The translations under genes were made by a program, and so were the position numbers. A stretch of DNA of 64,000 nt from Trichoplax adhaerens (taxonomy: Eukaryota; Animalia; Placozoa), in contig NW_002060943.1 of the NCBI RefSeq assembly GCF_000150275.1, positions 8,502,066-8,566,065 of the forward strand, given 5' to 3'. Each line of letters opens with the position of its first letter. The first letter of the stretch is position 1. This document shows positions 1 to 64,000 of this stretch, piece by piece. Under the pieces are notes generated by a model. The model saw nothing but the letters and a program-made list of their open reading frames with translations. It ran no database searches and was not told where the DNA came from.

Positions 1-2264
1 CTAACTTATCTTAAACAGAAGTCAATGTAAAGTTACCACTAAATATTGGTGTTGATATTAATGTTACACTGTACTTCAAATATTGGATTGAACTAAATGT
101 TAACTTACATTCATAGTTACAATTCTATTTTTGGCTTCTTTGTTTGCTATCAATTTAAGAAATATAATGACCAATTTCTTCAATTGATATAAGAATAGTA
201 TTACCTGATTTAGATAATTTATGGATGTATTAATTATGATCATTCTATATTTAAATATCACAATTTAGTGATGGTTCTACCAGGTGTGGAACATTTTGCG
301 GTATTTTTAATGGTATAGAGATGATTGAAACAGATAACGTTCTCGACATGCAGGCCATTATGAAATGTTTATACGCTCAGCGTTGCAAAATCATTTCATC
401 TACGGTATGTTAGGATATTCATCGATCCGATTAATAAAAATAAAGTAATGGTCCCTTTTATAAGATTGTATATTAGCTTCGCTTATATTTATATTTGGCT
501 TTACAACCAATTTTTATAGGAGGAATTAAAGTTAATCTACTCTGTGCTTGGCAATTATATCAAGGTTAATAAATTATAATTAAACTTCAAGCTCACGAAA
601 GGAAAAATATCATTGCTATCTAAAATCAATATTTATAATTATTGATGAAATAAAATTCTGTTATTTTTATCTAACTGCTCATCAAACTATTTCACTCGAA
701 CACATCGAAATTATATTTAGTTTCAAATCACTGTAACTGTTTTATAATTTAAATGGAATATAAACTAGGTTTACAATCTTTATTGCCTTGATATCGACTT
801 AAAAAGCTGAGTTAACTCGTGGTAGCGCATTTAGGTAATTTTATTACGGTATAAAACTCTAATCATCTATTGATCCATTATTATCATATCTAAGTTAGTG
901 AAAAGTCGGTGTAGAAAAATTAATATACGTTATACCTGAAAGTAATGGTCACATTGAGCTATGTTGAAGTCAAAGTAACTTTCTTTCACAGTTATATGTG
1001 TGCACAAGGTATTACAGAACATAGTATTGTCTACATCTGTGAAATATAATATGTTCAACTAAGATATACTTGTTCATATACGGGCAATATTGCAAGAAAT
1101 GCCAAGAATAATAGCTAGATTGTTATCAACGTTAATAGATCAATTGAAAATTAGCTGTTTGTTATATTATAATTATTTATACTTGAAATTTAAGGAATCC
1201 TAATTATGATATAAGAGTGTAAAATAGCATTTTTAATCATTTTAAATTATACGATAATTTAAATCGACATACTTGTACTCTGTCTATGGTCTTATGAAAA
1301 TCATATTTTATTTACTGTACAGTCTTAATTGGTGCATTTTAATATTAATTCGACAATAAATTATATTGAAACTCTTGCCCATTTATTCGCCCCTTCATTG
1401 CCATTTCAAAATATAGTAATAGCAAGGGGGTAAGTTGTTACTGTGATCCAATTCGAAGTATAATAAACGCACAAACTGATTTCAATATAATATAAATTGT
1501 ATGTAAGATTTATCACAGTAAATGTAATCTGTCGCCAATAGCTCAAATGGCATAGTTAGACGCACTTAAAATCTTTAATTTACGGCTTATTAAATTATTA
1601 AGCTGTACTATATTATATTCTGGGATAGCTAAACTGTCTCAAATTTTGTCTTGATTTAGTGCATTGATACCAAGATTGAGTATAATAATAATAATACATA
1701 TCAAAAGGGTTTGCATCTTAAAGGGAAAAGTCGTAATGATTTTCATATTGTATGTAGTATCGTTTAATCAGATACACGTAGTACTGTGATCATGTAAAGA
1801 CTAACATTTACACAATAATGGATCAGCAGTAGGTTACTATCGTGATTTCTCAGTTTAATGGAACATATATAATTTTGAAAACTTTTATGACTATCATGTG
1901 CTTTCAATCATAAATTGTATTTACGCTTCTTTCAGTTGAGGGTAAATCGCTGTAAGTCTAGTAATTAGAAAGTTATCTTTTTTATTATATCGCAAGCTCT
2001 ATGACAAAGAAAAATACTGACACCTTATAATCTACTACACGATGCAATACATGAGGGTGAACGTTCGTCGATACCTAAGCATCCTATAAATCTCTGAAGA
2101 ACTCCAGTTACAGTTCAAACACGTAATAGCAATAAAGGCGACCTCTTAGGTTTAAGTAGGCTTTATTAGTGTATAATCATAATCAAGTTTGTTGTACAAA
2201 TTGTGGTCTACAATGTGTTTTCATTAGATGTTGTTCCCCTATAATATTTTACAATTTATTAAAA

Positions 2265-5200
2265 TTATAAATTTACTAGATTAGCTAGTAATTGTCTAAA
2301 ATCGAAGTTTTGCTCAGTATTGCAATTAAACTTCTGTAACAACATGTTATATTTATCTTGTAAAATGTTGATATTGTTCAAGAACCATTCGGTCATTACA
2401 ACGTCAACTTTTGATGATTTACCTAGAAAATTGTTCAATTATCAAACAAATTTTACGACAATGAAATATAAATGCACCCTACATATGAGATAATAAAATT
2501 TTATAGCAAATTATTAAAAAAATACCTTTTCTCTTATCTTTAATTTTTTCAATAAAAATAGGATTTTCTAGAGAATTCATTGCGAATATGATTTCATTCA
2601 CCTGTTGCTCGATTTTAACTGAAAAAAGGTACTTAAACGCTGATTTTACATTGCCGATCACTTCAGCTCTAAGATCACTATCTCTGCATACCAAGTTTAA
2701 CATGAAAATGCCTAATAAGAAAGAAACTAGTATTAAAATTATAATTTAGTAAATTTAAAACTACTAATACAATAAATCACTGTACCGTTCTTTGATAACA
2801 TATTAGCTACATTCTGAAGCAAGTCTAAAGTTGTGAACTGTTTTGGGGGACAACTCATGCCAGTAGTATTATCTCCGGAATTGACATCAAAAATTACAAT
2901 AGCGTATCTTTTTCCACCTAATAGGAAGGGAGTAGACCAAAGTATTAGTAAATAAAGCAAATGAAATAACTTAAGTAGGTAGCTAATTTAGTAGATTAAT
3001 TTAGTATAAAAATGCATTATACATTCACAAAATGATAAGAGGACCTTCAAGGTCTGCCATACGTGCATAACGATCTATGAATTGAAGACCATCATCAACA
3101 TGGGCATTTAATCTATCGTCAGCTTTGAAGTTAAACCATTTAACTGCGACATCGACAATAGCCTCATCAATGTCTACACAATCCACAGATATCTATTGCA
3201 AACAATAATAAAACATCTCAGCATGCTCTTTCGTTACCATGGAATACCAAACGTTTATCATTCATTTAGACCTGCGGTAACAATTTATGCATGAACATAG
3301 GCAGGTTTCCACCACCCAAGCCAATTAACAATACATTAAATCCGGTATCTAATCATTAATAATTAATAGGATTATACAATTTTATTAACTATTAAGTTTC
3401 TATAGAGGCGAATATTCCCTTGTAAGAAATGTAAAGATAAATATGCTATACTTAACTAACCAAGACTGTCAATCAACTGCTCCATTAGCGATAGCCCGCT
3501 AACAATAACTGCATGATGATTACAAGCGAGATATAAGTGATTAATTTCTTCTCGAGTACTACTGGAATTACTTTTCCCCTTTTTCTTTTTCTTTTTTACT
3601 GTTATGATAGGTGATAATGTGTGATTAATGTTACAATTTTTAATTTCGAACAAAATTAATTGATAATTGATTACCTGTTCTTAGTAGGCCCTCCGACTGG
3701 ACAACATTTTTATTACTTAAAAATAGAAGTCTCCTATATATAGCATTAAGAAAAGACATCGAGTATTACATTGCTGATAATTCTAATAGAACAAGCAGTA
3801 CTTTTATTATGCACCATGTTGCTTCAATGTATGTAATAATAGTCGTTCTATTTTGTATTATTTAAAAGTATTTGCAAATTTTTTAGGGAACATATATAAA
3901 GTTATTAATACTAAATCAGGAACCTAAATTTTTGATTATCAACAATAACGTCTTCTATAATGTATTCTCCACTCAGTTCAGATTTTCCTTCACAGATGAC
4001 TGTCCGATTTCCAAGATTGTCACCTACTGATAAGTATGGAATCTATGAATAAAGGTGAAAATGTAATGAGTTACATAGTAAATTACTAAGGTGTCATAAT
4101 GTGAGTGCCAGTACTACACTAGTTTAATTACTTGATGCTTATGGGACAGCCCATCAGGTTTAAGTTCCAGAACTTTTGCTGAGAGCTCATCCTGAATCGT
4201 CTGCATGTCTTTATATTGATGCCCACGCTGCAAATGAACGACCACCAATCGCTCAAAACCAGCATCTGCAGCTAACTGACTTCGACCAGCGCATGTTGAA
4301 AACATCCACTCCGTCTCTCTATTTCATGAATGAAACAATTTTAGATGCTTTGAAATGATAAATTATTATAGAATGACACATGATGTTTGCTCAATGATGA
4401 CTGTTTTTAGTATTTTTAATGCACAGTAAAAAGGATTAGACTTGGACATGAAAGGATAACAGGACAAGCCCTAAAATAAATTTGGTTATGTTACTACTCA
4501 CAAGAACAGCGATAACATACCTTCCTTCTGGCACAATAAATACAGCGAATTTACCGCTCTTGCTATTAGCACGTGGACTATCGACCAAGGTTAAACTATA
4601 CCGAGGATTGCTGGTGCTATCTTTACCCCACAATTCAATTTGAAATTCTTCTCCAATGCGCAATCTTAATGATACAGTAATAAACGTAAATAATTAACTT
4701 GCTAAAAAGAACTTTTCAAAATTAACTAGAGAGCATTTTATAGAAACAATTACGTATAGCCTGACATGGTTTCATACAACTGGTGGTTATTTTGTAAGGC
4801 CTACTTTGATAAGTGTTTCTGAGCTAATGTGAATATTTGCATGTCTTTAATCGTTGAAATTAGCTTATCCATTGTATCAATCCTTTGATAATTAGTATCG
4901 TCAGTAGCAATTTCATACACCTAATGAATAGATTATACGAGTAAGATAAGATAAGTTTTGATTGAATTACGTTTATGTTTGTAAGGAAAATCTTATAAAA
5001 TTATTCCATCAATTAAAAACTAATTGATGCAACGTTTTTAAATTGAGCTTAAGTCATGAATGATATCAAGTAGAATACAATCAACAAAAAATGTTACCGG
5101 TTTGATAGCTGGCATATTTTCCTTTGGAGGCATCATTTTTGTTAAGACTAATGCAAAAACCTGTAGCTGCAATCCTTGACTCTTTTCAGTTGTCATATCA

Positions 5201-5992
5201 GCAGTTTGTACCTTATGGATTCGAATCATCCATTGTTTGGAAGAGTTAAACCATTCCACGATTGCCTTTAGTGAACGCTCTTGACATAACGATATACAAA
5301 TGTATCGACCATATACGCGAGTAATCCTGTGAACTAGATTAGTTCATGAAAGAATAAATACAGTTGTATATGTATATAGATATATAGTGATTAGAATTAT
5401 TAATCGTCAGCTTGTCTTTATCCTATTCAATTTGTTATCATTTCATGTATTCTGCGCCTTTCCAATATTAATTGTTAATCAAGTGTCCCATTATTATCAG
5501 TATTAGTATTTGCGTTTATGGTCTATCTTTTTAAGTTTGAAAGATAAACTTACTTTCGGTAAACATGGCATTGATACTTTGTTGATCAAGTCCATGCTCA
5601 TCCGCAGTCATAGCATCTAGAGTTCCTTTGTCCAAAATGACATTGAAGTAACCATCATCGAAATGTGTATCTTTAATGTCTAACTTTTGAAAGATTAATT
5701 GTGGGCGTTTATGATGATTTCGATCCGTCATTTGACGTATTACAACATCCGACGTATCAATATTAAGAATATCATGAAAGCCGGCATCATATAGATCTTC
5801 ACTTAGACGCGAATTACCGCAGCCAACATGTAATATCTTATCTTGTTTTCGGCAATATTTATGAAGTAAGACGCAATGATCACTATATTCACCATAATAT
5901 TCGAAGGATTTTTGATCGCGCTTTTTATAGAAACTATCCCAGTAATCTGTCAATGCAAAATCTTGATGCGTTTTCGGAAGTAAATCTGCCAT
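2265..5992 (-). CDS. METTL13: eEF1A lysine and N-terminal methyltransferase (two SAM-MTase domains), multi-exon
   Basis: Exon 1 MADLLPKTHQDF..YWDSFY..ILHVGCGNSRLSEDLYD..LDKGTLDA. Middle exons give FAVFIVPEGRETEWMFS..GRSQLA..AGFERLVVVHL. The second MTase has VLLIGLGGG, VDIDEAIVDVAVKWF, DDGLQFI and IFDVNS..GMSCPP. Exons join through GT-AG introns; stop TAA at 2265-2267. Confidence 0.95.
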
Positions 5993-8900
5993 GTTGATTC
6001 TTGCTTAATTTTCGATTGAATATCAAAATTGACGCTTTTCCCTTGGAATGGTCATTGAAGAGTGTTGAGCGTACCTTTCTAATGGTAATAGCCGCTATGC
6101 AGTCTAATTACGTCAGTTGATATCCAATTAAGTTGTACTCAATGCCCAAGGAAAGACTATTTCATGGATGAATAAATTGAGCCTATAATATATATAATTA
6201 ATAGAGATGATCGTTGGATTGTGTCGGAAGACCTGTAGCTTAATTAATAATGGCAATTGCAATCAACATAATACGATACGAGTATGATAGGATGGGGGCA
6301 AATCAATGAAATTTTATTGCAGTGTGTTGAAACGAATTTATTTATTTGTTCATTTCTTCTTCGCTGTGTATTCGTTAGCAGGTAGAGTATTGCACCATTA
6401 TTGACTTGAGTCTGTCTAATGGAGATCAAGATGATCATCCAACGATTCGAACATGAATCAGCTGATTGCAGGTCAGAACTGTCAATACTGCAGATTTCCT
6501 GCAGTCATACGGTAAAAGTAATGGCTGAGAAAAGTAGAATTGAGGGAAAATAAGTTATCGCGAGCATGTCATTGCGTTTAAGGACTATACGCGTATGGTA
6601 GAGTAATATCGGTGAAGATTATTATCATTTTGAGAAGCGTCTTTACGTTTGTACCTAGTGTACCTATAGGTGAAAATGAGCTGCAGATGGGATCGTATTT
6701 TGTGCAGGTGCTGAGTTGCTGGGTCGTTATTATCGACGTATGCTATCATGATAGTAACTTTCAAGATTGCAAGAATTTCAGCAACTCTATCACTATCTGC
6801 AGTAAACATTTTAATCCTTCTTTCTTACCTTTCTCAAGGTGGTAACCATGGTAGTACAGTGTATGTCGTTAGTAAGAGATTTTCTATCCTTGTCAGGCAG
6901 TGAGCTGAAGCGGTCGTAGAGCGACGTGCAGTATTGTATTCCTGTAGACTATTGGAGTTGACTCGACTTGACTGTGTGACCGTGGTTACGCGTTCTCTAT
7001 GGGTTGACTGCAATTAATGACGTACAGTACTGTATTGTAGTGAAAAGAAAGAGTGTACTGTACAGTACAGTACTGTACTTTCATTTTAGTACTGTACACG
7101 GTATCAGTACAACGGTCTGGACAGATGGAAGAGAGTGGAAGGGCTGAGTAGTGCAGCTACTGTAACACTCTGTAACTAAGGCAAAATAGGTTTTTTTCTT
7201 TCTTTTATCTGATTAATTACTGTATATATTTATTATCATTATTAGAGACAGTATTATTTATTAATGATTCATTCTATAATTGGCCTATAGAGCTTGGACG
7301 GTGAGTTCCAGTATTTACGCGAACAAATCAGTGGCTTGAAAGGAAAAAATCATCCACGTACGTGACTACGGCGGCCCAGATTATTGTACCGTACCACCAC
7401 TCTGAGGTAGTGGCAAAGCCTGGCCTGACGAATACAGTAGATGATGGCGTCTAGTTATGAAGAGCGAACATGACACTCACACTGCACAAGTGCACATGGT
7501 TCAGTAGTAATTACTGACTTGAATAGACACACAACAAGTCAAAGATGGTAGAAAGAGGAATGATAAAATTTCATTATGATTGCACACCGAATTGAATGCC
7601 TGTGAAAGTTCGAAGGTCATTTTGAGAATTCGACAACGTCCACTGAAAGACTGCTCAATACCCAAGGTGCTGATGTGTAGCACAGTATAGTACTGTGGAC
7701 ACTAGCAGTGGTACATTATTTCTGTACTAGTGTACACTACAGGACCGAGGGTCGTGACTGTGTGCCGTGACTGCCGTCTCACTAGAGTGTACAGTGCGCA
7801 GTACAGTCTACAGTGATACAATACTGTACACTGTACACTAAAGTGCCGTGCAGACACATCCATTGATTCCCCCCAAATTTTGTAGTCAGACGGTGTCTTA
7901 AAAAGTCATAAGTGAGTTTTATGACGATAAAGTAGCACTGCATCATCAAACGATTTCAATTGTACCTATAGATAATACCAATTACGTGAATCCTGATTGA
8001 CCTTTTTAACTGGTCCCTGATTGTAACACGCTTAAAGTATTGATAATAATACTTTATGACTTCGATTTTGGAATTTTGAGCAGACTAGAGGTTCAGGGAA
8101 GACAACAACGACATTGTGACTCGTCCCGTCGTCCGTAGTCGTAGACTTGCCGTCGTGAGTCTGGTAGAGTCAGTTCAAAGAGAAAAACTGTGACGTCAGG
8201 AGTGAGTCATAGCTAGTTGCCATACATTGCGACACTGCGATTTAGTACAGTACTATACACTACGGCAGTACTGTACTGTACTGTACCGGGCCATTGATTG
8301 GGTTGACTATTTTAGACCGTAAAAAAATAATGTAGTCGGTATCATCATAAAGAATGAGGGCTGAGCAGTAGGAAACAACAAAATTACTTTCTTATTTAAA
8401 CGTACCTTGCTGGCTGCATCTGCAATAATATCTTCTAAATAAAGTACAAGAAGCAAAGTGGAGAAACTGGTAGAACAATATTCTATACACTGCTTGCTGA
8501 TAGAGTAAGTGTTTGATGAAAAATAGCAAGAAAATACAAACAATTTTCAATCATTTCCTACAGTGCGGTAGTACAGTTAGTTTGTAAACTTGTTCAAAAA
8601 TTTTGAAATTTCTGCTGTGATTATTGTAATAATGATTATACGCGCATCAATCATTTTCATAATAATTAATGACTACAACTCTGCGTACGTTTGCAGCGAC
8701 TATTTCTAATTGGGTACATTGAATTGAAATTCGAACATTTTAGTAACTGCTAGTTAAAGGTAAGTAAGGATTCTTTAAGTCTATAAATATAAATTCATTT
8801 GCCATAATTGCAATTGAACACTTTGAATACGATATTATCATCATTAAACAATTCCTGCCGTCCAGCTTTGAAACACTGGTGCGCTATAGTCTGCAGTGTT

Positions 8901-11900
8901 GCCCCACTTTTTATTTATCTTTTCTACTGAACTGTATACGAAATTCACAGTCAATTTACATCGTTCTTACAAGAAAGGACGTGCATCAGTACATATTAAG
9001 GTATTACCCATGCAGTTGGTATGTGTGCCCTGCAATTGGAAAATGACAGAGTTTTGTAGAATAGGATAATGGCCCCCTTACTCTACTTTCACCGACATTC
9101 AACCCAGCCTGACGATACTACGGTGTGAGTACCATAGTAGTATTACTGTACGAGTGTGCTGTATCCACATCAACGGTCGGTCATTCACGGAACTGTCTAT
9201 TACGCAATGCCGTCGTCTACTGTATCTTGCTTAGAAGTATAGTATGATTTATACTCAATTGAAATAGTAAAACTTACTCCTCGAATAGCCAATAAGTTGT
9301 TGTTGCTTGTAATTATTAGTTACAATTTACTGCAGTAAATTATCTTATTATGTAATCCAGTGCGGCGACATCGATATTATTGTGCATTATTTATTAATTT
9401 ACTATGGACTGTACGGTGCTGGATACTACATCCATACGTTCAACTTTTTCTGGCATGAAATTTCCTCTGCTTCTGATATACAATATTTAGAAAAACTGTA
9501 TGAAACCCTCCATTAGATATAGTAAAAGGAACAAATCAATTCATGTGAACCGATAGATGTTGACAATTTATCAGAGTGACGATTTTATAATGAGCGATTA
9601 CCCTACGTACAGTTGCCCGTTCCTGCTGTTTTTGCGATACATTAATCAATTATAGATATCTCCACATTTATTTTAAATTGTTCGCGATTAATACGCTAAT
9701 TCTTCGCTTATCTTGTCCTATTTATTCCCTACTCTATGCGTTATTATTCTTCGATTGTCTTGTTACAGTTCTGTAGCAGTATTACGTATGAATCGCTGCA
9801 GCTTACTGTGGTGCAGTTATTCGTAGTTGAGCAACAGTGTTTAACTTATTGATTTCACATAATAATAACTCCAAAAATAGGATATACTGTATACTGTACT
9901 GTACACTGTACAGTATATATAGATACACCTACTAACCCTTCTCATTCACTCTACTGTACCTATTGCGTCCAGTCCTCGTATTTTAACTTCTTTGATAATC
10001 GAATGATTGAGATAGTTGAAAAATTGGGTTTGTCATTTTACCTAATACTGTACCATTAATAATATCAAATAGTTATTAGTGTCGCTAGCCATTGAATCCG
10101 CTGATCGTAAAATGCGCAACGACAGTACTGTTATATAACACTCTATACCGATAGCTTGTTAATGCAGTATAGAGCAACAATCCGCTCAACGAGACCCGTA
10201 ATAAGAGGTAAACTTACGTCTGAAGGTATTTAACGATTTGTAATTGTAAAACTACACGATGGTAGTATATAGGTGAACGAATACGTTAAGTTGACTAGAC
10301 TTGGATCAAGTTCACTCCTGCTAATGAATGGTCATGATGAAAGTAAAATTAAAAAAAATTGACTTGAGCTGTCCCAATCAGTGAATACTGCCGAGTCTAT
10401 TCGTATTGCGTACAGTGCAGTGTAGTACTAGATCACAATGTTTTAATGAAGAGAATGCAGAAGTAGCTTACGTGACAATTGCACTTACAATATAAATAGT
10501 AATCGTTGCTCATCTTCTGAAATTCATTTGATAATTTATAATTTAGTGACCAATGTGCCTCACTATCGTTCATACCCAATACACTAATATTACTGAAAAA
10601 TTAGGCTGTATGGTATCTGTATAGCTTCGGTATTTCCGAGGTACGATGCTACATCTGTCTTCCATTCTGAATTGCAAATGATCGTGATAATATTGAATTA
10701 ATTACGCACTTTTGTACTGTTCTGTACAAATGTATTCAATGTCAACTAGACCGTCTACAATAATGGTGCACTTTACTAAACGCGTTACGAACTTATGATA
10801 GCATGCTGCTTCTATTTATGATGTTACAGATGAAGCGGCTGTCTACATGCATAGTATAGCGGTCTAAAAATTGTATGAAGGACTTTCATTTTTTTGGAAA
10901 GTCCGTAAGTACGCATACGTAAAATTTACCTTTTACCTACTGTACATTGAATTAATTTCCACGTTCCGTATTTATCTCGCCGCTCTGTATTATGTTAACG
11001 AGCTAAGGTTCGTTTTAGTTATAAGGTTGAGGCAATCTGATATCAGCCTTTCGTTTAGGATAGAAATAAAGTTGTCATATAAAATTACAGGAAGCGCATG
11101 GCGTTAACAGGATGTTCAGCTTCATGATATAATTACATACAGATTATTGGTATATTAAATTCAGTCCTGCAGTAACACCGTTTCAACTTGAAGGATTTAT
11201 CGTGTCACTTTAAAGTTGTCTTTGTAGTAAGCATTGTAATGCACTAGTTTCTATCTCATAGTTATGGTATATCGTCTACATACGCTTATAACACGTCGGA
11301 TATTAATTATGTCAATTATGCATTATCGCTTACGGTATTATTTCAATTAAATTTAAAAAAATTCTAGAAGAATCGTAAACAGTACTGTACAGTACATTTA
11401 CTGTAATAACTTTTTATCAAAATAATTGTCTTGCATTTATCAATTAGCGGTTAAATTTCAGGGTGAGAACGACGAAAGCAATCTTATACGATTATAGCAT
11501 AGTATTGAGTGGGGAATTTCAGTAACCCGTCAAAAACTTCATTTTTTTCTAGTCTACTACATTGTCTGAAGTTGGTCATTTCTCGGAATTGAAGACTAGA
11601 GTAATTGTACAGTATACTACTTTGTTTTCTGTTGGACCTTCTTCGTACCTATTATGCACAATTACTACTAGTGTGAGAGTAAAAACTTTGTGTGTTTTAT
11701 GTGACTCAAATACGGCATGCAACGCTGCTACACTGCTCTATACCACAAAAGACCCCTAGAATCGTTGTTGGAAACTCGAACCGATTATGCATGTCTGTTC
11801 TTGTCGCTCCAACTTTGAATTCTTGTTTCCACTCCTGCAGACAAGTTTGGTACAAAGTCGTAGTAAAAACAAACAACCTAAGCCTTGCGATGGCCTTTAC

Positions 11901-12523
11901 CGTTTTGAAATTAATTCTATAGAATCCTCACTACACCATCCAGCCACATTGGTACAGTCTGGTACAGGAGTCAAAAATTCATACGGAGACCTTTCGTAAA
12001 CTGCATAGGATTTTGGAAAACAAAAAGCGTACACGTACAGTACAATCCCTTACAGTACTATGTACTACGGTACCAAGGGACAGCACTCAAAACACTGTAC
12101 TGTACTGTACTTTACCATGAACCCATAGTAACTACTGTACAGAGTACAGTATATTCCAGCACTAATAATGACAGTACTGTACACTGTATGGATACAATAT
12201 AGTAAATTAATCCAGTTTGCAATTACTGCACCGTACTGTACCGATACATTATAGACTTACCATGTTGATCAGTTGTATTGCAGATCATATAGTAATTCAC
12301 TTCGAAATTTTCAATTCTACTGTCGTTATCCGTCTATTTCTGATAATGACAATATTTATTATGCAATATTATCGTTCCTGTGATTTTCACTAAATCTATA
12401 TTATAGTAATGAATCAAAAATGCTCTTATTTTCTTCCATCAAATTATTGAAGAGCTCAGGTAAAAGTCGATCTTTCCTGCTGTTGTTGTGGCCTGCATCG
12501 TAAATCAAGTGCTAAGCTAAGGA

Positions 12524-15500
12524 ATGCCGCGAAAAAAGCAGGTCAACCAGCATGATACTATTATGACTAACTTATAAAGATTTCAAAATTAGTATTAGTA
12601 AGCATACATCGAGACGTTACTATTGAAGATACCATACTCTACCACTATTTTGTGCTTATAACACTGCAAAGAATCAAGTATTTGCTCCAGTTTTAGCAAA
12701 GTCTTGCAGTAAAAACCAATATATCTGTAATGATATAGGGGATCCATGATAATTTTATTTTCGTATCTGCCTTAACAATACTGTCGCAATAAACAAATTT
12801 GATATAAGGTACCTTGGTTGATTGTTATTTTATAATTTAGGTCAGTCATGATGATAACGTTGCTAGTGGAATCAAAAGAAAGAATACTGACGAAGACGAA
12901 ATGCTATTGCATAGCGTCATCGATGATGAGGTACTTATATAGGTTTTTGTATTGCAATGATTAGTTCTAATCAGCTAAATTTAACTACACTGTATATACT
13001 CTGTGTAAACAAATGAATTTTGTGTAGTTCTTCCTGATTGATGAAACTACCTTATCCTAACACTGTGTAACAGATTCTATTAATTATTTACACTGTGAAC
13101 TAACTGTTAATATCTCAATCTAAACAAAACTATTCACTGATGATTTACAACTGTTGTAATAACTCTTAAATTATAATTGTGTAATATTAACCAATAGAAT
13201 GAATGAGTTGTTACATCGTCTTATGTTTGCCACTAGTATACAACTAGAAATACTACTAATTGATGACGCTAATTTATTATTAAGGAACTACTGTGCTAAA
13301 TTTGTACTTCGTGTTAACTCTGTATTTGCAAGTCTATTGGATATGCTTTACTTTTTATTAATTATTTCTCATTTATTTGTTTCAGTTTGAATGTCATAAT
13401 TCTCATGGATTATTTTCGTCATTTAAGTATATTTTCTGGAAGGTGAGATTATATAATACGCATATTGATACTATAATACTTGATAAGGTAATAGACAATG
13501 TATTTGATTAAAAATTATTGAAATAAGGTAGTAAATTAGTTGTTTTACGTGTGCCGCAATTTTGACGATTAGGATGATTCGCAAATGGCCAAACGCTTCC
13601 GAAATGACGTAAAGAGTGCTGGAGAGGTAAATTACAATATGATATAATATATTGATTTTTCGAAGTGATGCAATCATTTGTTAATATGCGAAAATAACTT
13701 CGTGGTATTTCTGACAAATAATGTATCTAAAATTGTCCCTTCAGGATTTTGATGACCTAGGGATGTACCCAGATTACCTAGATACTGATGACGGTAAACA
13801 ATTAATAATTGGAATGAACTTAAGCAGCATTTGTTTAATATAATTCCCAATACATAGTCCCACAATTCTATAATGTTTAGTAATTGTATAAGAATTATTT
13901 TTAACCTGGAAGTAGAACGATACTATACAGTTTGTTTGATTTTTGCTATCTTTCAAATTTGCTGGCAATGTGCTAAGATTGTTGTTGTTGCGCTATTACT
14001 TTTTCAACTATAGGTGATTCCGATACCAGTTATGATGAATCTAGCGAACAAGGGTACAATTTATGATAGTAAAACTGTCCTTTAAATTAGATGTACTCAA
14101 CGTTCGAAAATAAATTTTTTTATTTAGGAAATCTTTTATGGACGCTATTCTTTCTCCAGTTTTATCCTTGCTAAGTCAAAATAGTAAGTTACATCGTTGG
14201 ATTTACTTTATAACAAAAATATTAAAATTGTAACATTATCTGAATTAATTCTTAGATGGCTTTAGAGATCGCTTTGATATCGATGATAGCCTTGCTATAA
14301 AAACTAGCGATAAAGAACGTGATGAGGATTCTTTGAGGAAATTAGAAGACAATTGTATGATATCCAGTTGTAAGTAGAACAACATTATATTTGAACCTGT
14401 TGATAAATCAATTGTAGTTAAGATTAGATATCTTGTGTGTAAGAATGGACTTGCTCTTATACAAATATAAAATTGTGTTAGGTGAAAATTGTGTGCAAGA
14501 ATTTGTAATGAATGATGATGATAGCGCTATTTCTTCAAATGATAACACTAACAAGGTAAATTAATCACTATCTAAGTGATTTCTTAAGATAGTACAGTGC
14601 CATTCTGAGAAAATTTATTTACTTTTCATTCAAAACTGCAATCATCCTCTAAATATACTTCTTTATATTTGTCTAAACGATGCAAAATGTTTGTATTCAT
14701 TTCTAGGAAATAGTTCAGTCGAGTTATTCGCCTGAGCTAGAAGTTGATCCTGAAATCTTTGATCCGTAAGTAAAATTATTTTACCTGTAACTATTACTAG
14801 TTAATTTGTCGTAGTTAAATAGGACCGTTCTTTGCCAAGGTATTTATTTATAAGAGATCTGCCACCCCTATCAGATGAGATGAAAAGGCGGACACCAGGT
14901 TAGGGAAGGAATGCTTTATTAATTTTAGTAACAAGTAAGATTTGTAGTAAAACATTTACGATGAAACTTATCCGATTGTTTGTATTATAGTTTTGCCTTT
15001 GAAAACCAGAGGAACTCCAGAATTTACTTTAGTAATCGATTTGGTAAGATAAGCCATGGACATATTTGTGTTTACAAATTATGAATTCCTATATTTCCTG
15101 GAACGTACCAGAATAATCTATTGAAGCAACTGTTTGAATTATCTCTTTCAATGTAGGACGAAACATTGGTCCATTGTAGTCTCAGCTTGCTGGAAGACGC
15201 AAATTTACATTTTCCTATATATTTTAAAAACAATAATTATGATGTAGGTTATATTTTTTCTTAGGCACAAATTGTCTTAAATATGGAGATTAAATCTTCT
15301 TTTGTTGAAAATGTTTCAGGTATACGTGCGACTTCGTCCTTATTACAGGGAATTTTTAGAACGCGTTTCCAAAATATATGAAGTGAGCGAAATGATTAAC
15401 AGAGCTTACGACATAGAAATAGATTATACCAACACAAAAATTTATCCGCTTATTTCGTTTAACCAGTTCTTATTCTATTATCTTTCTTACAGGTTATATT

Positions 15501-16278
15501 ATTTACTGCTTCCAAGAAAGTAAGTAATAGCATATTAGAGTATTTTATGGTAATGCTGTTGAAGTTTAGCACAACAACCATAAATATAATGCGTAACTAG
15601 CCATATCGTGTCTATACCAAAGACATAACGTATATCTTTATTTATCAATAGGTATACGCAAACAAGTTAATGGACATTATAGACCCCGGTAGAAAGCTTG
15701 TTAAGTAAGCATTAAAGATTTGCAATATGGTTATAATTGGATTATTAATAGATTCCGCTATAAATTAAAACTTGTTATTTGTAATTAGACATCGCTTATT
15801 TCGTGAGCACTGTGTATTCGTTCACGGTAATTACGTGAAAGATCTTGGAATACTAGGAAGGGATTTATCGAAAACTGTGATAGTTGATAATTCACCTCAA
15901 GCTTTCGGTTATCAGGTTATTATCAACTTCATATTACATTATTTGATATTCATTTTTATTTTAGTTGTAAGAAATAATAAATTATTGTAGGTACATTGTC
16001 TTATATCATAAATAATTTTTGTTTAGCTTTCAAATGGAATCCCTATCGAAAGCTGGTTTACTGATAAAAATGATGCAGAGTTATTATTACTAATCCCATT
16101 TTTGGAAGAGCTTGTTAATACAGTGAGTAAACTATAACACTATGAAATCAATTGAGATTAACCTTGACATGAGAATGAAATACAAATTGATTCTGTTTTA
16201 CTAATTTCATAATAGGATGAGGATGTCAGACCCTTAATAAAGGAGAAATATCGTATGCACGAACTTATACCCAACTAG
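12524..16278 (+). CDS. CTDSPL2: CTD small phosphatase-like 2 (SCP4, FCP1/HAD family), multi-exon
   Basis: Spliced frame MPRKKQ|[48 protein letters not shown]|DETLVHCS (DxDxT motif)..[17 protein letters not shown]|[48 protein letters not shown]|[11 protein letters not shown]. Stop TAG at 16276-16278. The start codon is inferred from frame continuity and is less certain. Confidence 0.92.
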
Positions 16279-19200
16279 TAGAAATATATTCTGAAAAGAT
16301 AATAATTATTATTAACATCATTAATTTTGAATCATTATGAATTTGTTTACATTGTATTGTATGTCGTCTTGTATTAGAAAATTAAACTAGATCAATTATG
16401 TAAATAATACAGTACGGCATTTTACGAGCTTGGTACTGTTGTAAAAACTTAAAAAAATTGCAGTCTGTTCTAGATTGCTTTTTAAAACTCACCGCACTAC
16501 GTGCGTGTAACCGATATATTAAGATGATCACAGTAGTATCTTGTAGTATGTAATTACAAGAAATGGCATTGACGCAGCTCTCATTACAGTTTACGGTATG
16601 TGTACACTGATTTATTCTTGAAATGACGTATTCAAATTTAAAATATCCTATTATCCATTATACTATTTCATTATTATGATTAGTTAATTATGAATTAATT
16701 GTGGTCTGTGCATTGCTTATTCTTATGAGAATTGGATTTGTATGGACTTTTACGTGAAAACAATGAATAATGCAAATATGCTAGGTAGGAGCTTTGCTCT
16801 CGATCTAAATTTGATTATCCGTTGATATCGCACAAATATATCTGTTCTTAACTTGCTTTAATATTCATCAATCCGTGTTAAATTATATAAGACACAATAC
16901 TATTATTCCTACGATGCTGTAATTTGTAATGTGATACTAATATCACTACTATGTTTAAATGAAGAAGCTAGTCTTCTTATAACCCTGCACTTAGATAGTA
17001 CGAGCGGTGTTATTGTACTATCATACTATTGACCTTTATCGTAAAATTTATTAAAATATTAATGTACGAGTATTACGCTATCTTGATATGATAGTGCTGT
17101 GTAGGGTAATCTTTCAAATCATTACGTAACGTATATTGTTATGTGGTAGGACGGTGATGTGACTTTGTATTTGATATATATTGCCTACTGTATTAGTAGT
17201 CTTATTTGTTTGAGGAAGGCTTAACCTTGATCTTTTTACACTTAGCAGTATAGTGTACTTCTTTATTTGCTATAGAATAGTAGTTTGGAGAAGAAAGACT
17301 ACAAGGGTCAACTATACAACAATACCTAAGTGTATCCCGTAATTTATAGTAAAAGCTATAAAATATTGAGCATGCAGAGTGACCAGAGTCGCGAATACTA
17401 TGACAGAGAGTAAATGCGGCGTCAGAGTGGACGAAAGCACAAGTGAAATTCACTTATATGCTAGCTCAAGACACTTTCTATGATAGTTATTATCAAGTAT
17501 CTACCAGCATCTACAAGAAGTCGCAGTCTTTTCCCCTTCACAAGTGCTCAAATGCGATCATTATTACGTATAACAGCTGCACAAGTTTCAATATAGCTGT
17601 TTACCATTTACCGGTAAAATGACCATAAATTGAAAATACTGTATTGTGCACCTGCCCCGTATAATTTAATAATTACCGTGTCATCAAACTATTGTATCAT
17701 TTCTTAATATGCAGTACAATATGTATTTACTAGTATACTCAGTAGTCACTACTGACTGCTGAGTGAAAGTAATTTATGTAGATGTAAGAAATGTTATACC
17801 ATGGATTGCTCAATGTGTCATCATCGCTAGACTTAAGCGACAAGATGAGAGAGAACTGAGCACGAACGACAGCCTACTTGACCCGAATAATAAGGCTAAT
17901 AAATAGAGAGAAAGAGAGTGATATCGTGCTCCCTCAGAAGCTTCTGTTGATCAATTCCCCGACTGTATACGCGTTTGCAGTATCATAGACCACTAGAACT
18001 CTAGAAGATTGCTTTTTATAATTGAATTAGTTTTCTTCTACACGGTAGTGCATCTGTCCATGACGGCAAAGAGTCTTGCCTGTGGAGTCTTGCCAGCACT
18101 GTACTCTACTATGACGTAAACTGACAATTCAGTCCGGTCCGGATCAGTCCGGTCCGGATCGGTACGGTACTCTCACCAGGGTGGGCTGGGCAGCTGTAGT
18201 CACTCGTAATCACTCGCTTGTCTGCTGACTGCGGTCGTGCATTTCTTTGGGCCACAAGCGTTGGAAGAAGGTCGCTTGTACGGTCTACTATGACGCCAAA
18301 TGTCATACATGAAACACTATTTTCCCATTGATTGACGTCATCCAGTCCCGCATACAACAGTGAAAAGAAGGAAAAGACCAGTCGGGAAAGAGTGGAAAGG
18401 ATAGCGACAACATCGATTTACTATTCGTTCTCCAAGATATTTTGTCCAAGAGAAAAAGAATATTCAGGTTCAATTGCTTTCTAGTACAAGTACATAGTAA
18501 ATCGCTTCTTTCTAGAATCAAAGCGAGGGTATTTTGTGTTGGGAGAGAAGCCTACTGATAGGGATGCCTGTCTGCAACAGCCATTTGTAGAGCGTTTTTA
18601 TCGCTACCTTGCTGTAAGTATCGACTCCAGTGGTATGATAGCTAGTTGTTATGGATTGTCTGATAGACAGAATGAATTATTGGACAAGAAATGAGAAAGG
18701 GTAGAATGACCATTGAAGATCATCGTCATACCACTATGCTTCAAATAGGCCCTATGCTATAGCTACATGATTAAATGTTAATTTGTGCTACTTTTCCGAT
18801 CGCCAATGACTTGACTTTCAATCTACCGGTGACATGGTATATCCACCCTCTTTATGCTCATAGCAAGTCACTGGAGGATTCGTCAGACCTCTGTTTATTG
18901 TCGATGGATGCCCAAAATACCCAATGGAAGCGACGTAGTTTGGGCAAACGTCCAAATTAATATTAAATTAGACCTACGTTACCCCATTTTGAATCTTATC
19001 CCTAGAAATTATGTATAGTACACTCATTGGTACGCCGAAAATAAACAGATCTGCTGATGATCACCTTGTACGGTAGACAAGTTCTTCCTCGATATTGACA
19101 CCAAGTTATTATTCAACTTGCCCCTTCCAAGATGGATTAACGCCTTGCCAATCACTACATATTACTAACTTACTACATGACCATGTACAGTAGATACAAT

Positions 19201-20659
19201 ATGACTATTTCAATAACAAACATATTATAGCCTGTAGGTAGGAACAATGTTGCTAATTTCATCTTGTTATGGAAATAAAAAGAATGACGACAATGCACCC
19301 CTCCAACAGTGACAACATTGTTCATACTTGAACTTTATTCTCCTTCAACTAGTCAGTAAAAGTAGAGACTTTAGGTTCAGTTTGATGACGCCAACTCTAT
19401 CATCAAAATGGAATAGGTTTGGTTAATTGATAGTAGATACAACTTTCCTCGTCTTCAATTTTACATACGACGAAGAATACATACTATATTTGGGATCGAT
19501 TGTTCGTAGTAATAGATATTGTGTCAGCTGCTTGCCTGCACCTTTTGCAGAAACTGGATAAACAGCTTATAATTGGATATATTCGAGACGTACACAGGCT
19601 GCCTAGCAAGAAAACTCATTTACATCTTTAACCAACGGGTATTAAAGCGGATAGATTAAAACTGAAGTAGACTTTTCTTCAATATCGTAATCAAGTTGTA
19701 TAGGAAGGAATGCTGCACCCTAGCCGTTTGGCGTTATAATAGAATTATCACTATACATACTTACGATAAGGGTACAGTAGTTGTTTAATTTATTATGCTT
19801 TGTTCACATAACTACAGGCTGTCTCACAGTAAGTGCATTAGTAATTTTGTTCCTTGAACGTTTAGGCATTGAGGTATTCATGCCCAAGTTAACTTATCAG
19901 ACTAAAAATGGTATATCAAAATGATACTGTAATTTCAGTTGATCATCAAAGATGACATCAACTCTTAACGTAAACCAACTAACTGGCATCGTAGTAACTG
20001 CAGCAGGAATGCTTTACAGGTAGTAATTGTGCCGTGCTGAGTGCCAATTTGACATGCTAATAGTAGAGAATACACGATAGGATCACTTTTAATAAGGATA
20101 CACTCCAAATTATGATCCTCATAATACCGGATTTATTAACTATTACTAAATAAAAATTAATATTGTTGAAATAGGCATCATCAAGACTGCCTGTTGTTAA
20201 TACTGTATGTGTATACTGTTGACGATTACTCTATCATTACGGTGTATATATGATGTTTAGGTTATTTACTTTATGATGTTTTATAATCTTGTAAAGATTG
20301 CTACGATTAACTAGAAGAAATGATTGTCGGGGTGTGACATGTATTACTTGTTATCAACTAAATAACAGTATAGTGAATGGTCATACTTGCAACTCATATT
20401 GCAACATGATGCACTCGTATAGCGAATATTTGAACTTATCTTCTTGCTAACCAAATCAGATCTCTACGTTAACGGTACCGTTTCTTATAAATTTAGTATT
20501 TGTATTTCGTTTGTTGAGCCTATAAAATAATGTTGAGTAATTCTGCCAACATTATAACACACTGTGCTTATCTTTATTAACTAGCTTTCAATTCGTTCTC
20601 ATTCTATTTACATGGATGAATGAATAGCTATTCAGTGGATTACCATAATAGTTAATAGC

Positions 20660-23640
20660 ATGGATGGTAATGTAGCTCATTGTATTGATGGTGAAGAGGA
20701 CGAAGGAGAGATTCCTGAATGTAATGGGGGTATACAAGTCATTGTGAACGCTGCAACTGCGTGTCATGCTGAAGGGCAAAGCAAGTCTGCTATCTTAGAA
20801 GATGTTCTCGCTACCGGCCAAGGTGACCGAAATAATCTCAATTTAACTGGATGGAAGCGTACTGCAGCTGTTAATGACCGTAGTGCTCAATCGCCTTTAA
20901 CAAAAGAAATTTGGGAAAAGCATATCGATAAAGATGGTAGAGTTACTAACGAAGATAAAATACGCGAGCGTATATTCAAAGGTATATAGTGGTAGCATAC
21001 CATTTATCGACTGATATTACTAACAGTTCTATCCATTAATTTTTTCGTGGAAGATCAGAAATAAACAGTATATTAATTTGAATCGTTCTGTACGAACAAT
21101 TAAATTCATAGTTTCAGTAATCATAACTTGAAGCAATAGTAGTCAAGAAAATGTTGATTTTATCTTAAATACGTATGATTATGATAGGTGGCATCAATCC
21201 GATTGATCGCAAAGATGTTTGGAAATTTCTATTTGGAATGTACTTGTTTAATTCCACATTTAGAGAAAGGCAGGCTTTAGACGAAGAGAGAGCTGTAAGA
21301 TACTTTGCCTTAAGGGCTCGCTGGCAGTTTGAACTAAGAAAATATAACGTATATCATCAGGATGATGTTAATAATATTAATTCAGATGAACCTGTATTCA
21401 TGGTCGTACAGAAACAAGTTAAAGTTAGTACAATTATGATATCATATTGTAACAGAAAGTATATTTTGCTTCGTTCTTGACTGGTTGTAATAATGTTAAC
21501 AAATTTGTAGTCACCATAGAAATTCACTTTGAATGAGCATCAAAGTTATCTAATCATCTAGTGTTGAAATTTTTAACGACCCAATTTGAATACTTTTTTT
21601 TTTATTCCAATGTAACTGAATTCATGGTGATAACACGAACTACAGAACGAGTTCTCTAAATATTATTTAAACAATGACTGCAGCGATTTCCAGCAACAAC
21701 AACATTTCAACTTTCTATATACAGATGCCACGGTATAGTAAATTACCTGATACATTATTGAGTTTATATTAGAAGTATGTCGTGTGATTGAATACTAGTA
21801 ACCTCTGTAGGACATTTGTAATACGGTACATAACAATCAGTGGCGACGTGGTACAGAATGTGTACTCTTGTTACTATCACTTAATCGTATTTTAACTGTA
21901 AGAATCGGCCAATGTGTTAAGATATTAACCGCAATGAATGTTATTAACCTAATTTCTAATAGCTGTATGCGTGTCGCCAGCCTTTTGATGAAAATTTAAC
22001 TCTTCAAGCTATACGCACTATTGATAAAGATGTTCCTCGAACGGATCGTGTCATTGATTTTTATCAGTTAGTAGTTAGTTAGATTCGTTTCCATGCTCTC
22101 AATTATTAATTTAAGATCCTAAATATTATGTATCTTATATTGCTTTATTGGTTATTCTTAAATATTAAACTAAGTTGTTTTGTAGTTTATTCATGTAAAA
22201 GTACTAATGTTGACACCATATCTTATGGAACAATCATTACGTAGAGGTGAACAGGGCGATAAAAGGCTAGAAAGTTTGCGTCATATTTTAATAACATTTG
22301 CCGCTTTTCACCCAGGTATTGTTTATTCCATCTACAATAAATGTATTACCGGTAGTGTAAATTTGGAACTCAACAATAATAGGAGTAATTTAATCTTCGT
22401 GATATTCTTCTCTATTCAGGTGTCACCTATGCACAAGGAATGAATGATGTTCTGAGTAGATTTCTAGTAGTTTTAGAATCTGAAGTTGATGCTTTCTGGT
22501 GCTTCAACTATTTTATTGAAAGAGTAGAAAACGATTTTCGCGAAAGTGGGATGTTACTTAAAATCGGTGCGATTCATACGAAATATTTTGATTATATAAC
22601 CAGTACTCTGTCTGTAAAGGTTGTATTGTTGGTCTCATGTAGAATCACAATTAATACTATATATCTAGCTTACAGTGTTAGTGTACAATTTTCAATTCAT
22701 TATGGTTTCATTTTATAACTCGTTTTGTGAAATAGCTTTTATATAATTACGATGTAAATACGCCTGATGAAGGTAGATCTGGTGACGATATATTTAAGTT
22801 AATGAGATTCTAATTACTTCCTATTTTAGCTTCAGTTCAGCGATTACTCATGGTCCTTGATAGTAAATTATTTGAATATTTGGAATCTCTCAATGCTAGC
22901 GATCTCATGATCTGTCATAGGTAAAATATTGGCATAAGATATTAATTAACGCTACACGTTATGCAGTTACCTTTAGAAACTGACTTAAAAGTTATTTGTC
23001 ACTGGATGAATGAAATCATGAAACCTTCTTAAAATCATTTTCAGATGGCTACTGCTAACTTTCAAAAGGGAATTTGCGTTTGATGATAGTCTTAAAATTT
23101 TTGAAATCATATATAGTGGGCATCTTGAACCCCACTCATATGAAGGTGCTATGGCAATTGAACAACAAAGAATATTAGAAATAGAAAAAGGAGGTACAAT
23201 AATGATTTTTTAATATGATGTTATAAGTATGCTGAGTTGGTGGCTTGTTAATAGAATTTTCTATGTTTTGTACTATACAGGTGGTTGTGTTCATGGCTTA
23301 GAAGTTGATGTTAACTCTGAATTTACATTTGACATTTTTGTAAGTGTCGCTGTCTTGATGATATTTAGAGCAAACATAATGAAAGCGGCGGATGCAACGG
23401 AAGTATTTTCATGTTTAAATAAGTGAGTTATATTGTGAACTTAATTTACAGTTATGGAGACCATACAATCGCAATTAATTTATTTTTATTACAATTATTT
23501 CAAATATCGAAAGCTTGACGACTGGTATGGATCTAAATACCGTAATAGAAGTTGCAGAATGCTTATTCTTTATTTATTGCCGAACTACTGTAAGGGATAG
23601 TTTTGAGATTATTCAATCCGGTAAAGAGGCGGAAGAATAG
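20660..23640 (+). CDS. TBC-domain Rab GTPase-activating protein (TBC1D15/16/17-like clade), multi-exon
   Basis: PLTKEIWEKHIDKDGRV..IFKGGI..RKDVWKFLFGMY; arginine finger IDKDVPRTDR; glutamine finger VTYAQGMNDVL; DAFWCF; CHRWLLLTFKREFAFDD. Stop TAG at 23638-23640. Exact ortholog not assigned. Confidence 0.9.
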
Positions 23641-25332
23641 AAAACGACAACGACATTAAATTCGACCTCTAAATCAACCGATATTCTAATAATCTTGAAC
23701 TTTCTTGCCTGCACGTAGGATCATCTCAAATCATTGTTTCTAGGAACAATTATTGTTTAAAGCAGCTAGTAAAAAATCAATTAAAATTGTATCTATCCCA
23801 TATAAGATATATTTTTCTATAGCTGCACAGTAATCATGTCTTCAATAAGTAATAACTGCTGTACAATATTTATTTAAAAGATATTTTTACATTTTAGTAT
23901 TGGTAAGCTACAGAGCTGCTATAACAAATTTCAGCTCACTGTTTTTTATTTTGGTGATTCACAAAGGAATTTTTTATTTTTCTTGTATCTTAAAAAATAT
24001 AATTTCTTGTAAAGTCGAAGTTCATCGTATTTGCGATGAGATTAAGATAAATTAGCCTTAATTTACTATTCACTTTACCGATATATTAATGCAATCACTT
24101 AGAGATGTTTCGCTAAGCCCTGCTTAGTATCCTCGTGAAGCTATGTAATCAAAGCTTGATCATTCTTGCTGTAATCTATTTTACTTAGCAAGGCATAATT
24201 ACATACTTATTACAAGCTGCGTACGATTTAATTGCTTTCGGTGACGGCATATCTATATGTTGCAAATTTAAAACTATTATTGATTATGAATCGTACATTT
24301 TAATCATTACGATGATCAGCAAAATCGATAGAATGCCAGTTTATATCACGAAATACTGATATCTGTATATGTACGTATACGCTATTAAGATTCTTCACGT
24401 TAAGAACCGATCTTATAATGCGGTTATGTAAAAAAACTATATTATATGCCTACTACCATTCTTGAAGGTGACTCAGATAATGAATTGGGTAATTTTAAAA
24501 TTATATGAGCAAGATGTCACTAATGTGACATTTTGCATTGTATGAATGTTATAATCATTATTGCCTGATGCGATTGTGGTGTACAGTATTCCTTACAACA
24601 CGTTACAAGATATTCAAGTCAGGTAAAATTAGATATCTTTAACGAGAAGAACCAAAAATTTATAATAAATCACTAATTTTAATATTTGGGATTACAATGA
24701 ATTGAAGACTTATATACAATAAATTTGGCCTTATAATAATGCAAAGAGTAAAGTTTCAAGCTTCAACAGTTATTATATAAAAGTGGTCAAAAGTTTTCAT
24801 TTTGATTTTATATGAACTCCACTTTTTAATCAATGCACTCAAGATGCTATTTTGACGGCGCACTAATTGTTCAGAGTATCACATACCGCATGTATAAATA
24901 AAATAAAAGATTTACGCGTAACTTCAATCCTACTGATTATCCAGCAAGGTGTAAATAACTGTATGACAGCAACATCGGTTGGTAAATATTACAAGTGGCT
25001 AAAGTTAGAAACTATCGACAAGAAGTTCGATAAAAATAACTACCATCACCATCTAATGGAGACCCGAGTATGAGAGTAACAAGTTATAATTTAAAGGAAC
25101 TTATTTGGTAAGTCATTACCGCAGTAAACGTAGTATTATTTAGACGCTATTTGAGCCGAGTTCATGTTACTGTACTTTGCATCACAGCAAAGGCGTTTTG
25201 CATAAGTGCTTTTAAAAAGTAAAACTTTTCGAGACTCAGGCGTCGAAATTAATTAGTAAGCGCTAGTGCTACATAATAATTAACTATTCAAATATATTTA
25301 AGTAGAGCTAATTGATTTTCAAATACGATCCA

Positions 25333-28300
25333 TTATTCCTCTAGAGAAATAAGATTACGACTAGCATCATTATTTTCTTCATTTTCACTTTGCTGAGCCC
25401 ACATTTGTGCATATTTTCCGTTCATTTCAAGAAGATCTTCATGCCTAAGATATATACGCATACGTTGACAATCATGGTTGATCAAACTTAAACTAGCTAC
25501 AGAAAAGATGTTAGCAATAACGTTTCTAAGTTCATCATAGTAAGAATAACAACCGCTAATTATGAACTCACCGTCCTCTCTCTATTATTTCTCCATCCTT
25601 AAGTACAAGGATTAGATCAGCGTTTATGATAGTTGATAGCCTAATTATAGAAAATTAATTAAATAGAGCAAAGCAGGATTAAGTTTCCTTTTATATATCG
25701 AAACGAGTAAATCTATTAAACATTTCACTAACCTGTGTGCGACAACAACTGTGGTACGATTTGCGCATACTTTAGTTAACGAAGTTTGTATGTTTCGTTC
25801 AGTTTGAGTATCGAGGGCAGATGTAGCCTTATTGATTAAAATTAAATTCAGACTTTGGAAACTTCTTGAATCGAACCTACGAGTACAGCTTCGATTGTAA
25901 TTATAGTATTACTAGACATACCTCATCGAGTAACACAAATTGAGGTGACTTTAGAATAGTTCTAGCAATAGCTACTCTTTGCTTTTCTCCTCCACTCAGT
26001 TTTAGCCCTCGTTCACCAACGACTGTATCATATTCTAGTGAAACAGGTAACCATAATTAGGTAATAAAAATTATTTAATTAAGAGAATAACTGTCTTTAC
26101 TACGATACGTACTGTCTGTAAAGCGTAGCACGCGGTCATGAATATCTGCAGCTGCTGCGGCTTCCTCGACTTCATCGTCATTGGCATCAGCACGGCCATA
26201 CCTTACATTATACCTAAATTGATGCAAGAAAAGAAAAATGATTATCTGGCGTATTAGTAACGCTCTTTACTATGATATATTTAATAATCCATTAAGGTTG
26301 TACCTAATACTTTCGTGAAATAAAACAGTATCTTGAGGAACGACACCTATAGCTTTCCTTAGAGATCTTTGAGAAATCTTGATTTGATAGCAATGTAAGT
26401 TAAAATAGGAAATAACATTAAGCATGATAGTACAGTACATATATTCTATACAGAGAATGCTACTCAATATAGAAAAATAAATTCGTACAAAAGCATCTAA
26501 TACAGTAAGTTTATGATTCTAAACTGGTTTTTAATACTACCTCACCTTGGTGATATCCTGACCATCAAATAATATCGTGCCGCTATGGATGTCATAAAAG
26601 CGGAATAGGAGTCTAATTATTGTGCTTTTACCACTACCGGATGGGCCAACCTAAGAAAAAATGAATAATCAGTGTACTATGATCAAGTAGAATTGTGGTA
26701 CCATAAGATAATTTTTCGGTTCTACTGTATGTAGTGACCGATACTCGTATTGCCGATATAACATTTCATCATAATATAATAGGGCTAAGCTATGTCAGTA
26801 ACATAATGAAGAACCCTACCAAAGCTACAGTTTGCCCCGGGAGAACGGAAAATGAGATGTTCTTGAGAACTGGGCGACTGATAAAGCAGAATATCAATGT
26901 TAAATGTTAGAAACTGTATAACTATCGTAGAAAATAGCTTTATCAAAACAACGCTATCATCACCTAGAGTTATAATGAAAACAAACATCCCGAAATTCTA
27001 TTTCGCCCTTAGTTACATTGAGTTCTGGTGCATTATCAATATCTTTCACCTAGCAAAGAAATTGTAACATCAGATTAATGTAATTCATTGTGTAGTACAA
27101 GTTGAAATTTAGATCGGAATGAGCCGCGTACTTTGTAAATAAGTACAGAGAGATGTTAGTACAAAGTACATCGTAATAATAAGATATTTAACGTTTTGCA
27201 AATTCCGTTACATGCTAATAAGTACATACATCTACTTCAGCTTTCATTAGATCAAGCATATTTTCCATGTCAATAAATGATTGCTGTATAGTTCTATAAT
27301 TTCAAAAGTCAACGACAGTATAAAATAATTAAAAGCACTGCTAAATCTGCTTAGAAAAATAATCAGCCTAGTACAGTATTTACGCTACCTGTAGTATGTC
27401 CCAAAGTAATTCAGAGGTGCATAGAGTTGCACTATATAAGTAGCAAATAGCACATAGTCGCCAACCTAGGGATTGGTACGTGACCGTACAGAAAACAAAC
27501 TTTAATTTGAGTATATAATGAGTTAATAGTATCGTAATGAATGTACACGCTCATAGGCGGAGAGGTATACTAAACTTTGGAAGTTAATATTACACGTATT
27601 AGTGTAAAAGTACGTAGAACCATAACCAGTATTACCTTCAAGGATCCTTCCGCTACAAGATTCGCACAAAGTAAAGAACCAGCCAAAAGTCCTGAAGTTA
27701 TAATGATACTTTGTGAAAGGTTTAATAATTGCAATGAGGCTAGGCTAATCCACTCAGATCTCTAATGAAAATAAATTGGCGAAAGCAAAAGATTTACATC
27801 TATTAGTTTTTGGATAGACAGTTTGTAATATCTCGGGTAAAAAATGATATTAATCTTAATTGATTACTATCGTATCACCTGATACTCAACAATCGCAGAA
27901 TTAAATCTGTCAACCTCAAATTCCTCTCCAACGTAATATTTTACCTGAAATAATTTTATTTAGGATGTAAAACTGATTTCATACCATAGCTAAAAAATTA
28001 ATTAAAATTGACCTGCTTACAGTTTCGAAATTTATTAAGGAATCAACAGCTTTAGCTCGTGAAGAGTTATCCAGCTTATTCATTTTTCGGCGAAACTTTG
28101 TTCGCCATTCAGTTATATATATCGTAGCAATCAGATACAATACCATGGCGAAAAATACGATAACGCCAAACCAAGCATTAAAGGCCAGTATGAAGTAAAT
28201 GATAGCTATAATGATGTCAGCTATTGTTGGAAGGATGCTAAAAATGACATTACTATAGATAATATAAATAGTAAAACTTCCATTAATAATCGCACTGATT

Positions 28301-31300
28301 GAAGCGAACATTGATGCTTGATATTTATGCTGTACCTCAGTAGCGTATTAATGCTGCTAGCGCCACGATCCATAACACGTAAGATTTCACCAGTTTTACG
28401 ATTTAAATGCCATTGTAAGGATAAGCTTTTAATGAAAATAATTGTATTCTTAGTTAAACTTAAGTCTTTTCAATCGTTTAATTGACAGTTCAATCTATTT
28501 ACCTATGCAGATGAGCGAATAATTCTACACGCACGGTTCTTGTTGTATATTGCTGAACACGAATCCATAAAAATGAACGAATAATACTTACAAAGCCCAT
28601 TGATCCTGAATGTAACGCCAAATATAATGTTACATCAATTATAAGAATAAATTTCTAGATCAAATTTAATATGTAATCATGTAGGCATTATCTGTAAACC
28701 TACCTACTCCTCCTCCCTGTAAAAACTTGAAACCAACATACGCGAAAATTAACCCGGTTGGCATTAAAATTTTACCATGAACCCCGGTAAGGGCATTTAC
28801 TATAAAAATTCGATTTGAGAAAACCATTAACGTTTCAAGTTACTATGATAGAGAAATCTATACAATAACAAATATTTGTTAAAAACGTTTAACTTACCAA
28901 TATATTTGTAATATAATGGTACCAATAAATTGACTCCTCTCACAGAACACAAGAGGATAAAGCATAATACAACGTGGAATTGAAGTCTCCTAGATGCAAT
29001 GAGAAGAGTATTATCCAGTTATAAAATTTTACTTCACTTACATACCAAACCAATCCATTAATATTGATAGCGTGGCTTTCGTAGCAATATAAAATGCGAA
29101 TGCAAAACTTACTTGTTCTTTTTAGGCCATACATACGGCCATAACATCTTAAATTTAGTGCTGATAGCATTAAACGTCGATTTCGACTCTGATGTTATAT
29201 TCCCGTCCTCTTTATCCTATCAAAACGTAAATGCAATAGTGATTAACATATATGCAACGATACAACATAGAGCAGAATTTACTTCTTGCGGAAGAATGAT
29301 ATGAACAAATAGTAGAAGCTTACAAAACCTACTAAAGGTAATTATAATAATTGTGAATTACAGTAGAATTTATTACAAATGGTGATGATTTCAATCGAAA
29401 CAACCATGATTAGGATCGCAATGAGGAATTCTTAGTCACACGTAACGGTTACTTCGTAATATCACTATTTATCAATCATTTCTTTGATAACTAATTAATC
29501 ACTGCCATACCTCGTCTATCCAATTAAGAAGCCAATATAGCTAATTTATTTTAAGTGTAAGTATGGTCATTCAGTCTGAATATATAAAGGATTCAATAGC
29601 CGTATAGTGGCTAACGAAATTACACTAATCTTGCAGTACCGTCTCTCATAGTATTTACATCGTAACATTAAATGCATTAATTAATAAATGTAAGAACAGT
29701 AAAGTAGAGCTAGTTATGATCGCTTAATTTGCCCGATTCACAATTGCAATAATTATTATAATTATCTTACCTCATCGACATCCGCGTTGACTAATAGTGC
29801 AAAGCGTGCTCCACGACGCATAATACTGAAGGCAGCACCGTGGTAGCCAAGGAGGAGAGATAAAAATGCACCGATATATTTCAAAATGAAGACGCATAAA
29901 TCGGCAATATCGACTAAAAAATGAGAAAAAAATTGCAATTATTACGAGTACTAGCAATCGATTGTCACCGCCATGATATTAGCGCACTACTGTATATTAC
30001 AAATAAATGCAAAGCCCAATACAGATATATTCGCGTATAACTATATTGAGGCGTGATCAAAATCTAGGACATTATAGCGTAGTACTGTATAATAATTATG
30101 AGAGCCGAACTTGTCATACTTACTGCTTCGCTTCATTTGCCACCACCATCGAGGGCTTTTCCACGATATGAATGCTATATTCTCCAAAGCAAAGGCAGTC
30201 AACCAGAATAGAAATAATGGCCATCCATGTCTTGTAGCTTTAGATCGCAAAATGTAAGATCTTTCAATCTTCATAACTAGCATTGAGTAAGTCCATGCCA
30301 AGAAACTTAAGCAAGCAGCTACAATAATATAATCAGGAGGTAGCCTGCCAGTCGTTTCTATTTAATAAATTACCGAAAAATTTTGGTACCGCAGTCACTT
30401 TAAAGTCATATTAGTAAATTAATTATGGGATTATCAATTATGTATCAGCTTGATCATATGATGAGTGGTTGAAGTTGTCATTGTACTTTCTGATCCCATT
30501 ACAGCTTCATCTACAACCGTAAACATTAGCTTTCTTGACTGTCTAGAATCCATCGAATTAATCTATACCTAGCACAGGTCATAATGCAAACTATACTTAA
30601 CTGAGTTGGCTGAACATGCATAATTCGTTATCAATTATTCATGCATGAGTACGATGTCATCTACACTTTATCTAATTTAGTCTTACTACAATAAATTGCA
30701 AGTGTATAAGTGGCACAGTATTGATTGAATTTAACAGCAAAAATCAATGTACCTTCTGTGTGTGTTTGCTTATGGTACTCGTAATGCTGGATGTTACTCA
30801 GATGCTTTTTATCATAGCAAGCATTGCAATTTATTTGTTTCTATACAGTACAGGATTATCTTTTTGGCCCATGATATCTGTCTTTAATTTCGTGCTGTGT
30901 GATATAAATTACTGCTTTAGCTAATCTAACAAAATAGACTAAATTAACTTTCATGCCCATGCATGATATCAGTTCAATTTAATGCTACAATAACTGCACA
31001 GCCATACAATGTACGAGATAATTAATACTTGTGTTTACTCCTCGATGTTTCGTACGATTGTGTATTTAATTTGTACAGTAATTCGTTATGAGATATGCCA
31101 TCAATGCCTGAATTTCTAGCCATTTGAATTCATTAATTATTGTTTTATAGTGTAAATCGCAAGAACTGTTGAAACCGTTTTTCTTCTATACGTGCTGTAT
31201 GACTAGCTATCTCTACAGTCCGATATGAAGTCATCTCTGTGTCGAACTTCAATTGATGAATAAACGGGTGATTCCGCACCTAATGCTATCCATGTTTTGC

Positions 31301-32424
31301 ACGATTTATTGTTACTCAAGAGTAAAAAAAACTATCGACTTGGGATCTTCACATGATAGCTTGCCTAATTGCCTCCTTGTAGTCACAGGTGCAATATCAA
31401 TTTGAATGACGAGTATGGAGCACATTACAGAACTACAGTTACAAGTGTACAAGAGAAGCCTCTTACTGTGTATTTTTAGTGCAGTATCTTATACAAAGAG
31501 TAATTAATATATCAACTGTCAGAAAAATTCATAAGTATCAGTTACTTGGCATAGTTAATCATTGATCTACTACTGTATACTTTAACATTAAAGTATTCAA
31601 TATACTCGCTATGGCGATTTGATGTAGTCAATAAGAAGGATGTATCGATGGAAAGATATCATCCATGCTTAGCATACGTATCATTCTTTGCTATGTATTA
31701 AAAGCTATGTACACAGCCTATCCATCGATTTCTATTTGTCTAGCAGTATATCTAATCCCTTGATAATGTGATCTACTACTGTATAATTTAACATTGAAGT
31801 ATTCAATATACCCGCTATGGCGATACGATGTAGTCAATAAGGATGTATTGATGGAAAGACATCATCCATGCTTAGCATATGTGCCATTCTTTGCTATGTA
31901 CTAAAAGCTATGTACATAACCTATCCATCGATTTCTACTTGTCTAGTAGTATGTCTAATCCCTTGATAATGTGATCTCATCACTTTGCGAAAGAATGTAG
32001 AAGGTTACTACTGTTATGGATGAAAAGCCGGCATTGCATAAAAAGTAGATATTACCCATCATGTTCAATGATGGCGGTCATGGCTACTACTAATTACCCA
32101 TAGCTACAATGGTATGACAGTCGTCAACAATATGACTTGTACCTTACCGATGATAGCATGGATGATGATATAAGCAACGTTGATAAATGCCATGGCCAAA
32201 GCGACTAAATGTTGCAGTTTGTAAGCAAATGACGATGGAATTTTACTGCTCGATTTGCCATGATAGCGCCTTCGTAAGTGAATGCAGTAACCAGTTCCAA
32301 CGATAAAGGAAAGAAAGAGTAATATACAGCCTGCGATTACTCTATAGAAACAAACTGACAAACCAAAATCAACCCATACTGGTGTAAAAGGATCATTGCG
32401 GCTACAAAATATATTGCGTGCCAT
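25333..32424 (-). CDS. ABCB6: ABCB6/HMT-1 family ABC half-transporter (TMD0-TMD-NBD), 22 exons, catalytically canonical
   Basis: TMD0 ([19 protein letters not shown]). TMD motifs [59 protein letters not shown] motifs [33 protein letters not shown] and VAHR are all intact. Confidence 0.97.
31563..31976. repeat. Tandem duplication of ~207 bp in ABCB6 intron 1
   Basis: Two highly similar adjacent copies beginning tgatctactactgtata and ending ctaatcccttgataatg. Confidence 0.9.
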
Positions 32425-32842
32425 CTTGAAGGCGAATGATAAAGATTAATTAGCTTGAGATGTTAATTAATGAATTAATTAATCAACCGGGGAAATTTGA
32501 ATTTTCCTTTTACTATAGCAAACGAGCTTTTATCAATGGCTAGTAAACAGTATGGATTAGATCAATTGAATCAGCAGGGTATAATACTTTATATGGCTGG
32601 CTGTGCTAAGGTAGGGTATAATGTAATACTATCGCTCATATCTAATCTCTCTGCCGTGCTGTATTATCATAGAATGTATAGAAATCTTTGGAATGCTTTG
32701 TCACCATGACTAAGCTGAAATTAGCAATCCATTTTTTTGGACTGGAGTCATATTATCTTTGTATTTATAAAGTCATGTTTTGGATGTTGTATAACAATAG
32801 TATAGCTAAAGGCTTGTTTAGGACACTTTATAGCAGTCTATC

Positions 32843-33200
32843 GCTAATACTAATAATGCTATAATACTATAGCTATTAGCTAGAATATCATACTAATACT
32901 AATACTAATAATACTATGATACTATAGCTATTAACTAGAATATCATACTAATACTAATACTAATAAGACCATAATACTATAGCGTTTAACTATAACATCA
33001 TACTAATACTAATAATACTATGATACTATAGCTATTAACTAGAATATCATACTAATACTAATACTAATAATACTATGATACTATAGCGTTTAACTATAAC
33101 ATCATACTAATACTAATACTAATAATACTATGATACTATAGCTATTAACTAGAGTATCATACTAATACTAATACTAATAATACTATAGCGTAGCATCTAT
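32843..33200. repeat. Minisatellite, ~55 bp unit built from ATACTA hexamers, 6-7 copies
   Basis: Repeated atactaatactaatactaataatactatgatactatagctattaactagaatatc, with a variant ending gcgtttaactataacatc. Confidence 0.92.
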
Positions 33201-33384
33201 AATAATACTATAATAATAATACAATATAAGTTATTAACTATATAAACTACCAATTCATTATAATACTTGTTATTTAGAAATCAAGGGGAATGCTAATGCA
33301 ATTGGGGCTTATTTGAATTCTCATCTTTCGGTATACTGGACTTGAATTGGACATATGGTATATCTTACATTTGCAACATTTTAT

Positions 33385-33905
33385 AGCAATAGTATAAGAT
33401 AGATCGTGTTTGCAAGTCTTTACGTAGTAGTAGAACATTTCCAGTAAAGTATAAACTATTAAAATGCATTCTAAACTGGATATTTGAGGTATAAAAATTG
33501 TAGAAAGGCTCTTAATGTCTCATTCCAATTTTACAACAAGTACAGTATATACTTGTTCGAAAGACTACAGTAATACTTGTAGATAGATCGTGTTTGCAAG
33601 TCTCTACACTGTAGTAAAACATTTCCAATAAATCTACTACCATTAAAATACGTTGTAAACTGGATATTCGTTGCGTAGAAATATATAGTTTTTTTTAATA
33701 TCTCATTACAATTTACAACAAGTACAGTATATACTTTTTTAAGAGACAGCAGCAATAGTATTCGATAGGTCGTGTTTAGAAGTCTCTGTACAGTAGTAGA
33801 AAATTTCCAATAAATTATTCTACAATTAAAATGCATTATAAACTGAATAATCGCGGCGTAGAAATTGTAGAAAGGTTCTTAACGTCTCATTCCAATTTTA
33901 CAACA
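33385..33905. repeat. Diverged tandem repeat, ~183 bp x3
   Basis: Anchor gatagatcgtgtttgcaagtct recurs at ~33398, ~33581 and ~33764; shared ends tctcatt(c/a)caattt(t)acaaca. Confidence 0.85.
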
Positions 33906-34482
33906 TTTACTCTTTCAAGAAGATAAATAATAGCAAAAGCCATGTCGAAGGCAGTTTATAATAATAATATTAGACGGAAATCACGCTGCGTCATGAACAG
34001 TAGCTTATGCAAGATGCAATATTGAAATATATGTGATCTAGTTGCATTATAACACGCTGCATTCTGTACCTTTCACGCGAAAAAGCAATATCTACATTGC
34101 TAATTTGCAAAATATCCAAAACTCTATAACTTGATTAATAGATCATTTTATTTTAGCAAAAAATTGCCCCTTTTAAAAACCATCTAGAAGCTAGTTCTAC
34201 CCTTGATTTGAGTAGTGAGCCATCTATTGTTGTGATAACTTCTAAAAGTCAGAAACAATATTACTTGACTACATAATATTTCAGCTTACTCACAGTGTAA
34301 AGTGTATATAGTACATTAAATGTTACTGATAATATACAGAAATAACAGACGCCAATATAAATGATCTAATTTTAATTCCTTTCTATAAATCTTTATGCAC
34401 CGTATTTTTGACAATAATGTGGCCGATGAAATACGATACTGTGGATAAACACGATAGCATAATCGCATGCAAGATACTCTGT

Positions 34483-34678
34483 ATATGTATATATGCGGGT
34501 ACATCATATGCTAAACGCAATCCTAAATTGATATGGCTAATTTAAGCCAAATACATTAGATTATAGAGGTATACCTGTATATATAAGTAATATATATACT
34601 GTATGTATAGGGTGCATCACATGCCAAACATATTCCTAAATTGATATTGCTAATTTGAACCAGATATTGAGATTATAT
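34483..34678. repeat. Diverged direct repeat, period ~112 bp x2
   Basis: gggtacatcatatgctaaacgcaatcctaaattgatat versus gggtgcatcacatgccaaacatattcctaaattgatat. Confidence 0.75.
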
Positions 34679-34942
34679 CCCTAGACTTTAACCCAAACTT
34701 ATGCCAGTGATAGCTACAATAAATTGATTAAAAAGAAAAATCTCTTTCGAAAGAATAAAATGTTGTGATAACTGTTCTACTGCGAATATAATACTATTTT
34801 AACAGCAGATATCTACACTATACTATCAGAATTATTGGATTAGACTGCGAATAAGTGTTGACATACAAGACGTAAACACTTTATCATACTACTATAATTG
34901 GCGTAAAATTTATCTTGTTCAATCCAATTTGACCCGAAGAGA

Positions 34943-37900
34943 CTATCTAACTAGACTTCGGTAGTATAGATTTGTAGCCCTTAAGTATTTGTGTCTGTAA
35001 AAACAAAAGCAAACGCTATTAAGTGATGCTCAGCCAATGGAGAAATATGTAATGTTTACTTAAAATTGAATATACTGTATATAGGAAAGAAATTATATAA
35101 GCAGTTGTTGTAAAATGTGTAATAATATTTCTAGTACATCAAATTTACTTTTACGCAAACATCACCGTAATATTATTACAAATTACAAAAATTATTCTAG
35201 ACCGAAATATCTTTAAAATTCATAGTTGTTACCTTCCTTCGTCTATCGTTTTACCGTCTTTTATAACCACAATATTATCGCATTTCTGAATGAATTCCAA
35301 TCTACAATATCAATAATTTAAGTTTTGAAATGGTTCTGTGATTAAATATTGCTTTAATGGTGTATAGATAAATGCAGAATCTATATTTAGTGCACCTTAT
35401 TAAAAAGTTACTAAAATTTACACTAGTAATAGTCCTAGAAATTTTCTTTTAAATATCAAATATATATGATCAATCCAAATTAGTCATCTAAAGCGGATAT
35501 TGTATTATAAATTTATAACGCAAGCACAATTTTGTACCTATTAGTACTTATGACGACAGTCCTTTCATTGAAGAGCGTACATAAAGGTTGAATTATAGTA
35601 TCCCAAGATTTATCATCGAGATTCAATATTGTCTATTTATATCAAGGATAACATTAGTTGAATGAAAACGATAAGCAGTAAAATTCCTTTCTTCTTAGCT
35701 ATGTAATTTTGCATGACTAATACGAATAGAATTTTAAACATATACTTATTGCTTTCAAGAGGATCATTATTCCATACTATGTATAACTCCCTTATTTCTG
35801 TTTCTGTATAAAATTATACCTCTGAGAGATCTTCGATCAGAACAATTTCCGGATCTTTCAAAATAACTCTAGCAATGGCAATTTTAACTCTATCTTCAAC
35901 TCTAAATCTTAACTCATCTATACCAATTAGGGTGTCATAACCTAATCATCCCCAAATTTATATCATATTACATAAAGTTCCATCAAGATTTAAACCGATT
36001 TACTCATTAGCTATATTCTTAATAGATGTCGGTTACCTTCTGGCAGTGATATTAGTTTTTCATGTATACCGACTAGCTCGCAGGCTCGGATAATTTCTCC
36101 TTCAGATTTATTAGAACACCCATAACTGACGTTGTGTCTAGTCGGATAACATAGGTAATATTATGCATCTGTTGGACGAAATGGTAGTCCTATGCAATAC
36201 TTTACGGTCTAAAAATCATGGATATTGCTATTTAATTCGTACTTTATAGTGCCTTGAATGAGTTTCGGTTCCTTTGGTATATAGCCTATATTCCTTCGCA
36301 AAGACTTCCAGTTTACCTTAATATTTAAAGTAGTGTTGATAGAATTGCTTAAGACTAATTCTATTCTCTCTCCCTATCCTAGATGATTAATATTCCTACA
36401 CATTGTATGCTGTTTATGATTTACTTTAGTTTCTAAAATGATGATTAAGAACTTAGGAAGGATTTACTGTAAACAGGCTTCAAAGTATCCGTGCTGAACT
36501 TATTACTTATGAATCATGCAAAGTTTTGGATCATTTGTAAATCTATGTTAACAAATGCTAGCCTTGTTGAAATGGCAAAATCTAAAGCAAACTTTTATGC
36601 CTGCTTAAAGTTCTGGTAGTAAATAATAGTATCTACACACTAATCACCGACTTCGGACAGGAGACTTACCAATTGGATATTCCTTCCTAGGACCGTAATT
36701 TTTCCTTGGTGTAAAGGGTGCCAGCCATAAATCAACTTTAAAATCGCATCTTTACCACTCGTTGGTGACCCCACCTAAACCAAAACCAATGAAAATTATA
36801 CATAGTGGCTTGTATAACAGAAATAGTAATCATATATTGATCAATATTATCTCCAAATATCGATGGTATAGTTATACTAAACCAACTAATGCTAAAGTCT
36901 GCTGATATAGGACTTGAAGGGAGACATTTTCTATAGCTGGATATCTATTCATGATAATAATTACAACCAGATAAAATTACAATATTGATTAGCATTTAGA
37001 TGTACTAATGGTTAGAAAAATATTATAATAATAAATCTTAAAGGTTAAAAATACAATATATACGTAAATACTTTCGATTAGGTCGAGATGATACATTTTC
37101 CATTTTGATGCCATCTTGATGAGCCTCTAAGTCAGGCAGTTCTTTGTAGTTGTTATCCTTTAAATTTTTTATACAGTATTCATTAGGCAAAAATTCATCA
37201 CTGTATTATAAATTATGTTTTTAAGTTACATGATCAATTATGAATTCTAGAAAAAGATCTTTATAAATTGGCTAATTAATTTAAACATGAATTATCCATT
37301 CATACCACACTATTTTAGTTACCTTCAGGAGATCTTGTAAAATTGTAAACAACCTATTAATATCCTGGATTTGGCCATAACTATAAATTATTGAATAGAA
37401 TATTAAGCCACCCAAAATTATAAGTTGAGTTATAATTACTGGTAAAATATTGCTGTATTCTGGTCATGATGGACTTAGTTAATTGACTATTGCAAGCTAA
37501 AATTGTTAGTTGGTAGTTTGGATTGGTACTACAACTACTACTTTTTAAAATTTTTATAAATTTACGACTATTAAATGATGAATTTGCTGCAAAAACTGAT
37601 AATATTGGCAATAAAACTATAATTTTCGAAACGATTTCTATGATCAATTATAGTTTAAAAAATTCTCTATAAATATTACATCTGTATTTTTTATTCGAAA
37701 GTAAAATCTCATAGCATGCTTCTAGTAATCCCGTATAGAGCAGTTGCAAACCTGGAATTTGAAATTAATGTTCTAACACAGGAATATATGACTTCCAAAT
37801 AGATAATAAACAAGACTAAATCACCAACCTAAGTAAAAATCATAATTATTGGAGAATCAGAGATAGCTCGGTTATTTTAAATTAATCGTTTAATGGATGG

Positions 37901-40900
37901 TATATTGATTTTAATTACCGTCAGTTGTGTCAATAGAATCAGTTTAATTGTCGCTATGCCGCCGCAGAAAAATCCTAATACCGCCAACAAACTTTGTATT
38001 GAATGAGTCCAGAAAGCAGTAAATGTCATCCTCCACGATGAAGCCTATCAAAAGTTTGCGAGGTATGAATCAATTGTTTTAATTATAAATGATTGCATTC
38101 AGGGTTAAAAGCAGCAGTGCATATTTACTTTTCTTTTAGTATAAGGACATAAAATTCATAATTACTGTATGGCATTTCGTATAAAATTTAGATAAGTCAA
38201 GTTTTTTAGATTCTACACTAAATAGAATAGCGTAATGCTGTATACCAAAGAATTATAATTCACAAGTAAGTAATTATGAAACCTCTAAAATACAGACTAT
38301 ATGAATTGCATGAAAGAGATAGTCAGGATTTAGTGTTAAATATAATAAAGTAAAATATACGTATTATTATTCTAGATTTTTATACCTGGTTTTCAGCAAT
38401 TGCATGATGTAAGCGTTTAATCTCAGAATCTTCACTGCAATTTAGTTGCACCTAATGGATTTTATTATTCATCGAGAATTGCCACATTAACGAGTTAGTT
38501 AAAAGCTAAGTTACCAGAGTATAACCAGTATGCTTATTACTAGTCTGTGTTATTTAAAATATATTCTTTGACTTACTGTTTCATAGTTTGTCATTAGATG
38601 AATGGCTATCGATTTCTGTTGATGATTATGTTTAACAGTTTCCTGATATTGTTTGCTATAATAGATATTTCCAACCCTGACAGAAACTATATAAAATGTA
38701 TCATTAGAAGTTGATGGTAGTAAGCTGCTCTTGTAATTTGAGAACGTTTGAGGTTAAATAGGAGACTCTACTCTTTTAAGGATTACATCATGAACAATTA
38801 AAAAAAGAAGAAGTTTCAATAGGTATTGGCTCACCATAATATAGTAAAATAAAATATATTAAAGTACAACCAATCCAGGCATTTATTGTCGTAGAAATAA
38901 ATAAGACCATAAGTATAATATCACAAATCGTCGGAACAATAAAAAAACAAAATTGCCTATAAAAGAGAATGCTTTGATTTAGTATTTATAGTATTCGAAA
39001 TCCAATCTAGTTAAAAATATTGAACTACATCTGATCTGTGCATAATAACATGACGCAGCTGTTATGGTATACTAATTTTAAACGAATTAAATAGATCTAG
39101 CTATGAGTTTAGTGGTGTATAATCACGTACTCCAGTACATCAAATATACTATTAAGCCCATAAATGATATCCGCTGCCTTGCTTGCTAATTCTCGATTGC
39201 TTAAATTAATGAACCAATAATAAGATTGCCTAAATAGTACAACAGTTCATTCAGTTAATTTTTATAGATCCACAAGTCAAGAATAAATCTTTGTGAGCTC
39301 TCTTAATTAGAGTTGCAGCCTGTTAAAATATAGCTAAGTTATATTATGAATAGCAACTTACTGTTGGACACAACTGAATATTTGCACTTGAGTTGACATT
39401 AAAACGGAATGCCTTAACTTAGTCCAGCATAATATTCGTATATTTGTTATTAATCCAACTCTTCCTAAACAGTATTATATCAAAGAATCAAAGTAGAATG
39501 CATATTAAATTTAATTGCTTTTACCGATCTGATTTCATAGTATTACAAGTTATAAACAATTATCAATAGAAATGGTATCTATTGAATGGATGTTATACGA
39601 TTAAGAACAGTAGATATTAAATTTTCATTGGTATATTTGCTAGCAATACTTTAATAATCTGGACCATCTGTTTCTACTTACCATCACTACCGTTAAGAAG
39701 GAATTTACACGTCGCTAAAATAGCCATGTATTTAATTAAAATTTGCGCTTTACTGGAATCTATTACGCTATCCACTAGATCGATAAGATTTTACAAGAAT
39801 AAAGTTAGTGATGATTGCAGATGTAATTGAGTAGATATAATCAATTTATATCATTTTCATTACTTGTTATTAGAATACTTAAAATCGATAAACAACAGAT
39901 CAGTATAAATATATGATCATAAGCTAGCTCTAACTGAAAGAATTACCAATAAGTTTAACATATATCATGGCTAAAAGATTAATTGCTCGCTCCAACAGAA
40001 CCAAAATAATACACATCATGATGTATACATAGCTCCTACAAAGAAGAATATTAGACATGAAGGGGTTAGTGTGATTAGATTTGCAACTCTAGTATTACTA
40101 AAAATAGGAGTTCATCATAGTAGGTTCTGTTCTCATAATAATCTATTGCAAATTAATTATAACGTACGAAAATAGCCTTGGATACCAAAATTTAAGCACA
40201 TTTTGGATACGGTGGTTTAACGATTCTTGCTGTTGATTTGTTTCCAGCTCTTCATGCTAAGAATTAAAGAGGTAAAATGAATATCACATATTTGCTTTAC
40301 AATTAGTCGATCATAAGATATTTTATTCTAACGGCTTAGTCCATGTCCATTGATTCTATCCATTTCATTAATAGTATGCCTTATTAACGAAAATATAGTG
40401 TTGTAATACACCAATTACTCAACTTAGCATGCAGTAAAATTATTGTACGTCATGAATGCCATAATTAGATGATTAAATATAACAAAGTATCATTATAATA
40501 AGGATTTCAAACAACGCAAAGCAGAGGTATCACAAGATTGCTGACGTAATAGTGTATGTTAATTTCATGCTTGTTTCTCATATACAGTAGTAAGATTTAC
40601 TACGCTATCAAAAATTTTTATGATCCGCAATACTAGTCATGCATATTATTCAGTATGAACAGTTATTACCCTTCATGGCTGATAAATAATTATATACTTA
40701 CTGTGCTATACAACTTAGCTGATCTTATTGTGTTCTACAATTAATGGCAGTATTTCTACATCGATACAGTCGAAATTTAAAGTAATTATTATGAAACAAT
40801 ATCGATATATTACCTTATTCAGCTTTGTAATAAAATGGAACAGAACAACGCGTATTATATATCTGAATTTGACTGCTTCTCATCATTGATATATTAGATC

Positions 40901-43900
40901 GGAAAAATAGCTAATCAAATACCGAAATTGAACACTATTATATTACTTACTAATAGAGGATAATTCTGGTCTTGTAAATTAATGGAGTTGTAATCAAAAG
41001 ATTTTCTTTGTCGAAATAATAATATACTATGATATATCAATGGTAGTAAGGCAAGTAGAGTAGCTATGTAGCGGATAGCAAAACAAATAGCCAATGCTAC
41101 TTTGCCTAAAGATAAAAATGGTAATAAAATAAAGTCACTCAGCCTAAAAATTTTAATATTAGAAGATTTATGTTAGGATATTATTTAATACAGCCCATCA
41201 TTATAATCTTCTATGAAAGAAAGTCTACTTTATATCGTATCATGCTAAGTTCCTACCTTCGCTATTGAATTGCCACCACCATTCCGAAATATCATTGAGC
41301 GTAAAGTAGCAAGTATCAACGGTCAGTACGGCTATAACGAAGATGAGGAAAGGTAATACTTGCAAGCAATGATGCATTCTTGGTCGTGCTCTTCGGTAAG
41401 CCTGCCAGATAATTAGCCATCCTAAGCTTGTACATGCCACATTAACTGCAACATAATCAGCTGGCAATTGTCTGTCATCTAGGTTAACGATAACAAAGTA
41501 ATATTTCTAACTGGACGGAAATAAATTTATGCCCATTATCGAGATATGAAACAGATAAAAGCCTTTCTAAATATAACAAAGTTAATTCTCTTCGTCAAAG
41601 TAGTAAGATATCATAATATTTCGGATATAAGAAGTAAATATATCAGTTGTTCAAGTTAACATCCATAATATATAATTAATTGAAATGTAAGACTATCAAA
41701 TTTACCGATAAATTTTATTTTCTTGCTATGTTACTGTACTATCGTTTTTAGCAATAACAACGTCGTAAAAATTATCGTTGTATGAAACATCAGGTAAATC
41801 TTGACACTTTCCGCTACATCATTTTATAGAATCGTTCAATATTGTTCATCTATAAAATGTACACATCCAAAATCCTAGCTATACCGGCTGTATCAGTTAT
41901 GACCTGATTATATATTTCCAGTAAATGGATATCAAAATCAGGGGGATTAAGTTCTAATCATTTGATAATTAATATCTCATATACTAAGTCGCTAAAATTT
42001 ACATGAAACAGTAATCCACTAGTATTGTGCCTTTACGCTGCATTCCAGTTGGCTTAATTGTTATTTATTGAGCAGAGTATCGTAAATGCAGGTAGCATAT
42101 AATAAAGACATATAAACTAGAATATTACCCTCAAGAAGTAGTTTAAATTGTTATTTTTATAATACGGAATCCTCTGCTTATTATAATAATTAGTAATAAG
42201 TACTGTGTCCAAGATAAACTGTAATTTAATAAAGTTGCCAGATGTTATAATTTTGTTATATCTTTACTTAGGTCCTTAGAAAATAGATTGTCTTTTTTCG
42301 AGAAACTTTTTTGTTAAAAAGAAAGGATGATCCTAAACCAAATCTTATAACTTCAAGTTAATAACCTTACTGGCATCCTAAGTAAGTGACTACCGTATTC
42401 TGTCATTCTGTAAGTAAGCATAATTTATTCCTTCAATTGATAGCACTAAAGTATGGATTAACATTTTAGATTGTGAAGGGTATCAATGCAGATAGTTGGG
42501 TGTCCTTATTAGTCTTCGTAGGAATTAAAGATGCAACTTTTGATCAATTTCTATATTCTCAACATCATATTTTACGGCATAACAGATTACTTCAACATTT
42601 CTAGTGTAACTATCATCTTGATTGATCGATTGATAGCTATAGGGACAGATCTTGAGTAACGATATCGGTGACATTTCATCTTACGCTAATTTTTTATACT
42701 CTCTAGAAGGGGATAATCAAATCATTAAATATCTTAAAACTTATATTAATGTCTTATAATTAGGTTAGGAGAGTTACTACCTCCTACAGTAGCTACTTTG
42801 GTCAAGACCACTCTTAACTCATGAGATTAGCAATAATATTCATTATTGCCTTTCTAAAATATGGCCTACATTAAAGAATTAAGTCGCCTGGTAGTATTGT
42901 AAAAATTACTTTTAGCCTGGATTCGTTTTTGGCATGAACGGCTATCCTCTTAAAAGGTAGTTACGAAAGGGTTAAGATTATTATTCTTTCTTTTTGTCAG
43001 CCTGTTGTTGAATTGAATCTACTTGAATATCATGATCACTATGAGACTGTAGCTATTAAACATGCATTTCGTTACTTACGATCATACAATAGTTTTAAAA
43101 ATAAATGTATATTCATAAATGATACAAGCGCTACCTAATACCAAGATTTATAGGGCAACGATAAGGAAAATCCTAAACTTGAACGCAATTCATAATTAAC
43201 CTAATATTTATCATTCATTTTTATGTAAGACACTACCCGCCCTAAAAGGTAATTTATCGGAAGTTCTTTCTGATTGCAAAAACAAGCATCGTTGAGAAAG
43301 ATATAAACTTGATAGCAAGATCATTGTCACGGTAGTCAATTCTGCCACTGCTGAAAATAAATTGACAGCAATCGAATTACTTTCCACCATAGAATAAAAC
43401 AGAGATCGCCACTGTCAAAAGTTACTGTTTAGAGGGGCTTGTCAGTATTTTCATTTCTAAGGATATATATCGACGTGGCGGAAAATTTTGTTTATCATGC
43501 ATGTATCGGCAGATTCGATGCTCTGTTTCTGTTATGAAAGCCATTACTAATAGACTAAGATTATGGTAGTAAGACATTTGATGAAAAAGCAACTGTAATT
43601 GATAAAGTAAATAGTAGTGAATACAATTTCTGCATTGCAAGATTATTAACTGAGAAAGATTGACAGTCAAAAAGAAGGTTCGTACAGCAAGCGGACAATA
43701 CAATATAATAATCCATTCCAAATTGTTCTGCTGTCATGTAAACCTTTAAAATACGGTAGTCAAGTTAATAAGTCATTCGGCGTTATTCTTAGGCCAATGA
43801 CTTTAGTTTGCAACTTACCGGTAAAGATAGACAAAATGGTTGAAACGAACCAAGTTAACAAGATAAGTATACCAATAGCAAGAAAAATTTGGTTACATAA

Positions 43901-44128
43901 TCGGATTGCTTTTATTTGCTGTCTTTGTTGTTGATTCGTTCTATTCGGCCAACAAGCTGAAAAGTAACTTTGAATTAAGACAATCAAGGCAGAAAGTAAT
44001 AATAAACCAGCGGCAGTAAAAGTTTGATAGTAGCACAAAGTTAAAAGTTCTTTTAGTGAAATAGTTAGCGATAATCCATTATATCCAGTACAAAATGGAT
44101 AAGTTTTGTTAAGTTGAGTGGTAGACAT
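34943..44128 (-). CDS. Divergent ABCB6 paralog with a degenerate nucleotide-binding domain (candidate pseudo-ATPase half-transporter), 23 exons
   Basis: Approximate exons: 44128-43819, 41478-41257, 41105-40951, 40256-40168, 40035-39948, 39774-39682, 39464-39362, 39229-39131, 38955-38835, 38686-38577, 38451-38386, 38044-37919, 37828-37752, 37380-37323, 37157-37072, 36944-36887, 36774-36670, 36316-36243, 36137-36037, 35941-35820, 35628-35539, 35301-35233, 34994-34943. They splice through GT-AG introns into one open frame collinear with ABCB6 (LPADY, EWWWQ, VPTICD, NAWIG, NYETV, VGDLVLF, GYDTLIG, IAIARVILKDP). Confidence 0.85.
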
Positions 44129-46129
44129 ATTGATAGGTGATACTTTCCGATTTATTGACACGCGTTTTGACGCTTAATATTTAACAGATCGGCTATTATG
44201 ATCCGGCATAATTCTGGTAATTGTATTATTGAGTCAAAATTGTCAATTGATCTACAGGAATATGTCCTGATTTATCCTTGAATAATAGGCAATTTGTATA
44301 ATGTATTGTGATAATGCTTTTGAATATCACAAGTTCTAGACGAATAAGATAGATTGATGCCATCATCATGAATGTGATTATTACCTTGGACAATATAATG
44401 GCTTAATTTTGTATTGAGGCTATTATTAGATAAAGTAGCAGGATGCTATGGCTTGATCCAATCACGCATTGTCCAGTGAGAACATTTAATAGCACCATAC
44501 TTGAAAATAGTTTAGTTTCAACATTGTTATGACATAAAAGTAAAATGACTTTTTTTAGAAAGAGGAATAGCCTGGTTCATATTGTTTATCGAATTGATTT
44601 TGAATAGTATCAACATCGAATCAGTCAATCCTTTGCAGCGATGCATCGATGATTATAAATGCTGATTTGGATATCCTGATTTTAATATTTGATAAAGTAC
44701 ATAGCGTACAATAATACTAAATTAGATGAAATTGACAATCTTGACACAGATTTCATACTTTATAGTCGTGCTTTTATTGGTTTTTAGTGAATAAATTATG
44801 AATAGTCAATAGTACAATTTCATAAAATTCTTGGATTTCCATCGATAGGCAATGAAAAATGGCTTAAAATCTTCTTAATAGTGCCAGTAGTAGTTTTAGG
44901 AAACTATTAATAACTAAATATTTTTTGAGTATCATATTAAATTCCATTTCATGATGTAGCACCATTTAAACTGTATCAAAGATGGAGAAAACGATTTGGA
45001 AGTTAACGATTTAGATCAATTTAGTGGCCATAAGCTACCGTACTTATTCTTCATAACGACTGTAATCGTACATTATTTAACAGCAATTGTAGTTCGATAT
45101 TTCAAGTCAAATTTTTTATTTAAACAAGTTAAATATCCTTGAAACTTCAATCTGATATCGCAAGACCATTATTATTGATTGGTATAAGATTGTTAATTTT
45201 ATAGCAATAATTCTAATACGGAGATTAAATACTTTGAAGTCGAAGGTTTCGTACTAAAATTGAGTACATATCATTTGATCGGCTCTTTAAAGCTACTTTT
45301 ACGTCTCATTGGCGTGGAGTGTGAAACCGCTTAAAATTTAATTTATAAAGCAGCATATTGTAGTTGGTCATAGAGTCTATTTGCAATAAATCTTATTTCA
45401 AATTGTACAGTATACTGATTAAGCTAATATTTCTTGATTGTGGGAGAAAGGTCTTGAAATTTAGCATTTCTTTGCATGTTGACAGAGTTTGGATATTGTA
45501 GCTAACAAGAGGAGTGACATACCAATATTCTTTGTATCTTATCCGTTTAACATCTTACAAAACTTTACATTGCGATCTACGATAGCAATTTTGATATAGA
45601 AGTAGGATAATTGATAATCTTAATCCAATAGATTAAGATGCTATCACAGAATGAATTCAATTTCATAAGGCTACTCTAAAATATCAGCTGATATAAGACG
45701 CAAAGCTGATATATTCTAATGCAATTGGCAATTCTGACATATTGTGCAAATGTGTTTTTTGTAATTTACAGTTGTAGTTTAGGCATAAGATTTATACGAA
45801 TATCATCACAACATCATTTCCGTTTCTTTGGCCTGCACAAATTTTGAGTACTGTTATCGCTATATATAATGAAGATCTGTATATTATGCTACAGCGATTT
45901 TGACATAAATACTGGGTACTCTGTAGCGACAATTCTTTATTGCCATCTCATTTTTCGAGCTATTTTGGAGTTAAATCGATTACTTGTGGAATAAAAAATA
46001 AACGTACAATATGTAGCAGTAGTTCTGAAGTAGATTTTATCCATTACTTTCTATTCCTTTATTTTCATTCGAAAACCTGTTTTGACATTGAAATCGATAC
46101 AGATTAAAAAATAAATGCATCTAGTAGTA

Positions 46130-47190
46130 ATTCTGAGTTAAATATTGCAGTACGCATTATACTAAATATTAATTTTATTTCATTAGCAGATTAAATGCTA
46201 GAGAAAAATGAATTGAATTTCATGATAGTTTTTACGATTACATTAATACAGATACTGTCTCTTAGATACTAGAAGTACTTAGAACTTGCAATTATGAAGT
46301 CAATCTTTACCAAGCCTACTTCCATTACAATTGATGAATGAGCCAAGGCTGAATGCGTTGTTACATATTATATTTATTTATCATTAATAGTACTTTTATT
46401 TCGTTGGCAGATTAAATGCTAGAGAAAGGTTAACTCAATTTGGTATAGTTTGTAATTTCATTGATATAGACACTGTCTCTTGGACATTAGAATTGCTTAG
46501 AATTTGCAATGATGAGGTCAATTTTTTTCCAAGCCTACTACAATTGTACTTAGTCTATGAATTTAGACTGGATATGATATTAGTATTATATTTATCCATA
46601 CTTGATAGTATTTTTATTTTGTTTGCAGATTCAACGTTAGAGAAAAGTGTAGTGAATTTGTTATAGTTTTTAGCATTCATTGATATAGACTCTAGAATTG
46701 TTTAAAATTTGCAATTACGAAGTCAATTTTTACCAGGCCTGCCTCAATTATACTTGGTTCATCAGTCCCAAACTGAATTTGAGGTTACTCATTATATTTA
46801 GTGTTATTAGTATTTTTGTTTCGTTAGTAGATTACATGCTAGAGGAAAGTTAACTAAAGTTGGTATAGTTTTTAGGTTTTATGATTCCATTGATATTGAC
46901 ACGGTCTGTTCCATAGTAGAATTGCTTAGAATTTGTAATCATACTTGGTCCATCAGCCCCAGACTGAATTTTGAGGTTACGCATTATATTTGCGCTTAAT
47001 AGTACTTTTATTTCGTTAGTAGATTAAATGCTATAGAAAAATTCACTAAATTTGGTATAGTTTTTAATTTTTACGATTCCATTGATATTGCTAACATCTA
47101 TTCCATAGTAGAATTGCTTAGAATTTGTAATTATGAGGACAACTTTTACCAAGCCTGCTTCAATTACACTTGGTCTATGAGCTCAGACTG
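46130..47190. repeat. Diverged tandem repeat, ~190-220 bp x5
   Basis: Anchor ttttatttcgttagtagattaaatgctagagaaa recurs near 46173, 46394, 46612, 46814 and 47006; shared agaattgcttagaatttg and ccaagcct blocks. Confidence 0.88.
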
Positions 47191-48483
47191 ATACCTACTG
47201 ATGCACTTGTGAGTAACGATAGTCAATTAGTTTATTGACAGGGATATGCGTATAATCGACGAAGAGCATTCGATCTAGTTTAGAGTTTCATATCAATCAG
47301 ATAACAAAAATGATCAACGAATACAAGTAGCGTAATAATGCAAGGATATTAAGATTAAGTAATAAAATAAATAAATAGAATGCTGAAAGGATTAAAAATC
47401 GGTACGGATACACTTGTGAAATGATACCTATTGCCCCGATCTAGCCATTTTATTGATATTGTCTATGATACGAACATCCAGTTGATACTGAGTAAGTATA
47501 CTAATAATGTAATTGATTATTATACATATATATTACTGATTTTGGGTTAGAAGATGGATTTATTTAGATGAATAATATTACGATTGTTACTATCTTCATC
47601 TGTCGCTTAAAGTAGTTCATTATATGTGGTACATCATTATTATTACATATGCATAATGTAATTTCATATAGCTGTGTTTGGGATTATTATTTGACTTACC
47701 ATTTTCGATCTATACTCGTATTTACAATTATCTCCAAAGTTATGGGCGCAATGTTGTGGCATTTTGGGTAGGATAGTATTTGATCTCGTATCAGTAAAGA
47801 TCATACTTAATAGCTGGCACTGCAGTGAAAGATATATACAGTACTATGATTGCAGTCATTATGTATGACCAAGGACTACATCAAACTGTTTCAAACTATC
47901 TTCTCCCACCAAAATGATACTCCACAATTTATGACTCCATTTTTGAAGGAATGAGCGTTGGTGACTATCATAACTATTGGACCAGAGGGAGATTGTTTAG
48001 GCGGGGAAATCTGACTGTCTGGATGCGCCACATTTCCCTGATTGGCTAAAAATATTTGAAAAGATAGAAGAAAGTGCTTCCAGCAATCTATTTGATCGGC
48101 CACTTCTCTGATCGATAACTGATTACTCTCTTAGCTTTATTGGATGAAGAGGAGGATTTAATAGGCCCCAAGTAGAACATCAATAACTACGTATATTCAT
48201 TTTTAATTTTTATTATCAGAAATGGAATTAGTATGGCAAGGTGTGCCAGTTGGGCTAGTAAGGAGTTGAAACTGTGCCATTCAGTGCAACCGCACCGGGC
48301 GCATTCCAATATTGACTTTTTACTTATTGTATGAAAATGTGGATGACGCAAGAGTTGTGGTGTTTTCACTTCAGCCACATTGGCAGTTGATTGAATTGCG
48401 CATGCTTCAGCCGCTCCATTGACTACAGATTGTTCACAGTCAGTACCAACCAGCCAATTCATTGTCAACCGTAGTCAGATTTA

Positions 48484-48780
48484 TACAGTACTGTACGTAC
48501 GCGTACACTACTGTATACTGGGTCATACTGTATAGAAGTAATAATTCGTTTTTTTTTTGAGCTACTTGTGGTACAGGCCTTACAGTACAACCCGTTTACA
48601 GTGTACAGTATACAGTACTGTACACTGTACAGTACAGTTCTTTACTAGCTTTGATTGAGTCTTTCATACTGTACTGTACTGTATTGTACTGTACAGTACA
48701 GTACACTGTAAAACATACCCTACAGTACTTCCTGTACAGTGTACAGTACAGTATATCACCGACTAACAGAAAAGTACAGG
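48484..48780. repeat. CAGTA/TACTG pentamer-rich palindromic patch upstream of the IgGFc-domain gene
   Basis: Dense tactg/cagta units in both orientations; perfect palindrome tgtactgtacagtaca at 48685-48700. Confidence 0.8.
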
Positions 48781-48954
48781 GTATTTTTCTAATAGTCATC
48801 AGGGACTGGATACTACAAGTGTTTATTTATTTATTATTTTTGTCGTCGTAGTAGACTTTCGTCTTCGTCTTACTAGTGGAAGTGTTGGTTGTTGGGAGAA
48901 AATTACTGTCGAGTTTATTTCATTGATACTTCAAAATTGGAATTCAACAGCCAA

Positions 48955-51900
48955 ATGTGGAATATTAAAGTACTTCTATTTATCTCCCTTTGGGCATATT
49001 TAGAGGCAAAAGGTAAGTGATTTGACTGAAGAAAAATGTCTTTTTATCACATGGACAGTCAACTATTTCTTCATCTTTGTGAATAAATCACCAACCGGTG
49101 CTAAAGACTCCAAAGCTGTACTCTACAGTACGATCACTAAAAGTTAACATTTTTTCAGACTATCCATCATCACAGTAGGAAATAGATGGGATTTGAAATG
49201 AGTGATTTTTATGACTAGTCAATTCTGTAAGAATTAAAAAAATGCGGTAGATTTGGCTCGCGCACCAAAGAAAATCACTACACCGTCATGACCGTACGTA
49301 CAGTACAAGGCACTCAGTGACAGAGTAAAGTACTGTACTTGACTAGTCGTAACCAAGTTATTGTTTTCTACAGTATAGTATGGTTCCGCATCTTGATGTT
49401 CCTTTTTGTCACACCTCTATTCTTGGAGAATGGAATGGGCCAAGCAAGCCAGCTAGGATGAATCTGATCCGATGAATCTTCCATAAATACACGACATTAT
49501 TGTCATACTGACTTGACCATCTTGACAATTTTCTCATAGCGAAGATTTATCAAATTATCCATCTCGTGACAAAATGATACTGAAGCGTATAAAGAAAGTA
49601 ATTAGAATAAAAGTAAATAAACTGGGAATTTTTTCATTATTTAGTTATCCCGTCAATAAAATATAATCATTTGGATAATGTATCATTCGTTTAGTTAATC
49701 CTGTCATTTTACTTTACATTCTTCTTTTTGGGTACAGTCGCTTCAAGTTTACGTTCTTATTCTGCTCTCCTCGTCATTTTAACCAAAGTCAAGGGTTGTA
49801 GTGCACATTCCTTCTTTCAATGGAATAAGCCTTTAAGCTTTTACCGGCGCATTATTATTTTTCTCTTTCTATTGATTGACGGTGTCAATCGAGGCTATTG
49901 TACATTGTAAAATACTATAAGATCGTTTCTAAGTACTTATTCGTACTTTTCACAATGGATTATAATTGTCGATATTGGAGCGTTTTCCATTGGAAAGCAA
50001 AAAATTCGCCATGCATTTCATGTGAGAAAATGTTGGCCGGCCCACTTTCGTATTTTTACATACAGTACGCTTCTAATTATAATTTCAGCGCCTTCCACTC
50101 TATGCTAATAATTATACAGTATATTATATATAATTATTGTCATTCTTGTGTACTGTATTAGCCAATTTGCCCCCTTAACAATAGGATTGTAGGGAGTACT
50201 GGTAGTAATAGTAATTGCACGTGATTGAAAATTATCACCACACGTACAGTACTATACCGTCCTTATTTATATACGGCAGGCACTGAGCCGTTATTGAGTT
50301 TCGCGGTATCAATTATATCGGATTAATTGATTTCTTTTTCTCTTTGTTGACTACTAGTCATGGATGGACTGGTAGGGCTGACTAAAATAATAATTATTAT
50401 TATTATTAGTTTGAATTTGTCCGAATGTGTGTAGCTACATTTATTAAGAGCTTCAAATTCAGTCATCTGGGCTACAGGATTAAAAAGAAAATTTTCGATT
50501 GTTTTCTAACAACCGTTATGCAGTTAGACAATTACAATTAGTCAGTATATCGGCATATTACAGATGCCAACGAATAATCAGGGTTTTATCAACAAAGATA
50601 ACGATGATTAATAACAAATGATGTGTACACTACTAAAAGAATGTCACCAGAGTAAATAAGTATTTTATCTACTGTAGTACTATCGACAAACTTCAGAAAA
50701 TACTCTAAATAGTGTTATGTAGAATTTGCATCTGTTAAACCGTAGTTCTGGAATTATCGGAATTTCATACCTTCAATAAGGATGGATGAAAGCGGTAGTC
50801 AATCAAGCGATTGGATATCTTGGTTTAGACACTTATTATGCAAACTATAGCATACAAGTTATCTAATTTCCTGAACTATCCATTGTGTAGTTTATAGGAA
50901 GACATATGCTTCCGTACCACACTTTACGATCTAAATATAAATCATCGTCATGATGTCATTGATTGTTTTCTTTCTTTTATCCCTTAATTAATATAGCGAT
51001 ACAAAACAATGTCGGACAAGATTTCGTTGTGACTTACCTGGAAAGCGATCATAAAGTGGATAGCGTAGGTATGACCGTTATTGCGGTTAAAACTACTGAA
51101 ATAATTATCCTAACTGACGACGACGAAGCTTATAAATTTGAACTGGAAGCTGGGGCATCGAAAACATTAACATTATCTCGTAATCGTCGCCAAAGTGGTG
51201 CGACAATAAGCTCTAATGTGGTTCAAGTTAGTGCGACTGAGGATATTATAGTTTATGGTATGAATTGCGTCTTGTCACCTTCAGATGGATTTCTTGCTTT
51301 ACCAACGACTTCACTCGGAAAGGAGTATGTCATTGCCAGCTTTAAACCAACTTCTGCATCACAATTCTCTATTACAGCTGTAGAAGATAATACTCTGATC
51401 AATATTAGCTTAGTGCAGTCTCCTGATAAGAATTCTCAAAGATATCAACAAATACAACTTAATCGGCTTCAAACATATCATTTCAAGGACGAACACACTG
51501 ATTTAACGGGAAGTATTGTAAATTCTGATAAGCCTGTTGCAGTAATAAGTGGCAATAAATGTGCTCGATTGACGCTAAATCAGGAGCACTGCAATTTTAT
51601 TGTTGAACAACTATTGCCAGTTAAAGCATGGGGTAATCACTTCATTAATGTTCCTGTTCCGGGCGAAGAACATAGTCAGGAGAATATCTTTCGTCTTATT
51701 AGCGCTTTTGATGGGACCAATGCCAATATTACTATCGCAGATACAACCAAGAAGGTAACAATTAATAGAGGGCATTATCACGAATTACATGTTCCATCCG
51801 ACGCAGATTTTCATATAACGACGTCAAAGCCTTGCTCAGTTATGCTATACATTAAGGGAATACCGGGAAAGAATGGGTTTTCAAGGCCTGTCCTGATGTC

Positions 51901-54246
51901 TGTAATTCCTACAGAACAATTTTCAAGTGGACAATTGTTAAGTACCATCGGCGTTTTTGATAAAAGTGTAACGAATTATATGGCTATAATAACAACAAAT
52001 AATGCCACAAGTTTAAAAATGGATATGCTGCCCTTGTCAAAGGGATTGAAGTGGAGTAAAATTAATAATCGGTATTATTCAACTTTATTCAAGATCCCTC
52101 AAGGTGCACATTTACTTCATCAAACTCTTCCTACAGAAAAGCTAACGACCTATATATTCGGAATTGGCCAGGGAACATCAGTTGCTTATCCAGCAGCTAC
52201 AAATGTTATGGCAGTATCGAGAAACTGTGTTCCAACTGTGACCCACGCAGCAGGAAATGATATCGACGACGATTGTGATGGTATTATCGATGAGGAATTA
52301 CAAAACAACATCGATGATGATGGTGATGGCCTTATTGACGAAGATTTATATGCCACGTCTCCGGATCTTCAATTGGACAGCGCTCTACATTTGCAGTCTT
52401 GTGATATTCATTCGACAACCAAGGATACTTACGACAGTAAAACTTTTAATTATTCAATCAATTCCAAGTGTGTTCTGTATGGCAGTTCAGCTTTTTCTTT
52501 AAAGAAAGTTGACAGTAATAAACTCACTTCACGTTGCGGGAATAGCCTTATAAGAGAATGGATTTTAACTGATGCCTGTGGTATGACAGTACGAAAAAGT
52601 CAGCAAGTCCAAGTTTTACTCCCTATTAGTAACAAAATTACTCTACCGCAAAATTTTATTGCGAAATGTTCTAGTGATGTGTCTCCAACAGTAACTGGCA
52701 AGCCTTCTGTTAATACATCTGTCTCGTGTAAGGACGTTAAAATTCCGGATCCATCTATAAATTATATCGATAGAGTAGAGAGATCTTCGTGCGATGAAGT
52801 TATTTACCGTAAATGGAATATCAACTATGAAATGTTTTGTGGGGAAAATATAAGCCATACTCAAGAAATCCGCTTAGGTTTGTTATTTGAGCATTCCGTA
52901 ATTCTCAATTAACCTGTAGAAAATATGTTGTCTATTAGTTTACTGTAATTTACCAATTTTTCCGTAATACAAGAATATCTAGTCAGATTAGACTTTACTA
53001 AATCAAAGATGATTGACTTTTTTTTACTCAAGTTGGCTATAGAGCACCTATTCTACCGCAAATTAGAGATCTTAACGTCAGTAAGAATGCGATAGGCGTA
53101 TTTTGGTCGGTCAAACCAGATGAGACAAATTGTGTGACGGAACTGTTATGCCAGTATAAACCTGCAGATAGTGATGAAGCTAAATCTCGTCAAGTTGATA
53201 AATCAGTGAATCCCATTTACCTTACTAAGTTATTACCTAATACCACCTATATTATTAGTATGTATACCATTACCAAATGTGGTCGAAGCCACACTCCTGT
53301 AGAAGAAGTTATTACTACACTTGTTGATGGTAAGAAAGTACTGTTTGTTTCCTATCGCGTGAACAGAAATAAAGCTACACCGGTATGTCATGTTATTATT
53401 ATTTATCCTTAAGGTGAAAAATATACTACGGTGACTACACCATACACTGAAAGCAGCACAGCATCAGATCCGGCAACCACTCCAGCAACAAGTTAGTTCC
53501 AGTTATTTTAAATTAAATTTGATAATGTAGATTTCTTATTATAACCTTACGGAATATTTAATGTACATTAATAACATTTCAGCTATGACATCCACCGATA
53601 AAAAGCCGGGTGAATTGACTGGTAAAACCACCGTTCCTAATCCTACAAGTAAAAGCACCACTGTTGACCCTACAAGTAAAAGCACCGCTGTTAACCCTAC
53701 AAGTAAAAGCACCACTGCTGACCCCGCAAGTAAAAGCACCACTGCTGACCCCGCAAGTAAAAGCACCGCTGTTGACCCTACAAGTAAAAGCACCACTGCT
53801 GACCCCGCAAGTAAAAGCACCACTGTTGACCCTACAAGCAAAAGCACGGCTCCCAACTACACAGCTAAGAGTACAACATATCCAACTGCCAATCCACAAA
53901 TAAATGGCCCAGTTAGCACTGGAGTTATCACCGTTATTGCTTTAGTAGTTGCTATTTCGCTAGTTACTGTTGGAGGTGTGGCGTATAGGTAAGTAAAAAC
54001 AAACATTTATGTGCATCGTACATACGTATCAATGTATCATTTTTTGAGTAATGCTATCTTTGAAAGGTATATTAATTTTGCTAACATAATTCTGATAATA
54101 GATATTATAAACGAGGACATCAATCCGTTAATGTTGCTAGCAAGAAATCTGTACCGCCTTCACAACCTTCATCGAAAGTACCCGTCGACATCGTTTATGC
54201 TCCAGAAGTCAAAAAAGGAGCAGTCCCAAAAGGGACTTCTATTTAA
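48955..54246 (+). CDS. Type I membrane glycoprotein: signal peptide, IgGFc-binding N-terminal domain, Asp-rich DDDCDG motifs, Cys-containing Ig/HYR-like repeats, FN3, Ser/Thr stalk, TM, cytoplasmic tail
   Basis: Exon 1 (48955-49012) MWNIKVLLFISLWAYLEAK is signal-like and joins the 1.88 kb exon 50997-52877 in phase 1. That exon has FCGBP-type motifs SDGFLALPTTSLGKEY, DLTGSIVNSDKPVAVISGNKC and EQLLPVKAWG. FN3 exon 53033-53329 (W..LLPNTTY). TM VITVIALVVAISLVTVGGVAY is followed by RYYKR. Stop TAA at 54244-54246. Confidence 0.85.
53642..53857 (+). repeat. Coding 27-bp tandem repeat x8, P(T/A)SKST(T/A)(V/A)D mucin-like stalk
   Basis: cctacaagtaaaagcaccactgttgac units, in frame within the IgGFc-domain gene. 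Confidence 0.95.
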
Positions 54247-55180
54247 TTTATTCATTTTTTATAACCATTATTTTCATGTTGAATTTCAGTTATATGATTA
54301 TGTTTCATGTGGTGCATATTACTTCTATATCGTTAAAGTTAAATTGCACCTTTGTAGATTCAAAGTATCATTCCTAAATTACAGCTGTATACTAATATAT
54401 CTACCGATGGTGAAATCTTACCAATCTGTACCAGACAAAGCATTTATGACATGACACTGCATTGCATTAATATATAAAGTGTATGCTTGATATAATCATT
54501 TACGAATCTTGCAGAAGCTATTCTATTATATAACAGTCACTAACTGTAAATAATGACCGTAACGTACTTCGGGCATTTCATGTAGATTTATAATCTTATA
54601 CCGTAGTACCGTACCTACGGTTATCCTTAATGATATTACGATACGATACTTGTTGAATGTAATGCATGTAGAACAGGTACTTGAGTCGTATAGCTTTTAA
54701 TAAAGATGGAATGTGTGTTTGATACACTCACCTATTTCAAAGCTATTGCATAGGAATTGGATTGACTGTAAATAACTGAAATGATTATTTGTACGTTTGA
54801 CTGGACTTTAATGGCTTTACGACTACAACTTTCCCTTGCTAGTAATAATATCGGCAAATACGAGTCCTGGACCGTTCGTGGAACTCTTTACATACAGTAT
54901 TTTTTTTAGAGTCTGTACTTTCTGCTTTATTTCGTCTTTGTGACATTATAGTAATTTAAACAGTGTCGTGATCAGTCGGAAAAATGGAAGAGAAATGACG
55001 ATTTTGATGCAATCAACAACACTTTTTTGATATCAATCAATACCAATGTCAATTATATTATTCATCGTGCTTAACAGATTCACTTTAAAGTCTTCCAGAT
55101 TATTGTTTTGCTTAAATTTAGTCGTTTCAACTAGATTGAAGGTGCGAGCAAAGCGAAATTACGCAGGTAAATATAAACAT

Positions 55181-55256
55181 GTGTAAAACAGATGTGATAG
55201 TAAATCTATATTCTACACTGCACATAGGACTTCTATTTACGACATCTGTTTTACAC
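55181..55256. repeat. Inverted repeat/hairpin with perfect 15-bp arms
   Basis: gtgtaaaacagatgt (55181-55195) is the reverse complement of acatctgttttacac (55242-55256); inner gtaaat/atttac also pair. Confidence 0.8.
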
Positions 55257-55267
55257 GTTACAGATTA

Positions 55268-55408
55268 TACAGTACTGTATTATACTGTACTGTACAGTAC
55301 AGTACAGTACTCTACTCTACAGTACAGTACTGTATGGTGAATGCCCTGTACTGTACCAAAACCCCGCCAATCTTGTCCCAGCTAACACAGTACTGTACTG
55401 TACAGTGT
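55268..55408. repeat. CAGTA/TACTG palindromic patch between the IgGFc-domain gene and SNAPC4
   Basis: Perfect 22-bp palindrome tactgtactgtacagtacagta at 55283-55304, plus flanking pentamers. Confidence 0.8.
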
Positions 55409-57161
55409 CGATCGCAAACTCTCAGGAGAATTTTCAGTTTCAATTCACTACACTAGTTTGGCTGTGAAACTGTCGAAATTTGGATTATTTTGTGTATTCT
55501 TGGCTGCCTAATTCTATTTTATCATGTCAGAATAAGCTCAATTTGCTTATTAGTTCAATCGCCTTGCAAAGGGAAGCCGACAGCAAATTATAAGTGCCTT
55601 TCACAACAAGAATTTTTCTATGTAGGTCTATAAAGAACAGTCGTAAATCATTTTACTGCACTCATGAGCTGAAAATTGTATTCCTTATTTTTGAAGTTAA
55701 CATATTTCTTTGACCATTTATACGTTAGACAGATCACTAAGTTAGGATCATATCGAGTTTATTATACTTATGGATGTCATTCAATACAATAAAAATTAGT
55801 TTTCCCTACAATTTTCTTATTTATTCAGTAGATTTCATTTAAAGCAGATACGAATAAATTCTGTCCCAAGCAAATAGTTAGAATATCTACTGAGAATGTT
55901 TTCAAGCCTTGTAGTTGACTTAAGTTGTTATCAATGCAGTATCACCCTTCTATTCATAATGTTATAACTCGATCATGGATGGTACTGTAGAGGCTGTTGT
56001 TGGCCATATCAACTCAGTGACAAGAAATTACTCATTTAGCTGATGCTACGTTAAAAAAGGAAGAGCGAATGGATGTTTTATATATATTATAAATACCAAT
56101 ACAGTATTTATGCGTAGTCGAAGTGACGTCATTTGTATGCAAAATGCTAAATCGTGAATTACTAGATGTGAGTCTAGTTATCCATAGCCAACCTTCAGTG
56201 TATTTATAATGAGAATTAAAACTAGCTTACTACCTTGAGCTACATTCATGGTTGTAAGTGATTTTCTACTGTTTATGCACCCATGGTTATAGTTGATGGG
56301 TTAGGAAAGTATCTAATTTCGATGGCTTGAGGGTTAACCAACTTGATACTTGTCAATTTCGTCCTGGTCTTCAGCTATCATGTTTACTGTGCTACCTATA
56401 TCCTTTCATACGACGTGGTAGTTTTTATCCTACGACGTATTAAGCTGTTGCTATTTCAGTACTTGAATTAATAGTATCGGCCAAATTTTGTTAAGGTCAT
56501 GACACGCGTAAAAATAAAATTATCGTAGAAGTGACACGATGTACCCGAGTATCCGTGATCAAAAGTTTGATTTCCATGACATCCGAAATAATCAATAGGA
56601 CTTTAGCCCGTACATTATAAGATACGATAGTAATGAATCAGTAACATGATTCTATAACTGTACGTCCTCAATGCCTAGATTTGATATGTTTATATGTATA
56701 CGAGCATTAAACGTATTTGCTAAAGATACATGTTCCTGATAATTTCCTCAGTCAACACTTGTGGTAGTTAGTATGGCCAATGGAGGGATACTCAAACATG
56801 TAGTATGAGTGATAAATAAGAAAATTTTACTAAATATCCATAATCACTTTTCAGTCTTACACTCTATATATGGATATTAATATTCTAGTTGCAGATTTAC
56901 AGTAACATCTAAATGCAAGTAACTATTGCTACAACATGATATTCAGGGTTAACAACCGAGAAGACAAGGATCCCATCAATGTATAATTTACACATAAAGC
57001 TGATAGGTGTAGCGATCAATTATCACCTGATCCATACTTAATTAACCACGAGTTAGAAAATATTAAATTAGATTATTCGCCATTGATAACAAATATCTTT
57101 TTTAAGTCTAATGACCAATCCAACTGCAAATACCACGGACTGTAATGTAGGCTAAGCAGAC

Positions 57162-60100
57162 ATGGAAGATACTCCTCAACGTCGACCTCTAAATCCACCC
57201 GACAATGACCAGGATGACAACGTTAATAACGATGTTCATGATCCAGATATACGCCTGAAACATTTGTGCTTAAACCAATGCTTAAAATACCAAGTAAGTC
57301 CAAATGATGTACTCATACCTACACTTACGTTGCAACGATACTAACTATGGATATTTCCTTGATATTTTATTTTTAAAGTGAGTGTCCTAGGTTATATATT
57401 GGGTGCTATAAATTAATAGGTGTACTTGTACTCTGTTGACTCTACACTGTAGGATGCAATTGAAATACATTTAAAATTGGTTGATAGAGCACTGGAAGAA
57501 AATCGAAATTTGCAGGCATGAAACATCCATTAGTCAATCAACTATAGATTTCTTTTTACGTTGGAATAAAATATTAAAGTCGCGATACTTTACTATCACA
57601 TAGATATCACTGACTAGCAATGGTTACAATTTATTTGACATTTCATACAGTTTTACTACATATTTTTGTAGCAACGTGTAAGTGCCAACATCAATTCAGT
57701 TTTGGTGAGGCCCGGAACTAGTATGCGGCACCGTTCTTTACGAAAATTTGTTCCATACTTTGTCGACGACAGCGGAAAGGTAGTTACAATTTGGATGTCT
57801 TAACTGTATCACGACGACATAATTGTATTATATACTACGTATGAACATTCGCATATAGACTATCATTAAAATGGTAATCTGCTGCCTCCTCGATAATTTA
57901 ATAACATATTCATTATTATATCTTATTAGACCCCACCGAAGAATGAAGATGCTCGTAATGAAGAAAGAGCTAGAAATTCTGTTGTCGTTAATATTAAAAA
58001 ATGTAATATTTAAGTATCGACGTTTTCAATATGAATCGAAACACTTACAGTATTGTACGTTAAAACATTGCATTTATGCCGTTCTGCAGGGACTGCTAAT
58101 GATAGGAAGCTGCTTGCTGCTGCGGTCCAAGAACAAGTGCTGGAGGAAGAAATCGCTCCAATTTTATTCAAGTAAGTTTTTGTCATTTGGCAAGAATACT
58201 ACAGAGTATAATATTTTAGTACATGATAATGATCTACGAATGTATCATCATTATTTATTATATACCGATAAAGTTTGTTGTTATGAACTTAGTAATAACC
58301 AGTAATTAACATGTTCATCCAACAGACGCACTGGCTTAGAGATCCAATATAAAAAATCTGAGGATCCTGATATCAAGAGCCAAATCAGCAAGGAACAAAA
58401 AGCAATTGATAAGTTTCGGTAGGAACTATTTATTACCAACCAAATACAATGATATCATTTAAATCTGTCTTACTAAATTTACTAGTCAAGAGCAATAAAT
58501 ATTTAAATTTCAACTGTATTTAGATCGCTATCATTAAAAGAATTACTTATGAAAGTCCGTATGCCTAAAATCAACTGGCGAAGAATTAGTTCTCAGTTTG
58601 TGAGTTATTTTATTGTCATAGTATACAGGCTTATATCGTTTCTACTATGTAAAACTTTTAAAATATTAAAATTATACGACATTTTTAGTTGCCTCGACAC
58701 ACTCATTTTCAGTGTGAGTTACAATGGTTTAATGTTGATCACCCTAATATCAACTATGGCCCTTGGTCAGCAACGGAAGATCAAAACCTTATAAATCTCG
58801 CGCAAGAAAACAAATTTTTGAATTGGATTGCGATTGCAAGATCTTTAGGAGTAAGTAAACTGTCGTATTTTGTTTTACGAGATCATGTGTTAAACCCAAT
58901 ATACTCGTACGTACATACTTTACGCATTGGCAATAGTAATAAACTTTGGTTGATGTTACTACTACCTACACGTTAGGTAAACCGGACTCCTGCCCAGTGT
59001 CTGCAACGGTATATATTACATCACGATAGCAGTGTATTTAAAAGGTAATAAAGAATGGATCAGTGATCAATTTGGCGTACTTTTTCCATGATTATTAGCA
59101 TCTTGAGTCGAAATAATAATACTAGTAATATCTTGTTACTATGATTGTAGTCGATGGACAGAAGATGAGGATGATTCTCTCAAAAGTCTAGTTAAAGCCC
59201 TAGGTACAACAAGCTGGCAACAAGGTATTTTTATAATATCAGTGGGGAGATTGTCAGAAAATTTTATATTTAAAATTATACAATTGAAACTGCTTTATCG
59301 TAATGACTTTGATTTGCATTTTCTAATCGCCGTTGAATTTTAGTTGCTAGCTATATGGAAGGTAGAACGGGTCAACAGTGCATGTTTAGATGGAAAGCAA
59401 TCGATCCTGATAAGAGAAGAGGAGCGTTTACCAAAGAAGAAGATCAGGTATACTGTGAATCAACCTACAAATCATTTTAATGATATTTATTCATTCATTC
59501 TTAAATTTACTTGCATTTACGCTTACTATGACTTATATTAGCCACTTACAGTTAAAGCTAATAAAGAGTGCTGACATATGTCTGGCTGAACATATTATTG
59601 TCGTATCGATTTTTATATATGCTTAATATTTATAGAGAATCGGTAAAATACGATATCTAGCTTATAAATCCGACTTGAGGCAAAATACGTATAGTATTAA
59701 ACAGCGGAAACTATAAATACTGTACTGAGTACCAAATTTTCATCACCTTTCATTCGAAGTTATATCAATAGAAGTTTTCCTGGCATACTTTACTGCTTTA
59801 GATATCCTGAGTGTCTTATTTGAAGTCTCATTTTAGTATAGGCTGCACCAGATGTAATGACTGAAATACAATATATATCAATCTTGCCCAATTTCGTAAC
59901 TTTAGATAAAGAATTAATGTAAATTATTGAAAGTTAAATAAAACCCTTTTATTTATCGATGTTGTAACGAAGCTTCTGGAGGAAGGAATTAAGAAATATG
60001 GATCAGGACATTGGCGTAAGATTCAGCAAACCTTCCTACCGTGGCGGACCGATATACAAATTAGAGACAGGTAGCATTACGTTTTCCTATAAACCGAACG

Positions 60101-61524
60101 TTTTTGTAAAGCACAAAGATTAATTACGATGCCACTGTTGTATCATTAGGTGGATTAATGTTCTCGATCCCGAAGTCAATCGCAAGAGATGGACGATAGA
60201 CGAAGAGAGGAAACTTTCATCACTAATTCAACACATTGGTGAAGGTAAGAGGAGGCGAATTTTAATGTTTAACTGATTAATGCTAGCGAACTAATCTATG
60301 CAAGTATTATAAACGGAAATTTTGATGCTATGCATTAGGAAAATGGTCACAAATCTCTAAAGAAATGAGTCTTCGAACAGATAATCAATGTCGTAGGAAA
60401 TGGATATCTATTCAAGTAATTTAGAGATAATTTTTTACTTTTTCTTCTTTACCTATTGTATCAATAGTTTTACTTATGTAAGAGTTCTGACCTTGGACAG
60501 CCTATTAGATAATGATCTATATTCAATTTTTAATATTTATTCAAATAGAATTCCTCTAAAAGGAAAGCACGATATCAAAGTTTACGGAGGTTTCCAATAA
60601 GTGGCAATATCTCAGAAAATAGCGGCTTTGATCAATTGTTCACAGAGGCAGGGAAAGATACAGTAGCATCAAATAGTACGCACCTGGTAGAAATATCAGA
60701 AAATCTCGCCGAGAAGCAGCCCCTAGCAAAGAGATCATCTAATATAGGTAACATACGAAAACGATAACGTTGCCCAATAACAACCGTAACCGTTTGATAG
60801 GTTACTCTTATAATATTCTCTGACACTGTAGATACTGAAGATTTACAGGCGATACAAGGTAGTCCTGCAAAGAAGCAGAGTCGATCAGACGAATCGTTAG
60901 GTACGCATACTGATAATTAAAATGGGGGACAAACCTGCATTAATTAAGATTGATAAAGATTGCGCGATATCCAAGGATAGTTGTTTCCCTATTTCTGAAG
61001 ATAAACTCAAATTATGGATACTAAAGCAAGAAAGATTGATCTTTTGCTACAGTGTAATATCAAATTTAATTATGGTTTCTATTTCAGATGAAGCGAGGGG
61101 ACATGAAAATATGATTACTAAAGAATCAGAGATAACGGCAGATCACAATTATGCTGCTACAACAGAAACAACCAAAAAATCGGCTGAAATAGATAATAGC
61201 AATTCTTCAGACGCAATCCTACCTACGGTAAAGACTAAGCCACAAGGTATACCAAAAGAAGCTATTTGGGATCTTTCTCGTCTACAACGCAGTATTGATA
61301 AGAAGCTGCTAAAATTAACTGATAAATACAGTGGATATTTAAGTAATAAAGGAATCAATTTTCCCCCTCAAGATAAAGACTTATATGAGAAAAAACTACA
61401 AAAAATTAAGAGCGTAGCCTATCAGGAACGCGCTCAGATTGAGAAACGATATCTGTTACCTACTGGCTATTTATCCGTTAACTTTAATGTAATATCAGTA
61501 AACATACCAAACCAAAATTCGTAA
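57162..61524 (+). CDS. SNAPC4: snRNA-activating protein complex subunit 4 (SNAP190), multi-Myb-repeat protein
   Basis: N-terminal YQDAIE..LEENR and PYFVDDSGK|TPPKNEDA resemble SNAPC4. A partial repeat INWRRIS..CELQWFNVDHPNI is followed by four Myb repeats starting WSATED, WTEDED, FTKEED and WTIDEE (ending RTDNQCRRKW). The 3' end assumes no further splicing. Confidence 0.85.
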
Positions 61525-63861
61525 TGTAAGTAAAATCATTTATCGCATTTAAAGTATGAAATGCTGCGATATTATTTATTCCTAAATGCAATGTTACCCA
61601 TAGTGTATGAATAGATTGATAATTAATAAATTATTAATAGAAATCTGTAGAAATACCTTTTCCTTGTGCTGTGCGAAATTGATTGATGCATGTCGACACA
61701 GAAGTCTGGGATCAGTTCAGTAGCAGCTATAAATACAATTATAAAGTGTAATGATATAGCATATTTGCAAGCGTAACATTCTGTACAATTTACGTTTAGA
61801 TTAGCATTTGTAATACAGATTTGTAAAAGTAAAATTTACAAGTATCTGTAGTATACCTTACTCTTAATTTATCTTATAAATATGTTGTTCCATATTCAGA
61901 ATAAGACATTTGTTTATTATTAGTTATTTGTATTAGCGCCAGTATTGCTCCAAATATGACTACACACTAAATTGTATCTCCCTATTCATAATCTACCTTT
62001 ATATCTAGATATTCACGCATTCGAAAAATTGTTTTGTTATCATGCACTGCTCACAATTCTAATTTGTGTCTTAAAGCAGTTTAACGAAAACAATCAATTA
62101 TAAATATCCAATGCTGCAAAGTTAAATTTTTATTGGTAGTATCAGAGGTTACACGATCTTTTCTTAATGACCGTCACTGCTTAGGAATTATGCTGTTAAT
62201 TTTTGTTTTGTGAATTATTTAATATAAGTATTTTACATTCTGAACGCAACCGTCAAACAACTTTTATTAAACTTTATTGTACATATTTATAGGTCATCAT
62301 AATCATTTTACAAAATGCCCTTTCATCTGTGGGAGGCTATCGTAATGTAGACAAGTGTCGTAACAGAAATTATGTTACACAAGTTCTGTTGAATTCATTA
62401 ATAAAATTGCAAATAACTATTATATTATTAATTAGTTTACGTCGATAACGGAGTACTAATAAAAAGTGATTGTATTTATTGCTATATTTTCATCCTTGAT
62501 ATTATCCTGTGATAAACAAAGTGAATTAAAAATATTCAGTATACAGCATCACTAATAGAATATTATTATAGCCTAGAAATTATATTTATAAATAAATTCT
62601 CCATGGATATACTTATGATGTAAAGCCTCAGTTTTATTGTATGTCGTACCTAATACTCTTGTGAATGTGTCCCACTCCTGTTATACTTTTTCACACGCAG
62701 TTTTACTGACAACTTTATCAAAAAGGAGGATTATCTGCAATATTTATCTCTTTTTCAAACATACAAAGTATCATACAGTACACATTTCTCGATGTCTATA
62801 TATACTGTATCGTACGCGTACACTGGGCCGCACTATATTGCATACTAATATTTAATTATACGGATACATTTTTGCAACATATGGTACTAATATTATAAGT
62901 ATGTAAGTGTACTACAGCATATGAAAGTATTTGAACTAGCTGTAGATATAACGATAAAGAACTAATGAGCTTTCACACTTTCAGACTCAGCTTGTTAATG
63001 CAATAGCTAGAAAAAGCGTAATCGCCTATTTTCGTTATAATGACGATAATGTTTACTTGAATAACTTTAAATTTACAAGCTAGTCCATTTAATGGCAATG
63101 ATACATACCATAAACACAAAAATCAGAATCTTGTATTTGAAATAGAAATACAATGTATTTAATCGGTTGAAGTACAAGCATCAATATATAACTTCTAATT
63201 AGCTGCTGTGTAAATATATTTACAGTACATATTTCAATATGCATATACGTTTACCACATACAAATTTGCAAGATATTTCATTAGTTTAGCAAAGTTTAAT
63301 TCAGGTTTGTAGCCAGACAATAATGGGATTTGTCTTTTATATGATATTGTCAATTTATTATTCTATTTACACTATGGTATATAGTATATACTATAACTCG
63401 AAGTTGTCCATGAAGAAGAAAACTGAGGTATTTCTAGCAATATAGTATTACAATAGTCAAGATTAAGTGAAAATCTATATGAACTAACTTAAACAATATC
63501 ATTGATTGTTAATTAATCATGAATTGGCATATTTAAGAAATACGAATATACGCAGCTATGACTAAAATGATGATGTGCCTAAAAACATACCATTTATTTA
63601 TGGAACCGATCTTAGTTATACGTAATTGAACGATTTTTTTTTGTAGCGAACGAATAATTCTGCATCGTAATTTTGTGATATTAAAAAATGCTATCAAATT
63701 TTTATCGGATATAAATTTTAAGCCCATTCTTAATAAGCACGATAAGTGTATAAATACATTTGATACATCTAGTTTTGCGGAAGTCTGATCGATGGCAGGG
63801 CTGTTAGCTTATATCTATTTTAAAATCGATAGAAACTTGTTTTAATGTATCTAGGCAATAA

Positions 63862-64000
63862 TTAAATTGTCGTTTCTATAGCTGTTCTAACTCTTTCAAT
63901 TTGTTCACGTTCCGGCATGACAGAACCATCTTTATTTCTGGAATACATTGCAAGAGCTTGAATATAAGTCGGTGGTTGACGAATTGATTCTTGTGCTTGA
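63862..64000 (-). CDS. C-terminal coding end of an unidentified gene entering from beyond the window (partial)
   Basis: Open frame from the window edge QAQESIRQPPTYIQALAMYSRNKDGSVMPEREQIERVRTAIETTI*, less AT-rich than the flank, containing a PPxY motif and an ETTI terminus. Confidence 0.5.
   Translation of the reverse strand, partial: QAQESIRQPPTYIQALAMYSRNKDGSVMPEREQIERVRTAIETTI

Follow-up and report, generated by a model that had tools for sequence, protein, structure and literature searches.

Question posed by the locus

The defining feature of ABC exporters is an alternation powered by ATP; odd ABC proteins such as TAP, CFTR, SUR and ABCG5/G8 still retain one consensus ATP site. We analyzed a 64,000-nucleotide stretch of the Trichoplax adhaerens genome (NW_002060943.1, positions 8,502,066 to 8,566,065; hereafter the window, in whose numbering all coordinates are given), in which a half-transporter gene with every ATPase motif degenerate (gene A) lies beside a canonical ABCB6 gene (gene B). 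The question is whether gene A is a maintained gene and, if so, what an exporter subunit of this kind could do.

Structure and transcripts of gene A

Gene A had been proposed to consist of 23 exons in a single stop-free frame, and both the structure and the span were reproduced exactly. On the minus strand, 23 exons separated by GT-AG introns form one open frame of 826 codons, from the ATG at 44128 to a stop codon ending at 34943 (Table 1), and no stops, frameshifts or lost splice sites were found in these 826 codons and 22 introns. Stop-free segments on the minus strand carry the pieces of the degenerate nucleotide-binding domain (NBD) at the predicted places. Spliced transcripts were found as contigs from three independent studies, one of them a declared RNA-Seq library, and these back 20 of the 22 junctions; the remaining two, exon 1/2 and exon 2/3, are predictions. 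Exons 4-23 were delimited by joints in the RNA-derived contigs, fixed on GT..AG, plus loose contig ends, and all degenerate NBD exons are included in spliced contigs. The contigs are evidence for transcription and splicing and carry no expression level. Their lengths leave just 43-90 nt 5' of the ATG. Exonic variants (two synonymous, one non-synonymous) are too few to weigh.

Unspliced pieces also occur among the gene A contigs, namely intron 16/17 (X4 and X6) and part of intron 17/18 (X9).

Table 1. Features of genes A and B, in window coordinates.
Feature	Position	Strand	Basis and remarks
Gene A, degenerate ABCB6-type half-transporter (CDS)	34943..44128	-	23 exons, 826 aa
A exon 1, start codon 44128, TMD0 start	43819..44128	-	predicted: first ATG after upstream stop, GTAAGT donor
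A exon 2, TMD0, PADY and WWW motifs	41257..41478	-	predicted; L001/L003 orthologues also 222 nt, splice sites match
A exon 3	40951..41105	-	donor: contig loose end 40256/40951; acceptor: homology to L001/L003
A exon 4	40168..40256	-	contig joints
A exon 5	39947..40035	-	contig joints
A exon 6	39682..39774	-	contig joints
A exon 7	39362..39464	-	contig joints and loose end
A exon 8	39131..39229	-	contig joints
A exon 9, TM helix	38835..38956	-	contig joints; PDB matches human ABCB6 only
A exon 10, preceding intron absent from gene B	38577..38686	-	contig joints
A exon 11	38386..38451	-	contig joints
A exon 12	37919..38044	-	contig joints
A exon 13, TM6, CVRT for PLNW/PLNY of ABCB6	37752..37828	-	contig joints
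A exon 14	37323..37380	-	contig joints
A exon 15, A-loop region, aromatic residue off canonical place	37072..37157	-	contig joints
A exon 16	36887..36944	-	contig joints
A exon 17, degenerate Walker A (36745-36771)	36670..36774	-	contig joints
A exon 18, Q-loop Q to K (36269-36283)	36243..36316	-	contig joints
A exon 19	36037..36137	-	contig joints
A exon 20, X-loop (35910-35933), lost signature (35883-35906), Walker B ED for DE (35829-35846)	35820..35941	-	contig joints
A exon 21, D-loop (35615-35632), H-loop H to N (near 35540-35554)	35538..35632	-	contig joints
A exon 22	35233..35301	-	contig joints
A exon 23, coding part to stop codon	34943..34994	-	contig joints
A 3' UTR, part	34700..34942	-	contig X4, extending ~535 nt further below 34700
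Gene B, canonical ABCB6 orthologue	25333..32424	-	predicted 22 exons, 828 aa, ATPase motifs all intact

Relationship to the neighboring ABCB6 gene

Gene B lies 2.5 kb downstream of gene A on the same strand. Its stop-free segments carry canonical NBD motifs. Its model is stop-free, is predicted only and was built using the phases of gene A. Gene B matches the MTABC_N profile with an E value of 1e-26, its best PDB match is human ABCB6 (1.6e-9, 2e-29 and 9e-9), and a genome scan for MTABC_N gave matches in gene B only. The two proteins align by blastp at E 2.6e-85, with 26% identity and colinearity over 808 aa, which excludes chance resemblance; identity by domain is 22-32% (TMD 25%, NBD 32%). 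Since gene A is colinear with gene B over both TMD and NBD, it encodes an ABC exporter half-transporter of subfamily B.

The original prediction placed the introns of gene A at ABCB6-equivalent positions and phases. This is correct for 21 of the 22, which genes A and B have in common, but not for the extra intron between exons 9 and 10, which gene B does not have. The term tandem paralog, used for gene A, applies in the sense of an ancient duplicate (26% identity) rather than a recent one.

Within ABC subfamily B the closer assignment of gene A draws on several features. No match to MTABC_N was obtained in its own exons 1-3, and its exon 2 aligns to exon 2 of gene B, with the PxDY and WWW motifs in both. 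Hydropathy analysis gave four clear N-terminal peaks, where a TMD0 is expected to contain five helices. Exon 9 finds human ABCB6 chains only in the PDB, with a weak score (E 0.06), and NBD exon 20 scores ABCB19/ABCB1 above ABCB6. ABCB6 membership is favored because of the introns in common with the ABCB6 orthologue and the tandem position. The substrate cavity of human ABCB6 is capped by W546 (PMC10514269, PMC11143254); the equivalent TM6 residue is a tyrosine in gene B and is lost in gene A, which has CVRT for PLNW/PLNY.

A degenerate nucleotide-binding domain

All six motif changes that had been listed for gene A against gene B are present, as are the structural strings GYDTLIG, IAIARVILKDP and DNIVVIKDGK. 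The Walker A sequence GSPTSGKDA departs from GxxGxGK[ST] in that the fourth residue is Thr instead of Gly and the Mg-binding Ser/Thr after the lysine is Asp. The Q-loop (YIPKE) has Lys for Gln, and the signature segment reads FRVED where ABCB19 has LSGGQ and gene B has LSGGE, with no residue of the LSGGE core kept. In Walker B (IVLIED) the acidic pair is swapped, with Asp in the position of the catalytic Glu; the D-loop reads TILNLD for ATSALD, and the H-loop is STNR versus VAHR in gene B, with Asn for His. Besides these six motifs, the A-loop, whose aromatic residue is displaced from the canonical position, the X-loop and the TM6 cap are rewritten. Pfam ABC_tran matches exon 17 only (E 0.038), and exon 20 aligns to the NBDs of ABCB19/ABCB1 (E 1.6e-5). 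The NBD retains its hydrophobic core strings while catalytic residues are replaced, a pattern that, judged from sequence, is pseudoenzyme-like rather than one of decay. Established ABC mechanism and the confirmed sequence together indicate that a homodimer of A would have no competent ATP site and that an A/ABCB6 heterodimer would be impaired at both of its sites.

Several elements of the nucleotide-binding apparatus are kept, including the Walker A lysine within a GxxxxGK P-loop pattern, the two (swapped) acidic residues of Walker B and the D-loop aspartate, and for this reason protein A may still bind nucleotide. An unorthodox NBD of this kind, perhaps with slow hydrolysis, would make A an ATP-gated switch or a slow pump, and the degenerate sites of TAP1, CFTR and SUR, which still bind ATP, provide the precedent. 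For SUR1, such ATP binding is documented (PMC5790381). We nevertheless regard such a switch or pump as improbable, as in gene A every other element was lost at once (the Mg-binding Ser/Thr, Q-loop, signature, catalytic Glu, H-loop and A-loop) and ABC_tran detects a single exon. Moreover, the known asymmetric ABC proteins retain one consensus site, whereas a homodimer of A would have zero.

Orthologues and selection

Fragments orthologous to exons 2-6 of gene A were obtained from two other AT-rich organisms (L001 and L003/L004). They are orthologues of A and not of B, with identities of 40-66% to A against no more than 31% to B, and they match the exon lengths (222, 155, 89 and 93 nt) and splice sites of gene A. 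Exon 2 of L001 and L003 matches MTABC_N (E 2.2e-5), and exon 2 of T. adhaerens is further from this profile than that of either orthologue. Disrupted orthologues or a dN/dS near 1 would have pointed to a pseudogene. Neither was seen: exons 2-6 are intact, and dN/dS is 0.17 between L001 and L003 (dS 0.62) and 0.19 and 0.25 between gene A and L003, a range of 0.17-0.25 that covers exons 2, 3 and 6. The orthologues of gene A are under purifying selection in the N-terminal third. A search for an orthologous NBD exon retrieved none; the motifs may have been lost recently in Trichoplax. In simulations of neutral drift, 4% of runs left a 250-codon NBD free of stops at 80% identity, and 0 of 2000 did so at 60% identity, compared with 32% identity between the NBDs of A and B. 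That the NBD of A is open despite a divergence at which the simulation fails argues against neutrality.

These results bear on the possibility that gene A is an unprocessed pseudogene that is still transcribed, or that it died only recently in T. adhaerens and its frame has so far escaped a hit. The loss of all catalytic motifs would fit such a history, as would the greater distance of exon 2 from MTABC_N than in the two orthologues, the failure to retrieve an orthologous NBD exon and the existence of some unspliced contigs, but it conflicts with the defect-free frame and introns, the correct splicing in three studies, the low dN/dS of the orthologues, the simulation outcome and the pseudoenzyme pattern of kept core strings and changed catalytic residues. 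We consider it very improbable; by every test run (frame, splicing, orthologue dN/dS and drift simulation), gene A is not a pseudogene.

Possible roles of protein A

On balance, gene A is probably a maintained pseudo-ATPase paralog of ABCB6 that serves as a non-catalytic dimer subunit, most likely together with the neighboring ABCB6. It would descend from an old duplication of the ABCB6 gene, which still adjoins it downstream, and its protein would have the ABCB6/HMT-1-type architecture of a half-transporter with TMD0, a six-helix TMD and an NBD. The NBD keeps its fold-forming core but has lost the catalytic residues in Walker A and B, the signature and the Q-, X- and H-loops; because these residues and the aromatic cavity cap are gone, A would be unable to drive an ATP-powered transport cycle by itself. 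Instead, it would act through dimerization, and the canonical ABCB6 next door is the favored partner, as adjacent ABC half-transporter paralogs are often obligate heterodimers (TAP1/TAP2, ABCG5/ABCG8). In such a heterodimer, one composite site would be dead, being built from the Walker A/B, Q- and H-loops of A, and the other would lack its signature motif, so that A would presumably not pump but would damp, gate or redirect ABCB6. The N-terminal extension of HMT-1 is required for protein-protein interaction (PMC2944878, PMC6077975). At 26% identity A and B may have lost a fitting dimer interface, and the data are equally compatible with a homodimer.

The evidence for a maintained and expressed gene fits equally well with protein A working alone and without ATP, as a homodimer or via its TMD0, either as a passive carrier, exchanger or channel or as a scaffold or receptor of the endolysosomal membrane, with the dead NBD retained only as a structural or regulatory dimerization module. 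SbmA/BacA, an ABC-exporter-type TMD able to work without ATP, is a precedent; in gene A the transport path has been remodeled too, given the TM6 change and the lost cap, and 25% TMD identity to B argues against a conserved A/B interface. Still, we know of no ATP-independent member of the ABCB subfamily, and an NBD of ~250 residues kept open over such great divergence suggests a role beyond the needs of a scaffold. We therefore regard this lone, ATP-free role as rather unlikely, and the dimer subunit remains our preferred reading.

Put more broadly, chances appear about even that purifying selection in placozoans keeps an exporter subunit whose whole NBD is a pseudoenzyme, either built in as a brake on ABCB6 or to target it, or serving as a carrier or channel of the endolysosomal system that needs no ATP. 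If true, a type IV ABC transporter operating in nature without a competent ATP site would be on record for the first time. A half-transporter that is maintained and expressed despite having no catalytic motifs would offer a natural experiment on the capacities of the exporter fold and of a silent NBD in the absence of hydrolysis, and would also show how a duplicated pump turns into a regulator. The locus is compact and testable, as the dead copy sits beside its live parent gene in an early-branching animal, and ABCB6/HMT-1 offer simple read-outs, namely ATPase assays and the cadmium tolerance of hmt-1 mutants of S. pombe or C. elegans. A literature search of incomplete coverage found no type IV ABC exporter with a whole-NBD pseudoenzyme and no earlier paper on this Trichoplax gene; we know of no type IV exporter whose entire NBD has been described in that way.

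Comparison with known systems

Porphyrins and cadmium-thiol complexes are pumped by ABCB6 and HMT-1, which work as homodimers driven by ATP (PMC6785578, PMC11143254). Like these proteins of human, C. elegans and S. pombe, gene A combines a probable TMD0, a six-helix TMD and one NBD; its colinearity with the neighboring orthologue, the 21 of 22 introns in common and the match of the orthologues' TMD0 exon to MTABC_N add to the likeness. Unlike them, it has lost the cavity-cap aromatic residue and all of its ATPase motifs are degenerate.

As in TAP1/TAP2, ABCG5/ABCG8 and bacterial pairs of the TM287/288 type, A and B are adjacent half-transporter paralogs, one of which has non-consensus NBD motifs. 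A non-catalytic site that serves regulation is an established theme in asymmetric heterodimeric ABC exporters. In pairs of the TAP1/TAP2 type, the changes in the two subunits are complementary and exactly one composite site stays consensus. In contrast, B is fully canonical and A is degenerate in both the Walker/H-loop and the signature halves, leaving neither predicted A/B site complete. A split degeneracy of the TAP1/TAP2 type was rejected for gene A, B being canonical throughout.

With SUR1/2 and CFTR, which have one degenerate site (PMC5790381), gene A would have in common an ABC exporter fold put to non-pump use. SUR and CFTR need ATP binding and consensus-site hydrolysis, whereas A lacks consensus elements altogether and belongs to subfamily B as a half-transporter. 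Finally, gene A resembles pseudokinases, pseudo-GTPases and pseudo-ATPases in that the residues of the fold are kept, the catalytic ones are replaced and purifying selection acts on the gene, as seen in its N-terminal third.

Structure and transcription of the degenerate half-transporter gene

The window is AT-rich (29-39% GC) and intron-rich, and it carries two ABCB6-type genes in tandem, both on the minus strand: gene A, the degenerate half-transporter, upstream, and gene B, the canonical ABCB6 orthologue, downstream. Part of the stretch was present in 18 public runs from 6 studies, and the share of its sequence words found in many runs (17-28%) approximates the exonic fraction of the locus. 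We aligned the contigs of four runs to positions 34700-40699, and the RNA support for gene A pertains to this 6-kb interval. Three of these runs, each from a different study, yielded contigs in which introns with CT..AC ends, i.e., GT..AG on the minus strand, are skipped; the runs are X4, X6 and X9, of which X9 is declared as an RNA-Seq library. With each contig joint fixed on GT/AG and three loose ends placed additionally, exons 4-23 could be read from the RNA contigs as a single open frame, so that the spliced transcript by which the original prediction was to be judged is present for these exons. Exons 1-3 were built from the sole consensus GTAAGT donor downstream of the first ATG, from TAG acceptors and by reference to two orthologous fragments and their splice sites; the junctions between exons 1 and 2 and between exons 2 and 3 are predicted. 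Two long contigs leave just 43-90 nt 5' of the ATG, and a further coding exon is therefore not expected. The resulting model has exactly the span first proposed for the gene. Exon-by-exon comparison with gene B revealed no canonical exons of the nucleotide-binding domain (NBD) concealed in the introns of gene A.

The 3' UTR of gene A is at least ~780 nt long, with the last-exon contig extending ~535 nt past 34700, and it ends within ~1.7 kb of the gene B start codon. Exonic variants across runs comprise two synonymous and one non-synonymous change, a number too small to weigh. Unspliced pieces of gene A were also seen beside the spliced contigs, and these could represent intron retention, pre-mRNA or DNA carry-over.

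Features of the window and their positions
Feature	Position	Strand	Description
Gene A	44128-34943	-	23 exons, 826 aa; ATG at 44128, frame ends at 34943
Unspliced 170-nt piece over gene A intron 16/17	36745-36914		In X4 and X6; G>T at 36871
Unspliced X9 contig	36464-36772		Gene A exon 17 continuing into part of intron 17/18
Gene B (predicted)	32424-25333	-	22 exons, 828 aa, stop-free
Tandem arrays, A-B spacer	32844-33226 and 33385-33905		Spacer of 2.5 kb
Repeat in the large intron 1 of gene B	31563-31977		203-bp unit twice, 91% match
Single open frame	50963-52912	+	649 aa; IgGFc_binding, Pfam 1.6e-55
Class I SAM methyltransferase-fold exon	5531-5992	-	Methyltransf_25/31/11, E 3e-9 to 1e-7
Open frame	60922-61524	+	200 aa, without Pfam match

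One spacer array comprises about six copies of a 55-bp unit (alternatively read as 110 or 159 bp) and the other 2.8 copies of a 184-bp unit. Translated copies of the gene B intron repeat appear as similar stop-free segments. The IgGFc_binding frame, whose length and lack of introns are unusual within the window, has acidic DxDxDG-like and Cys-rich stretches after the domain. No Rfam family was found over 24-45 kb of the window, and a tRNA scan found no tRNA.

Relationship to the adjacent ABCB6 gene

The exons of gene B match the Pfam families MTABC_N (1e-26), which corresponds to the N-terminal extension TMD0, ABC_membrane and ABC_tran, and their best solved relative by far is human ABCB6 (1.6e-9, 2e-29 and 9e-9). 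Genome-wide, MTABC_N matches are confined to gene B. The two genes align colinearly (E 2.6e-85) at 26% identity, with 22% in TMD0, 25% in the transmembrane domain (TMD) and 32% in the NBD. The introns of gene A had been described as lying at ABCB6-equivalent positions and phases; 21 of them coincide in both respects with those of gene B, whose predicted model was built by requiring the intron phases of gene A and is uncertain in the exon 3/4 region, while one intron is extra in gene A. Searches of external databases used one exon at a time. When gene A exon 9 was compared with the PDB, human ABCB6 chains were the sole matches, albeit weak ones; exons 2 and 13, searched singly, gave only noise, and a profile from three exon-2 orthologues found no match there. 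Judged by the low overall identity, the common introns and the exon 9 matches, gene A is an old, fast-evolving ABCB6 duplicate and not a recent copy. Its sequence places it among the ABC subfamily B half-transporters, and descent within the ABCB6/HMT-1 lineage is favoured.

Orthologous fragments and purifying selection

A search with gene A exon 2 returned three contigs, all of ~31% GC: L001, which is 585 bp long and comes from a metagenome, and the Logan contigs L003 and L004, of up to 1705 bp. These fragments hold A-type exons 2-3 and 2-6 in the same order as in gene A, with equal exon lengths (222, 155, 89 and 93 nt) and matching splice sites, and are 40-66% identical to gene A and at most 31% to gene B. 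Their exon 2 matches MTABC_N at 2.2e-5. Because exon 2 of gene A matches only once in its own genome, the fragments come from other organisms, which are probably other placozoans. L001 (1-585) is from the marine-type metagenome ERZ23499241 and the L003 type (1-1705) from runs SRR30664515 and SRR30664517; the two are 79% identical at the DNA level, and the introns of their A-type gene measure ~130-430 nt. When the 88-aa exon-2 segment was run with phmmer against a library of 1.84 billion sequences, no full-length protein was reached; the matches were one spurious sequence and a metagenome fragment of 99 aa. Scanning JGI metagenomes with the alignment of exon 2 gave 248 pattern matches, of which none was confirmed. 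Queried with the signature/Walker B exon or the Walker A exon, the word index gave no candidate for orthologous NBD exons, but these blanks are uninformative since short exons are seldom called as genes and the search sees only lengths of 0.55-1.75x the query.

By the Nei-Gojobori method, dN/dS was 0.17 between L001 and L003 (dS 0.62), and 0.19 (exons 2 and 3) and 0.25 (exon 6) between gene A and L003, with dS saturated for gene A. These values, which cover the N-terminal exons 2, 3 and 6, are well short of the 1 that the original prediction had associated with a pseudogene. In a neutral simulation of a 250-codon NBD (random substitution with AT bias, indels and splice sites left uncounted), 4% of runs still had a stop-free frame once amino-acid identity had fallen to 80%, and none of 2000 did at 60%, whereas the NBD of gene A is open at 32% identity to that of gene B. 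That gene A is a pseudogene is thus unlikely, given the simulated loss of the frame, its transcription and correct splicing, and the intact exons under constraint in other organisms.

Loss of the ATPase motifs and proposed function

Catalysis by ABC proteins requires the Walker A Lys-Ser/Thr, the Q-loop Gln, the signature of the partner, the Walker B Asp-Glu and the H-loop His. All six motif replacements originally reported for gene A lie in its RNA-supported exons. In a separate, independent alignment with ABCB NBDs of solved structure, FRVED lies over LSGGQ and LIED over LLDE.

ATPase motifs of gene B and their replacements in gene A
Motif	Gene B	Gene A
Walker A	GPSGSGKST	GSPTSGKDA
Q-loop	VVPQD	YIPKE
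Signature	LSGGEKQR	FRVEDRVK
Walker B	FVLLDE	IVLIED
D-loop	TSALD	TILNLD
H-loop	VAHR	STNR

Three further changes were found: the X-loop GERG has become GIDE, the A-loop aromatic residue is displaced from its canonical position, and the TM6 motif PLNW of human ABCB6 (PLNY in gene B) is CVRT in gene A, so that the equivalent of human W546 is lost. Although the NBD has retained its hydrophobic core strings, gene A departs from the sequence of a competent ABC ATPase at every motif compared. Residual nucleotide binding may nevertheless persist, since the Lys of the P-loop remains, as do two acidic residues and the Asp of the D-loop.

An A/A homodimer would be without any competent ATP site, and in an A/B dimer one site would be dead and the other would lack a signature. 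With no complete site in either arrangement, gene A is predicted not to be a self-powered pump. We favour a role as a non-catalytic dimer subunit, for which the neighbouring ABCB6, gene B, would be the likeliest partner. Half-transporters encoded by neighbouring paralogous genes, such as TAP1/TAP2 and ABCG5/G8, often form pairs. In addition, the N-terminal extension of HMT-1 mediates protein interaction (PMC2944878, PMC6077975), and the TMD0 of human ABCB6 guides the protein to the endolysosomal system (PMC4410673). Almost equally good as an explanation is a homodimer that works independently of ATP, which is consistent with the rewritten TM6 of gene A, as W546 caps the substrate cavity in human ABCB6 (PMC10514269, PMC11143254). 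In our literature search, we found neither a Trichoplax ABCB6 paralogue nor a fully degenerate ABC half-transporter described. Gene A does not fit the pattern of the known asymmetric ABC heterodimers, in which degeneracy is complementary.
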